A stretch of 64,000 nucleotides of DNA from Candidatus Micrarchaeota archaeon (GTDB taxonomy: Archaea; Micrarchaeota; Micrarchaeia; Anstonellales; J096), in NCBI GenBank assembly GCA_026982895.1, contig JALWQW010000003.1, positions 10,063 through 74,062 of the forward strand. The letters run 5' to 3'. The notes below the pieces were generated by a model. It made no database searches, was not told the origin of the DNA, and saw only the letters and a list, made by a program, of their open reading frames with translations. The position numbers and the translations under genes were made by a program. Position 1 is the stretch's first letter, and each line of letters begins with the position of its first letter. Positions 1 through 64,000 of this stretch are shown one piece after another.

Positions 1-1
1 A

Positions 2-1063
2 ATTCCTTCACAAGAGGCTGTTGGGAGAGGCTCGTTTGCCCATTTTATGAGGAAAGAAATTGAAGAGCAGAAGTATTTCTATAAACGAGCAATGGCAGTT
101 GATTTGACAGACGTTAGGAACGCTATAAATGAGGCGAAGGCGGTATTCTTCGTTGCTGCTGGCACGAGTTACAATGCTGCCAAGTTTTTACAGCACCACA
201 TGTACAAAGAAAACTTCAAAAGGAACGTGTGGAAGCCTTTAATACTTAAATATGGTCATGAGTTTTATCCCGGCGATTGGGCTAATCTGGAGAAGAGTGT
301 ATTTATAACATTAAGCCAAAGTGGCGAAACTCTTGACATAATTAAACCCCTGAAGGAAGTAAAAGGCAAGGTAAAAATTATAAGCGTCGTCAATAGATTG
401 GCTTCTACATTGGCTGAGCTCTCAGATATCGTCGTGCCCATTGGTGTGGAAGTTGAAGTAGGTGTGGCAGCCACTAAGAGTTATCTTAATCAATTAATCC
501 TCGCATATAGGATAGCCGGTATAGATTTAGACGAGGCTGCTTTGGAGGAATCTATTCTAGAAGGTCTTGGTAAAGAGGCTGAAGCTATAAACACAGCTCA
601 GTCGTTGCCTTCACAAAAGCACATCTTTGTCTTGGGCAAGGGTGAATTGAAATACATAGCCTCTGAAATAAAGTTGAAGATGCAGGAATTAACTTATCTC
701 AGCTTGGAGAGCCTTGCCTCTGGCGAATTGAAGCATGGGCCATTGGCTACTATTGAGAGTGGAAGTAAGGTTATTGCGTTAATCCCTCGTGGTGAGAAGG
801 GAAAGGATAGTTTAGGTGAGGTCGTTAAAGCTTTGGCAAGAGGTGCTGATGTTATTGCTCTGACACCTATCGAGCTTGAGGATGAAGCCAAGAATATAAT
901 GAAAAAATATCCTAAAAACCTGCGAATTGTTTTATTCTCATCGAAGTATCTCCCAATAAGCTATGCAGTCTTTGGGCAGCTCTTAGCTTATCATACTGCG
1001 CTTAAACTGGGAAGAAATCCCGACAAGCCCCGCAACTTAGCAAAGAGCGTGACCGTTCGTTAA
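2..1063 (+). CDS. glmS: Glutamine--fructose-6-phosphate aminotransferase, C-terminal isomerase (2x SIS) domain. The ORF runs off the 5' end of the window, so the N-terminal glutaminase domain presumably lies upstream.
   Basis: There is no stop codon in frame between position 2 and the internal Met at 47. The motifs 'FAHFMRKEIEEQ', 'AAGTSYNAA', 'SQSGETLD' and the C-terminal 'PRNLAKSVTVR' match the GlmS isomerase domain and its conserved C-terminus. Confidence 0.8.
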   Translation: MPSQEAVGRGSFAHFMRKEIEEQKYFYKRAMAVDLTDVRNAINEAKAVFFVAAGTSYNAAKFLQHHMYKENFKRNVWKPLILKYGHEFYPGDWANLEKSVFITLSQSGETLDIIKPLKEVKGKVKIISVVNRLASTLAELSDIVVPIGVEVEVGVAATKSYLNQLILAYRIAGIDLDEAALEESILEGLGKEAEAINTAQSLPSQKHIFVLGKGELKYIASEIKLKMQELTYLSLESLASGELKHGPLATIESGSKVIALIPRGEKGKDSLGEVVKALARGADVIALTPIELEDEAKNIMKKYPKNLRIVLFSSKYLPISYAVFGQLLAYHTALKLGRNPDKPRNLAKSVTVR

Positions 1064-1087
1064 ATATTTAAACCTTAAGTTCTCATT

Positions 1088-1945
1088 TTGGCTATGGCAA
1101 AAGGACTCTCTTATGTTACACTAGATGATTGGAAGGTTGCGTTCAAGGCTCTTTTCTCTGTAGATATGCTGTTTGTTGCTATTAAAATGGGAGCTGCGTA
1201 TATTATACCTTTTTTGTTGCTATTAGCTATGCTTATACCAAATCTTTCGCTGATTGCAGAGCTAACTTTGGCTCTCTTATCTTTTGCTACATTCATTCTT
1301 GCAGCAGGCATTTCAGATACTATTTTTTACAAAGCAGTCGATAAAAAAATGCAGATTTTAAATGAAGAACCTCCTTTTTGGCAGACTGTTAAAAGGCTAT
1401 CTTTGAATGTGCTTGCGGTAATCCTTTTACTTGGCTTTTTGACATTTATTTTATCCCTTCTCATAGGCTTTTCCTCTGTAGTTGTTAGGTTTGTTTGTGC
1501 CTCTGTGATATTGGTTATTTTATTGTACCCACTCTATCTTTATTATGTTACATCTCTTTTAAATTTCTCTTCTGTTGTTGTTTATGCCAACCCCGATAAA
1601 GGTGTTTTAACCCTGCTCTCAAATGTGGTAAAGTGGCCCTTTGAGAAGGATAAAGTGATACACATGATAAGCCTTGGTTTGGAGATGATACCTCTAGGTT
1701 TTGTTATTGGGTTTATAGCATATGCTCTGTATATGCTGTTCATTTTTGGGTTGATTTTTGGCATCACTACCATTGCTCATTCACCAAATGGCGGAATAAA
1801 TCCCACTACTATGGGTATTGGTGCTATTGTAACAGCTTTCATATTGCTTGCCATAGAAGGTTTTATGATGTTTATTTTCCTAGCTGTATTTAGAACTGTA
1901 AACATCGCAGCCATGAAGAGAAAAGGCATGCTGAAGCTTCAATAG
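1088..1945 (+). CDS. Polytopic integral membrane protein of unknown function
   Basis: 285 aa, dominated by long hydrophobic stretches (at least 6 predicted TM helices). No recognisable catalytic motif. Confidence 0.5.
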   Translation: MAMAKGLSYVTLDDWKVAFKALFSVDMLFVAIKMGAAYIIPFLLLLAMLIPNLSLIAELTLALLSFATFILAAGISDTIFYKAVDKKMQILNEEPPFWQTVKRLSLNVLAVILLLGFLTFILSLLIGFSSVVVRFVCASVILVILLYPLYLYYVTSLLNFSSVVVYANPDKGVLTLLSNVVKWPFEKDKVIHMISLGLEMIPLGFVIGFIAYALYMLFIFGLIFGITTIAHSPNGGINPTTMGIGAIVTAFILLAIEGFMMFIFLAVFRTVNIAAMKRKGMLKLQ

Positions 1946-1976
1946 TATTTTATAGCCTTTTGCTCATAGAGTAGGG

Positions 1977-2954
1977 ATGCGAGCAATGGAGCGGTTGGAA
2001 TGTTTATACATCATGCGCGAATTGGAGAAAGGGCTTGGACAGAGATTTAGAAAGGCTTACACTCTAAAAGATGGTGCAGTAAAACTGAAGCTGGATAAAT
2101 TTACCTATCTGATTAAAGCAGGCGAGTTTGTTGTGGCTGGCGGGGATGAATTTAACGACTATAAAGACAGTGGATTTACTCAAAAGCTCAGAAAGGAGCT
2201 GAATAGGCGCATTTTGAAGAAGGTTGAGATGGTTAAAGGTGATAGGCTTTTTGCCTTTCATTTCGACGATGCCACTTTATATGTCCAAGTTTTTGGCAAA
2301 GGAGGGCTTTCTCTTTATAGGAGAGATGAAGAATTGCTGAGCTCTGGCCGAAATCTACAAGCAGAAGATAGCACCATTTCGTCTCTCATAGAACATTATC
2401 CTTCGAAACCGCTTGGCGCTGTTCTAGTCAAGGCGATGGGCAAGAAGTATGCAAAAGCCTTTTTGGACAAACACACGGATTTTATCGAAAAGGAGGAGGC
2501 TGGCAAATATGTTGAGAAAGCCGAAGCCATAGAGGCTTTTATAGAGGAGGAGCTCGAATCTGCTCGACCACATGTCATTGAAAAAGATGGAAAGGCAAAA
2601 GATTATTCTCTACTTAACGAAGGCAAAGAAGTCGATGCTTTAAGCACCGCTATTGTCGAAGTTTATAAGGCCGAGAGACAATATGCCGGCGAGAAGCCTG
2701 AGATGGTAAAGAAGCGTAGAGTCATAGAGGTGCAGAAGGAGAAGATGAATGAATATCTGCTAAATGCTGACAAATATAATCAAATTGGTAAGTGGATTTT
2801 CGAGCGTAGCTCTGATATTGGTAGGCTTTTGACAGAAGTGGGGCAAAGAGCTGTTAAAAGGAATGATGAGGTTAAGATAGGGGACACTCTCTATCAAATA
2901 TTAGACATAAATGAAAAAGATAAAAAAGTGAGACTAAAAAAAGCTGAAAATTAA
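1977..2954 (+). CDS. Hypothetical protein (weak resemblance to an NFACT-N-like N-terminal domain). Charged and probably cytosolic.
   Basis: 325-aa ORF with protein-like composition. It is convergent with the ACT gene, with a 4-nt end overlap. Confidence 0.4.
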   Translation: MRAMERLECLYIMRELEKGLGQRFRKAYTLKDGAVKLKLDKFTYLIKAGEFVVAGGDEFNDYKDSGFTQKLRKELNRRILKKVEMVKGDRLFAFHFDDATLYVQVFGKGGLSLYRRDEELLSSGRNLQAEDSTISSLIEHYPSKPLGAVLVKAMGKKYAKAFLDKHTDFIEKEEAGKYVEKAEAIEAFIEEELESARPHVIEKDGKAKDYSLLNEGKEVDALSTAIVEVYKAERQYAGEKPEMVKKRRVIEVQKEKMNEYLLNADKYNQIGKWIFERSSDIGRLLTEVGQRAVKRNDEVKIGDTLYQILDINEKDKKVRLKKAEN

Positions 2955-3358
2955 GCAGTTTCGCTGTTTATGAGGTAGGGCTCGAGTAGTTTTGTGCCCT
3001 TCCTTTTCTTGTCGACTGTCAAAGCCACGACAGTTTCTTTCCCATCCCTGCTTACTACGAAGAGGGAAGTTATATTTACGCCCTCTTTAGCGAGCATCTG
3101 TGTTATCTTTGACAGCTCGCCAGGTTTATCGGGCAATTTAATCATGAGCGTATCCTCTTCCAATATGTTGAAGCCATTCCTTTTCAATATCTCTGTAGCT
3201 TTCTTTGTATCCTTCACAGTCAATACTATAATGGCTTTTCCACCTACTGCTGCAGCTGATATATTCTCTATATTTATCTTTTCTTTACCCATTATGTAGC
3301 TTATATCCATTAGTAAGCCCACTCTGTCATCTTCCACTATTGTTAAGGTTTTTGCCAT
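2951..3358 (-). CDS. Tandem ACT-domain regulatory protein
   Basis: 135 aa. Two repeats of the ACT-like 'hydrophobic-DxPGxL' pattern: 'VEDDRVGLLMDIS' and 'LPDKPGELSKITQMLA'. Confidence 0.6.
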   Translation of the reverse strand: MAKTLTIVEDDRVGLLMDISYIMGKEKINIENISAAAVGGKAIIVLTVKDTKKATEILKRNGFNILEEDTLMIKLPDKPGELSKITQMLAKEGVNITSLFVVSRDGKETVVALTVDKKRKGTKLLEPYLINSETA

Positions 3359-3480
3359 GCTCTCCTATTGTGGGATTAGCTTTTTAAAAGTGCGGGATGT
3401 GCTGTTGATTAAAATAGTAGGTATAGTTGGAATTATGGTGTATCTTCACAGTGCTCAACCAGCTCGCTCAACCTAAATGT

Positions 3481-3491
3481 TTAAAAATATA
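3481..3491 (+). promoter_or_regulatory. Putative archaeal TATA box for the acetyl-CoA synthetase operon
   Basis: 'TTAAAAATATA' lies about 20-28 nt upstream of the ATG at 3509. This fits a leaderless archaeal transcript. Confidence 0.3.
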
Positions 3492-3508
3492 ATAATCAAA
3501 GCTCCTCT

Positions 3509-4108
3509 ATGCTGTTGAAAGAACTCTATTCTTTTGGACTGCCTGTGGCGCCCTATAAAATAGTAAAAGACTTTGATGAAGCCCGTAGCGTTGCTAAGGG
3601 TTTTAAGTATCCTGTCGTTATGAAGCTCGCCTCAGATACGATACACAAGACAGATGTGGGTGGTGTTGTTATTGATATTTATAGTGATGAGATGCTTAAA
3701 ACGACTTGGCAGTATTTTAAGAAGAAATTTGGCGATGAGCCTGTTTTAATTCAAAAGCAGATAAAGAAAGGCATTGAATTGTATATAGGTGTTAAAAAAG
3801 ACCCAAGCTTTGGCAGGATTATCCTATTTGGTTTAGGTGGTGTCTATGTCGAGGTTTTCAAGGACATCTCCGCTAGGATTTGCCCTATAACTGATAAAGA
3901 TGTCGACAGCATGATAAATGATTTGAAGGCAAAGAAGGTGCTGTTGGGTTATAGAGGGAAGAGCATTAACCTGAACCTGCTTAAAAGAGTTTTAGTAGCT
4001 ATATGTGCTTTTGCTGAGAAAAATAAGGTTAAGGAAATGGACATAAATCCCTTTAAGATAGGGCCTAAAGATGGCTACATCCTTGATGCAAGGGTGGTGA
4101 AAGAATGA
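3509..4108 (+). CDS. acdB: ADP-forming acetyl-CoA synthetase, beta (ATP-grasp) subunit
   Basis: ATP-grasp-like 'YPVVMKLASDTIHKTDVGGV'. The stop overlaps the alpha-subunit start (ATGA). Confidence 0.7.
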   Translation: MLLKELYSFGLPVAPYKIVKDFDEARSVAKGFKYPVVMKLASDTIHKTDVGGVVIDIYSDEMLKTTWQYFKKKFGDEPVLIQKQIKKGIELYIGVKKDPSFGRIILFGLGGVYVEVFKDISARICPITDKDVDSMINDLKAKKVLLGYRGKSINLNLLKRVLVAICAFAEKNKVKEMDINPFKIGPKDGYILDARVVKE

Positions 4109-5463
4109 CATTGGCGAAATTTCTAAACCCAAAGAGCATAGCCGTAGTCGGCGTATCGAATAACCCTGCGAAGATAGGTGCTGTTATATATTTAAACCTC
4201 ATAAAAGGCGGTTTTAGCGGCGATGTTTTTGCTGTAAATCCTAATCACAAAGAAGTTTTTGGAAACAAGTGCTATCGCTCTGTCGGCTCTATTCCAAAAG
4301 AAATTGATTTAGTCGTCGTCGCTACACCAGCTCCAACCGTGCCTTCCATTCTGAAAGACGCTAAGAAGAAGGGGGTAAAGCATGCCATAGTTATAAGTGG
4401 CGGTTTCGGCGAATCCGGAAGGACTGATTTAGAGGATGAATTCAAGAAAGTGGCTAAGGACATGCATGTTATAGGGCCTAATTGTCTAGGGGTTTATTCT
4501 GCTAAATCTCGAGTTGATACACTCTTTTTCCCTCATTATAAACTGGAGAGGCCTGCCTATGGTAAAGTTGGTATTATAAGTCAGAGTGGTGGTGTAGGGA
4601 GTTCATTCTTAGCTTTAGCGTCGAGGACTGGGTTGGGTATACACAGCTTCTTTTCATATGGTAATGCTTACAATATGGATGAAAGCGACATAATAAGGGA
4701 ATATGCAAACATAAAGGATGTTGAGGTGATTCTCTCCTATGTAGAAGGTGTCAAGGACGGCAAAAAGTTCCTCTCAGCTCTAGACTATGCTGCTGCTAAA
4801 AAGCCCATAATTGTCCTTAAAGCTGGAAAGGAAGGTAGAGCCAAAAAAGCGGCTCACACGCACACAGGAGCGTTGGCAGGTGATTATATTGCGTATAAGG
4901 CTGCATTCAAAAAAGCAGGAATTCTTGAAGCATATAGCCTGGAAGAAATGTTTGATTTTGCCAAAATATTTTCTCAACCCCTTCCAAAAGGCAATCGCAT
5001 AGGCATAATAACGAATGGAGGTGGTTTCGGCGTTATGGCTACAGATGAGGCAATAAAGCTTGGTTTGGAGGTTCCTCCTCTAACTGAAGCTGAGAAAAAA
5101 GCCGCTAAGAAGAGATTTCCTGCATATGTTACGCCCGCTAATCCTTTTGATGTCGTGGCTGACGCTGATGTTGAGCGTTATAGGGTGGCGTTGGAAACAA
5201 TGCTCAATTCTAAGAGTGTAGATATGGTATTAGTCAATGTCCTCTTCCAGCCTCCGGCTATAAATTCTTCTCTCGTCGAAGAGCTTACGAAATATGTGGG
5301 CAAAAAGCCCATAGCGATAGCTGTGCCTGGTGGGAATGTTGAAGAGGGTTTAAGGAGGATGCTCACTATAAGCGGTCTGCCTGCTTATCCCTATCCTGAA
5401 AGAGGTGTTAGGGCTCTTCACGCGCTTTATACATATTCAAAGATGAAGAATCAAAAGAGTTAG
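4105..5463 (+). CDS. acdA: ADP-forming acetyl-CoA synthetase, alpha (CoA-binding / succinyl-CoA-synthetase-like) subunit
   Basis: N-terminal CoA-binding Rossmann 'KSIAVVGVSNNPAKIG', followed by the 'SQSGGVGS' motif and the phosphohistidine region 'HTHTGALAG'. Confidence 0.75.
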   Translation: MTLAKFLNPKSIAVVGVSNNPAKIGAVIYLNLIKGGFSGDVFAVNPNHKEVFGNKCYRSVGSIPKEIDLVVVATPAPTVPSILKDAKKKGVKHAIVISGGFGESGRTDLEDEFKKVAKDMHVIGPNCLGVYSAKSRVDTLFFPHYKLERPAYGKVGIISQSGGVGSSFLALASRTGLGIHSFFSYGNAYNMDESDIIREYANIKDVEVILSYVEGVKDGKKFLSALDYAAAKKPIIVLKAGKEGRAKKAAHTHTGALAGDYIAYKAAFKKAGILEAYSLEEMFDFAKIFSQPLPKGNRIGIITNGGGFGVMATDEAIKLGLEVPPLTEAEKKAAKKRFPAYVTPANPFDVVADADVERYRVALETMLNSKSVDMVLVNVLFQPPAINSSLVEELTKYVGKKPIAIAVPGGNVEEGLRRMLTISGLPAYPYPERGVRALHALYTYSKMKNQKS

Positions 5464-5497
5464 GAATTGGACTATACCATATTATAACCATCTATGC

Positions 5498-6430
5498 TTA
5501 AACTCTGTAAGCGTCTTCAAAGACTTGTGGCAGTCGTTGTGGTGTCACAAGCCCAGCTTCAGTTATATATGATGTTATGTATTTAGCAGGCGTCATATCA
5601 AAGGCAGGGTTTAACACAGAAACACCTTTTGGAGGCTTATTCCATACTTCTTCTGGCGGGCGCTGCTCAATCCTCTCTTGGAAGCCGAATATACTCTGAG
5701 CATCGTACTTAAAGAGCTCCGCTGCCGAGTAGAACGGCACATTATACTCTTTTGCTACAATGGCGAGCGTGCGCGTGCCGATTTTGTTTATAAGGCTTCC
5801 ATCTGCTTGTATCGCATCTGCGCCTACAATGACTATATCGACATCTTCCATAAAAGAAGAGCTTGCTCCATCGACGATTGTTTTAACATTTACACCAGCC
5901 TCTGCCAATTCATTAGCAGTGATATGTCCTTGATAAAGAGGCCTCGTTTCACAGCTAAAAACTTCCTTTACTTTGCCCTTTTCGTGAGCCCTTTTTATCA
6001 GTGCTGTGGCTGTCGATGAATGGCAATAAGTCATTATAATGGCGTTATTTGGTATGACATTGCTTCCCACCTCTGCTAGTGCATTGAAACTCTCCTCCAT
6101 TTTTTTAAGATGTTCATCTATACTACCATCTAAAGCTTTCTTTATCTTCTCTACAGACGGTTGTTGAGCTAAAGTCACAACTCTCTGAAGAAGTTTGGAT
6201 AAAAGCTCTCTTGTCATAGGTTCTGTTGGCCTAGAATTCATCAAGCGAAAGGCTGCCAGACTTATCATCGACAAAAGTTCGTCGGCAGAATTGCCATCAT
6301 ACTCTTTTACGACTTCTTGGATACTTTTGAGCGCTTCTTTTGCTACATTGCGGGCTCCTTGTATTTTTATATTCTTTATGTCGTGGATTGTCTTTTCCAC
6401 GATGGGCGGCAAAGGAGGTTCGGCTACCAT
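5498..6430 (-). CDS. eIF-2B alpha/beta/delta-family protein, probably ribose-1,5-bisphosphate isomerase
   Basis: 310 aa. 'GADAIQADGSLINKIGT...LAIVAKEYNVPFY' is typical of the e2b2 / MtnA-like isomerase family. Confidence 0.7.
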   Translation of the reverse strand: MVAEPPLPPIVEKTIHDIKNIKIQGARNVAKEALKSIQEVVKEYDGNSADELLSMISLAAFRLMNSRPTEPMTRELLSKLLQRVVTLAQQPSVEKIKKALDGSIDEHLKKMEESFNALAEVGSNVIPNNAIIMTYCHSSTATALIKRAHEKGKVKEVFSCETRPLYQGHITANELAEAGVNVKTIVDGASSSFMEDVDIVIVGADAIQADGSLINKIGTRTLAIVAKEYNVPFYSAAELFKYDAQSIFGFQERIEQRPPEEVWNKPPKGVSVLNPAFDMTPAKYITSYITEAGLVTPQRLPQVFEDAYRV

Positions 6431-6511
6431 ATAAGTGATAAGTGAAAGGGGGTTTATAAATCTTTTTAGTGCAGTTATAATTTATTAAAATTTTGGTATA
6501 AAAAACACTAC

Positions 6512-7063
6512 ATGCTCTTAAAAAAGAAGTCCCTTTTGAAGAAATATGAGGAAAAATATGGCAAAAATCTCGTTAGAAAAGCATTCAACAAGTATAAACA
6601 ACTAGACAATGAGCATTTCTTAACAACACTCGTAAGCACATCTATAACTTTAGCACCTTCTTTGGCTACAGCCATAGCTTTGGTAGAGAGGGATTCTCCT
6701 TCTAATTCAGATGTAATGGTTGGGGTTGCTTTTGCTATTTTGGGCAGTAAAATTGCTCTTGATATAAGCCAAGAGTTTGAAAACATCCTCTTTCCAAAGG
6801 AGAAAATAGGCAGGTGGGCGCTTCTTAATAGGCTATTTGGAAGGAAGAGTAACAGCAGATATTTCTTTGAACAGTTAGCCGGTTTCACAGGCATTTGGAG
6901 CGGCTTTTTATTCATATTAACGCAACCCATGCTTGGCAGTTTATTGGCGTTGACTTCTACCACTATGTTTTTGTATTCTATCAAGGCGCGCATCTATGAT
7001 AAGGGTTTAGCGGACTTGAATGAAGATAAAGCCTTTGAGATGTTGAAGGACAATCTTTTATAA
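6512..7063 (+). CDS. Hypothetical protein with a basic N-terminus, a hydrophobic core and an acidic C-terminus
   Basis: 183-aa ORF. It is preferred over the overlapping antisense ORF 6508..6993 because its composition is more protein-like. A TATA-like 'GGTATAAAAAAC' sits just upstream. Confidence 0.4.
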   Translation: MLLKKKSLLKKYEEKYGKNLVRKAFNKYKQLDNEHFLTTLVSTSITLAPSLATAIALVERDSPSNSDVMVGVAFAILGSKIALDISQEFENILFPKEKIGRWALLNRLFGRKSNSRYFFEQLAGFTGIWSGFLFILTQPMLGSLLALTSTTMFLYSIKARIYDKGLADLNEDKAFEMLKDNLL

Positions 7064-7115
7064 AAAGTTTGATAAATAGTTATATTATGTGTTTGTTAGC
7101 ATATATGGTGGTATA

Positions 7116-7655
7116 ATGAATCTCTTGAAAAAGGTGGAATCTAAAAAAGGCAAATCTTTTGTAAAGAAACTCCGTAAGCATTACACCACATTAGAAGAGC
7201 GCGCTTTGCTTGCCTACGCAGCCAAAGGAAGTATTGCAGGCGTAAGCACCTCCACATTGCTTAAACTCTTCATGGATAGAGATATTAATGGAGGAGAGGA
7301 TACTTTCTTAAATATATTAACTAACACAGTGATGGTAATAATATCTTTAGAACTTGCTCATACTGTTGGCGATGAGATGTTTGATGGACCTGAAAATAAG
7401 GTCACATGGCATGTTTTGGGGAAGGTCTTCGAGAAAGATTGGAAAGTGAAACTATGGAAGGCCATGGAGCGAATGGGTTTGTTTGGTTTTGTCATGAGCT
7501 CCTTCCTTCTTAATACAGATATTGTGCAGGCAGCCATTTTCTCTTCTGTCTCTTGGATGAGTTTCTTTTATGGAATGGAGCGACAAGGAGGGTATAATTT
7601 ACCAGATGATGATGTGCTAGAAATCATATCACAAACTGAGCTTGATGATGATTGA
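7116..7655 (+). CDS. Hypothetical protein, a possible distant paralog of the upstream gene
   Basis: The ATG at 7116 is preferred over the GTG at 7089. Like its neighbour, it has an 'MxLLKK' basic start, a central hydrophobic segment and an acidic tail (DDDVLEIISQTELDDD). Confidence 0.4.
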   Translation: MNLLKKVESKKGKSFVKKLRKHYTTLEERALLAYAAKGSIAGVSTSTLLKLFMDRDINGGEDTFLNILTNTVMVIISLELAHTVGDEMFDGPENKVTWHVLGKVFEKDWKVKLWKAMERMGLFGFVMSSFLLNTDIVQAAIFSSVSWMSFFYGMERQGGYNLPDDDVLEIISQTELDDD

Positions 7656-7662
7656 AGAAGCA

Positions 7663-7675
7663 AACTTTTAAATCC
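7663..7675 (+). promoter_or_regulatory. Putative TATA box for tRNA-Thr
   Basis: 'AACTTTTAAATCC' is centred about 28 nt upstream of the first tRNA base. Confidence 0.35.
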
Positions 7676-7696
7676 TTCTTCACTTATCTCTCTTCA

Positions 7697-7768
7697 GCCT
7701 CCGTAGCTCAGCGGCAGAGCGACCGCCTCGTAAGCGGTAGGTCGAGGGTTCAAATCCCTCCGGAGGCT
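7697..7768 (+). tRNA. tRNA-Thr (anticodon CGU)
   Basis: The sequence folds by hand into a cloverleaf. The acceptor stem is GCCTCCG/CGGAGGC. The D-arm is GCTC-AGCGGC-AGAGC. The anticodon stem ACCGC/GCGGT carries the loop CTCGTAA (U33, CGT, A37). The T-arm is GAGGG-TTCAAAT-CCCTC. There is no intron and no encoded CCA. Confidence 0.85.
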
Positions 7769-7810
7769 TCAATACCTATGTTTATAAACTTTTTCACACA
7801 CAAATTAATC

Positions 7811-8539
7811 ATGGTTGCAGCGCGCTCTACTACCTTGTCTAGAGATAGGGTGTTGGATATAAATCCAACCATGAGGGCCTTTTTGGCAAGGAATAAAAGC
7901 GTCGTCGAGAAGAAGCGCTCTTTTTTGTCCAAAAGCCTATTCCACCAGCGCCGCATTTCTAGTTCGAAAAAACAAGAGCCGAATTTGCTTGTAATAACCT
8001 CAACTGACAGCCGCGTTCCTGTCGAGGAGATATTCGCAGCGTATCCTGGCGAGATGTCTGTTATAAGGCAGTTTGGTTTTGTTTTAGGTAGGGAGGGTCT
8101 TGCCTCTGTTTATTATAATCTAACACGCCGACCAATAGATACTGTTCTTGTAATGGGCTTATCTAAATGTTCTGCTTTGGAGTTCATATCTAATTTGTTA
8201 TTGAGCGAACATCCTATCCCCCGTTATTTACATCCCATTGCTGGGGGTATCACATCTTCAATAACGGAGTCTCGCATAAATCATGCTTATAAAGACGACT
8301 CAGATGTGCTCTTAGAGGCTGCCATGAGAAATGCTATTCGAGTAGCGTCAAGCGTTTATGAAGTCCTTACTCACATTCGGCTCAATGAAGGTGCTTTTTT
8401 GAAGGATAGGGATGTAAAAATCTATAATGGAGTATATTTCCCAGAGAGTGGCTATGTTCGCCTTTTTACAAATAACTTGTCCTTCGTTGATGAAAAAGGC
8501 AAGGAAATAGAGATTACTCCTAAGGGCCATATCATCTGA
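7811..8539 (+). CDS. Beta-carbonic-anhydrase-like paralog lacking two zinc ligands (a pseudo-enzyme or an incipient pseudogene)
   Basis: It aligns with the intact downstream CA ('FLARNKSVVE', 'DSRVPVEEIFAAYPGE'). However, 'CSDSR' has become 'STDSR' and 'HTKCG' has become 'LSKCS'. The annotated ORF start at 7652 would overlap the tRNA, so the ATG at 7811 (or 7778) is used. Confidence 0.55.
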   Translation: MVAARSTTLSRDRVLDINPTMRAFLARNKSVVEKKRSFLSKSLFHQRRISSSKKQEPNLLVITSTDSRVPVEEIFAAYPGEMSVIRQFGFVLGREGLASVYYNLTRRPIDTVLVMGLSKCSALEFISNLLLSEHPIPRYLHPIAGGITSSITESRINHAYKDDSDVLLEAAMRNAIRVASSVYEVLTHIRLNEGAFLKDRDVKIYNGVYFPESGYVRLFTNNLSFVDEKGKEIEITPKGHII

Positions 8540-8588
8540 CCTCTTTTTTTATAAACCCTCCGTCGTAATGGATTAGGGAGGTGTTGCT

Positions 8589-9203
8589 ATGGAAAGACGC
8601 AATCCAGATGAAGTGCTTAATGAATTTTTGGCGAGAAATAAAGCAGTCGTCGAGGCGCAGGCCAGCTTTGATTACAACAAATTTCATGAGAGCAGGCAGA
8701 AAACCTATGATGAAGGGCAAAAGCCGTCTTTGACTGTTATTGCATGTAGCGATAGCCGCGTTCCTGTCGAGGAGATATTCGTAGCCTATCCCGGCGAAAT
8801 ATTCGTGATAAGGACTGCAGGTAATGTTCTTGATGATATAGGAAAGGCTTCGTTAGAATATGCGCTCGACCATCTTCCAACATCCGTTGTTCTTGTTTTG
8901 GGACATACCAAATGTGGTGCTGTAACATCGACGGTTGAAGTATTTAAGAATGGTAAAATTTTGGAGGGTTCGCATCTCTATAGCTTAACGGAGAAGATTA
9001 GGCCCCTCGTTGTTGAAGCTATTGAGGAAGGAGCAAGCGATGAGAATCTTATAGATAAGGCCATAATCAAAAACGCTAAATCTGTTGTTAATGAGATATT
9101 GACTACCATGCCCATCGCTAAAAAATTGGTCGAGGAAGGGAAGGTTAAAATTCTCCCCGCCATGTACTACTTAGAGAGTGGAGAGGTGAAGCTTCTTGAC
9201 TGA
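8589..9203 (+). CDS. Beta-class carbonic anhydrase
   Basis: Zn-ligand motifs are intact: 'CSDSR' (Cys, Asp, Arg) and 'HTKCG' (His, Cys). Length is 204 aa. Confidence 0.75.
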   Translation: MERRNPDEVLNEFLARNKAVVEAQASFDYNKFHESRQKTYDEGQKPSLTVIACSDSRVPVEEIFVAYPGEIFVIRTAGNVLDDIGKASLEYALDHLPTSVVLVLGHTKCGAVTSTVEVFKNGKILEGSHLYSLTEKIRPLVVEAIEEGASDENLIDKAIIKNAKSVVNEILTTMPIAKKLVEEGKVKILPAMYYLESGEVKLLD

Positions 9204-10416
9204 ACAGACGGAATCTGAAAAATTATATACATTCAAGCGCACGCTCAAAAAGCTTAGGCAGTTTAGAGGTTCCGGCACTCAATTAGTTTCGGTATATATA
9301 CCTGCTAGCTATCCAATACCAGAGATAGCGGCTAAAATTAGGGAAGAGATGAATCAAGCGCAGAACATAAAGAGCAAGCAGACGAGAAACAATGTTATAG
9401 CAGCATTGGATAGAATCAATAATGCATTAAAGCATTTCAAAAAGACACCTCCTAATGGATTGGTCTTATTTGCCGGCAATATATCTCCAGACCCTTCTAA
9501 AACAGACATACAGACATTCATTCTTGAGCCTCTCTATAAGCTGAACCAAAGCGTGTATCGATGTGATTCCACATTTTTCTTAGAGCCCCTTGAGAGGATG
9601 GTTAAAAGCGACGATGCCTATGGTATCCTGGCTATAGAGGGCAGGGAATCCACCCTCGCTCTCCTCAGAGGGACTGAGATTACTATACTTGAACACATCC
9701 ATAATCCGGCTCATGCTAAGGTTAGAAAGGGAGGACAGTCTGCTAGGCGTTATGAGCGTTTAGTCGAGGAAGCTACAGAGAGGTATTATAAGAAAGTCGG
9801 CGAAGCCATGGATAAGCACTTCTTGAATAAAGTGAAAGGCATTATCATAGGTGGTCCAGGCCCTGTGAAAGAATATTTCGTAAAGACAAAGCCTTTCAAC
9901 TATCAGCATAAAATCTTGGGCGTCGTTGATACAGGCTATGCGGATGAGCATGGCATTCATGAGATAATCGAGAAGGCAGATGAGATTTTGCAGCAGCATG
10001 AAGCAATAAAAGAAAAGAATCTCGTGCAGCGTTTCATAAAAGAAGTGGTTAAGGGAGGAAAAGCAATATATGGTTATAAAGATGTTGTTGAGGCCATAAA
10101 GAGCGGTAGAGCAGAGCTTGTCTTGGTTTCGGATGAGATTCCATTACAGTATTTCAAGTTTAAGTGCCCTAATGATGGAACTGAAAAAGAGCTCATCGTT
10201 AAGCCCGATGAGGTAGATAAGATTAGATTGAAGCCTTTGCAGTGCCCCAAATGTAACGCTGCCATGGAGATTGAAGAAGATGATGATATAACAGACCATA
10301 TTATAAGCATAGCCGAGGAGCACAATATCCCTGTAGAAGTTATAAGCAAAACAAGCGCTGAAGGTATGCAATTCTTTAAGGGCTTTTATGGTCTTGGCGC
10401 GTTTTTAAAGTATTAA
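9196..10416 (+). CDS. prf1: Peptide chain release factor aRF1
   Basis: Contains the GGQ motif ('KGGQSARRYERL') and a NIKS-like 'NIKSK' in domain 1. The apparent TTG start overlaps the CA stop by 8 nt. Confidence 0.85.
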   Translation: MTEQTESEKLYTFKRTLKKLRQFRGSGTQLVSVYIPASYPIPEIAAKIREEMNQAQNIKSKQTRNNVIAALDRINNALKHFKKTPPNGLVLFAGNISPDPSKTDIQTFILEPLYKLNQSVYRCDSTFFLEPLERMVKSDDAYGILAIEGRESTLALLRGTEITILEHIHNPAHAKVRKGGQSARRYERLVEEATERYYKKVGEAMDKHFLNKVKGIIIGGPGPVKEYFVKTKPFNYQHKILGVVDTGYADEHGIHEIIEKADEILQQHEAIKEKNLVQRFIKEVVKGGKAIYGYKDVVEAIKSGRAELVLVSDEIPLQYFKFKCPNDGTEKELIVKPDEVDKIRLKPLQCPKCNAAMEIEEDDDITDHIISIAEEHNIPVEVISKTSAEGMQFFKGFYGLGAFLKY

Positions 10417-10590
10417 TTACTAGGATATTTTATATTTTCACAAATATCTCGAGTTAATACAAATAGTTCTGCTTCAAATTATCTCAGACCAAAGACAAAA
10501 GTTTATCATACATCTACTTTATATGAAGTTCTCAACCAAGAAACAAAAAGTGATGAAGAAAAGACAACCGTAGCTAAAAAGTGAGCGTGC

Positions 10591-11460
10591 TTATTTGAGT
10601 TTAGGCCAATTATTCTTCACTATTGTTTTGAACTTTAAGTATGTGCTGTAAAATCCTTTTTTATCTATGATACTCACTTCAAATTCACCATTTTCCATTC
10701 TTTTTATATCCAATCCACACGAAAGTAGAAATCCCCTGGTCAATTTGTAAAATTTATCCCATTTTTTCGGGTCTTTCATTTCTGATTCTAAACTCTCTGC
10801 AGTCGCGTCCTCTAATGCAGATGTTATTTTATTAAAAGCCATCTTTCTAGCCCACATATGAACATTGTCAAATTGAAGAAGTCTAAATTGAGCCAAAATT
10901 AATAAACTGCTAACTAAACCTTTTACCCGTATCCACTCCTTTTCTACTAATCCTCCTTTTTTAGCCTTTAACTTATCGAAGCTCTTTATGTTTAACATAT
11001 CGCCTTTTTCTACATATCCTATGATGTAAGCTTCCTTTTCTAAAAATGACCAAATCTTTGGAATATCCTGTAGTGTTAATGGCCTCAATCTTCTGGAAAA
11101 TTCTCTTTCAGCAAACTCATTGTATGCCCTTATATATGACAGGTATGCATAAGGGCTCTCATCAAAGCTTGGCATATATTTTGGATTCTTTAGTTTATCA
11201 GCGGCCTTAATCAAATAATTAAGTTCTTCATACGCTTTTTTTATTTCTTCTCTCTTAGCAGGCTTTCCATCCATCATACCTCTAAGCGTATCTCTCCTAT
11301 TAATCACAGTCTCCAGAATGCTATTAATTGTATCCATATCTACTTTCTTAACAGCAAGTGGCTTCTCTTTTGGAGGTTTTGCTTTATTTCCTTTTTCCGC
11401 CAATATTAAACCTGTAGCGGCTATTGTTGCAATTGTGCCCGCAACCAATTTTTTGCCCAT
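10591..11460 (-). CDS. Hypothetical N-terminally anchored or secreted protein
   Basis: N-terminal hydrophobic segment 'LVAGTIATIAATGLILA' followed by a charged domain. 289 aa. Confidence 0.45.
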   Translation of the reverse strand: MGKKLVAGTIATIAATGLILAEKGNKAKPPKEKPLAVKKVDMDTINSILETVINRRDTLRGMMDGKPAKREEIKKAYEELNYLIKAADKLKNPKYMPSFDESPYAYLSYIRAYNEFAEREFSRRLRPLTLQDIPKIWSFLEKEAYIIGYVEKGDMLNIKSFDKLKAKKGGLVEKEWIRVKGLVSSLLILAQFRLLQFDNVHMWARKMAFNKITSALEDATAESLESEMKDPKKWDKFYKLTRGFLLSCGLDIKRMENGEFEVSIIDKKGFYSTYLKFKTIVKNNWPKLK

Positions 11461-11511
11461 ACTCTATTATGTACTTCTTACTTTATAAAAACTTCTCTTG
11501 AGCTAATACGC

Positions 11512-12051
11512 TCAATTTGTCTTTATGCTGCACATACCTTCCTTGTAGTTATTATCGACATTTACATCCAGTAGCCTCTCATAACTTTGGCTAGCTGAGG
11601 AGTTGCCTTCATGCACATAAATTATGTAGCAGTCGTGCGTTTTCAAGTAATTTAAACACTTTCCTTTGTCCCATTCTATTTTTTCTCCTTTTGAACATGG
11701 CAGTGATTGGCAGTTGTCCATAAGGTTTCCTTCGCATTTATCGCCGTTGAATGCCAAGAAGTTTACAACCTTCTTGGGAAAACTTCTAAGGGCTGTCTGA
11801 TAATATTCTAAACTACAATCCATCACAGGCTTTGCTAATTCTGTATTGTTGGGATTTTCTAGGACAATGCATAGGGGTTTATTCAATATATTGCTGTTCA
11901 TATCTGCAATTCCTATGCTCTGTCCTCTTAACGCTTCTAAACTTGTATTGCTTTGAGGTGTAGAGTAATACAACAATATGCCAAGGGCTATCGCTAATAA
12001 AATAATTCCGAGTATCCATTTTGTGCTCTTATCTATTTCTTGATTAGGCAT
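11512..12051 (-). CDS. Cys-rich membrane-anchored extracytoplasmic protein
   Basis: N-terminal TM segment 'WILGIILLAIALGILLYY'. It has 10 Cys in about 140 aa and several N-x-S/T sequons. Its start overlaps the stop of the upstream 688-aa gene. Confidence 0.45.
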   Translation of the reverse strand: MPNQEIDKSTKWILGIILLAIALGILLYYSTPQSNTSLEALRGQSIGIADMNSNILNKPLCIVLENPNNTELAKPVMDCSLEYYQTALRSFPKKVVNFLAFNGDKCEGNLMDNCQSLPCSKGEKIEWDKGKCLNYLKTHDCYIIYVHEGNSSASQSYERLLDVNVDNNYKEGMCSIKTN

Positions 12052-14110
12052 ATTTAAACACCTCCGCTATATAACATTCATCATAAGCATATTTTGGAAG
12101 TTCAACTCTTAGGATGTTCTCACCTAAATAAGAACCGCTTATTTCACTTTTATCTGCGAAGTTTGCCATTATAACAGGCTCGCCGTTGAATCTATCACAG
12201 GCTGCCGCAGCTTGGCTTTTTCCATTAACCTTACATGTATCATCATAGCTTTCTATAAGTGTAACATTCTTCCCGTCTTTCTTGAGCTCATCTTTAACCT
12301 TCTCCAAACAACTGACGATGCTGCTGTCACTCTTAGCTATCAATAGGACAGAATTGCTATTCTTTATTGCCTTTGAGAAATCTTGTATTGTTGCACCGTA
12401 CAATCCTTTATCAAAGGCGAAGAATGACGCGCCTGTAAAGAATATGAACACTGTAAACGCTCCTATCAATATAATCATGAAGAAGAAAATGCGCTTGCTC
12501 TTTTTTATCCTCTTGGCCTTTTTCTCCTTTCTGTAAAACATGGGCACGCTTATCCATACCACGACGGCTGCCATCGATGTTCCAACTATTAGGGAGTAGA
12601 TGATTGGCGTGCTCTCTAAGAATTGTTCCCTTAAGCTTAGTGATTTAGGTAGATACGGTTTTGTTATTGTATATAGGCTGTTGAAATATGTCTGAAGGCT
12701 GCCTAAAAATGTATTTACAAGGGAGCGCTTTTCTCCGCTGGCGGCGTTGAATAACTCTGTTGTTATATTTTCGTAACGGTTGTAAAATAGCACTAATCTG
12801 GTGGCATCTATTTTTCCAGATGTTTCCTTCGATAGGCTTTCGTGTTCAGCTTTGATTCTTTCCCTTTCTAAGGGATCAGATATTTTGTTGTACAATGAGA
12901 GGTACATTATCTCAAAGTGCCTCTTAGATTCGTCAAGTTTGTCAAGCAGCGTTTCATAATTCTTTGTTGCATTAGAAATAGCGTATATTGTGTTCTCCAG
13001 AGTTTTTATCTTCACCTCTATATATGTAAAGTTGTTGTTTTCTATCTTATCCTTTATTTCATCTTCAAGGGGCTCTATAGAATAAACCTTTTTTCTTAAT
13101 TTATTATCATTTATTTCATCCAAAACTTTTATTGCGCGACTCTTTAGGCTGTTCCATCCTTTCAGCGTGCTGTTAAGTTCGCTGGTGTATTGCGTTCTTA
13201 ACTCATAATTGTGCCTAGATTCTATGCGCGTCTCAGTTGAGTTGTAAAGCTCGTCGAGCACATCCCTAAATTCGTAGAGAGGTTCTGTCGCCTTTGCCCA
13301 TTTGTCTGCTGTGTTTTTTAAGTTATTCAAGGCGGTTTCATTAACGATAAGTTCGGCGCACACACCGTAACAATCAGGGCAGTCTGCTAGATTTGTTGGG
13401 AATCTAAATTTGTTACTGTCTATGGCATCAACATCATCTTTTATTTTGTCAACAGCGTCGCTTATATCTTCAAATTTTAGGCTCATAATGGCCAAATCTT
13501 CCCCATCTTTCAAATAATTAATGGACTCTTCGATAGTGCTTAATTGCGTATCTATATCATAACTGTGTGTGAAAAAGCTTTCAACATCAGGAAGTATATC
13601 CGTGTAATCAGTACATCCTATGTCTGGGCCGAAATTGGAACAGATATAGCGTGAATAAAACTCGTATATGCTCGAATACATAGAGGGGTTGCTTGGCTCG
13701 CCTAGGTTCTCGCCAAGGGATTTTCTACACGCTTCTTCTTCTGTTCCTGGAAATTGATCCCCATTGTTTCTACTCTCATTAAAAGCAGCAGCCCACGCCT
13801 CCATCTCGTTGGCTATTTCATTAATATCGCTGGGCGCGTATTTTTTTAGGTAATATTGCCATAATATATCTTTCATTTCGGATTTACTCTCTACAATCTC
13901 ACTGTTATTTCCTTTAACCAACAGGGCGGGCTCTCCTTTGACATAGACTAAACTGTAATTTGTTGAGACATTTGTGAGGTTGAGCGGCACAATATTTACT
14001 ACTGCATTTTCTTCTCCTGGAAGAAGATAATAACTAGCATTATCCAAAACTTCAGCGAATGTCAAGCTGGCTACCAATATCAAAAATAAACCTAGGCTCC
14101 AATACTTCAT
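12044..14110 (-). CDS. Large glycoprotein-like surface protein with C-terminal membrane anchors
   Basis: Signal-like N-terminus 'YWSLGLFLILVASLTFA'. It has many N-x-S/T sequons and two hydrophobic helices near the C-terminus ('IIYSLIVGTSMAAVVVWISVPMF', 'FFFMIILIGAFTVFIFF'). Confidence 0.5.
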   Translation of the reverse strand: MKYWSLGLFLILVASLTFAEVLDNASYYLLPGEENAVVNIVPLNLTNVSTNYSLVYVKGEPALLVKGNNSEIVESKSEMKDILWQYYLKKYAPSDINEIANEMEAWAAAFNESRNNGDQFPGTEEEACRKSLGENLGEPSNPSMYSSIYEFYSRYICSNFGPDIGCTDYTDILPDVESFFTHSYDIDTQLSTIEESINYLKDGEDLAIMSLKFEDISDAVDKIKDDVDAIDSNKFRFPTNLADCPDCYGVCAELIVNETALNNLKNTADKWAKATEPLYEFRDVLDELYNSTETRIESRHNYELRTQYTSELNSTLKGWNSLKSRAIKVLDEINDNKLRKKVYSIEPLEDEIKDKIENNNFTYIEVKIKTLENTIYAISNATKNYETLLDKLDESKRHFEIMYLSLYNKISDPLERERIKAEHESLSKETSGKIDATRLVLFYNRYENITTELFNAASGEKRSLVNTFLGSLQTYFNSLYTITKPYLPKSLSLREQFLESTPIIYSLIVGTSMAAVVVWISVPMFYRKEKKAKRIKKSKRIFFFMIILIGAFTVFIFFTGASFFAFDKGLYGATIQDFSKAIKNSNSVLLIAKSDSSIVSCLEKVKDELKKDGKNVTLIESYDDTCKVNGKSQAAAACDRFNGEPVIMANFADKSEISGSYLGENILRVELPKYAYDECYIAEVFKYA

Positions 14111-14171
14111 ACTCGCTTTTTAAAGGCTAACATATTTAAAGGTTTTCAACCGCTTCTCGCTTCCATTTCTA

Positions 14172-15134
14172 TCATGCTTCTCTATTTATAAACATGTGGA
14201 CTACTTCTAGTATGCTCTCAGCAGCGTCGTTTTGTGGCAGTTCCTCTTTAAGTGCAGGCAAGTATTTCTCTATCAGCGTGCTAGCTTCTTTTTTGGCAAA
14301 GTCAATAGCTCCGCTTTCTTTTATTAGCTCTATTGCTTCTCTTATTTCTTCTTCTTTTTCTGTGTGCTTTTTAAGTATGGCTTTCAATGCCTTTGCTTTT
14401 TCTTCTGGCAGGTTCTTCAAAGCGTATAAAACCATGAGGGTTCTTTTTCCCTCTGTGATATCATCACCAATCTTCTTCTTGTATTTTTCAAAGTCGCCTG
14501 TTATATTGAGAAGGTCATCTTGAATCTGAAATGCTACTCCTAACATCGTCATGGCATTGTATATCTTAGCGTACTTCTCTTTGTCTACATTATAAAATGG
14601 TAGGGCAGTTGATAATGCTAAGAGAACCCCTGTCTTATTTTTGGTTATTTCATAATACTCTTCATAAGCCAAATCAAAGCGTTCTTCGTGGATAGCTGAA
14701 AGCTCTAAATGTTGTCCTTTAACGACGCCCATAAATGTTCTTTCTATTTCGTTTAGTTCGCCTTTACTTAGGCTGGAATTTATAAGCTGCCTCCATACAA
14801 CTGTATACATAGCATCTCCTAGGTTTATAGCCACGGGCTCTCCGTAAAGAATGTGTAAAGTAGGTTTTCCTCTTCTATATAATGACGCATCCTCTATATC
14901 ATCGTGGACTAATGTGAAGTTGTGAAAAACCTCTATAGCCAACGCTACATCCTCGAATTCTTTTCTATCTCTTCCAGCAGATTCACTTGCCAATAGCAAT
15001 AAGACGGGCCTAACCCTCTTTCCTCCTCTATTCACATACTCTCTTATTGGGTCTATCATCTCTTCTGGCAGATCTTTTATAGCCTCTTCGACATGTTCAT
15101 CAACCCATTCCTTTAATGAAGATATCTTGCTCAT
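14172..15134 (-). CDS. idsA: Geranylgeranyl diphosphate synthase (trans-polyprenyl synthetase family)
   Basis: First aspartate-rich motif 'LVHDDIED'. Second motif 'FQIQDDLLNITGD'. The 'GKPT' and 'GKRT' motifs are also present. Confidence 0.8.
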   Translation of the reverse strand: MSKISSLKEWVDEHVEEAIKDLPEEMIDPIREYVNRGGKRVRPVLLLLASESAGRDRKEFEDVALAIEVFHNFTLVHDDIEDASLYRRGKPTLHILYGEPVAINLGDAMYTVVWRQLINSSLSKGELNEIERTFMGVVKGQHLELSAIHEERFDLAYEEYYEITKNKTGVLLALSTALPFYNVDKEKYAKIYNAMTMLGVAFQIQDDLLNITGDFEKYKKKIGDDITEGKRTLMVLYALKNLPEEKAKALKAILKKHTEKEEEIREAIELIKESGAIDFAKKEASTLIEKYLPALKEELPQNDAAESILEVVHMFINREA

Positions 15135-15181
15135 GCCAAAGATTAGTCTTAAATCTTTAAAAAGCCTTCATATTGGACGCT

Positions 15182-18100
15182 TCATATTGGCAGGACATTG
15201 AAGTGGCTACTGTGTAATATGGCCTCAACATCTAATTCTTTTTCTATGTCGTCGTGCGAATATTCGTAATTTCCTGTATTCACCGCGTCGTCGAATCCGT
15301 ATCTGCCTATAAGTGTCATTTCAACGCAATCTTTATCACTCTTGTCTTCGTTCAAATAAACGCACACAAAGGCATGGTCGCTTTCCAATATTATTTTTGG
15401 GTAAATACCTGCAGACATTAGTGCAGTTGCATATACCAAGCTTCCATCGATGCAATTAGCTCCGTTTGCTTCTAAACTTTGGCTTGGAGTATAAACCCTT
15501 TGTACTCCTTCCATGCCACTTTCAGTTGTGCTTACATAATGCATTCCTTCATCATTCAGTTCGTCGTATATAGCTTTCATCTGTAATCGTGTGCTCTCTT
15601 CTTCTGTACAACTGCTCCTTCCGTCGTCGCCACATCCACTGGAATATGTACCATAGCCTATAAACGCTCTACTGGGCAGCCTATTAGCCGCTGCTGAAAC
15701 TAAATTATGGACTTCCTGCGATCCTGTTGTTACCCACGCCACTATCGCGTTATAGTATCGCGAATCCCATTTCATTGAATTGGCAGGCATAAGTTCAGCA
15801 TCGGCTGTCGCCGCCGCCACAACATTTCCACTATTGTCGAGTATCTTCACGACATATTGGATATCTCTTTTCTCCAAGTTGTTCAGGGCGGCATTATTTA
15901 GGTCGAGGCTTATCTCTTCTGTCCATTTACCGTTAGGTGTTAGAGAGATATCATCAGTATATGTGTAACTGTAATCAGGGATGCTAATCTCCATTCTGCC
16001 ATCAAATCCTTCGCTGCCGGAATTTTCGGCACTTGCTATAACCATCGTTTTTCCGAAATAGTCTGAATTTATAGCGAATGCAGGTATTATTGGATCGCCA
16101 AAGCTTGTGCTGATAATAGTTGCTGTAATTTCGCTTGAGCCCTGAACTACAATGCTTTTACTCGTTTCTAAGTTTCCTGCACTGGCTTCGATTATGTCCA
16201 CGCCTGAGAATGAGCTTGAAGATGTATAGACAACTGAACATTTTCCATCCCCGCCCGTATCGCATGATGAATCTATATCTCCATGATTAGCTGAGAAATA
16301 AACTCTTTTACCTGCAACACCGTTTCCTATTTCATCTTTGATAGTTGCTTCAACAGCGCAAGAATCCCCGCTATTAATTGTACTTGGATTAAGCGTTAGA
16401 TAGATCTCTTTTGGTTCTGGCGGCTTTAATTTAATATCAACACTATCTTTAGCATCGCCAGCCTCACCAACTATTTCCACAGTTTCACTATATTTGCTTT
16501 CTCCTGCTATATATTCAACATAACATCTTCCGTCTTCTGTTGTGCAATGGTCTGTATCCAATTCACCTGGACCTACATAAACTCTAAAATTAACCACTGT
16601 TCCATCATCGACAGGCGATCCACTTATAGTATCTACATCTGCATATATCCTCATCCTGCTACGACCATCTGCTGGTAGTTCATTTGTGTAGCTATCGGTG
16701 TATAATCTTATTTTTCCAGCCGACCGGGATATTTTGAGAGTTATATCTCTATTTAAATTATCTGAGAGTTGATTTATATTCGCACCAGAAACCCCTTTAT
16801 AGTTCTGAAATGCTTTGTTAACATCATCACTACTCACATATATGGAAATGTCTAAATTATCAGGATAATAATTCCACCAAGAATCATCATCTTTATAATA
16901 TACTTCTGATTTGCACAAACCATTATCACCAGTGTGACACACACTTAATGTTAAATCTCCACGTGTGCTCTCAAAATCGACCTCTGTGTTTGGCACGGGC
17001 TTTCCATTGATATCGACGACTTCCACTGTAATAGTCGTTGCTTCTGCGCCACCCTCTACTACATAATCCTTGTCTGTGCTTATTATCAAATTGTAAGGAT
17101 ATGTTCTTTTCATTTTCAATGTTGCTTTACCTTTAACATCCTCAACTTCTCCGTCAATTTCTATTGTGTAATCTTTATTTCCGTTGTATGCAGGCCTAAA
17201 TGTAACGCTGCATGCCCCATTTTTAGTCGTGCATGTGGTTGAATTGAATGAGCCTTCTCCATTTGCATGGAACCTGACAACCACACCGTTGTGCACTTTA
17301 TGCCCATGACTCTCAACATGGGCATTAATTGTTATAGACTTATTAGCTGTAGCTAACATGCTGGATGGGCTTAAATCAAGGCGTATATCTGTGACTTCTT
17401 CGCTTATGCTTATATCTATGCTTTTGCTTTTATTCCCTATTGTAATATCTATCTTATCAGATCCAAAGTGGTTATTTTCAGGGATATAATAAACTTTACA
17501 CTCATATTTTTCTTCAGTAAGACATAATGTTGCATTGCCATCATTTTCTAGCTTTCCTTCAACAGCTTCGAATTTACCATGTGTCGCTTTTAATCTTACT
17601 TTCTGATAATTAATTGCCACGTTGTCCTCATTTAATGGTATTATTGTTATCGTCGTATTCTTGTCAACATACTTTGTTAGATTACTTTTCCCCACCTTTA
17701 TTTTAAAATCATTGGCAGTTAACGGCCTAACATAAAAACTTACACTTTTATTTACTTCATCCACCTCCCATTCCTCTCTATTGGGGTTTATTACTGTTAT
17801 ACTTACACTCGTGTTTCCTGATTTTTTACCCACTTTATATTTAAGAGTGCATTCTGGCGGTTTAAATGTACAACTTTTTGGACTAATTTCCCCACTACCT
17901 TCTTTTATTTTAGCCCTTATCCAATAACCTGCAGGAAGATTTTCGTCTCTCCTATTTTTTAATTTAATATGCATCTCTAGCTCATCTTTTCCATTTGCAT
18001 ATAATGTTTTATTTTCCACATCAACCAGTACTTTATCCAAATTAGGGTACAATAAAGATATTTTTTTGTGGATGGTTTTTTTACCCATGCTTGTTTGAAT

Positions 18101-18481
18101 AGTTATATTTATCTCGTCGCCTTTGTTCAAGTCATTCTTAGGAGGTATATACTCTACATAACACTTCCCCTTGCTTTTACAATAAGCCTTTTTCAGTATA
18201 CCTCTTTTGGCGCTTGCGCTTATCTTTATTCCTTCTACTCCCCCACCAAAGGCGTTTCTAACATGTATCTCCATCTTTTTAAGATTGCCATCTGCAATAG
18301 TTATCAAGTCATTGCTCTTATATAATTTTAAGAGACTTCTATTTAGATTATTCATACCTTCAGGGCCATATGTTTTTACCTCTTTAATGCTTTGCGACAG
18401 CGCACTAAACACAAAAACCGCAGCCGCTACACTGACAATTCCTAACCCGAAAATAATGTAGAGTAATTTTTCGCCCTCCAC
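15182..18481 (-). CDS. Giant membrane-anchored surface protein: an array of Ig-like domains plus a C-terminal transglutaminase-like (Cys-His-Asp) domain
   Basis: N-terminal signal anchor 'LLYIIFGLGIVSVAAAVFVFSAL'. Modules of about 90 aa recur, each ending in a 'C-T-x-x-G-x-C-x-V-x-Y' di-cysteine motif (TTCTTKNGACSVTF, DHCTTEDGRCYVEY, SSCDTGGDGKCSVVY, SVCHTGDNGLCKSEVYY). The C-terminal 'NCIDGSLVYATALMSAGIYPKIILESDHAFVCVY...DKDCVEMT' resembles a transglutaminase-like core. Confidence 0.6.
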   Translation of the reverse strand: MEGEKLLYIIFGLGIVSVAAAVFVFSALSQSIKEVKTYGPEGMNNLNRSLLKLYKSNDLITIADGNLKKMEIHVRNAFGGGVEGIKISASAKRGILKKAYCKSKGKCYVEYIPPKNDLNKGDEINITIQTSMGKKTIHKKISLLYPNLDKVLVDVENKTLYANGKDELEMHIKLKNRRDENLPAGYWIRAKIKEGSGEISPKSCTFKPPECTLKYKVGKKSGNTSVSITVINPNREEWEVDEVNKSVSFYVRPLTANDFKIKVGKSNLTKYVDKNTTITIIPLNEDNVAINYQKVRLKATHGKFEAVEGKLENDGNATLCLTEEKYECKVYYIPENNHFGSDKIDITIGNKSKSIDISISEEVTDIRLDLSPSSMLATANKSITINAHVESHGHKVHNGVVVRFHANGEGSFNSTTCTTKNGACSVTFRPAYNGNKDYTIEIDGEVEDVKGKATLKMKRTYPYNLIISTDKDYVVEGGAEATTITVEVVDINGKPVPNTEVDFESTRGDLTLSVCHTGDNGLCKSEVYYKDDDSWWNYYPDNLDISIYVSSDDVNKAFQNYKGVSGANINQLSDNLNRDITLKISRSAGKIRLYTDSYTNELPADGRSRMRIYADVDTISGSPVDDGTVVNFRVYVGPGELDTDHCTTEDGRCYVEYIAGESKYSETVEIVGEAGDAKDSVDIKLKPPEPKEIYLTLNPSTINSGDSCAVEATIKDEIGNGVAGKRVYFSANHGDIDSSCDTGGDGKCSVVYTSSSSFSGVDIIEASAGNLETSKSIVVQGSSEITATIISTSFGDPIIPAFAINSDYFGKTMVIASAENSGSEGFDGRMEISIPDYSYTYTDDISLTPNGKWTEEISLDLNNAALNNLEKRDIQYVVKILDNSGNVVAAATADAELMPANSMKWDSRYYNAIVAWVTTGSQEVHNLVSAAANRLPSRAFIGYGTYSSGCGDDGRSSCTEEESTRLQMKAIYDELNDEGMHYVSTTESGMEGVQRVYTPSQSLEANGANCIDGSLVYATALMSAGIYPKIILESDHAFVCVYLNEDKSDKDCVEMTLIGRYGFDDAVNTGNYEYSHDDIEKELDVEAILHSSHFNVLPI

Positions 18482-18516
18482 CTATTATTATGAAGCATAA
18501 CTTTTAAATGTTATTC

Positions 18517-19587
18517 TTACAACCTCAAAAACTCCTCGTAGAGCTCGCGCAACTTTCCTTTTAACAAAACAAGGTCTCGAGCATCTGCTTTGAATTTTTT
18601 TACATCGTTGAATCCCGTTAAGAACATCACACCCTTTAATTGTTCAATCCACTTGTCGATAAGCTCTGCCACACTTTTTTCTCCACCACTTTTTGTGTAT
18701 GCTTCCAAGAAGGGCTTTGCTGCTCCAAACATCTCGGCGCCTAAGGCAAGAGCCTTTGCACCTTCTATGCCAGAGCGAATGCCGCCGCTAGCTATATAAT
18801 GACCATCAGGATAATCATGCTTTGCCATTAAGAGGGCGAGGGCCGTTGGAATACCCCATTCTTCAAAGCCTTCTATGCTGCCGCCCCTCATATACTCTAT
18901 TCTGCTCCAGCTTGTTCCTCCTGCTCCTGCTATGTCAAAATATGTGCTTATCTTCTCCAATTTTAAGATTGTTTTAGGGGATAATCCACTTCCAACTTCC
19001 TTAAAGATGATTGGTACAGGAATTCTATCGGCGTGTTTTTCTATTGCTGCTAAGACACCCTCCCAGTTTTTATCTCCTTCTGGCTGGATTAGCTCTTGAA
19101 GGGGGTTGAGATGGATGGCTAAAGCGTCTAATTCCGTTTTACTTATCATCTCCTCTATTTTCTCAGGAGGATACTCCTTCAATTGATAGGCTCCTATATT
19201 GCCTATTAAAAAGACATCGGGCACCTCTTTTTTGACGGCGTATGTCTCCGATAGCTCGGGTTTTTCTATCATGGCCCTTTGAGAGCCCAAACCCAAACCA
19301 ATTCCCTTATCGGCTGCTGCTGAGGCTAAGCCAATATTAATCTCTTTAGCAGCTTTATAACCGCCGGTCATCGCCTCTATTATCAGTGGCGCCTTAAACT
19401 CATAGCCCATAAACATAGTTTTCGTGCTTATGCTCTCGAAATCTACTTCTGGCAGTGCATTGTGGATGAGAAAAACATCTTCAAATAATGTGCTCTTATC
19501 ATAGTTCGCTTCGTCCTTCAACGCTCTTGCAATATGTTCAGCCTTTCTTTTCTCAGTGGCGTTTTCGCCATCAGTTTTATTGGCCAT
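18517..19587 (-). CDS. fni: Isopentenyl-diphosphate delta-isomerase, type 2 (FMN-dependent)
   Basis: 'EKRKAEHI' and 'IEAMTGG' motifs are present. Size and TIM-barrel character are typical of IDI-2. Confidence 0.8.
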   Translation of the reverse strand: MANKTDGENATEKRKAEHIARALKDEANYDKSTLFEDVFLIHNALPEVDFESISTKTMFMGYEFKAPLIIEAMTGGYKAAKEINIGLASAAADKGIGLGLGSQRAMIEKPELSETYAVKKEVPDVFLIGNIGAYQLKEYPPEKIEEMISKTELDALAIHLNPLQELIQPEGDKNWEGVLAAIEKHADRIPVPIIFKEVGSGLSPKTILKLEKISTYFDIAGAGGTSWSRIEYMRGGSIEGFEEWGIPTALALLMAKHDYPDGHYIASGGIRSGIEGAKALALGAEMFGAAKPFLEAYTKSGGEKSVAELIDKWIEQLKGVMFLTGFNDVKKFKADARDLVLLKGKLRELYEEFLRL

Positions 19588-19609
19588 GCTCTTTTTTTAG
19601 GAGAAACCT

Positions 19610-20308
19610 TTAAAATAGGGACTTGAATCTCATAGCGTCGTCGTACATATACACATTGTTGAAGAGGATATAATCGCCGTTTTTAGTGACTCGTTTCACT
19701 TCCCTAAGCTCGTCGTCGCTGAATTTATAATCGTACATCATTCTCTCACCAAAGCCATGAAGACGATAATAATTGAAGGGTTGTTTTCTGAATGGCTTTT
19801 GCCTTAATGGGTCTATGACATGGATAATGTCAAGCTCTTCAAACAGTGGCTCAATGATTTCTCTAGTCCATTCTTCCTTCCATCTAACCTCCCAACCGAT
19901 TGTTAAGTCTCCCCTATCAATCATTGAAAAGAATCTCTTGGCATTATTTATGTGCTCGGCAGTGGGCATAAAATGTTTATGTGGTGTTTGGAATATAACG
20001 ACTTTGCTCTCCAATGCCTTAACAATCTCTAGAAATTCCTTCCAAACTGCCTTGCTCCCTTCTCTAAATTTATATTCATGCGTTATTGTTTTCGGCGCCT
20101 TTACTGTGAATTCAAACCTGTCATTAATCCCTCTCGCCTTTTTCAGCCACTTCTCAGCAGTACTCACACGAGGCAGACGGTAAAAGGTGCTATTTACTTC
20201 GACAACATCAAAGTGCTTAGCATAGAGCTCAAGCTTATCGCCTTTATCAGGAAATCTCGACCAGCCACATGTTCCTGTTTTCACATTTTTGGGCATAATC
20301 CTTCTCAT
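19610..20308 (-). CDS. DUF72 (YecE-like) family protein
   Basis: The 'GTCGW' and 'EVNSTFY' motifs are hallmarks of DUF72. Confidence 0.7.
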   Translation of the reverse strand: MRRIMPKNVKTGTCGWSRFPDKGDKLELYAKHFDVVEVNSTFYRLPRVSTAEKWLKKARGINDRFEFTVKAPKTITHEYKFREGSKAVWKEFLEIVKALESKVVIFQTPHKHFMPTAEHINNAKRFFSMIDRGDLTIGWEVRWKEEWTREIIEPLFEELDIIHVIDPLRQKPFRKQPFNYYRLHGFGERMMYDYKFSDDELREVKRVTKNGDYILFNNVYMYDDAMRFKSLF

Positions 20309-20344
20309 CCTCCGACTTTTAAATACTTTTGCTCATAATTTAGC

Positions 20345-21031
20345 ATGAAATTGAGTAAGAAGGATGCCGAATATCTTGTATCGGCGTTTGACATCTATTT
20401 TGGTGGTGACCTAACAGAAGTGAGCAACGAGAAAAAGGAAGAAATATATCGCCTTCTGTTAGACAATGCACCCTCTTTCCCACTTTCATTGGCGAAAGAA
20501 GTATTGGAATCCCACCCAAGTGAGAGCGAAGTTCTATGGTTGGAAAGGACTGCTAAAGGCGAGGAGAACGCGGAGTTCATGAAGCGCGTCTTCCAATTAA
20601 CTCTTCGCATGAGGAAAGAATTGAAGGATAGGGAGGTATGGCGTATCGCCTCTGATATTGCGTCCAATTCTGTGCCAGTAGATCCAGAGGACTTTCTTTA
20701 TCTCTTTGCTGCTATTCCTAAATTTATAGCTAAACCAAGAACTATACCCTCTCTTGCACGACTTTTGGCTAATCCCAAAGCAATAATATCTATTCGTAAT
20801 GAGGGGGCTCTTGCTGCTTTAGGAAATATTTTAGAGGCTGCCGAAGATAATGATTATGAGCAGGTTAAACTCATTTCAAAAGCTTTACTTAAAGCACCGT
20901 CTCTTGTGAAACTTTATAAATGGCGTGATGAGCTTGAGATTAAGAAGTTTGAAAAGATGGGCTGGAAGGTTGAAATTGATCGGACAGGTAGAGGGGGAAG
21001 CTGGAAGTTCACTCTTAAGGATAAGGAGTAA
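20345..21031 (+). CDS. Hypothetical protein
   Basis: 228-aa ORF with no recognisable motifs. It sits immediately upstream of the 637-aa ORF. Confidence 0.45.
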   Translation: MKLSKKDAEYLVSAFDIYFGGDLTEVSNEKKEEIYRLLLDNAPSFPLSLAKEVLESHPSESEVLWLERTAKGEENAEFMKRVFQLTLRMRKELKDREVWRIASDIASNSVPVDPEDFLYLFAAIPKFIAKPRTIPSLARLLANPKAIISIRNEGALAALGNILEAAEDNDYEQVKLISKALLKAPSLVKLYKWRDELEIKKFEKMGWKVEIDRTGRGGSWKFTLKDKE

Positions 21032-21039
21032 GTGATATC

Positions 21040-22953
21040 ATGAGCCTGGCAGATTGGGTCGTTCCTTTTTACTATCTCCGTGATGTGAAAAAGGAGGTTA
21101 GAGAGGCGTGTGCTGCTTCTCCCACTGCTTGCACTGCTACTATATCTTTGTATAGTTTGTCAGTCGTAGCAGACACTCTGTCCGTTCTCGGAGCTCTTTT
21201 CACCTTTGGCACATCTGTTGGGGCAGGATATGGAATTAAAATAGCTATCCGCGAGGCTGCTCTTCGCATTATCAAAGAGACTACTGCCGTTGGACTTGTA
21301 GATATACTTAAACCAGGATCTAAGAAGTTGGCAGAGGGCTTGGCTGGTGCTGTGAGAGGCTTGCATGAGGCAGCAGAGGAGGGACGGTTAAGCTGGGCTG
21401 CCGCTAGTAAGAAGGTTTTGGATATGTATGATTCAGCCAGGCATTATTTTGAGGAAATAGGTGTTCCTCAGCTTTTCAGAGATGCTACTAAACTTTCGTC
21501 CAAGCAGATGAAGACTCTTTTTGGCGAGGAATTCTATAAACTTCTTAAAAAGGGAAAGGAGCTCCCCTCCGCTGTCATTGCTGCTGATAAAAAAGCTATG
21601 TGGCTATCCAACCTCTTTAGTGGGCAATTGGGCGATACAATGCTTGCATTTTATAGAGTGAGCACCAGCCAAGCTATTTTGGATGTCGAGAGGAAGTATG
21701 GTGTAAAAGTTGTCTTATATCCTTTCGGCGGGGATGAAACACTCATGTTAATCCTTCACACAAATGGGAAGGTTGTAGAGGCTGCTGCTAATGAAATCAA
21801 AGAAAGGACGCTGAAGTACATGGAGAAACTTGTAAAAAAAGCTGCTGAGAAGGATCCTGCTTTAAAGGGCGTCATGGACAAAGTGAGCGGCGTAGAATTT
21901 AATATCGCTTATGTCACAACAAAAATGAAAAAGGGTAAAGTTTTATTCAAATCACCTTTTGTTGGGAGGAGGATTAAGTCTTTATCAGCTCACATGGCAA
22001 ACATAGAGGCGAAGCGCTTACTCGGGAAACTGCCTCTAAAACAAAGGCTCATGTTCAAGACTTTACAGAGGCGCATCGCCAAATATGCGCCTAAATTTGC
22101 TCCGGGTATAAAAGATGCTATTGAGGTTGAGAATGCCGTTAAACTTGGTGAAGGCACTTTTACGGCTTTTCGTATAGGGGTGGCGAATGAAAAGAGCTTG
22201 TCTAGTTTTTGGCTACTCACTGAAAAAGCTGGAAAGGCTCTTATGCATGTTAAAAATAAGCAGTTAGGTATCTCGACACTTAACCTTTTGGGGCATGGCT
22301 TTGCTGATAATATGAGGGCGATGGTCATAGATGCTGTCCATGAGGCGGCTGAAGCTATGGGAAAAGAAGTAAAGGTTTATCTTGTTAAGGATGGAGGGCC
22401 CCTTTCCATATACATCGAGGGCTTATCTAAGACAGAATCTGCGGCTGTGCTTAAAAAAGCCCAACAAATCTTTTTGGACAAAGCAGAGTCCTTAGGCATC
22501 TCTAAATGGGGATTCAGGCTTAGAACATTCACAGGAGAGACGAGGGAAGCGCTCACATATAATGTTAGGTTATCTAAATATGGTACAAAGTTCTGTGGAG
22601 ATGCTCTTCATGTGTTTGAAGACAATCGTGAAACAATTTATACTTATTTAGCGGTTGCTAAATGGGATGACGCGCATTTCAAGCTCGCTCTTTCTGCTAT
22701 AGATAAGACGGGATTAGATGGTTTAAAGGCAGTGCTTAAAGAATCTTTGAAGATATGGCACGATAATCCTTCTGCTAGGAATATAGAGGATTTCCTCACG
22801 ATTTTAGGCGAAGTGGCTACAGGTAGAGGCATAAAACTCACTCAAAAGAATTTCAGCAGGCTTATTTATGGCCTTACTACCGCAGGCATATCGTTGAAGG
22901 CAACAACTGCTGGCGGCATACAGGAAGAGAAGATGGAACGCGAAATTAAATGA
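21040..22953 (+). CDS. Large hypothetical protein with an N-terminal hydrophobic segment
   Basis: 637 aa. The N-terminal region 'CAASPTACTATISLYSLSVVADTLSVLGALFTFG' is hydrophobic. The rest is mixed alpha/beta with no recognisable catalytic motif. Confidence 0.5.
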   Translation: MSLADWVVPFYYLRDVKKEVREACAASPTACTATISLYSLSVVADTLSVLGALFTFGTSVGAGYGIKIAIREAALRIIKETTAVGLVDILKPGSKKLAEGLAGAVRGLHEAAEEGRLSWAAASKKVLDMYDSARHYFEEIGVPQLFRDATKLSSKQMKTLFGEEFYKLLKKGKELPSAVIAADKKAMWLSNLFSGQLGDTMLAFYRVSTSQAILDVERKYGVKVVLYPFGGDETLMLILHTNGKVVEAAANEIKERTLKYMEKLVKKAAEKDPALKGVMDKVSGVEFNIAYVTTKMKKGKVLFKSPFVGRRIKSLSAHMANIEAKRLLGKLPLKQRLMFKTLQRRIAKYAPKFAPGIKDAIEVENAVKLGEGTFTAFRIGVANEKSLSSFWLLTEKAGKALMHVKNKQLGISTLNLLGHGFADNMRAMVIDAVHEAAEAMGKEVKVYLVKDGGPLSIYIEGLSKTESAAVLKKAQQIFLDKAESLGISKWGFRLRTFTGETREALTYNVRLSKYGTKFCGDALHVFEDNRETIYTYLAVAKWDDAHFKLALSAIDKTGLDGLKAVLKESLKIWHDNPSARNIEDFLTILGEVATGRGIKLTQKNFSRLIYGLTTAGISLKATTAGGIQEEKMEREIK

Positions 22954-22995
22954 GCTAATAATATGGCTTATATATGTTTCCCTTCTTAATTCGCT

Positions 22996-23865
22996 GTGAT
23001 TGTAATTATAGGAAGATCTAGATTAGGCTTGGCTATAAAGGCACGTTTGCCAGGAGCCAAGGTTTTATCTAGACAGGAAGGCATTCAATACACAGAAGAG
23101 GGTCTTAAACCCTACCTTAAACATGCTGAAGTTGTCATCGTAGCGGCTGGCAGAACTCGAGGGAATGAAGAAGAACTCTTTAAAGAACATGTCGGGCTGG
23201 CAAAGGCTGTTGTTAAAGCTGCTCCTAAAAACATTCCAATACTTTATGCTTCGAGTATCTCCGTGTATGGTAAAGGTGCAGTGGTTGGTGATGAATCACT
23301 TCCCTTGAACCCTGACACACCCTATGCAAAGGCCAAAGCAGCGGCTGAAAAAGAGATACTCAAACATTCCAACTCAATCGTATTTCGCATAGGCACTATG
23401 TATGGGTTTGAATACAAGAATTACTCCACTATGTTCTCATTTATAAGACGGGGTTTTGTCCCTATATTTGGCAATGGTGAAAATAATGTTCCCTTCACAT
23501 ATATAAGGGACGTCGCCAAAGCATTCTCCATCGCTGTCGATATGCTATTAAAGGGTAAAGAATTGAATCATCGAATATATAACATATCTTCTAAGGGCGC
23601 TACATTGAACACAACCTTGAATATCGCTGCAAAGTATCTCGGAAGAAAGCCTTTCATATTACATATATCTCTGTCATTGGCCAAAATTCTCGGCAGAGTC
23701 TGCGATTTCTTCAATTGTTTGTTTAACACGGAGACTGTTTTAAGCCTCTCTTCGGATAGACATATAAACAGTTTGAGGGCTAAAAACGAAGGTTTGTTTA
23801 ACGAAACACCTATTGAAGAAGGTATTAAAGAGGTGGTGAGTGAGTATGAGCGAAGAAATAGATGA
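22996..23865 (+). CDS. NAD(P)-binding Rossmann-fold protein of the epimerase/dehydratase/NmrA-like family
   Basis: GTG start. SDR-type 'YAKAKAAAE' (YxxxK) follows a Rossmann N-terminus 'VIIGRSRLG'. Confidence 0.55.
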   Translation: MIVIIGRSRLGLAIKARLPGAKVLSRQEGIQYTEEGLKPYLKHAEVVIVAAGRTRGNEEELFKEHVGLAKAVVKAAPKNIPILYASSISVYGKGAVVGDESLPLNPDTPYAKAKAAAEKEILKHSNSIVFRIGTMYGFEYKNYSTMFSFIRRGFVPIFGNGENNVPFTYIRDVAKAFSIAVDMLLKGKELNHRIYNISSKGATLNTTLNIAAKYLGRKPFILHISLSLAKILGRVCDFFNCLFNTETVLSLSSDRHINSLRAKNEGLFNETPIEEGIKEVVSEYERRNR

Positions 23866-24595
23866 GATAGAGCTTTTTTACAATAAGAGTGCTGTCGAGA
23901 ATGCCAATTATTACTTTAACTTGGCTAAAAAAATGAAGAAGAAATCAGAAGGGGCTAAAGCGGCTATAGAGCGAATGGAAAAGGAACTTAAAGCCGAGAA
24001 GAAGGCAAAGCCAAAACCTTCTCTTTCTTTCGAAGTGGCTGACGCCAAAGACCACATCAAAACAGTGACTAGTGCAGGCTTAACCCTGCTTGTGGGCAAA
24101 GATGCCTCCTCTAACGGGCGTCTATTTCGTTCTATGGAAAAAGAAGACTTATTTTTTCATGCTGACATCGTCGGTGCCTCGACAGTCATATTAAAGAAAG
24201 GCGTATCAGCACCCCTAAAAGATAAGTTGGAGGCGGCCACATTTGCCGCTAGCTATAGTAAGGCGTGGAAGTTGGATTACAATAGTGCCCATGTTTATGC
24301 TGTTATGAAAGACCAAATCATATCGATGGCTAAAGCAGGACAATATACTTTTGAAGGCCAAAGAGAGTGGTTCAAGAATGCAGCCCTTCGCCTTGTTATG
24401 GGCATTCATAGAGCTAAGCTCAACATTTTCGCCGCTAATACTCGGTTGGATGTGAGAAAGCCTGTTTACATTAGCCCCGGCGGGAAGCTGAAAAAAGATG
24501 CTGCTGCCAAATGGTTGGCTAAATTCTATGGGGCTGATGAGGCGAAGATAAAGGCGCTCTTGCCCTCTGGAAAATTCTATCTAAAGAAGGCTTGA
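23840..24595 (+). CDS. NFACT-R (DUF814) domain protein
   Basis: 'LFFHADIVGASTVIL' matches the DUF814 'FH..x..GSHV' core. 251 aa. Confidence 0.55.
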   Translation: MSMSEEIDEIELFYNKSAVENANYYFNLAKKMKKKSEGAKAAIERMEKELKAEKKAKPKPSLSFEVADAKDHIKTVTSAGLTLLVGKDASSNGRLFRSMEKEDLFFHADIVGASTVILKKGVSAPLKDKLEAATFAASYSKAWKLDYNSAHVYAVMKDQIISMAKAGQYTFEGQREWFKNAALRLVMGIHRAKLNIFAANTRLDVRKPVYISPGGKLKKDAAAKWLAKFYGADEAKIKALLPSGKFYLKKA

Positions 24596-25324
24596 AAGGA
24601 AGCGTAGATATTCATCTAAATCGTTGAAGACGCGCTTAGCCCCCTTTTGATAGAGCCATTCCTTTCGACCCATGCCCGAATAAATTGCATAGGTTTCGAA
24701 GCCTGCTTTTACACCACCTTCTACATCATGAGCTCCGTCGCATACATAAATGATGGTTTCACTGCTTAGCCCACTCTTTTCGAGGGCTGTTTTGTATATC
24801 TCAGGATGTGGCTTTTTAACATCAATGTGGTGGGAGCTGACGAGGACAGAAAATTTGTCTATGAATGGAAGATTTTTCCTCACGAAGTAGGGGTCGTCGT
24901 TTGTTATTATACCAAGCACATGCTGCTTATAAAGGTCGTCGAAAATTTCCACATGATTTGGTTTGAAGAGGGGTTTGCTTCCCTTTGCCTTTATGTGTTT
25001 CACAAACATTTTATGATAAAGTTCGTTGCTTATATCGCCGATATCTTTTGGAAGACCCTCTATTAATATTTCAGCTTCCCTCTCAGCTTCTTCCACCTTT
25101 TCTTTGTTTAAGCGTCCCATAAGTTCATCCTTACTGTGTTCTATCATAAGTGGGAGGAGGACTGCGTTGCCAGACAGTGGCGGGACGCCTCTGAAAAAAA
25201 CATAGTCTTCATAGCTGTAATCCCTCTCGTATTTTGCATTGAATTCCTGGAGGAAAGACTTAATGGCATCTTCATATGTCAAAAATACACCATTAACATC
25301 GAAAAACAAGCCTCGTTTATTCAT
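24581..25324 (-). CDS. HAD-superfamily hydrolase
   Basis: N-terminal 'LFFDVNGV' (DxDx motif I) and C-terminal 'YVCDGAHDVEGG' (motif IV). Confidence 0.6.
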   Translation of the reverse strand: MNKRGLFFDVNGVFLTYEDAIKSFLQEFNAKYERDYSYEDYVFFRGVPPLSGNAVLLPLMIEHSKDELMGRLNKEKVEEAEREAEILIEGLPKDIGDISNELYHKMFVKHIKAKGSKPLFKPNHVEIFDDLYKQHVLGIITNDDPYFVRKNLPFIDKFSVLVSSHHIDVKKPHPEIYKTALEKSGLSSETIIYVCDGAHDVEGGVKAGFETYAIYSGMGRKEWLYQKGAKRVFNDLDEYLRFLSSLL

Positions 25325-25425
25325 ATCTGCTTTTTGAGCAAAGGGATTAAAAAGCTCATCCTTGACCGCTTTTTATGCCCTGCACGCTAAACAATATTTT
25401 TAAACTATTCGTCAGAAAGGCAAGC

Positions 25426-25845
25426 ATGGCAAATTTATTTGAATTATCAGGTGTAATTGGAGGTATCATTATAGCAGGTTCGTATATACCTCAAATATAC
25501 AAGTTGTTAAAGACGAAGACAGCTAGAGGCATCTCAACAATCTTCGTGACGGCTCTGCTTGTTGGAAGCTTACTTCTCCTCATATATTCTTTATATGCTG
25601 GCGATGCGCTTTTCATAGCCTTAAACGCCTCTGCTAGTATCTTGGCTGGCACTGTTTTGGCTTTGTCTATTTACTACAAGTATCATGAAAATGAAGGCTC
25701 TGGTAAGCTCATAAGGAAAGTGCTACCTAAAAAGGCGGGTAAAGGCAAAGTTGAGAAAAGCAATGCAAGACCAAAAAAGCCGAAAAGGGGTTCCAGAGCT
25801 TCAAAAAGAGGCTCTTCTAAAAAGAGCAAAAAGAAAAAGGCATAG
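25426..25845 (+). CDS. PQ-loop (SemiSWEET-like) membrane protein with a Lys-rich C-terminal tail
   Basis: 'SYIPQIYK' PQ motif. Three TM helices. The tail is 'KKAGKGKVEKSNARPKKPKRGSRASKRGSSKKSKKKKA'. The start is taken as the ATG at 25426. Confidence 0.5.
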   Translation: MANLFELSGVIGGIIIAGSYIPQIYKLLKTKTARGISTIFVTALLVGSLLLLIYSLYAGDALFIALNASASILAGTVLALSIYYKYHENEGSGKLIRKVLPKKAGKGKVEKSNARPKKPKRGSRASKRGSSKKSKKKKA

Positions 25846-25885
25846 AGAAATACGAGGATTTAAGTAAGTGCTTAAGAATTTAAGA

Positions 25886-26542
25886 TCAAATCTCTATATT
25901 TTCACCAGGCTTCATGAATTCGGCGTGCTTTTTTATCTCTTCGCGCATTTCTTCGCTTAATTTTATGGGCGGGAATGTGTCATAGTGCATAGCTATAATG
26001 CGCTTTGCCTTTAACATTCTTTTAGCGAGTGGCAGCTCTTTAGCTCCCATTGTAAAATGTCCGCCTACCGGAAGGAGAGCCAAGTCTATATTGAAGAGCT
26101 CGCTTATGAGCTCCATGCCTTTGAAAACGCCTGTATCTCCTGCGTGGTAAATTATTTTTTCCTCTAACCTAACGATGAATCCACATGGTAGGCCGTATGG
26201 CGAGGTATGCTGTGCTTCTGTAAGATATATCTCCATACCGTCCAAGGAAAAACGGCCACCTATATTGGCTCCAATACCTTTTCCACCCCTTTCTGCCAAC
26301 GCGTTTATCAGCTCAAAGACGCTGATAGCCTTTCCGAAGCCATTTTTCGTCAGCTCAACCGCTTCGTTAAATCCGTGATCTCTATGCCCATGAGTTATGA
26401 AGATGTGCGTCGGTTTCCACACCTTCGTTTGTTCCATTGTCCAAGCTGCCATAGGATTGCTCTCTATCCACGGGTCAAAGAGTAGTCGCTTATCTCCACT
26501 CTCGATGGCAAAAGCCGCGTGTCCTATGTATGTGATTTTCAT
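25886..26542 (-). CDS. Metallo-beta-lactamase-fold hydrolase
   Basis: 'ITHGHRDHG' (HxHxDH) and a downstream His are present. Confidence 0.65.
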   Translation of the reverse strand: MKITYIGHAAFAIESGDKRLLFDPWIESNPMAAWTMEQTKVWKPTHIFITHGHRDHGFNEAVELTKNGFGKAISVFELINALAERGGKGIGANIGGRFSLDGMEIYLTEAQHTSPYGLPCGFIVRLEEKIIYHAGDTGVFKGMELISELFNIDLALLPVGGHFTMGAKELPLAKRMLKAKRIIAMHYDTFPPIKLSEEMREEIKKHAEFMKPGENIEI

Positions 26543-26635
26543 GTTTTTTTCTTTGTGTGTAAGGTTTTAAGGCCTTCCACAATACTTTTCCACCCTTCAC
26601 TAATACTTTTAAATACTTACTAACACAATATTTAT

Positions 26636-27490
26636 ATGAATCCTGTTAGTGACAACAAGCTACAAGACAATAAATCAGCCCTGCTTAAACCTTTTCCAAG
26701 GAAGGCCTATGATATAAAGGCATATTCTAAAGCCAACATTGACTTAAAACTCCTCGTGGAAACATTGAAAATAAAGTATGATAAAATAGCCCCTTCTATA
26801 GATGGATTCTTCAAAGCCCTTCCACATATAGACGGTGTAAAAGGGATTGCTTTGGTTGGAACATCCGTTTATTACCCATGGCATGCTAAATCATTTAGCG
26901 ATATTGACTTAATGATTTTCGACGATAGAGGAAATGTGAGGAAGTTCTTTTTGGCTTATTCCCGCATGTATCCTGAATTTGGGAGAGCTGTTAATATACT
27001 GCCTTTTTCATTGGATGTTTTTGTTTCGTCCAGAACTCCTGAAGATATCTATACCAAGCACCAACCTCTTTCTTCTGCCCTTTATATCTTAAAATCCTCC
27101 AACGGTGTCATTGAAAGGATTGAACAGCTTCGTTCAACATTGACAGAAAAAGAGCAGAAGATGCTTCTTGTATTAACAGCCCTTCATCAAGTTCGTTCTT
27201 ATCTTGTTAAGAAAGTTTCTGAAGGCGCACACATGCCTTATAGCCCTCTCTTTATGCATGCCGACCCGCTCAGTGGTTATGTTTCCATGATTGGCGGCGT
27301 TATTCTTGCTCTTAAATCATCAAAAAACTTGGTGGAACCTGCGTTGGCTCATGCTTACTCCAAACGACCATTTACCCCTGACTTTCAGAGGACATTTGCA
27401 AATTACCTTCATAAGGTCGTAGAGAGGTCGGACTATTGGTTGGACAGCAAATTGTTGGACATGTTCGAACCCTTTGTAGAGGTGGGCTAA
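26636..27490 (+). CDS. Pol-beta-superfamily nucleotidyltransferase-like protein
   Basis: 'LVGTSVYYPWHAKSFSDIDLMIF' fits the NTase 'G[ST]x(9-13)DhD' signature. A third acidic residue is near 'SLDVFV'. Confidence 0.4.
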   Translation: MNPVSDNKLQDNKSALLKPFPRKAYDIKAYSKANIDLKLLVETLKIKYDKIAPSIDGFFKALPHIDGVKGIALVGTSVYYPWHAKSFSDIDLMIFDDRGNVRKFFLAYSRMYPEFGRAVNILPFSLDVFVSSRTPEDIYTKHQPLSSALYILKSSNGVIERIEQLRSTLTEKEQKMLLVLTALHQVRSYLVKKVSEGAHMPYSPLFMHADPLSGYVSMIGGVILALKSSKNLVEPALAHAYSKRPFTPDFQRTFANYLHKVVERSDYWLDSKLLDMFEPFVEVG

Positions 27491-28191
27491 TGGTTAAAGG
27501 GAGTTTCTTTAAGGGGCTAGTTCTTGGCGGTGCTTTGTATTCTACTATTGTAGGCTCGTCTGTCTATAAAGAAATTGGAAAAGATGTTGGTGCGTATCTG
27601 AAGGATTTTATCAAATACTCTTTTAAGAATAAGAAGCCCTTATTGGATACAAACTTCATCCATATCTCTGAAACCACATCTGCTTTATTTTTATCTTCAA
27701 AGCTTCAATTCATTCCTGTTAAACACACTTCTTCTGGGAAGCCCTACATTGTTCTCTCAGCCAAGCAACCTTTTTTCTTAGCCTCGAGGGATGTTGAATT
27801 TTACCGTAACATCTATTTCATGCTCCCTAATGATAAAGATCATTACCAAGTATTTGTTTTTCGTAAGTCTCTTTTCCTATTTAATCAAGATACAAATGAA
27901 TTTTCAGCGTGGCAGTTTACGCCAAAACCAATACTTATTAGACGGTGGATGCCACCATTAAACTGTGAAAATTGCCAAAGCCCTACGCTTAATTATTCTG
28001 CGAGGATAACAGCGTACGAGAAGACTCTTTTTTTATCCCTTTTAAAATTCAGGGGCTCTCAACCTAAACCTTGTGGTTCTTCACTTGTTATACTAGACAC
28101 CTATTTAAACCCTTCCAATCCAAACAACTCTGTGATGACACACAGGTTTTCTGATGCTTTTGGAAGCGATGATGAATATCTGGAGCGCTGA
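27490..28191 (+). CDS. Hypothetical protein
   Basis: The ATG at 27490 overlaps the upstream stop by 1 nt. 233 aa, no recognisable motifs. Confidence 0.4.
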   Translation: MVKGSFFKGLVLGGALYSTIVGSSVYKEIGKDVGAYLKDFIKYSFKNKKPLLDTNFIHISETTSALFLSSKLQFIPVKHTSSGKPYIVLSAKQPFFLASRDVEFYRNIYFMLPNDKDHYQVFVFRKSLFLFNQDTNEFSAWQFTPKPILIRRWMPPLNCENCQSPTLNYSARITAYEKTLFLSLLKFRGSQPKPCGSSLVILDTYLNPSNPNNSVMTHRFSDAFGSDDEYLER

Positions 28192-28195
28192 TATA

Positions 28196-28738
28196 ATGAA
28201 AAAGTTAATTTTGCTCTGTGGTAAGAGGGCAAGCGGGAAGTCGCTTTTTAAGGAGGTTGCGACAACCCACTCCCTTCCATTCTTTGAAATGTCGGATGTT
28301 GTTTTTAACATGATGCGAGAGCAATCCATTCCAATAAACAGCGAGAGCACTGCCCAGTTTGCGAAGTCTCTTCGGAAAAAAGAGGGTGAAGCTGCTGTCG
28401 CCAAACATCTTCTTCCGCTATTAGAAGAAACGAATGCATCATTCATCATTGTAAGTGGCTTAAGAAGTGTTGAGGAATTAAACCTTTTCAAAAGCGAGTA
28501 CAACGCGATTCTCGTTGAGGTAAGGGCAAAAGATGAGCTTCGCTTCAGGAGAAGTTTAGATAGAGCTAGACCCTCTGATCCCAAAACATTAGACGAATTT
28601 CTGGCCAGGGAGAAGGCTGAAGCTGCTCTAGGCGTTGAAGAGCTCATAAAAATGGCTGATATCATTATAGAGAACAATGATATGAAAGAGGATTTCTACA
28701 AAAAAATCGAGGATTTTTTTGCTTTTTTAGAGATATAA
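28196..28738 (+). CDS. P-loop nucleotide/nucleoside kinase (adenylate / dNMP / dephospho-CoA-kinase-like)
   Basis: Walker A 'LLCGKRASGKS', about 180 aa, with LID-like 'RFRRSLDRARPSD'. The start is taken as the ATG at 28196. Confidence 0.5.
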   Translation: MKKLILLCGKRASGKSLFKEVATTHSLPFFEMSDVVFNMMREQSIPINSESTAQFAKSLRKKEGEAAVAKHLLPLLEETNASFIIVSGLRSVEELNLFKSEYNAILVEVRAKDELRFRRSLDRARPSDPKTLDEFLAREKAEAALGVEELIKMADIIIENNDMKEDFYKKIEDFFAFLEI

Positions 28739-28799
28739 TAAAGGGCCATTCAAAGAATATGAGATACTGCCTTAAAGATAAAAATAAAAGATGGAAAGT

Positions 28800-29366
28800 T
28801 TAGTTCCTAAATTTCTTCAAAATCTCTTCTACTTCAACAAGGGCTTTCTCAATCTCTTTCTTTGTTCTAGCCCCTGCCAAAATGAGCTTACCATTCTTAA
28901 ATATCAAAACACTGACTTTTGGCTCCCTCAATTTAAGAATAGCCCCTGGAAACTGCTCAGGTTCATATTCAATGTCGCCCTCTACTTCCATCGCTACTCT
29001 GAATAAATCCATTTCCATGCTTAAATCTGCAGCAGCTACAATATTGGTTATCTCGTATGCTTCTTTAACATTCTTAGCAGTTATTTTCTTATCGACGCGT
29101 ATAGCTACTTTGCTTAGAAGTTGGTATGCCTTTAATACAGCCTCCTCCACGACTTGCTTATCCTTACATCCTACTATGACTATTTTGCCGTTTTTGAAAA
29201 CAAGTACGGTTGCCTTTGGCACATTGAATTTAAGAATTGCCCCTGGAAACTGCTCAGGCTCATACTCGATGTTCTTAAATTTTAGAGGCAATTGATACAG
29301 ATCCAGTTCCATGTGGAGATTACCCGCAGCCACGACATTCGTAACCTTATATTTTGCTTTTGCCAT
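28800..29366 (-). CDS. tbp: TATA-box binding protein
   Basis: Two TBP repeats ('NVVAAGNLHMELDL...FPGAILK' and 'NIVAAADLSMEMDL...FPGAILK'). 188 aa. Confidence 0.9.
   Translation of the reverse strand: MAKAKYKVTNVVAAGNLHMELDLYQLPLKFKNIEYEPEQFPGAILKFNVPKATVLVFKNGKIVIVGCKDKQVVEEAVLKAYQLLSKVAIRVDKKITAKNVKEAYEITNIVAAADLSMEMDLFRVAMEVEGDIEYEPEQFPGAILKLREPKVSVLIFKNGKLILAGARTKKEIEKALVEVEEILKKFRN
28927..29258. repeat. Near-identical 34-nt intragenic direct repeat between the two halves of tbp
   Basis: 'AATTTAAGAAT[A/T]GCCCCTGGAAACTGCTCAGG' occurs at 28927-28961 and at 29224-29258, 297 bp (99 codons) apart. Confidence 0.7.
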
Positions 29367-29408
29367 ATACCCACCCTTTTTAAACCTTTATAAAGGGATG
29401 AATAGCAA

Positions 29409-29424
29409 CATTTTAAAATAATAT
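29409..29424 (+). promoter_or_regulatory. Putative TATA box for rpl21e in the divergent tbp/rpl21e intergenic region
   Basis: 'CATTTTAAAATAATAT' lies 30-45 nt upstream of the rpl21e ATG. The reverse strand carries 'TTTATAAAGGTTTAAAAA' upstream of tbp. Confidence 0.3.
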
Positions 29425-29453
29425 CTACTCTATAAACAGACCTAGGTGATATT

Positions 29454-29756
29454 ATGGTAAAAAGACCAAGAGGATATTTAAGTCGAGCTACGAGAAAGCT
29501 CAAAGCCAAGCGTAAGCTAACTCCTGCTGATTTCATAAAGGAGTTTGAAGTAGGCCAAAGGGTGTTGATAAAGCCACAGCCATATTATAAGAGCGCTATT
29601 CCTCACAGGAGATATAGAGGGAAGGCAGGCAAAATCATTGAAAGAAGAGGTTCTTGCTATGTTGTTGAGATTAAAGACGGAGGAAAGATAAAGCAGGTTG
29701 TAGCACATCCCGTTCATCTCGTGAATCTCCAAAGCCCGGCAGGGCAGAAGGCTTGA
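29454..29756 (+). CDS. rpl21e: 50S ribosomal protein L21e
   Basis: 'MVKRPRGYLSRATRKL...HRRYRGKAGKI' is characteristic of L21e. Confidence 0.85.
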   Translation: MVKRPRGYLSRATRKLKAKRKLTPADFIKEFEVGQRVLIKPQPYYKSAIPHRRYRGKAGKIIERRGSCYVVEIKDGGKIKQVVAHPVHLVNLQSPAGQKA

Positions 29757-29766
29757 AGGCGGTAAT

Positions 29767-30120
29767 GTGGAAGATGTTCTTGAACACAAGCCTGTTTTAG
29801 AGGTTAAGCTCGAAGATTTTGTTGAAAGGCCTAGTGAAGAGAGTAGCAAAGAAGCCTATGATAGGGTTTTAGCATTCGAGCATTTGGATGTTGTGAAAAA
29901 ATTGGGCAACTCGCAGGAGATTTACAAAGCACTCTCTAATGTAGAAATGCCTGAGGAAGTGCGTGTTAAATTGGCTGATGTCATCCCCGTGAATAAAGAT
30001 GTTGTGAAGATGATCTTCTACCAATTTACATATACTGTTGATGATGCTGTTATAAACCAGGTTTTTGATATTATACAGGAGCATGTGCCAAAGAAAGGTA
30101 AAAAGAAGGGTGGAAAATAA
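29767..30120 (+). CDS. rpoF: Probable RNA polymerase subunit Rpo4/F
   Basis: Small acidic protein occupying the conserved archaeal L21e-rpoF-DUF655 gene order. Sequence conservation is weak. Confidence 0.5.
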   Translation: MEDVLEHKPVLEVKLEDFVERPSEESSKEAYDRVLAFEHLDVVKKLGNSQEIYKALSNVEMPEEVRVKLADVIPVNKDVVKMIFYQFTYTVDDAVINQVFDIIQEHVPKKGKKKGGK

Positions 30121-30665
30121 TGGAGGAGCACATCTATGTCTTGGATTTTGTTCCATACAGCACGAAATACAATGGGCAGGGTTATGTCCAAGGCATAGGC
30201 GAGGCTTTTTTCACTCTTCTTGAAGTTTCTATCAAGGAAGGAAAGGTTACTTCTGTCGGCGATAAAGTGTATGTCGGCAAGGACGCTTCGAAGAGGACAA
30301 TCGTTGATAAAATAAAACGCCGTCTCCGTTATGATGATTTATCGACTAGCGCAAAAGAAAACCTTTTCAATGTAGTGCGGAAAATAGTAGAAGCTAACGA
30401 AGAGCGCTTTGTTTCATTCATAAATCACGCTGGCCCTCTATCTGTGAGAGTCCATCAGCTTGAGTTGATTCCTGGCATAGGTAAAAAGAACATTGAGCTT
30501 ATCATACGGGAGAGGGAAAAGGAGCCCTTCAAGAATTTCGACGATGTTAAATCAAGAGTTCCATCCTGGCAGGATCCTGTTGGAAGTTTTGCTTATAGAA
30601 TTGTTGAGGAGCTGAGCAAGAAAGAGAGACATTACTTTTTCGTCTTGCCATCAAGACAATCCTAG
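30120..30665 (+). CDS. DUF655-family protein (predicted RNA-binding, HhH)
   Basis: Start overlaps the upstream stop. 'ELIPGIGKKNIELII' is a helix-hairpin-helix. The position after rpoF is typical. Confidence 0.5.
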   Translation: MEEHIYVLDFVPYSTKYNGQGYVQGIGEAFFTLLEVSIKEGKVTSVGDKVYVGKDASKRTIVDKIKRRLRYDDLSTSAKENLFNVVRKIVEANEERFVSFINHAGPLSVRVHQLELIPGIGKKNIELIIREREKEPFKNFDDVKSRVPSWQDPVGSFAYRIVEELSKKERHYFFVLPSRQS

Positions 30666-30740
30666 TGTCTATAAATCACCATTTTTTCTAAATATTTTAG
30701 CTACTTACAAGATAAGCTTTTAAACCTTCTAATAGATTAT

Positions 30741-31925
30741 ATGCTGGGATGGGGTGTTGCTTTGACAGGAGATGAAAAAGCTAAGTTGGAGAAGTTGATA
30801 GCTCTCACATTCGATAGTGATCCTGAAGTCAGGAAGAAGGCAGCGATGGAGCTGGCTAAGGTTGATGACGCTGGAGCCATGCTTGCTTTAATAGAACTCT
30901 CTTATGATAAAGATGAAGCTGTGGCTGATCTGGCTCAGAAAATACTGAATAAACGAAGGGGTATGAAGCCGAAAATGCTGCCTTTGAATGAGCTTTTCGA
31001 GGGCGTAAGTTTTGCCGCTGAAAAGAAGAAGGAGAAAAAAGCCTCAACTGTTAATCCCAAAGTCCTCGATCCTATAAAGAAGGTCCTTCTTAAGAAGTTC
31101 AAGGACGAGAAGAAAGCTGAACGCGCATTGAACAGGATTGTCGATCAATTGAAGGAGATGAAGAATGAGAAACCGCTTACGACGCAGGAATTCATTACTG
31201 CTTATGTTGAAGTCATGGGTCATGTGAACGAAGATACGCCGCCTGCTGTTGAAGCTATAGAAAAAGAACTCGCTGAAACGAGTGTACAATCTAAATCCGA
31301 TGAGCAGCCTCATGATTTCAAGCCAGCTGTAGAAGTTGCTATTCTTGAGAAGAGGGAAGAGTTTGATGAGCTTGCGTTGGTGGGCTCTGCTCGTTCAGCA
31401 CCTAAACCTGAAGCTTTAGCTCAAGAGCTTGAAGAAGTTAATCGCGATGATATTTATACTGCTGAGGAGAAAGCCGTCGTCGATACAGCGGCGCAGCTCC
31501 CAAAGACAGTATTCAAAATGGCTTATGACCAGTTCATGGCTTTGGATGGGGATGAGAAGCTGATGAAAAAGCAGGCCGATCTTTTAGAAAAGTATGTGAA
31601 GAAACAAATAGAGCTCGCCCATAAAATAGCCAAGAAGAAGTTTAAGGAGATAAAGCTTACAGATATAAGCGCTATAAAGCACGGTATGGCCAACATCACT
31701 ACTGAGCCTTTGGAAGTCGTCTCCGTTGATTTCATGAAGTACTACGAGGGCAAGCGCGTCAAAAAGGAGAAGCTCGCTACACGCGTCGTCGTTAGGGATA
31801 GTCAAGGCAAAGAAGGTGTCCTTTACCTCTTCGAAGGCAGGGGTAAGTTTTTACAGCCTGGCATGAAGTTCGCTTGGAGAAGGCAAAGGCGAAGCACTTC
31901 AAGGTCTTCAACGAAACCGCTTTAA
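30741..31925 (+). CDS. HEAT-repeat (PBS-lyase-type) coiled-coil protein
   Basis: 'DSDPEVRKKAAMELAKVDDAGAMLALIELSYDKDEAV' is an EZ-HEAT repeat. A long charged helical region follows. The C-terminal residues may be affected by a frameshift (see findings). Confidence 0.5.
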   Translation: MLGWGVALTGDEKAKLEKLIALTFDSDPEVRKKAAMELAKVDDAGAMLALIELSYDKDEAVADLAQKILNKRRGMKPKMLPLNELFEGVSFAAEKKKEKKASTVNPKVLDPIKKVLLKKFKDEKKAERALNRIVDQLKEMKNEKPLTTQEFITAYVEVMGHVNEDTPPAVEAIEKELAETSVQSKSDEQPHDFKPAVEVAILEKREEFDELALVGSARSAPKPEALAQELEEVNRDDIYTAEEKAVVDTAAQLPKTVFKMAYDQFMALDGDEKLMKKQADLLEKYVKKQIELAHKIAKKKFKEIKLTDISAIKHGMANITTEPLEVVSVDFMKYYEGKRVKKEKLATRVVVRDSQGKEGVLYLFEGRGKFLQPGMKFAWRRQRRSTSRSSTKPL

Positions 31926-32055
31926 CCGTAGATAAGAGAGGGAAGGTTGTAATAGAACTTTGAGTATATGCTCCCTAAGTTTTACCTCAAAGTAACAAAT
32001 CTGCCAAAAATTTTGAAATGCAGGTAAAACTTTGCCCCACTGAGATAACTATTAA

Positions 32056-33405
32056 CTATTCGCCAATGTATTTCTCGAGAAGCTCCTTTGCCTTTTTGGG
32101 ATCAGCTTTTCCTCTTGTCCTTCTCATCACTTGCCCCACTAAGAATGCAATGACTTTTTTCTCACCATTTTTGTAGTCCTCAATCGCTTTCTGAAACTCA
32201 CCTATGACTGCTTTAACCTCCTCGTCTATGGCAGAACTCTCCATTAGGAAGAGGTCAAGTTTTTCTGCTATTTTTCTTGGGTCGTCGTCGCCCCTGTCTA
32301 AAAGGTGTATCAGTATCTGCTCCATGCCATCGTCGCTTATCTCATTGTTGAAGAACATCTCCGCTAAGCTCTCCAAATGCTCATCGCTGATGGGCATCGT
32401 CGTGAAGCTTAGCCCCCTGTAGTTAAGCTGCTTCTTCACCGCTGTCCTCAGCCAATTAGCGACCTTCTTTGGGTTTAGCTTTTTGCTAAGCCTCTCGAAG
32501 AGTTCCGCTTCTCTAAACTCCCATGTCAGCTCTTCAGCGGCTTCTTTGCTTATGCCATATTCCTTTTGAAAGCGCTCTTCTCTCTCCCAAGGCCTTTCCA
32601 AGAGCTTCTCGTCAATCTTAATGGTGGTTAAGTCTATTGGCAGTAGGTCTGGGTCGGGCATGTAACGGTAATCTGCCTCGCTCTCTTTCTTCCTCGCAGC
32701 TTTTGTTATGCCCTTAGCCTCGTCGAAGTGTCTTGTCTCTTGCTCTACGCTTTTTCCCTCTTCTACGAGCCGTGTTTGTCTCTTTATCTCGTACTCTATT
32801 GCAGTTACGATGTTTTCAAATGAATTCACATTTTTAACTTCTACGCGGTTTCCGCCGTTTACGCTCACATTAACATCCGCTTTTACAGCGCCATTCTCCT
32901 TCACGATATTGTAATAGCTTAGCCCCTTCTCAAAGGCGAGTAGGAATCGCTTAACTTCATCTGCGCTTTTAAAGTCTGGGGCTGTAACGACTTCAATAAG
33001 AGGTGTCCCACTCCTATTATAATCGATTAGGCCCTTCTTTATCTCGTACTTTCCAGGGTCTTCTTCAACATGTATTTCCCATATTCCATAGCCCAAAAGC
33101 TCGCCATCCCTGCCTATTGGCTTGCTTGTTCTCTGATAGCCGGAGGGCAGGTCAGGATAAAAATAGTGTTTTCGCATGAAGTATGTATTTTTTTCTATTC
33201 GGCATTTGAGCATATGTGCTGCTAACACGCCGAGTTTTATGGCTTCTTCATTTACTGCAGAGGGTTTGCTTCCCGGTTGAGCTGTGCACACCTCGCATAT
33301 AACTGTGTTTGGCTCCTCGTCGCCCTTTGGGTTAGGACAGGAACAGAAGAGCTTCGCCTTTGTGTTAAGCTGCACATGTATCTCTAAACCAATCTTCACT
33401 TCCAT
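32056..33405 (-). CDS. gatB: Aspartyl/glutamyl-tRNA amidotransferase subunit B
   Basis: 'MEVKIGLEIHVQLNTKAKLFCSC' is a GatB-type N-terminus. The 449-aa length fits GatB rather than GatE. Confidence 0.8.
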   Translation of the reverse strand: MEVKIGLEIHVQLNTKAKLFCSCPNPKGDEEPNTVICEVCTAQPGSKPSAVNEEAIKLGVLAAHMLKCRIEKNTYFMRKHYFYPDLPSGYQRTSKPIGRDGELLGYGIWEIHVEEDPGKYEIKKGLIDYNRSGTPLIEVVTAPDFKSADEVKRFLLAFEKGLSYYNIVKENGAVKADVNVSVNGGNRVEVKNVNSFENIVTAIEYEIKRQTRLVEEGKSVEQETRHFDEAKGITKAARKKESEADYRYMPDPDLLPIDLTTIKIDEKLLERPWEREERFQKEYGISKEAAEELTWEFREAELFERLSKKLNPKKVANWLRTAVKKQLNYRGLSFTTMPISDEHLESLAEMFFNNEISDDGMEQILIHLLDRGDDDPRKIAEKLDLFLMESSAIDEEVKAVIGEFQKAIEDYKNGEKKVIAFLVGQVMRRTRGKADPKKAKELLEKYIGE

Positions 33406-33464
33406 AGCATCCCCTTTATGGGATGCCGAGAACTATTTATAAGCTTAACTTTGTATTGTTTCGT

Positions 33465-34763
33465 TTAGAAAGGATTAGTAAATGGAGATCCTCCACTGTT
33501 CCTCTGGTCATTTATAACGCTGCGCGCTGTTAGCTCTACTAGCTGTCTTTTCATTCTCTCTAAACGCGCTTCGTCCGCTGGGAAGACGCCTATTTTGCTC
33601 AGAATCACATCTATCTCCTCTTTCATATCTGACCTTTCTTCTCGGAGGAATGTAAGTGCAGTGCCAACGTCGTAGTTCACTTTGACCCTTTTCACTTTGT
33701 CTACCATCTCCTCTTTGTTGGTAATTAAGCCACCCATATCCTCGAGTATCTTTTCTATTTCCTCTTCTGAGACTACATCCTCAACGTACATACTTATTTG
33801 ACTGTCAAGCTCACCTATAGCTTTTCTACCACCATCTAAATAGAAGGTGAGGTGGTTTCCATTTAGTTCAATAGATTTGAGATTAAGTGCTATTATTTTG
33901 TATATAGACAAGTCTTCCTCTTCTTTGCCTCTTTCCTCCTCACTTTCTTCAGCAGTTCTTTCTTCATCCTTCAAGTTAACTTTTTGGAATCTATATCTCT
34001 CAGCGATTTCATTCAGGAGTTTGACAGCTTCATTTCTTTCGGGATTACTGCTTAACTCCACTAATTTCTCCACAGCATCAGCAACCACCTCTTCGTCGTT
34101 TATTAATTCATTTTTTAGTTTCTCATCTATTTCGTTGCTTATCGTGGAGGCAATCAATAAATCCTCTTTATCTTTTATGAAATCTGCGAAACTCACCTTC
34201 AATATGTTGGCTAGTTCGATGAGGTTAGATAGGGCATTCTCTGAATCTCCTATGTCGCTTACAGTTACTTTGTTACTTCTTAGTATTTCCTCCACTGTTT
34301 CTTTATTCTCTATGAGTAGTTCATTGTCTAACTTAACTAACAGCTTAAGCACATCTGCTGTTTCCCAGCTGGATAACGGGCTTATATAGGTTGTGCCTCT
34401 GTTAGCAAGGTTTGTCTTTAACCACCGAATTATCTTTTTGCTGCTTTTGGCGAGCTCCTCTTTACTATAAGTGTTGAGTAAGCGTATAATCTTCATTTTA
34501 GTTTCGCTCCCATAAACATACATCCCTTTTTCTAGGAGTTGCCTTATATGAGGTTTAAGGCCTCTAGTTGCTAGTTCTTCCAGTATTTCATTGTGGATGG
34601 ATAGACTATCTATTTTTCCAAACTCTCCTAATAACTCCTCATCGCTCATTAGTCTGTAGCTTTTTATGTCCTTCCAAGGGTCGAAATCTCTACCATTGCG
34701 CAACTTGTATCCTCTCCACTTCTTTTCCTTAAAAGAATCCTTCCTCTTCTTTTTGAATGCCAT
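33465..34763 (-). CDS. Acidic hypothetical protein in the same strand block as the AAA/vWA pair
   Basis: 432 aa, highly charged and helical, with no recognisable motifs. Confidence 0.45.
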   Translation of the reverse strand: MAFKKKRKDSFKEKKWRGYKLRNGRDFDPWKDIKSYRLMSDEELLGEFGKIDSLSIHNEILEELATRGLKPHIRQLLEKGMYVYGSETKMKIIRLLNTYSKEELAKSSKKIIRWLKTNLANRGTTYISPLSSWETADVLKLLVKLDNELLIENKETVEEILRSNKVTVSDIGDSENALSNLIELANILKVSFADFIKDKEDLLIASTISNEIDEKLKNELINDEEVVADAVEKLVELSSNPERNEAVKLLNEIAERYRFQKVNLKDEERTAEESEEERGKEEEDLSIYKIIALNLKSIELNGNHLTFYLDGGRKAIGELDSQISMYVEDVVSEEEIEKILEDMGGLITNKEEMVDKVKRVKVNYDVGTALTFLREERSDMKEEIDVILSKIGVFPADEARLERMKRQLVELTARSVINDQRNSGGSPFTNPF

Positions 34764-34767
34764 GCGT

Positions 34768-37692
34768 TCACCTCCACCAGTTAGCTATTACTTTTGCTAT
34801 ATCCACACCTAGCTTTTTTATGTCCTTGTTTACTATCCTATTTCTTCCATACATTTCCTTATACTCTGAACTATCCTCGTGTTGCACTATTACGCTCACC
34901 ACGTTTATTAGCTCTTTTTCCGCCTGTTTAACCGCTTCTCTAACATCTCTAACTGCTTCACTCTCTTCATAAGATGTGCCCCCATGAAGGGGCTCCCCGT
35001 CGCTAACCACTATGAGCAGTTTGTTCTTGCTGTTCCTTTCTTTTAGTTTCTTGATTGCGTGTCTTATTGCTGCACCGTCTCTGTTCTCGTAAACACAACA
35101 AAACCCTACGTTTTCTGGAATGTCCAAGTAAGGTATCTTAGCTATGCCTGAATCGAAGTCCTTTATCTTAAGATAGTATGTTAGTTCTCTTCCGTGCACT
35201 GAAGCAAACCCTGCTATCTCATATTCTAATTCCCCTAAATCTCTTAGCGCCTTGGCAAGCACGTAAACCATATCTCTCTCCCCTTCAATAGCTCCATTAC
35301 GTGCTGTGGAACCGCTTAGGTCTATTAGGATTAGCACTGAGGCCTTGTTGGATTCATCTTTCCTCCTCTGCCAGAACTCGGGTTTTGCTAGTGCATTCTG
35401 CCTTACTTCATTTTTCCAGTTGAGATAGGCCTTTACGTTAAATCTGCCTCTGGTCTCATCTAAGCTTTCTCTAATCTTTCTCTCAACCAACTCCTCAAAG
35501 CTTTTGTGGATTTTTTGAATTATTCCATTGTAGCCTCTAGCGACGTAGCCCTCAGTTTTTGGGTATTCCACTTCCATAACAGGATGTCTGAACTGTGTTC
35601 CTTCGTAGTAATGGAGATCTCCTTTAGGGTCTCTATATTTTAGACCCTCTGTCACTTCACTATGGACATATTCATATTCTTCTCTCTCCTCTTTGCTGAG
35701 CTTGTCTAGCCCCCTCTTTTTCAGCTCTTTGCTCTTTTCAGCTTCCTTCTTTAGGCGTTCTAGCAGTTTCTCTTTATCCTCTTTGCTATCCACTAATATA
35801 GGCATTGAGATGGGATTGGTTAAGCCCCTTGGGACTTTATATCCTCCTTTCTTTTTGCTGTCCATCTCACTCTCTTTAGGATTGTCGCATTCTCTACCAC
35901 TTTCTCTTTCTTCTGAGGATGGCTCCTCATCCTCCTTTCCCAGCTCTTTCTTCCTCTCACCCAATTCGCCAAGCCTTTTCTCCATCTTCTTCTTTAACTC
36001 GTCTAAGCTTCCTCTGCCTTTACTCATCTTGTCCATTTCTTTCTTCAACTCTTCCAGAGCTTCCTGCTCTTTGCCAATCCTATCTAGCTCTTCCCTAATC
36101 TCGGAGAGCTTCTCTTCAACATCTTTAGCTCCTTCAGCATCACCCCTTCTTTTCATCTCCTCCAATTCTTTGCTCAGCTCCTCAGCTTCCTTCTCCAGCT
36201 CTTTCTTCCTCTCACCCAATTCGCCAAGCCTTTTCTCCATACTCTCTTTTGCCACTTCTTTTAACTTCTCAGCAGCTCTTTTCAGGTCGCTCTCATCGAA
36301 CTCTCCTTCCTCTGACTCACCGGCTTTACTTTCTACAATTTCTTTACCATACCATAGGAATATGAGCTCCATGATTTGCATAGAGATGTTTATAGAGTCT
36401 GCTATGTCACTTCCAATTTCCTTAACGGGTTCCACCATCTTAGCAGCGAGATTCAACTTTTCCCTCAATTTGGGGTGAAGCTCACCTTTAACTTTGCCGG
36501 TGTACAAATATTGTAATAGGCCCTCTAAGAAGTTTGATAGATTGTCCTCATATGTGAGTGCAGGTCTATCCTTTGCGTAAACTTCGATCATGGTTTTTAT
36601 GTACTTTCTGAAACCTGGGAAGCGCTCCATGGAAAGTGTGTCTATACGGATATCCTCTACGATGTTTAGTAAGTATTGGAAGAGCAACCTTTCTGGAAAT
36701 TCTTTTGCTACTTCATAAAATGTTTTGTATTCCTCTTTTCCTTCCACTCCGAATAGCCTCTTTATATCCTCACTAAATTTTTCATCCTCTTCGTCCCTTA
36801 TACCAATTCCTGAGATGATCTTTTTCTGGGATTTTAGGTTCTTTATGAGCTCCCAGTTTATCCTGTTTTTCTCTACTATTATGCTTCCATCTGGAGAAAT
36901 GTGCATGGCTTCATGGATCCCTTGCATTATATAAGTGTACTTATTTAGCACCTTGGTTGGGAACTTATCAATGGTTTTGGGTAGGTATATATAAGGGGGC
37001 AAGCTTTTTGGTCTGTCTCCACTCTTTATTATTGGCTCGTATAGCCCCCTTACTACAATCTTGGCCATTCTACTTACACGTTTTTCCATTTCCTCAAGAG
37101 AGACTTTTCTCCTTTCGTGGATTTTGGTGAAGTTTTCTAATACTCTCTCCCTGTTTTCTAGATCTTCTTTTAGCTTTTCTTCATCTTCCCTTACTTCTCT
37201 TATCCAAGGTGTCACATGGGCAAAGGGGTCTGCCGAGAGAATCTCTTTGGCTATTTTGTTAACCTCTAGGCTGTCGTTGAGGTCTGCCTCTCTAAACAAT
37301 TCATCTATCTCTCGAATGTACTCCTCTATACGTGGAACAGGCACACCTTTAGTTAGGAGCGTTCCCACCAAGCTTACATTCTCTACGAGCCCTGGCAGTG
37401 TTTTGAATTTCATCAATAGTCCTATAGCGTCGTCTAGCTCACCTTCTTTTAGTTCTCTATAGCTTCTTATGTTTTTTAGCATTAGTTGGATTATTAATCT
37501 CTGCTTTTTGTCATCCGTTTTTTCCTTAATATTATTCAGTCTCTCTTTAACTTTGCTTTCATTGTCTGCGAAGGCGCTGTATCCACTATAGTAGCTGCTT
37601 GTCCCGTACTCACTGTATGGATATGCAGTTCCCCAATAATCTTGTGTTTTCTTATCGGCTTTTTTTCTCTTCCACAACTTCTCTATACCCAT
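34768..37692 (-). CDS. Large coiled-coil protein with a C-terminal von Willebrand factor A (MIDAS) domain (CbbO/NorD-like partner of the AAA ATPase)
   Basis: C-terminal 'VLILIDLSGSTARNG' (DxSxS MIDAS) and 'LLIVVSDGEPL'. The central region is extremely K/E-rich coiled coil with an internal repeat. The stop is 2 nt from the AAA gene. Confidence 0.65.
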   Translation of the reverse strand: MGIEKLWKRKKADKKTQDYWGTAYPYSEYGTSSYYSGYSAFADNESKVKERLNNIKEKTDDKKQRLIIQLMLKNIRSYRELKEGELDDAIGLLMKFKTLPGLVENVSLVGTLLTKGVPVPRIEEYIREIDELFREADLNDSLEVNKIAKEILSADPFAHVTPWIREVREDEEKLKEDLENRERVLENFTKIHERRKVSLEEMEKRVSRMAKIVVRGLYEPIIKSGDRPKSLPPYIYLPKTIDKFPTKVLNKYTYIMQGIHEAMHISPDGSIIVEKNRINWELIKNLKSQKKIISGIGIRDEEDEKFSEDIKRLFGVEGKEEYKTFYEVAKEFPERLLFQYLLNIVEDIRIDTLSMERFPGFRKYIKTMIEVYAKDRPALTYEDNLSNFLEGLLQYLYTGKVKGELHPKLREKLNLAAKMVEPVKEIGSDIADSINISMQIMELIFLWYGKEIVESKAGESEEGEFDESDLKRAAEKLKEVAKESMEKRLGELGERKKELEKEAEELSKELEEMKRRGDAEGAKDVEEKLSEIREELDRIGKEQEALEELKKEMDKMSKGRGSLDELKKKMEKRLGELGERKKELGKEDEEPSSEERESGRECDNPKESEMDSKKKGGYKVPRGLTNPISMPILVDSKEDKEKLLERLKKEAEKSKELKKRGLDKLSKEEREEYEYVHSEVTEGLKYRDPKGDLHYYEGTQFRHPVMEVEYPKTEGYVARGYNGIIQKIHKSFEELVERKIRESLDETRGRFNVKAYLNWKNEVRQNALAKPEFWQRRKDESNKASVLILIDLSGSTARNGAIEGERDMVYVLAKALRDLGELEYEIAGFASVHGRELTYYLKIKDFDSGIAKIPYLDIPENVGFCCVYENRDGAAIRHAIKKLKERNSKNKLLIVVSDGEPLHGGTSYEESEAVRDVREAVKQAEKELINVVSVIVQHEDSSEYKEMYGRNRIVNKDIKKLGVDIAKVIANWWR
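35941..36240. repeat. Exact 45-bp direct repeat inside the vWA gene
   Basis: 'CAGCTCTTTCTTCCTCTCACCCAATTCGCCAAGCCTTTTCTCCAT' occurs at 35941-35985 and at 36196-36240, 255 bp apart. Both copies encode 'MEKRLGELGERKKEL'. Confidence 0.75.
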
Positions 37693-37693
37693 C

Positions 37694-38680
37694 TCAGTCC
37701 CCCTCCGGGACCTTTCCTCGTACTATGTCCATAAGTCCATCCAATTCCTCCTTTTCATCTACAATTGCGGATAATACTACCTCGAACGCATCTACCATGG
37801 CCATTCCTTGAGTTACAAGCTTCTTGACAAATACGCTGGCTCTTACACCGGGCAATTCCTTTACTTCATCGGAAGCACCTTCTCTTATTTCGTTCATTAT
37901 GTCCACGATGATGGCAGCCTCTTCTCTTGATATCTCTCCTCCATTGTCGTCGTTGAGGAGAATCTCCATCTCCACATCTTCGGGTGGATATCCTACTAGC
38001 TTTACTAAGAATCTTCCCTCAAAGGCAGGGCTCAATTTGTTCCTTGAATACTTACTTCCTGGATTGTATGAAGCTACTAATACAAAGTCATCGTGTGCAT
38101 CTATCTTTTCTTTTGTTTCAGGGATAACTATATACCTTCTATGATCTGTCAGGGGGTGCAGTAGTGCCAATACTTCGTTCTCTACGTTTACCACTTCATC
38201 AAAGTAGAATACAGCTCCACCTATCATAGCTGGAATGAGTGGCCCATCCTTCCATACGAGGAAGTCCCCATACGGTATGAGGCTTCCTATGACGTCAGAG
38301 TAGCCTACTTCTTTGTATCCTGCAATGGTTACGAGAGGTGTGTCGTACTTCTTTGCAACGGTCTCTAATGCTAAGGTTTTGCCCACACCCGTTGGTCCTT
38401 TTAGCAATAGTGGCAGCTTTGTTTCTTTTGCCAGGTCGAAGAGCTTTAGGATGCTGGCGTAGTCAATGTATCTTGGTATCCCGTCCACTTTAAACTTCTC
38501 TAACTCTGCTTGGATCTTCTCTTCAGTCCTTGCAGGTATTATTATTTTCTCCACACCTTTGCGCACCACTTTAAGAGAACCTTTTCTCTCTTCTTTCTCC
38601 ACTATCTGTGCCAAGGTCTCTCCGGCCTTTGGCTCTAAATTGGTTATTATTTTAGATACTTGTTCCACCATATAAATCAC
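37694..38680 (-). CDS. AAA+ ATPase of the MoxR/CbbQ/NorQ (AAA_5) type
   Basis: Walker A 'LLLKGPTGVGKT', Walker B 'VFYFDEV', and arginine-finger region 'SPAFEGRF'. Confidence 0.7.
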   Translation of the reverse strand: MIYMVEQVSKIITNLEPKAGETLAQIVEKEERKGSLKVVRKGVEKIIIPARTEEKIQAELEKFKVDGIPRYIDYASILKLFDLAKETKLPLLLKGPTGVGKTLALETVAKKYDTPLVTIAGYKEVGYSDVIGSLIPYGDFLVWKDGPLIPAMIGGAVFYFDEVVNVENEVLALLHPLTDHRRYIVIPETKEKIDAHDDFVLVASYNPGSKYSRNKLSPAFEGRFLVKLVGYPPEDVEMEILLNDDNGGEISREEAAIIVDIMNEIREGASDEVKELPGVRASVFVKKLVTQGMAMVDAFEVVLSAIVDEKEELDGLMDIVRGKVPEGD

Positions 38681-38702
38681 CTATTTCAACCCTTTTTCCT
38701 CC

Positions 38703-38716
38703 TATTTAAATTTTTT
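38703..38716 (-). promoter_or_regulatory. Putative TATA box for the AAA-vWA operon
   Basis: The reverse strand reads 'AAAATTTAAATAGGAGG', about 30 nt upstream of the ATG at 38680. Confidence 0.25.
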
Positions 38717-39031
38717 GTTTGTGGTTTTTGACACTTATCATCAATAATATCTTGTGGTTAGAAATGTTTTTAAATGCCTATCTTTCTGCACTTATTAACT
38801 CAAAATCTTGTTATGGGTGTAGAATCCCCCTCCCCAAAATACACCTTACTTTTTCTCTTAATGGTCTCAGGGGTATCTAAGGTAAAGAGATTTTTCTGAA
38901 GAGGAGTTTATCAGTGTGATAACCTTGGTGTTCTGGTGGGGAATTTAGCTGCTAACTTTCTCAATTAGCGGTTAGTTTTAGACTCACCTATTGGCGCCAA
39001 CATACACAATCACAACATTCTTTTTTTTCGT

Positions 39032-39820
39032 CTAAAAGAGCCTGCTAAATAAGCCTTTTCTCTCCACCAATTTTCCTTCTTCTTTTAATTCTTCCACTAT
39101 TGTGTCGACGATAACCTTAGCGAGCTTATTACATGCAATGTTGCATTCGCCCCCATACATTTCTAAGAACACTTCTCTGCCAATGCCTCTGAATCTATTG
39201 GGCTTTTTATCTATCGCTATGAGGAGGATTGCCATATCCATTGGTAATAATCTCTCTTTATCCCCCTCAAGAGCCTCTCTAATTTTTTCCGCTGCGCCCT
39301 TTCTAAACCTCTTTAATTCATCCTCTATACCTGCTTCTATGCCAATCTGGTTTATGGCATAAATCCTATCTAGAGCCCACTTTAAAGGCACTTTAACCTT
39401 GTGATTTCTCTTAACGACTATTTCGCGGGCAGGGTGCATTTCAAGGATTATCTCGTCTTCCCCTTTGTCAAAATCAACGCCGACCAGTTCCTTCATGAGG
39501 AAGTTGTAATCCACCACATTTCCTTCTTTAAAGCCATCATACTTTGCATCTTCCTCATCAAACTGTTGAAGAAGTCTCTCCAGCTCAGGCTCTATTTTGC
39601 CTTCTCGTCTTAGTCGTTCGAGCTCTTTGCCCTCCTCCTCACAGGCCTTTTTATATTTATCAAGCACCTTTTTGGCATTGTCGTCGAGTTCGCGCAACCT
39701 CTCTTTATCCTTTCTTCTCAAACCCAAAGCCATCCTTTGGAGTATGTTGAGCATGTTATCACCAACAAGTTGGCTCTTTCTTCCTTTTTTAAATCTCTCC
39801 TTGCCTTTTTTGACATTCAA
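39032..39820 (-). CDS. Charged helical hypothetical protein
   Basis: 262-aa ORF, K/E/R-rich, no recognisable motifs. Confidence 0.45.
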   Translation of the reverse strand: MNVKKGKERFKKGRKSQLVGDNMLNILQRMALGLRRKDKERLRELDDNAKKVLDKYKKACEEEGKELERLRREGKIEPELERLLQQFDEEDAKYDGFKEGNVVDYNFLMKELVGVDFDKGEDEIILEMHPAREIVVKRNHKVKVPLKWALDRIYAINQIGIEAGIEDELKRFRKGAAEKIREALEGDKERLLPMDMAILLIAIDKKPNRFRGIGREVFLEMYGGECNIACNKLAKVIVDTIVEELKEEGKLVERKGLFSRLF

Positions 39821-39921
39821 CCCAATTTGTTAAGCCACCACCTCTGTATTATGTAAGCATCCTCTTCTTACCGAGCCCTAGTCACACCAACATTTTTAAA
39901 CCCTCGTTTCCCAATGTCGGT

Positions 39922-40752
39922 ATGGAACCCAGGAAGGTGTATTTAATAGCTCTTGCTCTTGCGGTCTTTGCGGCTTTCTCTGCTCTTACTGCTGGTGGTA
40001 TGGTTGCTGTTATAGGCGTTGTATTCGCTGTTATAGGAGCATTGGGTGCAACTGTTTTTTACAAATATGGCTTTGTAGTCTTCCCCACAATAACGTCGAT
40101 GCTTAAGAAAACGGCCGTGACGAAGAGCGGTTTTGAGATACCCCCCTCTCAAGATGTTATCATGAAGAAAACCAAGGAGGGTACATACTTTGCTGCTATG
40201 TATCTAACATTTAAGTTGTATCAGTCAGCCGTCGAATCAGAAGAAACTCAGCTCCTCACCTATAATAAAATGTTTGAGAGGGCTATGGCGGGCTTCAATG
40301 GAACTGCAAGGATAAATATGGTGCTTAACGCTGTAGACATTACATCAAAGAAACAAGAACTTGAAACTAAGAAAGCAGAGGCTCAGCTTCACTTACAGAG
40401 AGAGCGTGAAAAGGCTGAGCCAGATCCTCTTCGCATAGAGCGCTTTGAAAGGGAAGTTATGTACTGGAATGCTCAAATAGATAAACTGAGCAAGGGTTTG
40501 AGGCCCATGCGTGTCGTCATATATGCGAGCGTTTATGATGCTGGTTTAACGAAGGAAGAGGCTCTTGCTCGTGTTAGGGAACAGGCTATTCAGCTAAGAA
40601 CATTATTGAGCAATGCTTTGAATTGTGAGGTCTATCTATTAACTGCTGATGAAATGTTAAGGGCGTTTCAGTGGGATCAGTTCATTCCCGTTACAATGGA
40701 AGAAATGGAGGCTCAGATAGAGAAGGAAAAGAGCGCCGCGTCAAATCTTTGA
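39922..40752 (+). CDS. N-terminally membrane-anchored coiled-coil protein (paralog A)
   Basis: Gly/Ala-rich TM hairpin 'VFAAFSALTAGGMVAVIGVVFAVIGALGATVFYKYG', then a domain with 'EPDPLRIERFEREVMYWNAQIDKL'. Paralogous to the next gene. Confidence 0.5.
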   Translation: MEPRKVYLIALALAVFAAFSALTAGGMVAVIGVVFAVIGALGATVFYKYGFVVFPTITSMLKKTAVTKSGFEIPPSQDVIMKKTKEGTYFAAMYLTFKLYQSAVESEETQLLTYNKMFERAMAGFNGTARINMVLNAVDITSKKQELETKKAEAQLHLQREREKAEPDPLRIERFEREVMYWNAQIDKLSKGLRPMRVVIYASVYDAGLTKEEALARVREQAIQLRTLLSNALNCEVYLLTADEMLRAFQWDQFIPVTMEEMEAQIEKEKSAASNL

Positions 40753-40760
40753 GGGATAAT

Positions 40761-41573
40761 ATGGACACAAAATCAGCATATCTTGTCTTCTTTGGTTTAG
40801 GAGGTCTTGGGGTAGGCATTGCCTTTGCTACTGGTGGTGGTTTAGGTGTTATACTAGGCACTCTCCTTGCTATGATTGGCGCTGCGGGCGCTGTTTTAGT
40901 CTATAAATATGGATATTACCTTATCCCATACTTCCTTTATCACGACGAAAATGTTCTTCTTATGTTGGATGACTATGAAATTACACCAAGCCAAGAATTC
41001 ATAATAAAGAAGACTGGTGATGGAGAATATTATGCTAGCGGTTATTTGGCAATAAATGTATTCAAATCCGCTGTCGAGATGAGTGATGAACAAATAGTTG
41101 CATACAATAAGATGTATGAGCGTTTAATGGCGTCGTTTAAGGATATTATAAAAGTAGGGTATCTCCTCCACCTCGTCGATACATCAGATAAAAAAGCCGA
41201 TTTGGAAAGTAAGATAGAGGAAACACAGAAGCTATTGAAGAAGGAAAAGAGCAAAGCCCAGCCAGACCCCATAAAAGTAGATAATTATGAGCGTAAGCTC
41301 ATGTTTTGGCGTCATCAAGTCGATAGGGTTGTCAAGGGTGAGAAGCCTTTGAAGGTTTTATTATTTGCTCAGATTACGCAGAGAGGTGGAACTCGGGATG
41401 AGGCGTTGGCTAAAGTAAAGAGCAAAGTGAATGAAATGAGAACGCTTATAGCCAATACATTAAATTGTGATGTTCAGCCCATAAAAGATAAGGAGCTTGT
41501 GAGCTTTGTCCAATGGGATAAATTAGTCCCACTCACGCCTGAGGACTTGGAGAGGAGGGCTGAAGCAGAATAA
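40761..41573 (+). CDS. N-terminally membrane-anchored coiled-coil protein (paralog B)
   Basis: Start taken as the ATG at 40761. TM hairpin 'GLGGLGVGIAFATGGGLGVILGTLLAMIGAAGAVLVYKYG'. It matches paralog A at 'QPDPIKVDNYERKLMFWRHQVDRV' and 'TLNCDV'. Confidence 0.5.
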   Translation: MDTKSAYLVFFGLGGLGVGIAFATGGGLGVILGTLLAMIGAAGAVLVYKYGYYLIPYFLYHDENVLLMLDDYEITPSQEFIIKKTGDGEYYASGYLAINVFKSAVEMSDEQIVAYNKMYERLMASFKDIIKVGYLLHLVDTSDKKADLESKIEETQKLLKKEKSKAQPDPIKVDNYERKLMFWRHQVDRVVKGEKPLKVLLFAQITQRGGTRDEALAKVKSKVNEMRTLIANTLNCDVQPIKDKELVSFVQWDKLVPLTPEDLERRAEAE

Positions 41574-41582
41574 GGTGATATT

Positions 41583-43154
41583 ATGCCAACAAAACTTAAT
41601 TCATATCCTATGAAAATTCAGGAAAGCAATAACATGGAGCTTGCTAGGAGAAATATACTTCATCATCCACCAGAACCTCCGCCGGAGTTTTTAATGGAAA
41701 GTGCGTCGGAAGGTATCTATATAGGTAGAACAGATGTTTTAAATACGCCTTTCTTCTGGACGCCGAAATATGTTACGAATCCACATATAGCCATCGTCGG
41801 TATATCTGGTAGTGGTAAGTCCTATTTTATTAAGACTCTCCTAATCAGGGCTAGTTTTGTTTGGGATGCTAATGCCGTTATCATAGACTGGGCTGGCGAA
41901 TATAAGGATTGGGTATTGGAGACAGGAGGTAAGGTTGTTTCTTTGGGTAAGGGCAATTACCTAAACCTTCTCGATTTGGGTGGCATGCGCCCCTATGATA
42001 GAATTAAGCAGGTTATGTCGACATTGGAAGTGCTTAGCGACATTGGCCAGTATCCCGAACAGAAGCGTTTAACTGAGCAGGCCATTGAAGAGGCTTATGT
42101 TAGGGCTAAATTTAAGCTGGATTCTCGCGACCAAAGGGACGAGCTTGGCAATCCACTTGAACCGCCGACGCTCAAAGATGTCGTTAAGATATTGGAAGAG
42201 CAGAGGCAGATGGGAACCTATGAATATCCATCCGAGCTCAACAATGCTATTTACCGTCTACAAAAAATGACTCGCGAGGGTGAGGATTATTTCGCCCAAA
42301 GGAGCACGATTAGTTTAGATGACATCATCCACTCAGGTCTTGTAGACATGGATTTAACAGGTTTACCCGACGAGGAGACAAGAGCTCTCGGCGCTTTGAC
42401 TCTCCTCCAATTCATCAAGGAAAAGATGCGTCTGGAAGGGGCACAGGATGTTAAGGGCGTTAAACTCATAACAGTGCTAGACGAGGCGTGGAAGATAGCA
42501 GGAGCTGAGAATAGCGATGTCGTTATGATTGTGAGAGAAGGTCGTAAGTATAATTTCTCATTAATTGTAGCGAGCCAGAACCCGACAGATATAAGCCAGA
42601 GTATATTCAGCAATGTTGGAACGACTTTCATGCTTAAGACGAAGTTTGAATCCTATCTTGACTATTTACAGGGCTCTCTTAGGTTTACCGATTATTTAAG
42701 GAGCAAGATTATGCAGTTCGGTGTTGGACAGACAGCTGTGAATATGGCCTTCTATGTTCCTCTTCAATTCTCTCAAACATTTGTGATTAAGCACATTGAA
42801 GGTGAAGAACCTGTTAAAGATTACTTCATTACCTTTAAAGGTGTGGAGGGGGTGCCAATGGCATTTTCTATATCTATCAAGAAGAACGATTTCCGCGCCC
42901 GTCTGAGGCGTTTTGGGCTTAGTGATGAGCATGTTGAAGCCATAACCTCTAAATTCGAGAAGAATTCCCGTCGTTTAAATGTCGTTGATTTGGCTTTGGG
43001 TTTAGAGAGGTATGGTGTGGAACGAAGAACAATCGTCGATTTTCTCAAGGAGATGGGCGTCGACGATGCCACAATCATCAATATCTTTACAAAGGTCGAT
43101 TTCAAGAAGAGTGGCTCCTCTGGAAAGCCCACGAGGCTGTTCTTGAAGAAGTGA
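41583..43154 (+). CDS. VirB4/HerA/FtsK-superfamily P-loop ATPase (AAA_10/DUF87-like)
   Basis: Walker A 'IAIVGISGSGKS', Walker B 'LITVLDEAWK', and 'EGRKYNFSLIVASQNPTD', which is typical of the VirB4/TraG/HerA clade. Confidence 0.65.
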   Translation: MPTKLNSYPMKIQESNNMELARRNILHHPPEPPPEFLMESASEGIYIGRTDVLNTPFFWTPKYVTNPHIAIVGISGSGKSYFIKTLLIRASFVWDANAVIIDWAGEYKDWVLETGGKVVSLGKGNYLNLLDLGGMRPYDRIKQVMSTLEVLSDIGQYPEQKRLTEQAIEEAYVRAKFKLDSRDQRDELGNPLEPPTLKDVVKILEEQRQMGTYEYPSELNNAIYRLQKMTREGEDYFAQRSTISLDDIIHSGLVDMDLTGLPDEETRALGALTLLQFIKEKMRLEGAQDVKGVKLITVLDEAWKIAGAENSDVVMIVREGRKYNFSLIVASQNPTDISQSIFSNVGTTFMLKTKFESYLDYLQGSLRFTDYLRSKIMQFGVGQTAVNMAFYVPLQFSQTFVIKHIEGEEPVKDYFITFKGVEGVPMAFSISIKKNDFRARLRRFGLSDEHVEAITSKFEKNSRRLNVVDLALGLERYGVERRTIVDFLKEMGVDDATIINIFTKVDFKKSGSSGKPTRLFLKK

Positions 43155-43158
43155 TACT

Positions 43159-43689
43159 ATGCCAAAGGCCATTTGTGTAGCCACGGGCAAGGAAGTGAAG
43201 GAAGGCTACAAAGTTATAGACGACCCTGTTATAAAGTTTATTCGAGCGGTTAAGATGCGTATGGGTAGCTACAAGGGCAATTTACTTTATGTTTCTGAAG
43301 AGGCCAAGGAGGAATATGTCAAGAAGCGTAAAGGCTTCGAGAGGTATCTGCTCATAGCCACAGGCATTGCTATAGTTATCCTTGTTTTGGCGGTTTTTCT
43401 GCCTTTGGTTACAAGTGATTTCAATAGAGCTTTAAGCAATCTATTACCTTCTCTATTCTTTTCTCTCATATTCTATTTCTTAGCCTTTGCTCAATATGTG
43501 CCGCGCTTCGAGGATAAACTTACAAAGGTGCCTGCTAAATATATTTCTAAAGACGATACTCCCAACACGGAAAAAAATAATAATGCGAAATCCTCTAAAA
43601 AATCCTCTACACGCGCAAAAACTAATACAAAGCCAAGGGCTAAATCTAAAGCTTCTAAAGCAAAACCGCGTAGAGGAAAGCGGAGGTGA
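43159..43689 (+). CDS. Small two-TM membrane protein with a polybasic C-terminal tail
   Basis: TM segments 'LLIATGIAIVILVLAVFLPLV' and 'LLPSLFFSLIFYFLAFAQYV'. Tail 'KSSKKSSTRAKTNTKPRAKSKASKAKPRRGKRR'. Confidence 0.5.
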   Translation: MPKAICVATGKEVKEGYKVIDDPVIKFIRAVKMRMGSYKGNLLYVSEEAKEEYVKKRKGFERYLLIATGIAIVILVLAVFLPLVTSDFNRALSNLLPSLFFSLIFYFLAFAQYVPRFEDKLTKVPAKYISKDDTPNTEKNNNAKSSKKSSTRAKTNTKPRAKSKASKAKPRRGKRR

Positions 43690-43693
43690 TTGA

Positions 43694-44398
43694 ATGGAAA
43701 TTGCTATTGATACAATCGAGCTCCGGACAAAATCCAAAGTTGCTCTGACTGAAGTCTATAAAGTCATTTCAGGATTTAAAGGCTATTATATATCGAAAGA
43801 ATCTGGCCATGTCTACCTTGCTTCAATAGAAGAGCGAGACATCTCTGATAACCCAAAACGCTTCTTCATAATTGATTTTATGCCATCAGGTGTTGATATA
43901 TCCTTCACTGTTCAAGAAGATGAGAGCCCTTCTGTGAGGCGATTACAGGTTCTTTCGAAGGCCCTTCCTCTATTAGAGCCACTCATGCCAAAATATAATC
44001 TATCCACTCAGCCTTTATTGGCTCTCATGGATTCTGCTCTCACGGAATTCCTTCATAAATTTACAAAGGATGCTAAAGAGGTTTTGATAGACAATGACTG
44101 GCTGAAGGAGCGTGTCAAGGAGCTTCAAAATAAACTTTCCGCCTGCCAGACGAATGTTAAGGACTTGACAACTAAATTGTATGAGGTTAATTCTGAATTG
44201 GCATCTCTCAGGCTCAAATTAAAGAAATATGAGGTGCCATCAGACGAGGCGTTGAAGCAGCTTCTCATAGATTGGATAAAAGAGCATGACGGCGAAGTTG
44301 ATATCGAGGAGTTTTCAAAGGTCAGGGGCGTTCCTATCGCGAGGGTGGAGGATATGCTCACCCGCCTTGTAGAAGAGAAGGCTGTAAAACCTCTGTGA
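43694..44398 (+). CDS. Hypothetical cytosolic protein with a possible C-terminal winged helix
   Basis: 234 aa. The C-terminal 'EFSKVRGVPIARVEDMLTRLVEEKAVKPL' is wHTH-like. Its stop is 2 nt before the next gene. Confidence 0.45.
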   Translation: MEIAIDTIELRTKSKVALTEVYKVISGFKGYYISKESGHVYLASIEERDISDNPKRFFIIDFMPSGVDISFTVQEDESPSVRRLQVLSKALPLLEPLMPKYNLSTQPLLALMDSALTEFLHKFTKDAKEVLIDNDWLKERVKELQNKLSACQTNVKDLTTKLYEVNSELASLRLKLKKYEVPSDEALKQLLIDWIKEHDGEVDIEEFSKVRGVPIARVEDMLTRLVEEKAVKPL

Positions 44399-44399
44399 G

Positions 44400-46940
44400 G
44401 TGAAATCGTTGCCGAAATCGCCAAAAAGAGCTAAAAAACGCTTCATAATCATACGCGAGCCAAAATATACTAAGAGGTTCAGCGTTAAAAAGGAATCTCC
44501 TATAGACAAGTTGTTGGCAGCGTTATCCCCTCCTAAAAAAGTTAAGAAGGAAAGGGGTGTAGTGAAGAAAGTAGAAGAGAAGGTAGAGGTAAAGGGAAAG
44601 GATATAACTATTGGAAAGCTTTTGCCTGTCATTATTCTTTTACTCTTTATTGGCTTTGGTTATTGGCAGTATATGGAGTTTACTAAACTGCTTAAATCTG
44701 CTGCTGGCACCACATCCCGTGCTGCGGTTACTAATTCCATTTTAGTCTCGCCTATTTCATCATATATAACTGATTATGGAAAGTGGACTAATCCTTCTAA
44801 GGCTGTTATCTTCAATATAAATAGTAAAGATGCTGTGGATGTCTCTTATGGTGCTTTAAACAAGCAATATTATGGTGCTGTCTATGTGTTGTCTACATCG
44901 AAGCTTCGCAATGTTGTGGAGGGATTAGATGGTTTCATAGAAAAGGCAAAAGCATCACATCTGCTTGTTCAAAGGATATACTCACCCCATCAACTTCTTA
45001 ATCTTCCTAAAAAATCAATAGTTATAATCATCTCTGAATTCTTTCCATCTGAAGTTGCACCATATATATCTACTTTATTGTCCAGAGAAGTGCATATTGT
45101 TATTGTTGGAGCTTCCCCGGATTATCAAGAGGAGAGTGGCTTCTTTAAATCTGCAATGGGATTTTGGTCTAATTATGGTATAGCCTTCTCTGCCTATGGA
45201 GGATCAGCTAAACCTTTGAAAGCTAAAACTGTTAAATATAAAGTTGTAGGTGGCAAAACAGTAACAACAGATGGGCTGGTTGGTCCTGTTACTTATTTGA
45301 GAGATATACATATAGATAAGAAGCGCACTTATCCAGGAGATTTTGTATTTTTAACGGGTTCTGTTAGCCAAGATTTCAACAGATATTGGAAGAGTTCCTC
45401 AGATTTTTCTGCCGATTTGTATAGTGTCACAACATCTCTTATCAATAAATGGTTATCCGGACACTCTTCATATAAAGGTATAAAAGGTGCCGCATCGCTA
45501 GCTTATGGTACTTCAAGTGGAACTGGTGATGCATTCATATTTACTAAAACTTCTCAAAAGGGTAAACCTATTGCATATATGTTTGGCTATGCTCGAAAGG
45601 ATTATCCTGGCAAGGCATTATTTCATGATGTATCTCCTATTTATCCTTATTATATCTCTGGTCAAGCGTCTTTAATTGAATTCGAAGCATCACCTACTGA
45701 GCCAGATAGATTCACAAAGGTTTTGCTTAGTGTTTTTGACAGTTCATCCAAGGAGGTTGATTCGTTGCCAGTAAATAAAGGCTCTCTTATCCCAGCTGGT
45801 GTCCCTATGGAAGTGGAGTATTTCAATAAAGAGTTGAAGGAGGGCTCATATACATTTGTCTTCACAGATGCTAATAGTGGTGAAATATTTGCTAGAAGCT
45901 TTTTGGAGATGGGCAAGCCCACTGTTAGAGCAAAGGTTGATTTTACAAAAGCTCGATTTGGCTTTACATTTTTAGTTAATGGAAAGCCGTATCCTGTTCG
46001 TTCAGTAACCATTAAATATAAGGATTGGCATGCCACTTATAACAATATAGATCATGTTGTGGTTGATTTAAGTGATTTATTTGGTGGTGCTGTACCCTCA
46101 GGCACTTATGAGTTCGAGGTTTATATAGCTGGCGTAGAAAAGCCATATAAAATAAAATTCACAAAGGCAGACACAGTCGGTATAAAGCGGCTTTTATCGC
46201 CGACAAACATCATAATGATTCTCCTAGCCGGCGGCTTTTATATAGCAGGCGCTATTTTAAAGAGGCGTGAGGAATCACCTTACAGTATAGATGTGCCGGA
46301 TTTCGCCCCTGTTGAATATGAAACTATAGAAATTACCGAAGAGCAGCTCTTAAATGCCTTTGATGTCGTCAATGATTACTACAAATGGAAGCTTACGCCA
46401 TTAACTCTAGATGATATTAAGAAGGGCATTCAAATGGTTCTCATGAGAAAGGACTTAGTCCTCAACGACTTTAATGTTGAACTTGTCCTTGAAAATCTAG
46501 TTAAAGAAGGACTTATCCTTAGAGTAGATAAATTCTATTTGAAGAAGGAGTGGACTGAAAAGGGCTTTAGCGCCGAGCAGCTTATAATGTTCAGGGAATT
46601 GCGTGATACTGCCATTGAATCTGCTATTCCTTTCAAACCTTTATCCAAAGCGCTTCCACACACAAAATTAACTCTCCCCTGGCAGCAATTTTGGGTTTAT
46701 TTATATAATCCTCTTCAGAGGGAATCTATAATTAAGCACATTGTTAGAAATTATTCGCCGAAAGAAGATATTGTTCAAGTTATATTATTCTATGATGATT
46801 TTGAAAAAGAGTCCTTTGACCTAGTGCTTAGCGACGGCCGAAAAATAACCTCTCTCATAAAAGGCTATATCGACAATGAGTTCGTCTTCATCTTCACTCT
46901 AAAAGAGTTTATGAAAAAATTAAAGCAGCTCAAATCATAA
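44400..46940 (+). CDS. Large bitopic membrane protein with a basic N-terminus, a large extracytoplasmic domain and a cytoplasmic C-terminal domain
   Basis: 846 aa. TM1 is 'LLPVIILLLFIGFGYWQY' at about aa 75. TM2 is 'IIMILLAGGFYIAGAIL' at about aa 600. The N-terminal 70 aa are K/R-rich. Confidence 0.5.
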   Translation: MKSLPKSPKRAKKRFIIIREPKYTKRFSVKKESPIDKLLAALSPPKKVKKERGVVKKVEEKVEVKGKDITIGKLLPVIILLLFIGFGYWQYMEFTKLLKSAAGTTSRAAVTNSILVSPISSYITDYGKWTNPSKAVIFNINSKDAVDVSYGALNKQYYGAVYVLSTSKLRNVVEGLDGFIEKAKASHLLVQRIYSPHQLLNLPKKSIVIIISEFFPSEVAPYISTLLSREVHIVIVGASPDYQEESGFFKSAMGFWSNYGIAFSAYGGSAKPLKAKTVKYKVVGGKTVTTDGLVGPVTYLRDIHIDKKRTYPGDFVFLTGSVSQDFNRYWKSSSDFSADLYSVTTSLINKWLSGHSSYKGIKGAASLAYGTSSGTGDAFIFTKTSQKGKPIAYMFGYARKDYPGKALFHDVSPIYPYYISGQASLIEFEASPTEPDRFTKVLLSVFDSSSKEVDSLPVNKGSLIPAGVPMEVEYFNKELKEGSYTFVFTDANSGEIFARSFLEMGKPTVRAKVDFTKARFGFTFLVNGKPYPVRSVTIKYKDWHATYNNIDHVVVDLSDLFGGAVPSGTYEFEVYIAGVEKPYKIKFTKADTVGIKRLLSPTNIIMILLAGGFYIAGAILKRREESPYSIDVPDFAPVEYETIEITEEQLLNAFDVVNDYYKWKLTPLTLDDIKKGIQMVLMRKDLVLNDFNVELVLENLVKEGLILRVDKFYLKKEWTEKGFSAEQLIMFRELRDTAIESAIPFKPLSKALPHTKLTLPWQQFWVYLYNPLQRESIIKHIVRNYSPKEDIVQVILFYDDFEKESFDLVLSDGRKITSLIKGYIDNEFVFIFTLKEFMKKLKQLKS

Positions 46941-46983
46941 TTGTTTTAATATGAAGATAGAGGGAAGATAAAGGGCTTTACAA

Positions 46984-48015
46984 CTAAATGTATTTTTCAT
47001 AAATTTGGAGATAGCGCTCGGCAATTCGTTCTCCTTCGCTTTCTACTTTAGACTTTAACAGTTCTGCCAATTCTTTTTTATTGTCCTTTGCATAGGAAAT
47101 AGCATCCAGCATAGACGCATTATCTTTATATACGAGCCTCCTATCGACTTCTTTTAAGAACTCTGCAAGAGGGCTCTCTTCATTTGCTATGGCAACATTG
47201 CCCATCCTCATATACTCCCAAGCATAGTAGGGAAAAGCAGAGCTATTTTTTGGTTCAGCAAATATATATGTTTGCTCATATAATCCTTTTCTCTCGTCAA
47301 ACCTATATGCATTTTCCTTCCCATTCCCTTTTTCCTTTATGAGGAAGTGCTTTACTTCTTTCCCCATCTTATTCTTTATGCTATCTGCTCTACCTGTAAG
47401 CTCCCTTCCCTTGTCTTCATGTTCTGTTGACGAGATGTATGCTATATATCTAGGCCTTCCCCCTTTTTTCTTTTCAAATTTATATATTGGCAGTGGAATA
47501 ATAGTTCCATTTCCAACCAAACCACTCATTTCCTTCGCTATGAAGGCACTTGGATAAACAACCTCGTCGTAAAAGTGATACAGCCACTTAACATATTTTT
47601 TGGCGGTGTCTTCTATAAAAGAAGCGAGCTTACCAGCACTGGCTTTGGCCGTGGTCTCTGGCAAATTGTCAGTTATAGTGCTTATTGCCGGGATTTCCAA
47701 ATCCTTTTTACATGTCGCTGCAGCCAATGCCATAGAGGCTACCCCAACATTATGGATTATGTCAATATCTAATCCACTGACTATTTTTTTAGCCGATAAG
47801 AACGGCGAGAGGCTTAATCTCAATTGAGGATATTGCTTTACATATGCAGAGCTAAATGTGAAAACACCCTCTTCGCCCTTTACTTTCTTCTTTGGTGTTG
47901 CAGTGAGGATATATACTTTATGTCCTTCCTTTTCATACCTCTTTTTTAGGAACCTCACCGTCTCGGATATGGGGTTTTTCTCAAAGTAAAAATCTGTGAA
48001 AATCGCTATTCGCAT
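46984..48015 (-). CDS. Glycosyltransferase (GT-B fold, GT4-like)
   Basis: N-terminal 'MRIAIFTDFY' is GT4-like. The C-terminal E-x7-E-like 'EPKNSSAFPYYAWEYMRMGNVAI' is also present. Confidence 0.5.
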   Translation of the reverse strand: MRIAIFTDFYFEKNPISETVRFLKKRYEKEGHKVYILTATPKKKVKGEEGVFTFSSAYVKQYPQLRLSLSPFLSAKKIVSGLDIDIIHNVGVASMALAAATCKKDLEIPAISTITDNLPETTAKASAGKLASFIEDTAKKYVKWLYHFYDEVVYPSAFIAKEMSGLVGNGTIIPLPIYKFEKKKGGRPRYIAYISSTEHEDKGRELTGRADSIKNKMGKEVKHFLIKEKGNGKENAYRFDERKGLYEQTYIFAEPKNSSAFPYYAWEYMRMGNVAIANEESPLAEFLKEVDRRLVYKDNASMLDAISYAKDNKKELAELLKSKVESEGERIAERYLQIYEKYI

Positions 48016-48077
48016 CCTAATTCTCTTGCCACTAACATTTTAAAGGATTTTTGGCGTAAAGGGGAAGGAGGGATAAT

Positions 48078-48242
48078 ATGGCATTATTGAAAGAAGGAAC
48101 TGTAGTTGTTATTACCAAAGGCGCTGATGCTGGCAAGAAAGCAGAGATTATAGGTTTAGATGGCAAGATGCTCCGCATAAGAATGGAGAGCGGTAAGGAG
48201 CGCAACATATCTTTTAGGCATGTAGAGCCAGTGAAGGCTTAG
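48078..48242 (+). CDS. Small KOW-like protein, probably ribosomal protein L14e. It is absent from the ORF track because it is under 60 aa.
   Basis: 54-aa ORF 'MALLKEGTVVVITKGADAGKKAEIIGLDGKMLRIRMESGKERNISFRHVEPVKA'. A GGAGG lies 8 nt upstream. It sits immediately 5' of cbf5, which is a conserved archaeal neighbourhood. Confidence 0.45.
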   Translation: MALLKEGTVVVITKGADAGKKAEIIGLDGKMLRIRMESGKERNISFRHVEPVKA

Positions 48243-48243
48243 T

Positions 48244-49158
48244 ATGGACGCGACTTCTTTAGATAAGGTCGATTTGCCGAAAATAACCGCTGAGCAGCGT
48301 GCCTTTTTGAAAAGTATAGCCGACGATAAATTTCTCATCGTCGATAAGCCGCCGGATATTATAACCCATGAAATCTCTTCTTTTTTAGGTCGCCTCTTTG
48401 GGGTTAAGGCGGGGCATAGCGGCACTCTTGACCCGGATGTAAGTGGTGTTTTGCTTGTCGGCATGGGGAGGGCCACAAGACTCTTGCAGTATTTAACAGA
48501 GCAGGATAAGACTTATATAGGTTTGGCAGAGTTTCCAGACGAAAAAGATGAAGGAACTGTAAAGGAAATTTTTTCAAAGCTCACGGGTGTGGTGGAGCAG
48601 ATTCCTCCTGAAAAGTCCGCAGTTGTTAGGAGACGAAGGAAGCGGCATGTTTACAGCTTAGATTTATTGGAGATGGATACCAATCCAGGAAGATTTGCTT
48701 TGTTTAGGGCGTTTGTTGAGAAAGGGACATATATACGCGTTCTTTGTGAAGATATGGGGGGCAGAATGGCAGATTTGAGAAGAGTAAGTGCTGGAGGCAT
48801 AAGCGAAGAGCATGCTCTTATAATGGAGCGCATATTGGATGCCTACACCTCTTACTTATGCAACGATGATTCGTCGTTGCTTGAGAAGTATCTTAAAACG
48901 CCTGAATGGGTCTTCGAACATTCAAGCATATCCAAAGCATATATCAACGATAAAGCAGCAGAAGCTCTTCTTCGAGGAGCCCCTCTCTATGCGCCAGGGA
49001 TAGAAAAATACATTGGCGAGGTAAAAGCCGGGAAGTGGCTAGCGGTGTTTAGGCATTCTGATGGTAGATTAATAGGCGTTTTGAAGATTCACAATGATTA
49101 TAACGGCGAGGAAAAGGGTCTCGTTGCCAAAGGCGGGCGAATCCATTTAAAGGTATAG
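48244..49158 (+). CDS. cbf5: tRNA/rRNA pseudouridine synthase Cbf5 (TruB family) with a C-terminal PUA domain
   Basis: 'KAGHSGTLDPDVSGVLLVGMGRATR' carries the catalytic Asp in 'GTLDP'. The C-terminal PUA-like region is 'KWLAVFRHSDGRLIGV'. Confidence 0.8.
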   Translation: MDATSLDKVDLPKITAEQRAFLKSIADDKFLIVDKPPDIITHEISSFLGRLFGVKAGHSGTLDPDVSGVLLVGMGRATRLLQYLTEQDKTYIGLAEFPDEKDEGTVKEIFSKLTGVVEQIPPEKSAVVRRRRKRHVYSLDLLEMDTNPGRFALFRAFVEKGTYIRVLCEDMGGRMADLRRVSAGGISEEHALIMERILDAYTSYLCNDDSSLLEKYLKTPEWVFEHSSISKAYINDKAAEALLRGAPLYAPGIEKYIGEVKAGKWLAVFRHSDGRLIGVLKIHNDYNGEEKGLVAKGGRIHLKV

Positions 49159-49172
49159 GTTAAAATCTATTC

Positions 49173-49718
49173 ATGGCAACATTGAGGAAGGATATTTTAA
49201 TGCGCCTTTACAACTCTTTTTATAGAAGGCGCTATAGGAATCTAAGGAAGCTTTATTCTTCGTTAGTTAATGAGCTTGTCGTTAATTTCAGCGATGAACT
49301 CTTGGAATTTACTGTTTTCACATATGCGCTTGGGAAGCTGTTAGTTAAACCGCGGTATTCCAGGCCAGAATATGAAGAATACTGGAAGGAAATTTTAGAA
49401 TATCTCGGTGAGCTTAAGGACAATAAAATCTCATTAGAGAAAGCGTCTAAGTATCTTCGAGAGCTTTTCCTAAAAATGGAAAGCGAAGACCCACGCTATC
49501 TCTTCGACATGCTGACAAAGGCAAAGATAAAAACCGCAGCCACGCTATACGCAAAAGGAGTGTCTTTAGGCACGGTGGCTGGTTTGTTAAAAATCCCAAA
49601 AGAGGAAATTCTATCCTATGCAGGCAAGACGATGATGTTTGATAGGGTTAAGGAGGAAATCCCTGTAAAAAAGCGTCTGATTGTTGCGGAGAAGCTGTTT
49701 GGTGTGGAGGGGAAATAA
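49173..49718 (+). CDS. Hypothetical protein, first gene of a three-gene operon
   Basis: 181 aa, helical, no motifs. Its stop overlaps the next start by 1 nt. Confidence 0.4.
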   Translation: MATLRKDILMRLYNSFYRRRYRNLRKLYSSLVNELVVNFSDELLEFTVFTYALGKLLVKPRYSRPEYEEYWKEILEYLGELKDNKISLEKASKYLRELFLKMESEDPRYLFDMLTKAKIKTAATLYAKGVSLGTVAGLLKIPKEEILSYAGKTMMFDRVKEEIPVKKRLIVAEKLFGVEGK

Positions 49719-50407
49719 TGGAACATTCAATTTTATGCGACTCTTCTGTCTTAATATCCTTGACAGATGCATGCTTTGCCGACATATTTCCTTTTTTGGC
49801 TAAGAAGACGCCTGTTGAGTTTTATATAACACCTGGCGTTAAGCAGGAAATTATTAATAGGCCACTGTCTATACAAATGAAGGCATATGAGCTCTCTGCT
49901 GTTAGAATGAAAAAGCTGCTAAAAGATAAGGCCATAAAATATATTGATGCAGATACTGCTGATTTGACAAAACGACTGATGTTTCTTGGTAATAATATGT
50001 TCTATGCTCATGGAAAGCCTATACATCTCATTGACTTGGGCGAGACGGACATAATAGCTACTGCCAGTCTTCTCGGTATAAAAGCCTTATTAATTGATGA
50101 GAGAACTACGAGGATGCTCATAGAGGCGCCGTTCAGGGTTAAAGACCACTTGGAAGATGAGCTTCGCACTTCTGTTTCCATAAATGAAAAGAACTATTAT
50201 GAGTTTAGGCATGCCGTTGAGGGAATGAAGGTTATAAGGAGCATTGAGCTCTTATCTGTAGCATATGAGCTTGGCTACTTTGATGATTTTGGCAACGACA
50301 AAGTATTAACCTTCGAGGCGGCCTTGTATAAAACAAAGTACTCCGGCAGCGCTGTCCAGTTCGATGAGATAAAGGAGTTGCTCCACATATTAACCCAATC
50401 TAATTGA
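49718..50407 (+). CDS. PIN-domain protein with a C-terminal extension
   Basis: Acidic PIN positions are present: 'CDSSVLISL' (D1), 'KQEI', 'GETDIIATASLLG' and 'LIDERT'. Confidence 0.5.
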   Translation: MEHSILCDSSVLISLTDACFADIFPFLAKKTPVEFYITPGVKQEIINRPLSIQMKAYELSAVRMKKLLKDKAIKYIDADTADLTKRLMFLGNNMFYAHGKPIHLIDLGETDIIATASLLGIKALLIDERTTRMLIEAPFRVKDHLEDELRTSVSINEKNYYEFRHAVEGMKVIRSIELLSVAYELGYFDDFGNDKVLTFEAALYKTKYSGSAVQFDEIKELLHILTQSN

Positions 50408-51084
50408 GGTTTAAAATGGAAGGAATTTTATTGAAGGATGAACCCACTATTGTCGTTGATATACGAGAACCGCCATCTCTAGTGGATGAGATAGAACAGC
50501 TAGGCGTAACCGTCGTTAAACAGCAATTGGCAGTAGGTGATTTTTTATTAGGAGGCAATGTTGTCGTCGAAAGAAAAACGCTCAATGATTTTGAGTCCTC
50601 TGTTTTTGACGGCAGGCTTTTCAGGCAAATTACTGAGATGCAGCAGCATTATACAAAAGTTCTCCTCTTATTGGAAGGTGTGGAGTTTCCATCTTATTTG
50701 CCTGTATCTGCCAGAGAAGGCGCGTTAATGAAGCTTGCTTTAAGAGGTGTTCCTGTCGTTTATTCAAAAGGCTTGGGAGAAACAGCGAATTTATTGGCCA
50801 AGCTCGCCATAAAACAATGGGAAGGCAAAGAACATAATTATTCTCTATTGAGGGGGAGAAAACCACGCAATGCGAAGGAACAAGCGTTGTTCGTTATCTC
50901 ATCTCTACCGAACATAAGTGAAAAAAGAGCAGAGCTGTTATTGGAACATTTTGGCTCGCTTCAACGCTTATTCACTGCATCGACAAAGGAATTAATGGAA
51001 GTAGAGGGTATCGGTAAAAAGACTGCTGGAAATCTTCATAAGCTGTTTATAAACTTATTTAGGGAAGACAGTATGGAGGAATAG
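50404..51084 (+). CDS. xpf: Short-form XPF/ERCC4 nuclease with a C-terminal (HhH)2
   Basis: ERCC4 motif 'VGDFLLGGNVVVERKTLNDFESS'. The C-terminal HhH2 is 'ISEKRAELLLEHFGS...ELMEVEGIGKKTAGNL'. 226 aa. Confidence 0.7.
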   Translation: MRFKMEGILLKDEPTIVVDIREPPSLVDEIEQLGVTVVKQQLAVGDFLLGGNVVVERKTLNDFESSVFDGRLFRQITEMQQHYTKVLLLLEGVEFPSYLPVSAREGALMKLALRGVPVVYSKGLGETANLLAKLAIKQWEGKEHNYSLLRGRKPRNAKEQALFVISSLPNISEKRAELLLEHFGSLQRLFTASTKELMEVEGIGKKTAGNLHKLFINLFREDSMEE

Positions 51085-51085
51085 T

Positions 51086-52537
51086 ATGGGATTAGCTAAA
51101 ATGGCCTCTGCATCGACTGTAAAAACCCTTGCTCAACTCGTTGTCTCGTTTATCTTTGCATTTATTCTCTTTCGCTATACTGCTACAAATGTTGTTGGCG
51201 AGTATTATTTTTGGCAGTCACTCTTATTCTTCGGCGGATTGATTTTTGGCTCCATTACTGGCGCCGCTTCTTACATCCTGCCGAAAGCTGGTAAAAAAGC
51301 TGTGAACTACATAATAGCAGCTTCACTTGTTATCTTGCCCATTGCTTTTCTTGTGTATGTGGTGGTATTTGCATATTTTGGTTTGGAGCATTTTGTCTGG
51401 CTTGCCCTTATATCTGCTCTTTCCAATATAGCAACATTCACTATCGCATCTCTTATAAATTCATACAGGGCAAAAGATTATGTTTATGTTTCCTTCGCGA
51501 CATATGCAGTTAAGATTATTTTTCTTTTGCTATTCATATTTATTTTTGGCAGCCTGAGTTTTTGGACACTTATAATATTAGTGCTTCTTGCCCAATCTCC
51601 TGCACTTATTTTATTTGTTAAAATGCTTCTACAAGTTAGGCCGTCCGTTTCTGATTTCATATCTAGCTTCAATAAAATCTTATCTCATTGGAAAGCTGGT
51701 TTTTTCGCATATTCCGTAAATGTCTTAAACTCAATTATTCTCATATCTGATGTTTTCTTTATAGGCGTCTTTTTTACAATGGAGGATACAGGTATATACA
51801 ACGCTATAGGTAATCTTGTAAAATATGCTATGTATGCTATTCCTGGTGGTATCGCTGCCTTTGTCTTTCCTATGGCAGTTAAAGAGGGGAAGGGTTTTTT
51901 GAAGAAGGCTATCTTTTTTCTTACCCTGCTTTTGCTTCCTCTCGTCGTAATTGCAATATATCCAGTCCCTTTCATAAAGGTAATAACGGGTGGTTATCAG
52001 GATTTTGCTAATATAACTCTCTTCTTTTTACCAGCTCTTTTATTTGTTCCAATATCTGCTGGGCTGATGCGCTTCTTCTTGGGTAGGAAAAATTACAATG
52101 TTCTTTTGTATCTCTTCATCGTTGCAGCTGTTAATCTCGTTGTCAATTATTTCTTAGCCGTTGATGCTGATATGTGGTTATATGGTATAGTCCTTGCATC
52201 CTCTATATCTGCGGTGTTGTTTGCTATGCTACTTTCATATCTCGCTTTAAAAGAACGGATTTTAGATGCGTCTTTTGTGCTGAAATATCTGCTTCAAAGC
52301 TCTCTTTTAGCTGTGATTCTGTATGCTATCTCTACACATCTTCCTTTACCAAAGACTTTTGGTGATTTATTTGCTGCTCTTATCTACAGCATTAGCGCCA
52401 TTGTTGTTGCGTATATTTTGAATATTCTTCTCTCCATTGCTATTTACAATAAACTTTTCTTTGAGAGCTTTGAAGATGTAAAGCGTTTATTTGGCAGGCT
52501 TGCTGGCAGGTTTTTTAAAACTCCTTCTAATAATTAA
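51086..52537 (+). CDS. MOP-superfamily polysaccharide/oligosaccharide flippase (Wzx/MurJ-like)
   Basis: 483 aa with 12-14 predicted TM helices and short loops. It is adjacent to a glycosyltransferase region. Confidence 0.5.
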   Translation: MGLAKMASASTVKTLAQLVVSFIFAFILFRYTATNVVGEYYFWQSLLFFGGLIFGSITGAASYILPKAGKKAVNYIIAASLVILPIAFLVYVVVFAYFGLEHFVWLALISALSNIATFTIASLINSYRAKDYVYVSFATYAVKIIFLLLFIFIFGSLSFWTLIILVLLAQSPALILFVKMLLQVRPSVSDFISSFNKILSHWKAGFFAYSVNVLNSIILISDVFFIGVFFTMEDTGIYNAIGNLVKYAMYAIPGGIAAFVFPMAVKEGKGFLKKAIFFLTLLLLPLVVIAIYPVPFIKVITGGYQDFANITLFFLPALLFVPISAGLMRFFLGRKNYNVLLYLFIVAAVNLVVNYFLAVDADMWLYGIVLASSISAVLFAMLLSYLALKERILDASFVLKYLLQSSLLAVILYAISTHLPLPKTFGDLFAALIYSISAIVVAYILNILLSIAIYNKLFFESFEDVKRLFGRLAGRFFKTPSNN

Positions 52538-52539
52538 CC

Positions 52540-53649
52540 GTGCCCCGCATAGCCCAACTGCCCTTACACACAGGAAAAGCGCCTTATTGGTTGTTCTCGC
52601 GCATGAAGAGTTTAGCAGGTATTCTAGCAGAATGGATAGAAGAGGAATATGGTCCTGAAAAACTTATAGAGCGCTTAGCTGACCCTTTATGGTTTCAAGC
52701 ATTTGCTCTTGTCCTTGGCTTTGATTGGCATAGTTCTGGCACTACGACGACGGCCATAGGGGCGTTGCGCGAAGGTTATAAAGGCGAAGCTTTACACATC
52801 ATTGGCGGAAAGGGAAAGCTGAGCAGAGAAGTCTCTAAATTGAAAGAGGATTTTTCTGAAAGGGCTGTACTGCCTCATGCTCTTTTCTCAAAGGCCCTCA
52901 TAGATGGATACAGTATTTATTTTGCTTCTGCAATACACGACGGAAAGCGCTTTGTAGTTATAGACCAAGGCATGAATGACACTCTTGGTTATGCCCGCCG
53001 TTATCATTGGTATTCTGAATTTTCCCCCTACGAAGAGAAGGAGAATATTGCAGGTCTAGAGGACATTGCCCTGAATACAATAAGCAAACGGTCTCGCAGG
53101 CTCAGAAAGGCTATGGTTGATGCTGTGAATGAAGGCGATATATTAAAAGTCGGAGCTGATATAAAAGGCATATTCAAAGCAGCCTCAAAAGATGGAGTTA
53201 AGCAGAAAACTCTCTTAGATTATAGCAAAGATGACGAGCTTGTCCTATCCTTACCTAAGCGTCATTGGATAAGGCCAACTGATTTATCTAAGAAGGACCT
53301 TACACTATTCAAAGCGCTTCGCGAATACAAACCGAGCAGCTATGATGAACTTCTTCTCTTTGAAGGTTTTGGGGCTAAGAAGGTCAGGGCATTGGCGCTT
53401 ATAGCCAAGCTTGTATATGGAGAAGAGATAGATTGGAAAGACCCTGTTAAATATAGCTATGCTCATGGTGGCAAAGACGGTATTCCCTACCCTGTCAATA
53501 GAGGCTTATATGATGCAAATATTTCATTGCTTAGAGAGGTATTAGAGGATGCAAAGGTTAAGGAAGGGGAGAAGAAAAAAGCCCTTCGTCGCTTATACAC
53601 ATTTACTAAAAAGGTTGAGCAACAGGTTGAAAAACAATCTCGCGATTGA
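52540..53649 (+). CDS. DUF763-like archaeal protein
   Basis: The N-terminus 'PLHTGKAPYWLF...WHSSGTTTTA' recalls the DUF763 family. This is recalled from memory and not verified. Confidence 0.4.
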   Translation: MPRIAQLPLHTGKAPYWLFSRMKSLAGILAEWIEEEYGPEKLIERLADPLWFQAFALVLGFDWHSSGTTTTAIGALREGYKGEALHIIGGKGKLSREVSKLKEDFSERAVLPHALFSKALIDGYSIYFASAIHDGKRFVVIDQGMNDTLGYARRYHWYSEFSPYEEKENIAGLEDIALNTISKRSRRLRKAMVDAVNEGDILKVGADIKGIFKAASKDGVKQKTLLDYSKDDELVLSLPKRHWIRPTDLSKKDLTLFKALREYKPSSYDELLLFEGFGAKKVRALALIAKLVYGEEIDWKDPVKYSYAHGGKDGIPYPVNRGLYDANISLLREVLEDAKVKEGEKKKALRRLYTFTKKVEQQVEKQSRD

Positions 53650-54459
53650 TTATACTGCTTTAGCAACTATGCCTTGAACTCTCTTATTGTATTTGATAAC
53701 ATGCCAACCTGTTTCTTCCAATCTCTCTCTTATGCGCTCTTCAATATTGTAGCCCTTTTTTTCTTTCACGCTTCCTATATAGTGGTAGAGCAACGCTCCC
53801 TTCTTTGCGGCTCTGCGGAGGGCCTTGTAGAAAGGGCGGGAGTAAAGAGCTTCTGCTACGCGCATAGATGGCGGGTCATGGATAATTTTTGTAAATTCTC
53901 CTTTGTATTTCATAATCTCTTCGTTTATGTCGCTGTTTATTATTTCTATGTGTGGGTTTTTAAACAACTCTTTGCTGTATGGATTCCACTCTGCTATATC
54001 GAGCACTGCTGGGCTTATTTCATAACTAACAACCTTCTTTGCCTTTTTTGCCAATAAACGCGTTATATATCCTTGGCCAAAACATGTTTCTAAAACCACA
54101 TCTTTCTCCTCAATATTCAAAAGCTCTACCACTCTTTTCGCATAGTCGAAAGGGCTTCCTGCTGAGAATACATGCATCCTTATGCCATTGATTTCGAGCG
54201 TTGGGTAGTCCTTAATCATTTTAAGCGCGTAGTAACCATTGTTGAAGGTTGCGAGCTTGAAGAGTTGCTTTCCGTCATAGACATGAATTGTGTTGTCTCT
54301 TACGCGTTTTAGCGTCTCTTCACCTATTTCATCCCTGAGAGTATCTATGTCTTTTTCTTCAACCGTTAAGCCGAGGTCTAAGCTTATCTTGGTCTTCCCC
54401 TTTCCTTTCAATATTTGCTCTGCCAAATCTTTGTAAAGGTAGTAAATCATCCTTGCCAT
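53650..54459 (-). CDS. Class I SAM-dependent methyltransferase with a DPP motif (probably an RNA m2G/m6A-type N-methyltransferase)
   Basis: Motif I 'VLETCFGQGY'. Motif IV 'IIHDPP'. The start is taken as the ATG at 54459. Confidence 0.5.
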   Translation of the reverse strand: MARMIYYLYKDLAEQILKGKGKTKISLDLGLTVEEKDIDTLRDEIGEETLKRVRDNTIHVYDGKQLFKLATFNNGYYALKMIKDYPTLEINGIRMHVFSAGSPFDYAKRVVELLNIEEKDVVLETCFGQGYITRLLAKKAKKVVSYEISPAVLDIAEWNPYSKELFKNPHIEIINSDINEEIMKYKGEFTKIIHDPPSMRVAEALYSRPFYKALRRAAKKGALLYHYIGSVKEKKGYNIEERIRERLEETGWHVIKYNKRVQGIVAKAV

Positions 54460-54555
54460 ATGAATAGAAAAGCTTAAAACACACTCATTTTTAAACATTA
54501 CTATACACTATATTATGTATTAACAAATGGTTAGCTGTGGCAATGAGATGATTTT

Positions 54556-54849
54556 ATGATAGGTGGGCAGGAAAAGATGAGGGAACGGTTGCCAAAATCG
54601 GCACAGAAGGAGAAGCTGGAAGAGGCCATCATCCGTAATCTTATAACGAGCGCCTTGAAACGCATCTCCTCTCAAACGCTGCCCAATACAACCACCAAAA
54701 GTTTTTTAGAAACTGTTGAAAGACTAAATTCTTCTTCAAATAGAATAACTCTGCCTGCAACCGTTGCTCGCGATTTTCTTCGCTTGTATGAAAAAGCGCG
54801 TAGAGATGCTGAGGGCTCCACTCTTAAGCCCGCTAGGAAATTCCGCTGA
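54556..54849 (+). CDS. Small hypothetical protein
   Basis: 97-aa ORF, basic, no motifs. Confidence 0.3.
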   Translation: MIGGQEKMRERLPKSAQKEKLEEAIIRNLITSALKRISSQTLPNTTTKSFLETVERLNSSSNRITLPATVARDFLRLYEKARRDAEGSTLKPARKFR

Positions 54850-54891
54850 TTGGCATATCCTTTTTAAGCTCTTCCCATTAAAGCGGCACAC

Positions 54892-55119
54892 ATGATTGTT
54901 ATTGATCATGATGCCTGTATTTTTTGTGGAGGTTGTTCATCAGTATGTCCAGCCTCTGCCATAGAGTTGAAAGGCACAAGAGTTGCTACATATCCAGAGA
55001 AGTGCATCGATTGCGGATTGTGTGTTAAGGCCTGTCCAGCAAATGTCATTGAGATGTTTAAGGGTATAAAGCGCGTCGAGGACCTGCCCGAAGAGGTTAG
55101 GAAGAAATATGGGGTGTGA
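54892..55119 (+). CDS. 2x[4Fe-4S] ferredoxin
   Basis: Two cluster-binding motifs: 'CIFCGGCSSVCP' and 'CIDCGLCVKACP'. Confidence 0.75.
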   Translation: MIVIDHDACIFCGGCSSVCPASAIELKGTRVATYPEKCIDCGLCVKACPANVIEMFKGIKRVEDLPEEVRKKYGV

Positions 55120-56342
55120 TTATGCACGATATGGAAGTTGATGTTGCTGTTGTAGGGGCTGGGCCTGCTGGTTCGACATTTGCGAGAATAGCTGCTCAGG
55201 CTGGTTTGGAGGTAGTTGTATTCGATAAGAGGAAAGAATTAGGCAATCCAGTGCGCTGCGGTGAGGGTTTGGGTGTAGCAGAGCCCATGCGCGAAGGCTT
55301 GGAGCTGCCTAGATACGCTTATTCTGTCGAGATATATGGAGCCAAGGTTGTAGCCCCGAATGGAAAGGAAATCATTATGCGTAACGAAAATACAAGGGGC
55401 TGGGTTTTAGAGAGGAAGTATTTTGATAAGTGGTTAGGCGAGCTTGCAGTAGATAAAGGCGCTAAGATTTATGCCTACCATCGCGTCTTTGATGCCAAGA
55501 AGGAAGATGACGGCGTTACACTAAGCGTTATGGATGAAAATGACAAAGTGAGTCATGTCAAGGCTAAGCTTGTCATCTCTGCAGAAGGTATGGAGGCGCT
55601 CACTGCTAGGAAGCTTGGTTTCCCCACTATTCATCGCCTCTATGATGTTGATACCTGCTACCAATACGAGATGAAGCCCTACGACCATGAAAACCTCATA
55701 GAGCTTTATTTTGGCAATAAGATAGCTCCTCGTGGGTATGTTTGGGTCTTTCCCAAGGCTGCTAGAAAAGCTAATGTCGGTATAGGTATAGGCGCTCATC
55801 TGATAACCGGACAAAAGAGGGGTGGTTTGGATGGAGCGACGCCCAAGGTCTTCCTCGACGAGTTCATTGTTAACAATGACCAATTGAAGGAAGCGAGCAA
55901 GCTTCTGGACTTCGGTGGTGTCATCAGCGTTGGCGCTCCTATAGACCGATTCGTCGATGATAGAGTTATGGTAATAGGCACTGCCGCCAAACAAGTAGAC
56001 CCTATCCATGGTGGTGGTATCGAGTTGGCCATGCACGCCGGTACGCTTGCAGCCGATGCTGCTATAAAGGCCTTCGAAAAGAACGATTTTAGCAAAGACA
56101 TGCTTTACAATGGATATGAGAAGCCGTGGAGAGATAGCAGGGGTGCAGAATTAGACCTTCGCCTCAGGCTTAGAAAGGCTCTTGAAGCGCTCAGTGATGA
56201 TGACTTAAATTATATTTTCGAAGCTGTGAGCGGCAATGAGCTTTTGGATGTGATGGCTGGTAATGTGGCTCCTGTTGTGGCTAAGGTCTTAAAAGGCAGG
56301 CCTTCCCTATTGAAAGTTCTTGGTCCCCTTGTAAAGGGCTGA
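55116..56342 (+). CDS. Geranylgeranyl reductase family flavoprotein (digeranylgeranylglycerophospholipid reductase-like)
   Basis: FAD-binding 'DVAVVGAGPAGS'. 'RCGEGL' and 'GDAA'-like 'VIGTAAKQVDPIHGGGIELAMHAG' are present. The start overlaps the ferredoxin stop. Confidence 0.8.
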   Translation: MIMHDMEVDVAVVGAGPAGSTFARIAAQAGLEVVVFDKRKELGNPVRCGEGLGVAEPMREGLELPRYAYSVEIYGAKVVAPNGKEIIMRNENTRGWVLERKYFDKWLGELAVDKGAKIYAYHRVFDAKKEDDGVTLSVMDENDKVSHVKAKLVISAEGMEALTARKLGFPTIHRLYDVDTCYQYEMKPYDHENLIELYFGNKIAPRGYVWVFPKAARKANVGIGIGAHLITGQKRGGLDGATPKVFLDEFIVNNDQLKEASKLLDFGGVISVGAPIDRFVDDRVMVIGTAAKQVDPIHGGGIELAMHAGTLAADAAIKAFEKNDFSKDMLYNGYEKPWRDSRGAELDLRLRLRKALEALSDDDLNYIFEAVSGNELLDVMAGNVAPVVAKVLKGRPSLLKVLGPLVKG

Positions 56343-56357
56343 GTAGAAGATGAGATT

Positions 56358-56642
56358 ATGGATAAAGAGGAGCTTCTCAATATAGCGGAGGTTGCTAAAT
56401 TAAGTTTAACCGATGAGGAGGTAGAAGCTCTCATTAAGGATATTGATGCTGTTTTAGCTTACTTTAAATCCATAGACAGGTATGAAGGAGAGGTATTAAC
56501 GCATATTGTAGACGGCAACATGTCTTTAAGGAAAGATAAGCCTGCAAAAGTTTCTGAAGAAAAGGCATTAGTCATAAGGCAGAATTTTGCTAAGTCGAAG
56601 GACAACTTTGCAAGGGTTCCTCGCCAAGGCAAGAAGGTATGA
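56358..56642 (+). CDS. gatC: Asp/Glu-tRNA amidotransferase subunit C
   Basis: 94 aa. 'LSLTDEEVEALIKDIDAVLAYF' is GatC-like. Confidence 0.7.
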   Translation: MDKEELLNIAEVAKLSLTDEEVEALIKDIDAVLAYFKSIDRYEGEVLTHIVDGNMSLRKDKPAKVSEEKALVIRQNFAKSKDNFARVPRQGKKV

Positions 56643-56646
56643 TAAT

Positions 56647-57987
56647 ATGGTTGTCGAGAAAGTTAAGCGTTTCTTAAAAGTGATTGAAGATAAGAATCCG
56701 AAGTTGAATGCCATTCTCCATGTTTTTAGAGATGATGCTATTAAACAGGCTGAAGCTGTCGAACAAAAAATAAATGAAGGAAATGCTGGCAGATTAGCAG
56801 GTTATGTTTTCACTATAAAAAACAACATCGCTATAAAGGGCAAGCCACTGACTGCTGCAAGCAAAGCTTTGGAGCATTACATCTCTCCTTACGATGCTGC
56901 TGTTATAGAGAAGCTTCGAAAAGAAGATGCTGTAATCGTTGGCACGGCTAACATGGATGAGTTCGCAACCGGCAGCGACAGCACGACGAGCGCCTTTGGT
57001 CCCGTTAAGAATGCTATAGATGACGCTTATGTGGCTGGCGGGAGCAGCGGAGGCAGTGCATCAAGTGTGAAGGCGGGGATGGCAGACGCTTCTTTAGGCA
57101 GTGATACTGGTGGCAGCATACGCTGTCCTGCTACTTTTAATGGTGTCGTCGGCTTCAAACCCAGCTATGGCAGAGTGAGTAGGTATGGTTTGGCTGATAT
57201 GGCCATGAGTTTGGACCAAATAGGGCCTATAACAAATACTGTCGAAGATGCAAAGCGCATATATGATGTAATCAATGGAAAGGATGAGAGGGATGTTACA
57301 ACCCATGAATTCCCCACTATGCCTAATAAATCTAATGTTAAGGTCGCTGTCTTAAAGGAGATTGTGGATGGCAGTGATGAACTCGTCAGAGAGTTATTCT
57401 TCAAGGCCCTCGACAAGGCGTCTGTAGAATATGAGCTCGTTTCTGTGCCTGAGGCAAAAGATGTCGTTGCCATTTATTACTTGAATATGTTTGCCGAATT
57501 CAGCTCTGCTATGCAGAAGTATGATGGTGTTCGATATGGCGCTAATAATGCCATGGATGAAGCATCTAATTATTTCGAATTGGCGAAGGTTTTTAGAGGA
57601 GAACATTTTGGTAGGGAGGTTAAGCGCCGCATACTCCTTGGCACATTTATAACGATGAAGGAATTCAAGGATGCTTGGTATATGAAGGCTTTGAAGGCGC
57701 GCGCGCAGTTGAAGGGTAGGGTTGCCAAGGTTTTTGATGAATATGATATTCTATTAACGCCTACAATGCCTGTCTTTCCGTGGAAGATTGGCGAGAAGCA
57801 GCAAGACCCCGTTCAAATGTATACTGCGGATATCGCCACAGCCATAGCTAATCTCACAGGCATTCCAGCAGGCACAGTGCCTTTCTATGATGGGGAGAAG
57901 TTTCCAGTAGGCGTGCAGGTTTTATCTGCTTATGGCAGTGATGATGCTGTTCTTGATTATATGGCAAGATTAGAATCATCCTTTTAG
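56647..57987 (+). CDS. gatA: Asp/Glu-tRNA amidotransferase subunit A (amidase signature)
   Basis: 'GGSSGGSASSV' and 'GSDTGGSIRCPA' amidase-signature motifs. The ATG at 56647 is 5 nt after the gatC stop. Confidence 0.8.
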   Translation: MVVEKVKRFLKVIEDKNPKLNAILHVFRDDAIKQAEAVEQKINEGNAGRLAGYVFTIKNNIAIKGKPLTAASKALEHYISPYDAAVIEKLRKEDAVIVGTANMDEFATGSDSTTSAFGPVKNAIDDAYVAGGSSGGSASSVKAGMADASLGSDTGGSIRCPATFNGVVGFKPSYGRVSRYGLADMAMSLDQIGPITNTVEDAKRIYDVINGKDERDVTTHEFPTMPNKSNVKVAVLKEIVDGSDELVRELFFKALDKASVEYELVSVPEAKDVVAIYYLNMFAEFSSAMQKYDGVRYGANNAMDEASNYFELAKVFRGEHFGREVKRRILLGTFITMKEFKDAWYMKALKARAQLKGRVAKVFDEYDILLTPTMPVFPWKIGEKQQDPVQMYTADIATAIANLTGIPAGTVPFYDGEKFPVGVQVLSAYGSDDAVLDYMARLESSF

Positions 57988-58151
57988 AGTTTTGGCAATA
58001 CTTACTCATAGATTTTATGCTATTTATTAAATGTATTTATTAAATGTATTTAATATATTCGCTTATTTCCACCTCGATAAGCGTTAGTGAATAGTGGCAA
58101 TGTAAGGGGATATGTTTTTTAGTGTTAATAACTTATAGACGACCAATTAAT

Positions 58152-58164
58152 CTTTTTAAATAAC
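58152..58164 (+). promoter_or_regulatory. Putative TATA box for ftsZ
   Basis: 'CTTTTTAAATAAC' lies about 50 nt upstream of the ATG. 'GGAGG' sits at 58200-58204 as a Shine-Dalgarno-like site. Confidence 0.3.
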
Positions 58165-58210
58165 TTGTGTTCGAGGTTTAATTGGGCCAGTCCTGCCCGG
58201 AGGAATAGGA

Positions 58211-59290
58211 ATGGAAGATTTAATCAAGAATGTCCTGGGTGACAAGGGTAGTGAAAGCAGCCGTGATGACGGCGTTATGAGCAACGACCAGATAAAAATT
58301 GTAACCGTCGGTGTCGGTGGTGGTGGAAACAACACCATAAACCGTTTGATAAAGTTTGGCGTCAAGGGCTCTGATTTAGTAGCCATAAACACAGACCAGG
58401 AACACTTGAACATCATAAACGACAAGGCAAAGAAGGTGCTTATAGGAAAATCCATAACAAAAGGTTTAGGCGCTGGCGGCTTCCCTGAAATGGGTGAAAA
58501 AGCTGCTGAAGTTGATAAACCCCTTATTCGCGAAATTTTGGAAGGCGCCCAACTCGTATTCATATGTGCTGGTATGGGTGGTGGAACCGGTGGTGGTGCT
58601 GCCCCTGTTGTAGCTGAAGTAGCAAAGGAGATGGGTGCTATAACAATAGCAATGGTTACCTATCCATTCAAGCTCGAAAAGGCCCGCCGCAAGAAGGCTG
58701 ATGAGAGCATAAAGAAGCTCCGCAAATATGCAGATAGCGTAGTTATCTTAGATAACAACCGTTTGGTTGAGCTCTTCCCCAATCTTCGCATAACCGAGGC
58801 TTTCTCTGTCGCTGATGAGATTTTAGCTAGGGCTATTGGTGGCCTTGTTTGGACAATAACCCAGCCCAGCTTAATCAACATCGACTTCGCGGATGTGAGA
58901 AGCATTATGCAAGGTGGCGGCGTTGGCTTCATAGCTGTCGGTGAAGGTAGAGGTAATGAGAAGGTTAGACAAGCTGCTGAAGGTGTTGTCAAGAACCGTC
59001 TCTTGGATGTCGATTTCGAAGGGGCTAAAGGTGCTTTAATCCACATAACAGGTGGAACTGACTTAACCCTTGGCGATGCCATACAAGCTGGTGAGCACAT
59101 CACAGAGAAGATGGACCCTGACGCTAATGTCAAGTGGGGCGCTCGCATAATGGACAACTATGAAGGCAAGCTCGAGATTGTTGCCATCGTAAGCGGTGTT
59201 AAAGGCGCGAGTATAGCTGGGCAAGCTATGGAGCCGGAAGAGAGCACCCTTTATTTAAGCAGCTCGCCAACTGGCTTGGATACCCTCTGA
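58211..59290 (+). CDS. ftsZ: Cell-division GTPase FtsZ (tubulin/FtsZ family)
   Basis: 'GVGGGGNNTINR' and 'NTDQEHL' (NTDaQaL). T7 loop 'GMGGGTGGGAAPVVA'. 359 aa. Confidence 0.75.
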   Translation: MEDLIKNVLGDKGSESSRDDGVMSNDQIKIVTVGVGGGGNNTINRLIKFGVKGSDLVAINTDQEHLNIINDKAKKVLIGKSITKGLGAGGFPEMGEKAAEVDKPLIREILEGAQLVFICAGMGGGTGGGAAPVVAEVAKEMGAITIAMVTYPFKLEKARRKKADESIKKLRKYADSVVILDNNRLVELFPNLRITEAFSVADEILARAIGGLVWTITQPSLINIDFADVRSIMQGGGVGFIAVGEGRGNEKVRQAAEGVVKNRLLDVDFEGAKGALIHITGGTDLTLGDAIQAGEHITEKMDPDANVKWGARIMDNYEGKLEIVAIVSGVKGASIAGQAMEPEESTLYLSSSPTGLDTL

Positions 59291-59335
59291 TTTTCTTTTT
59301 TTACCTTTTTCTTTTGTTGGTTTTTACTTTTCCTT
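59291..59335 (+). terminator. Oligo-T rich region downstream of ftsZ (archaeal intrinsic terminator candidate)
   Basis: 'TTTTCTTTTTTTACCTTTTTCTTTTGTTGGTTTTTACTTTTCC' lies immediately after the stop codon. Confidence 0.35.
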
Positions 59336-59417
59336 TGATCTAGAGATGTTTATTTGAATTGGTAGGGTATGGGTTGAAAGGTTAATGTTTTAAACACTTC
59401 ACCACACAAATATAAAC

Positions 59418-59897
59418 ATGACACGAATAACCAAAGAGCAGAAAAGCAAGGGGAAGGACAAAGGCAAGCCCACCCTTCCAGAGGAGGCTTTCTCCGAAGA
59501 AAGGATTAGTAAACCTTTGCTTAAGCGCATTCCTGAAAAGATAGAGAACTTCGTGAGGATCACAGACGAGGATGAGATTAAGAGGATTGAGGAGAACATA
59601 GAAGCGAAGACACGCATAGCTGAGATGGCAGGATTTAAGCTCAGAAGAGTCCCAGGCAGCTGGTTGGTGACCTTCCCCCTTGAAGGAAAGGAAAAGATCA
59701 TATTCCAAGCCAACGAGAGTAGGACAGATAAGAACTCAAAGGTTATTGGCATCGAGCATGTAGAAGATAAATTGCTAATCTATATAAGGCAGGATTATTC
59801 CACTGGGCAGAAGTATTATTATGCCTTTCCCGCTGACCTAAATAAACGATTAAGGCCTTACGAGTATGTGGGCTGGGTAAACTTGGACATGCTCTAA
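59418..59897 (+). CDS. Hypothetical protein
   Basis: 159-aa ORF with a K-rich N-terminus and no motifs. Confidence 0.4.
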   Translation: MTRITKEQKSKGKDKGKPTLPEEAFSEERISKPLLKRIPEKIENFVRITDEDEIKRIEENIEAKTRIAEMAGFKLRRVPGSWLVTFPLEGKEKIIFQANESRTDKNSKVIGIEHVEDKLLIYIRQDYSTGQKYYYAFPADLNKRLRPYEYVGWVNLDML

Positions 59898-59911
59898 CCC
59901 TTACCATTAAG

Positions 59912-62900
59912 CTAGCCTTCAAGGCAGAGTGCTTCCATCATTAACACGAGCATGGCCTTTTTATCCGCTTCTATGCTAAAGGGCTTCTGGAACTTCGAAA
60001 GGTTCTCAACTACCTTTTCATATAAACTCTTATCACCTTTCCAGGTCTCTATAATTTTGCTAGCCTTTCTCCTTATATCTGAGTTACTACCAAACCTTGA
60101 AAGCACCCATATCTCTCCTATAAATTCATCTTGCAATTCGAATCTCTCAATAAGTTCGAGACCACGTCTTACTATAGATTCCTTGCTTTTCAGCATCTTT
60201 CCTAGAATCAGGGCCATTCTTTCTTTCTCCTTTTTCGTCATATTCGAGTAGAGCTTTTTTGGCTCCTCGGCCCATCGCTCACCTAAAGCCTCCCTTACTC
60301 TTACCCGCACGCCTTCTGATCCATAGGTCTTCCAACCTCCATACCTCACAATCATCCAAAGAAGGGCCAATTCGGGGAAAAATTCTTCTTGAATTCCGCT
60401 CTCCTCGATGAACTCCACCACCGGTCGCATATAAGATTTATCCAGCTCTCCTTTGAATACCCTCATAAATACGTCTCTGAAATTCTCTTCGATGAGTTCT
60501 CTTTCTCCCTTACTTGCTTGCTTGTACACCTCTCTTGCTTCCTCTTTGTCTCCATACGCATACAATTCATAGGGGAGGAGTTCTTTTTCCAAACCCAACT
60601 CTTTTGCCATGCTTGACCCTAAGCCTCTAACCTCTTTTTTCTCACTGAGAAGGTACCTTCGCACTTTATTTTTTATTTCATCCTTCTCTTTACCTTCGAG
60701 CCCCATATAAATATCCTTCAGAGACTTTTTACCAAGCTCTTCATGGCTTTTCCAAGCCCATTCTCCTGCCCATGTTGTAAAGGAGAGGAAGATAAGCTCC
60801 CGAAGGAATTGCTTCTGCAGATGGAGCTCTCCTATCAAAAGAGCCCGTGTTGTGTTGGATGTCTCTGCACTACCGATGGTCTCTAAAATCTTCTTGGCCA
60901 GCTCAACATTCTCTCTCTTAACTACCTCCAGAGGCTCTTCATTCTTGCTAAGGTGCCAATCTCTCCAGTATACTAGAGTTTCGTGGACGGATGCCCTTAA
61001 AGAGTTCTTTCCTTCCCACTCTCTAGTTATTGCTATCTCTACTAATGAAGGAAGAATCCAATCTTGAAGGTCAAAGTCCATAGTGAGACGGAAGCCATGA
61101 TCTCTTGTTTTTGTTATTGGCGATTGGATATCCTTTTTTACCTCTTCTATAAGCTCTTGGGCTAACTTTGGCTCCTTCTCCATGATTATGTCTATGGGCC
61201 TCTTGCCTTTTTTGAGGAGCTCATCCTTCCAAGAAAGGAAATCTTCTCTTACATCTGCATCTCTTCTATCGAATTGAACAAACTCTGCCAAAAATTCCTC
61301 CTCTATACCCAAGGAACGGATAAGGGTAGCACCTATTTCATAATGTGTCCATCTTAAGCCCCCCTTTTCTTCCTGAGCCCAGGCTCTTATCCTCTTGATG
61401 ATTTCATCGGCTAACTTAGGATCCTCTTCCCTTACCACATCTATAAGCCTTCTCCCTTCCTCTTTCACTTCTTTGCCTACAGAAAAGAGTATCTCTCTCA
61501 AATTATTAAGGTCGCCTGAGTAGAGCTCCTCAACCTTGTCCGAAAGAAGAAATTCTAATATGTCTCTAAGCATTACTTTGCCCATGCCTAACTCTTTTAT
61601 TGCGAATATTGCTAGTTCTATATGCCTCTTTAGAACGGTTCCTTCTTTGCTCTCTTCCTTTAGCCACTTAGGTATCTTCTCCCTCATTTTCTCTTCGAAT
61701 AGGTCTTTGAAAGAAGTGCTGCGAATAAACCTGATAACATTTTTCCCTTTTTCTATATCGAGGCTCTCTAAATCGTTTATTAAGTTGATAATATCCTTTT
61801 GAAGGATTTCTGTCATGCCGAAGAGAAGAGCTAATTGAATGCCCCATTTTTGCTCCTTTACATCTTTGCTCATGAGGTGCCTCCTAACGTTCGCTGTTAG
61901 TTTCGCTAACAATTCTTTATCCTCTCCTTCCGAGAGCGCGTTGTAGAGAGTTTTTCCTTTAAGGCGCTCTTTCCACTCCTCGAAAGTCTTTATTATCAGA
62001 ATGTCGACGTTTCCCATATGGAATCTCTTCTCAAGTAATATCTCTACAAGCTCCCTAGCATACAGATCTTGAATACCCAAGTCATTAATTACCTTGAGAG
62101 TAGCAGAAGTCTTCTTCCAATCTGAATCCCTCCATTTCTTTATGTAGTCTTTTATTTTTGCTTTTACTCGCTCTTGCTCTTCACTGCTTAGCTGCTTGAA
62201 GAGTTCTTTTAAGTCTGAGCCATCGAAGGCCCCGGCTACAGCGAGCTCTGCAAAAAATTCCTTCCATAAACCTAAGGCCTGCACCATCTTTACTCCAACG
62301 GCTATTCGTTCATCTTCCAGTGTTCTTTGAAGAGGCGCGAAATAGTAACTCTCCAACCTCTCCTCGATTTTATTCATCAAATCACCATACCTTTCTCTTA
62401 TGATCTCTATGGGTTCTCTACCTTTACTCTTTGTTCTTTGACTCCACAAGAGAAGTCCCCCGATAAGAAGGTCTCTCGTCTCCTTTACATCCTCTTTCTC
62501 ATGTGCTTGTAGATCCTCGATAGTAAGGAAGGCATCGAGAACACTTCCAACGTTCTCGTCCCTGACCCCGAAATAGCTCACAACCCCAGCAGCCACTCGC
62601 TTTTTCCTTAAATTAATGCTCCGTAACCAGCCTTTCGTGAGCTCCAATAACTCTTCCCTCTCCTCTTCATGAAGAATCTTTTTCCATATCTCTTCTGGTG
62701 CCCTAACATAAAGCTCTGGCTCCTGGTCCCACATATAGTCTGCCTCCTCTCTTATGGGCACTAAAGAATCGTTTCTTAGAAGGATAAGCTCTGGGACAAG
62801 CTTCAGGTGGAGTCTAAACTTATCAATTGCTTGTAGGACAAACCATCTCTTAGCTTCTCTATTGGGGTATTCCTTAGACTCGTAGAAGTCATCTCTCTCC

Positions 62901-63901
62901 TCTATAATGAGGTTGCCATTCTCGGCATAACAAGGAATACAGCTGTGGCTCTTCGCCCATCTTTTCAATTTTCGTATTATTCTCTTTTTCTCCTCCTTAG
63001 GCAGGGCCTCATACATGGCAGCAGCACTGTCGTATCCTTCCCAGGCCCTTTTAAAGAGAGATTCGGCCGTTTCTCTCACCTTTTTGTCCCTTACTCCTTT
63101 GATATAGGGATAATCAGGGTAGTGGTCCCACGCTAATAACATGAGCTCGAGGAAGAAACGACTTTCCAATCCAAGAGTAGATATAGCCATAAGAGCTGCT
63201 TTGATGCCGTATCCCTTGTCTAATAGCTCCTCTGTTAATTCCACTACTCCTCGCTGGTCTTTCTTTGAGAAGGCGTTGAATATTTTCTCTGACGAATGGC
63301 CACCTGTATAGGTCTCTAGGAGGCTTTTGGCTCCTTCGCCTACACTTCCTTTCTTTTCTGGTGAGAAGCTAAGAAGGAAAAGATGAGAAAGAAATCTTCT
63401 CTCTACACCCAATTCTCTTATAACTGCTGGTAGATTTAGATCGCTCCTCCCCCTCATAAGCTCTTTCCATTCCTTGGTGATTTGGGCAATTATTCTTGCT
63501 TTTGTTTTGGGAGTTAGTTCTTTGTAAAGCTCTTCAGGACTTTTCATGGTCGATTTTAAAGCCTCTTCTGCTGCCTCTCGGAGCTCTTCATCTCTATACT
63601 TAATGACCATTAATTCAAAGAGATGCTCTTTCTGAACGTGTAATTCCTTGACGAGCTCTATGGCTTTCTTCTTTATTTGTTTATCTTCACCTCTAAGGAA
63701 GGTCTTTATTCCTGCTCTTACACGCTCCTTTTCATTCTCCTCTAACCTCTCGTAGAGCCCTCTCATTCCGTTAGGGTTTTTCCGAATAATAGCCTTAACT
63801 GCTTCTCTCATTTCTGGCTTGTCGCTCTCTTGAAGAGTGAGTAAGTCTAGTAGGAAATCGCTGAGGAGCTCCGTTCTCTCAAGGAATTTAAGGGCTGCCA
63901 A
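59912..63901 (-). CDS. Giant all-alpha modular repeat protein (1329 aa) of unknown function
   Basis: About 100-aa modules repeat at least 9 times. Each carries a 'hxxLG[ILM]xxEFhxELhhL' motif. Examples: 'RELGVERRFLSHLFLLSF', 'ISTLGLESRFFLELMLLAW', 'INDLGIQDLYARELVEIL', 'IRSLGIEEEFLAEFVQF', 'KELGLEKELLPYELYAYG', 'IEESGIQEEFFPELALLWM', 'IERFELQDEFIGEIWVLSRFG'. Confidence 0.55.
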   Translation of the reverse strand: MAALKFLERTELLSDFLLDLLTLQESDKPEMREAVKAIIRKNPNGMRGLYERLEENEKERVRAGIKTFLRGEDKQIKKKAIELVKELHVQKEHLFELMVIKYRDEELREAAEEALKSTMKSPEELYKELTPKTKARIIAQITKEWKELMRGRSDLNLPAVIRELGVERRFLSHLFLLSFSPEKKGSVGEGAKSLLETYTGGHSSEKIFNAFSKKDQRGVVELTEELLDKGYGIKAALMAISTLGLESRFFLELMLLAWDHYPDYPYIKGVRDKKVRETAESLFKRAWEGYDSAAAMYEALPKEEKKRIIRKLKRWAKSHSCIPCYAENGNLIIEERDDFYESKEYPNREAKRWFVLQAIDKFRLHLKLVPELILLRNDSLVPIREEADYMWDQEPELYVRAPEEIWKKILHEEEREELLELTKGWLRSINLRKKRVAAGVVSYFGVRDENVGSVLDAFLTIEDLQAHEKEDVKETRDLLIGGLLLWSQRTKSKGREPIEIIRERYGDLMNKIEERLESYYFAPLQRTLEDERIAVGVKMVQALGLWKEFFAELAVAGAFDGSDLKELFKQLSSEEQERVKAKIKDYIKKWRDSDWKKTSATLKVINDLGIQDLYARELVEILLEKRFHMGNVDILIIKTFEEWKERLKGKTLYNALSEGEDKELLAKLTANVRRHLMSKDVKEQKWGIQLALLFGMTEILQKDIINLINDLESLDIEKGKNVIRFIRSTSFKDLFEEKMREKIPKWLKEESKEGTVLKRHIELAIFAIKELGMGKVMLRDILEFLLSDKVEELYSGDLNNLREILFSVGKEVKEEGRRLIDVVREEDPKLADEIIKRIRAWAQEEKGGLRWTHYEIGATLIRSLGIEEEFLAEFVQFDRRDADVREDFLSWKDELLKKGKRPIDIIMEKEPKLAQELIEEVKKDIQSPITKTRDHGFRLTMDFDLQDWILPSLVEIAITREWEGKNSLRASVHETLVYWRDWHLSKNEEPLEVVKRENVELAKKILETIGSAETSNTTRALLIGELHLQKQFLRELIFLSFTTWAGEWAWKSHEELGKKSLKDIYMGLEGKEKDEIKNKVRRYLLSEKKEVRGLGSSMAKELGLEKELLPYELYAYGDKEEAREVYKQASKGERELIEENFRDVFMRVFKGELDKSYMRPVVEFIEESGIQEEFFPELALLWMIVRYGGWKTYGSEGVRVRVREALGERWAEEPKKLYSNMTKKEKERMALILGKMLKSKESIVRRGLELIERFELQDEFIGEIWVLSRFGSNSDIRRKASKIIETWKGDKSLYEKVVENLSKFQKPFSIEADKKAMLVLMMEALCLEG

Positions 63902-64000
63902 TGCATGGAGGGTATTACTGCTTAATAACTCTCTTCGTATGTAATTTTTCAGCTGTTCTTTTTTGTGTTTAGGAAGCCTGCGAATACCTTCTTTAATTCG

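Follow-up and report, generated by a model that had tools for sequence, protein, structure and literature searches.

The 64,000-nucleotide stretch of DNA analysed here (the window) ends within a minus-strand gene whose product, P0001, is probably a new and very diverged HEAT alpha-solenoid, most likely serving as a cytoplasmic protein-binding scaffold. Within a very small multigene family, known so far only from Micrarchaeota-like (DPANN) archaea, no other member is as large or as diverged as P0001. On this reading an apparent "novel repeat" is reclassified as a very diverged HEAT array, and an orphan protein is placed by turning its internal repeats into a search profile.

The gene was originally predicted as a long minus-strand open reading frame (ORF) that ends at the stop codon 59912-59914, and this ORF is present. 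Its start had been set at 63901, giving 1329 aa, but the TTG at that position is not the true start: the frame contains zero stops through base 64000, so the ORF is truncated by the window edge, and the ATG lies 138 nt past it, for a full length of 1408 aa. What had been taken for the beginning of a second large ORF near the window end belongs to this same gene, whose frame runs on past the edge. The true N-terminus carries no signal peptide, as had been supposed, and the protein contains three cysteines in total. Pfam and NCBIfam searches with the whole protein returned sub-threshold noise only, with no enzyme or other domain, and PDB sequence searches with P0001 or the module profile found nothing below E 0.19. 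Rfam detected one tRNA only in the window.

Module architecture

Internal repeats in P0001 are well above chance. Namely, segment-versus-protein BLASTP comparisons reach E 1e-7, and an iterated HMM delineates 16 modules and a terminal partial one (17 counted), which measure 61-105 aa with a mean of about 83 (Table 1). Under leave-one-out HMM scoring, 16 of the 17 reached z = 4.6-22.9 over shuffles; all 200 shuffles were beaten by 15 of the 17, and module 479-573 was level with the best shuffle. The expectation of at least nine modules of ~100 aa therefore held for the repeats themselves, whose periodicity is significant, but not for their number or length; the five motif strings quoted in support of it are all found in the ORF. 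Mean identity among the modules is 18%, and they appear from their sequences to be old, with no recent diversification.

We propose that P0001 would form a cytoplasmic alpha-solenoid in which about 16 supermodules, each of roughly 83 aa, follow one another in tandem. Every supermodule would open with a short linker helix, "p.eLY..L", and continue with two HEAT-type helix hairpins, the first with helices A, "eEKe.I..kI..WL.S", and B, "R..A..LI.eLG", and the second with helices A', "L..EF..EL..L..D", and B', "..VR..A...L..W". The motif LG[IL]xxEF..EL would then mark the turn from B to A', i.e., between the two hairpins. The module consensus divides into two two-helix units of HEAT size (about 35-45 aa), with the conserved Asp/Arg ("D..VR..A") and hydrophobic core positions, and the helix boundaries of the structural model agree. 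An insertion interrupts module 5; it holds two of the three cysteines of P0001, arranged as CxxC, and is the one part of the model with strand residues, which form a low-confidence beta-hairpin.

Table 1. Features of the P0001 gene in the window, with leave-one-out HMM z scores over shuffles.
Feature	Position	Strand	Residues of P0001	z	Remarks
In-window part of gene	59912..64000	-	47-1408		includes stop codon
Module 1	63764..64000	-	47-125	10.9	
Module 2	63545..63763	-	126-198	14.1	
Module 3	63299..63544	-	199-280	17.8	has RELGVERRFLSHLFLLSF
Module 4	63020..63298	-	281-373	14.6	has ISTLGLESRFFLELMLLAW
Module 5	62705..63019	-	374-478	9.0	interrupted by insertion
Insertion within module 5	62855..62950	-			SHSCIPCYAENGNLIIEERDDFYESKEYPNRE
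Module 6	62420..62704	-	479-573	4.6	weakest full module
Module 7	62216..62419	-	574-641	11.7	
Module 8	61955..62215	-	642-728	14.3	has INDLGIQDLYARELVEIL
Module 9	61712..61954	-	729-809	5.9	
Module 10	61454..61711	-	810-895	8.9	
Module 11	61205..61453	-	896-978	22.9	has IRSLGIEEEFLAEFVQF; top-scoring module
Module 12	60941..61204	-	979-1066	13.2	
Module 13	60728..60940	-	1067-1137	13.5	AF2 fragment model
Module 14	60545..60727	-	1138-1198	17.8	has KELGLEKELLPYELYAYG; AF2 fragment model
Module 15	60269..60544	-	1199-1290	12.4	AF2 fragment model
Module 16	60050..60268	-	1291-1363	18.7	AF2 fragment model
C-terminal partial module, 45 aa	59915..60049	-	1364-1408	0.6	low pLDDT

Relation to HEAT repeats

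The assignment of P0001 to HEAT is transitive and draws on structure prediction, because no Pfam HEAT model matches the protein itself: none matches the whole sequence at E <= 10, and the 17 modules taken singly show no Pfam HEAT, ARM or TPR match at E <= 1. Five relatives (P0002, P0003, P0004, P0005 and P0018) exceed the Pfam thresholds for HEAT_2 (PF13646) and HEAT (PF02985), with HEAT_2 scores of 70, 32, 51, 46 and 58 bits against a gathering score of 27.7. The modules of P0001 align with those of the relatives over 74 columns (hhalign, 98.8%, E 1e-16), the profile of the family's modules is in register with canonical HEAT pairs when the two are aligned (96%, E 4.5e-9), and the P0001 modules alone reach 78% and E 1.7e-5 against the same pairs. 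Pfam models for TPR, PPR, PUF, mTERF, ARM and TAL repeats gave no match to P0001 above threshold, and only Arm_3 below it (E 0.035, 14 bits versus a cut-off of 28.8), and Pfam revealed neither an importin-beta N-terminal (Ran-binding) domain nor another signature domain.

AF2 modelling used shallow input alignments (12-14 rows), with an internal-repeat pseudo-alignment built from non-overlapping segments. The models are 75% helix, bearing out the predicted all-helical character; that of residues 209-1408 has pLDDT 63.9, and that of residues 1067-1408 (342 aa; pLDDT 80.7, pTM 0.69) has five helices per module. A Foldseek search of the 1200-aa model against PDB gave 63 matches at E <= 1e-3, led by CAND1, SF3B1, mTOR, Kap123, transportin, importin-beta and CRM1, and the top 30 (30/30) are HEAT or related alpha-solenoids; the best matches have E 1e-6 to 1e-4 and probability 1.0, but TM-scores of only 0.15-0.33 (karyopherins, TM <= 0.32). 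The 342-aa fragment retrieved nothing from PDB below E 5e-3, with TM <= 0.29. As to the solenoid anticipated from AlphaFold, the models show helical hairpins, and those of the long model match HEAT solenoids best, though at low TM-scores; the hairpins may stack into a solenoid, and the superhelix geometry may differ from that of known HEAT/ARM arrays. The modules had been described as novel and as not HEAT, a view that the sequence evidence does not support, since relatives pass the HEAT and HEAT_2 models and hhalign links P0001 to the family and the family to canonical HEAT. With Foldseek leading to HEAT solenoids as well, P0001 matches a known family at the level of the HEAT superfamily, though not the importins as such.

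A small family and its gene neighbourhoods

An exhaustive profile search of 1.84e9 representative proteins found 28 matches at E <= 1e-3, P0001 included, and about ten of the 27 others constitute one family, which occurs in one Micrarchaeota MAG and on a small number of metagenome contigs. The best matches were P0002-P0008, each with 3-10 modules. P0009, which by eye we take to be an animal-origin repeat protein, possibly pyrin/death-fold-like, is a likely false positive, as are P0015 and probably P0020 and P0025. A full-length family profile run against 5.8e9 proteins found only 11, with P0001 at 6e-60. The unnamed family found here comprises P0002-P0008, P0010, P0011, P0013, P0029 and P0030, with a supermodule consensus of about 75-90 aa, "Y..M..EEKE.VKE.IREA.RSD...R..AAKLIGELGLQEEF..EL.LL.FD...VR..AE.AW", to which P0001 conforms. 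Relatives had been guessed to occur in DPANN archaea, and the few that the 1.84e9-protein search found are indeed Micrarchaeota-like. Other routes returned little: a word-indexed homolog search with P0001 alone found only P0001 itself, one with a short alignment of modules retrieved P0023 alone, without P0001, and JGI metagenome scans (with the crisp module alignment and with P0001) and an IMG/VR scan gave zero relatives. The window and L001 hold no module-family member besides P0001, and a literature search found no papers on HEAT-repeat proteins of Micrarchaeota or DPANN.

Among 185,579 species representatives the family occurs in one, a Candidatus Micrarchaeota MAG with six tandem paralogs. 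Paralogs in the family lie in tandem and vary in module number (2-10), and the identity of their modules, 48-55% on average and up to 78%, suggests a recent expansion; the family would have grown by duplicating the two-HEAT supermodule. Although extremely rare, with about a dozen representatives in some 15 billion proteins, it is tandem-expanded within a genome.

Family members carry an N-terminal domain with the consensus "PLEE..LKREAAKLLR..GDW..LGEALYAIYKQDKEKAF" (also written "LKREAAKLLR..GDW..LGEALYAIYKQDK"). This domain is missing from residues 1-46 of P0001 and is encoded at the same locus as a separate, divergent 83-aa ORF just beyond the window (L001, 9629-9880, minus strand), which matches the N-terminus of P0003 (BLASTP 1e-18, 50% identity). 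At the other end, all canonical members have the tail "NPF..(12-13 aa)..LAMxxLC[SLI]", in which the penultimate Cys never varies. The last 45 aa of P0001 close with a hydrophobic helix, AMLVLMMEALCLEG, that by eye resembles an "NPF...LAMxxLC[SL]" tail, and its end, KPFSIEADKKAMLVLMMEALCLEG, is likewise family-like by eye; we rejected it as a significant match, the tail HMM score being reached by 329 of 1000 shuffles.

In two diverged genomes (L004/L003 and L006) a four-gene cassette lies directly upstream of canonical family genes on the same strand. Of its four products, of ~240, ~920-950, ~100 and ~1300 aa, the second is a P-loop NTPase and the fourth an orphan; ortholog identities are 34-44%. 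The NTPase matches AAA at 39 bits, nSTAND3 and NPHP3_N near threshold and NACHT faintly, and PADLOC assigned no defence-system membership, giving generic P-loop matches only. No such cassette occurs near P0001, in the 64-kb window or 10 kb beyond, and P0007 stands alone amid housekeeping genes.

Function, alternatives and known systems

P0001 is most likely a non-enzymatic scaffold or adaptor, a generic assignment. The cytoplasmic scaffold proposed originally is still the best reading of a protein that is large, helical and repetitive and lacks a signal peptide. Its helical surface, long and variable, would serve to bind other proteins, as in other HEAT arrays, and it is from likeness to these arrays that we infer both protein binding and the existence of partners.

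It is unlikely, in our estimate, that the family supplies the sensor or adaptor arms, detached and open to diversification, of an immune or regulatory STAND/AAA-type NTPase system, with P0001 as a distal giant paralog; the system would be akin to NLR or Avs proteins, except that separate paralogous genes would encode the repeat sensor. The position of family genes downstream of a conserved NTPase cassette in two diverged genomes argues for such a system, as do the recently expanded tandem paralogs and a weak profile match, P0026, in which HEAT repeats are followed by what by eye is a P-loop NTPase region; weighing against it are the lack of the cassette around P0001, the solitary P0007, the generic nature of the PADLOC matches, and the P0001 modules, which seem old rather than recently diversified. 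A joint reading takes the family for the split-off, fast-diversifying recognition arm of an archaeal STAND-like, NLR-type NTPase machine, the conserved "NPF...LC-x" with its invariant cysteine for a new docking or lipidation signal and P0001 for an ancient, fixed giant paralog whose N-domain was shed into a separate gene; this we hold to be quite unlikely.

The prior view, that the modules have a genuinely new helical-repeat fold with no relation to HEAT, ARM or TPR, is largely refuted, and we now think it very unlikely. It would account for the lack of Pfam repeat matches to P0001 or its modules, for a ~83-aa period unlike the 35-45 aa of HEAT, and for the weak PDB matches of the confident fragment model; but the period can be broken down into a linker helix and two hairpins, and the HEAT-positive homologs, the profile-profile chain and the top 30 Foldseek matches of the long model all lead to HEAT. 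Highly improbable, too, is a membrane- or division-associated scaffold in which the hydrophobic, Cys-bearing C-terminal helix anchors or docks the solenoid and ftsZ hints at the divisome. The invariant tail of the canonical members and the similar terminal helix of P0001, whose AF2 packing is not confident, would fit an anchor, but at ~12 aa the hydrophobic stretch falls short of a transmembrane helix, the P0001 tail does not rise above shuffles against the family tail model, and such a helix could simply cap the solenoid. As to ftsZ (58211-59290), it lies 622 bp from the P0001 gene, but on the opposite strand with an unrelated 159-aa ORF in between, and we gave this adjacency no weight as a sign of function, since ftsZ is near none of the homologs. 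Finally, the long array of similar helical modules could recall a nucleic-acid-binding protein of the PUF/PPR/mTERF/TALE kind, each module reading a stretch of RNA or DNA, and the "LG[ILV]..EF" turn is superficially like mTERF or a helix-turn-helix (one weak HTH_32 match, E 0.1-9). With a net charge of -3 and no basic bias, no match to Pfam PUF, PPR, mTERF or TAL, and profile and fold links that lead to HEAT, this idea is extremely unlikely.

The genomes of DPANN archaea are usually described as very small, so spending 4.2 kb on one gene for a non-enzymatic scaffold would be a notable investment. Partners of the proposed scaffold, if identified, might throw light on the way in which a cytoplasmic process or a defence system is organised in these little-known symbionts.

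Several known systems bear comparison. STAND/NLR-type NTPases carry fused HEAT, TPR or WD40 arrays, and the family likewise associates its repeats with a P-loop NTPase (L004/L003, L006) and shows paralog expansion, although here the repeats are separate genes and the NTPase match is generic. The giant HEAT solenoids of eukaryotes (CAND1, SF3B1, importin-beta/karyopherins and the N-terminal region of mTOR) provide the best structural matches of the 1200-aa model and share its size range, all-helical make-up and scaffold/adaptor logic; they differ in their ~10-13% identity to P0001, in the low TM-scores and in the lack of a signature domain in P0001, whose context is archaeal; beyond the repeat type they show no sign of shared ancestry with it.

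The unnamed Micrarchaeota-type family is closer, having a supermodule homologous to that of P0001 and a habitat and samples in common with it; the contigs of P0007, P0008/P0013 and P0010 are as near to the window in tetranucleotide signature as the window's own parts are to one another. Its members have 325-965 aa and 2-10 crisp modules at 34-55% mean identity, with repeats ~75 aa long, versus 16 modules at 18% in P0001, and some stand beside the NTPase cassette, whereas P0001 does not. Prokaryotic and archaeal HEAT proteins (PF13646, PF02985, PBS-lyase-type) resemble P0001 in their tandem A/B hairpins with "D..VR..A..aLG" and in having no catalytic domain, and they are linked to it through relatives that pass their models and a family profile that aligns in register, although P0001 has itself diverged beyond the reach of every Pfam HEAT model. 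Their unit is a single 33-40-aa hairpin, whereas that of P0001 would be a five-helix supermodule of ~83 aa with two non-equivalent hairpins, and with about 32 hairpins in 1408 aa P0001 looks long for a prokaryotic HEAT protein.

Extent, repeats and predicted structure of P0001

The minus-strand ORF that the original prediction described as a 1329-aa protein, listed with a TTG start, is present in the window, but its reading frame remains stop-free past the TTG to base 64000, and the 33 added codons ('RIKEGIRRLPKHKKEQLKNYIRRELLSSNTLHA...') keep the repeat pattern. The second large ORF that seemed to begin close to the end of the window belongs to this same gene. A database search retrieved the identical full protein of 1408 aa, here P0001, from a 96-kb ENA metagenome contig (JOHN19-1_SAMN10217895_METAG-scaffold_160, L001) and from run SRR13853571, where it lies on a Logan contig (L002). 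Residues 47-1408 fall within the window. By eye, a TATA-like 'tttataaatata' and the purine-rich stretch 'agagggag' stand upstream of the start codon, an ATG 138 nt past the window end. The true N-terminus (MIRKRRQEERVKKK...) carries no signal peptide, as had been proposed.

In BLASTP, segments of 100 aa from P0001 match other parts of the protein some 80-95 residues away, the best at E 1e-7. A repeat HMM seeded on seven literal 'LG[LIVM]' sites and then iterated converged on 16 modules, and cutting at the module starts gave 17 pieces of 45-105 aa, including 16 full modules of 61-105 aa, with a mean pairwise identity of 18% (maximum 27%). We then scored each module with an HMM built without it, alongside 200 shuffles per module: the 16 modules reached 10-38 bits against shuffle means of ~0-2 bits (z 4.6-22.9), 15 of them exceeding all 200 shuffles and module 479-573 tying the best shuffle, while the terminal 45-aa piece alone gave no significance. 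Both the BLASTP matches and the leave-one-out scores bear out the claimed repetitive character, and all five motif strings originally quoted occur in the protein. Module 5 carries an insertion, SHSCIPCYAENGNLIIEERDDFYESKEYPNRE, whose lone CxxC accounts for two of the three cysteines in 1408 residues.

An AlphaFold2 model of residues 209-1408, using an alignment of 11 relatives, is 75% helix (pLDDT 63.9, pTM 0.36), in agreement with the predicted all-helical fold; strand residues occur only in the module 5 insertion ('SHSCIPCYAENGNLIIEE...'), as a hairpin of low confidence. A second model, of residues 1067-1408, used three non-overlapping internal segments and ten relatives (pLDDT 80.7, pTM 0.69). 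Here each module of ~83 aa opens with a short linker helix ('LKDIYMG', 'PKKLYS'), and four more helices, 10-19 residues long, make up the hairpins A/B and A'/B'. The motif 'LG[IL]xxEF..EL' runs from the last part of helix B through the turn into the first part of helix A'; confidence is low for the terminal helix 'DKKAMLVLMMEALCLE'. Foldseek against the PDB gave 63 matches to the first model at E <= 1e-3, with TM-scores of just 0.15-0.33, the top ones all being HEAT solenoids (CAND1, SF3B1, mTOR, Kap123, transportin, importin-beta, CRM1, RRP12 and condensin subunits). Matches to the second were weak (best E 5e-3, TM <= 0.29) and comprised designed armadillo proteins, importin-alpha, symplekin and the CLASP TOG domain. 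The models are suggestive of alpha-solenoid stacking of the hairpins.

Relation of the modules to HEAT repeats

Direct searches of P0001 against Pfam, NCBIfam, PDB sequences and PADLOC gave nothing, and a word-indexed homolog search returned P0001 as its sole match. The profile of A1, the alignment of P0001's own 17 module pieces, was run exhaustively on 1.84 billion representative proteins and matched 27 besides P0001 at E <= 1e-3. Its top matches, P0002-P0008 and P0010 (E 5e-69 to 6e-11, 3-10 matched stretches each), exclude P0009, which lies within this score range and was counted as a likely false positive, resembling an animal repeat protein by eye; P0015, and probably also P0020 and P0025, look like false positives too. 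The relatives' repeat is far crisper, at ~75 aa: 'DVK.EYE.M..EEKE.VKE.IREAARSD....R.AAAKLIGELGLQEEFK.ELMLLMFD....VR.AAEDAWKKAGL'.

The original prediction considered the repeat grammar novel and not obviously HEAT, and with a cut-off as loose as E <= 1 the Pfam HEAT models indeed match neither P0001 nor its modules taken one by one. Five relatives, however, pass the Pfam gathering thresholds (HEAT_2 at 70, 32, 51, 46 and 58 bits against 27.7, and also HEAT), and the module profile of P0001 is homologous to theirs (probability 98.8%, E 1e-16, 74 columns), so the claim of novelty does not stand. As P0001 itself fails direct Pfam membership while passing the transitive-homology and repeat-signature tests, its assignment to HEAT is transitive. 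The weak A1 matches P0026 and P0028 are canonical HEAT proteins, and we took the canonical 33-aa repeats of P0026 as pairs for comparison: a 57-module family profile matched them at 96% (E 4.5e-9), the crisp module subset at 92%, and the P0001 modules alone at 78% (E 1.7e-5). All profile comparisons agree on the register, with 'eKe.vke.Ire..kS....R.aA.kLI.eLG' as the first HEAT unit and 'Lq.EFl.EL..L..D...VRe.A' as the second. P0001 is none of the importin/karyopherin, TPR, PPR, PUF or mTERF proteins, and is very probably a HEAT-type helical-repeat member of the small Micrarchaeota-type family formed by its closest relatives.

A looser group on other contigs (P0012, P0014, P0016-P0019, P0021-P0024 and P0027) has the same linker-plus-two-HEAT supermodule, with the pattern '..IY..L.EE.K..L...I..Y..S..W..R..A..AI..L.L.....L..D.D..VRE.A'.

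Genomic context and possible function

Next to P0001 lie a convergent 159-aa ORF, unrelated to it, and beyond that ftsZ, gatA and gatC on the opposite strand; because no homolog has this context, we gave the ftsZ adjacency no weight as a functional clue. On L006 and on the Micrarchaeota contig (WAMF01000023.1), a conserved same-strand cassette of four genes precedes the canonical family genes. It encodes a protein of ~240 aa ('D.FF..PKMGL.AMLR'), a P-loop NTPase of ~920-950 aa (AAA match; nSTAND3, NPHP3_N and NACHT faint), a small protein of ~100 aa and an orphan of ~1300 aa; beside P0010 the last three measure 919, 102 and 1304 aa. Cassette orthologs share 34-44% identity between the two diverged genomes, which suggests a functional link with the adjoining paralogs. 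The cassette neighbours are absent at the P0007 and target loci, and PADLOC recognised nothing.

P0001 has a net charge of -3 and no catalytic or nucleic-acid-binding signature. The mechanism with the best support is the generic one of HEAT arrays, by which it would act as a long helical scaffold or adaptor binding other proteins, a role to which we give an even chance.

The gene content of the window looks archaeal (FtsZ, GatC/GatA, GatB, geranylgeranyl reductase), and many large ORFs lack a Pfam match; orphan proteins abound in the window. Among other genes, the Big_1/invasin D3 protein is possibly a surface adhesin. Two orphans beyond the window look like paralogs, sharing a C-terminal domain ('TAH.GEGIWHI.ER...NKGGPWLKLNA.ID.L') and acidic, proline-rich low complexity, with Gly/Ala-rich hydrophobic stretches also in the longer one.

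Coordinates of features at the target locus and at loci of its relatives
Feature	Sequence	Position (strand)	Description
P0001 ORF from TTG	window	59912-63901 (-)	1329 aa
Module 5 insertion	window	62855-62950 (-)	lone CxxC
Ig-like protein	window	15182-18481 (-)	1099 aa; bacterial Ig-like Big_1 / invasin D3, E 5e-33
VWA protein	window	34768-37692 (-)	974 aa; single Pfam match, C-terminal CobT-type VWA, E 3e-6; in minus-strand block of strong negative GC and AT skew, 32-40 kb
Orphan ORFs	window	44400-46940 (+), 12044-14110 (-), 21040-22953 (+), 51086-52537 (+), 33465-34763 (-)	432-846 aa; no Pfam match at E <= 1e-5
Large orphan	L001	4003-5919 (-)	638 aa; no Pfam match on record
Large orphan	L001	5985-8642 (-)	885 aa; no Pfam match on record
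Separate N-terminal-domain ORF	L001	9629-9880 (-)	83 aa, '...LRKEAIKLLREVKEAKGDWKMLDRALYAIYKQDKEKAFELVGLLVAIRS'
Cassette copy 1	L004, L003	L004 9991-16219 into L003 1-1101	
Cassette copy 2	L006	2093-9774	
Small protein	L006	1203-1895 (-)	'...LLFLLIELCV'
Small protein	L003	9051-9461 (-)	'...NPFSEKSPTFNSLLFFLSHLC'

Comparison of P0001 with its family

Among 185,579 species-representative genomes, a single contig matched, WAMF01000023.1 ('Candidatus Micrarchaeota archaeon isolate S016_84_esom'), with six paralogs on one strand in two tandem groups (755 + 334 aa; 624 + 325 + 965 + 705 aa). The remaining members come from metagenome contigs of the target's own samples: P0010 on a different scaffold, scaffold_3824, of its ENA assembly, P0007 and the tandem pair P0008/P0013 in its Logan run. 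Contigs of these members correlate with the window in tetranucleotide usage at 0.94-0.95, 10-kb chunks of the window versus its remainder give 0.82-0.95, and the Micrarchaeota contig gives 0.85-0.88; the signatures are compatible with, though not proof of, a single organism or population with several paralogs. A full-length family profile found only 11 proteins in a 5.8-billion-cluster database, P0001 among them (E 6e-60), and scans of JGI metagenomes and IMG/VR added no relatives. Full-text searches for HEAT repeats in Micrarchaeota/DPANN and for the MAG and BioSample identifiers found no paper. The family is extremely narrow and previously undescribed, and what makes P0001 interesting is chiefly that so large a protein occurs in a DPANN genome, together with how rare the family is and how its paralogs have multiplied.

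Most relatives share an N-terminal domain ('...PLEE...LKREAAKLLR..GDW..LGEALYAIYKQDKEKAF.L...'; lacking in P0002 as stored) and a tail at the C-terminus, 'NPF..(12-13 aa)..LAMxxLC[SLI]', in which the penultimate cysteine is invariant. These signatures are missing from the looser group, save that P0016 can be aligned to the N-terminal region and has 'LCY' as its last residues. The two small, otherwise unrelated proteins on L006 and L003 each finish in a hydrophobic helix whose cysteine is the last residue or adjacent to it, a hint that these organisms may use an 'LC-x' end as a common signal. The P0001 C-terminus 'KPFSIEADKKAMLVLMMEALCLEG' resembles the canonical tail by eye; its tail-HMM score is no better than shuffles (329 of 1000 reach it), and we do not claim a family tail there.

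With 16 modules P0001 is the largest member, whereas canonical members have 2-10, and its 18% mean module identity contrasts with 48-55%, up to 78%, in P0002 and P0003; judged from sequence, its modules are old. The canonical N-terminal domain is missing from P0001 and stands at the target locus as the separate 83-aa ORF, divergently transcribed ~120 bp upstream of the P0001 start, past the window end, and 50% identical to the P0003 N-terminus (BLASTP 1e-18). P0001 is assigned by its repeats to the Micrarchaeota-type family, without that family's N-terminal domain and without a significant match to its tail; it very probably descends from HEAT-repeat proteins and would work as they do.
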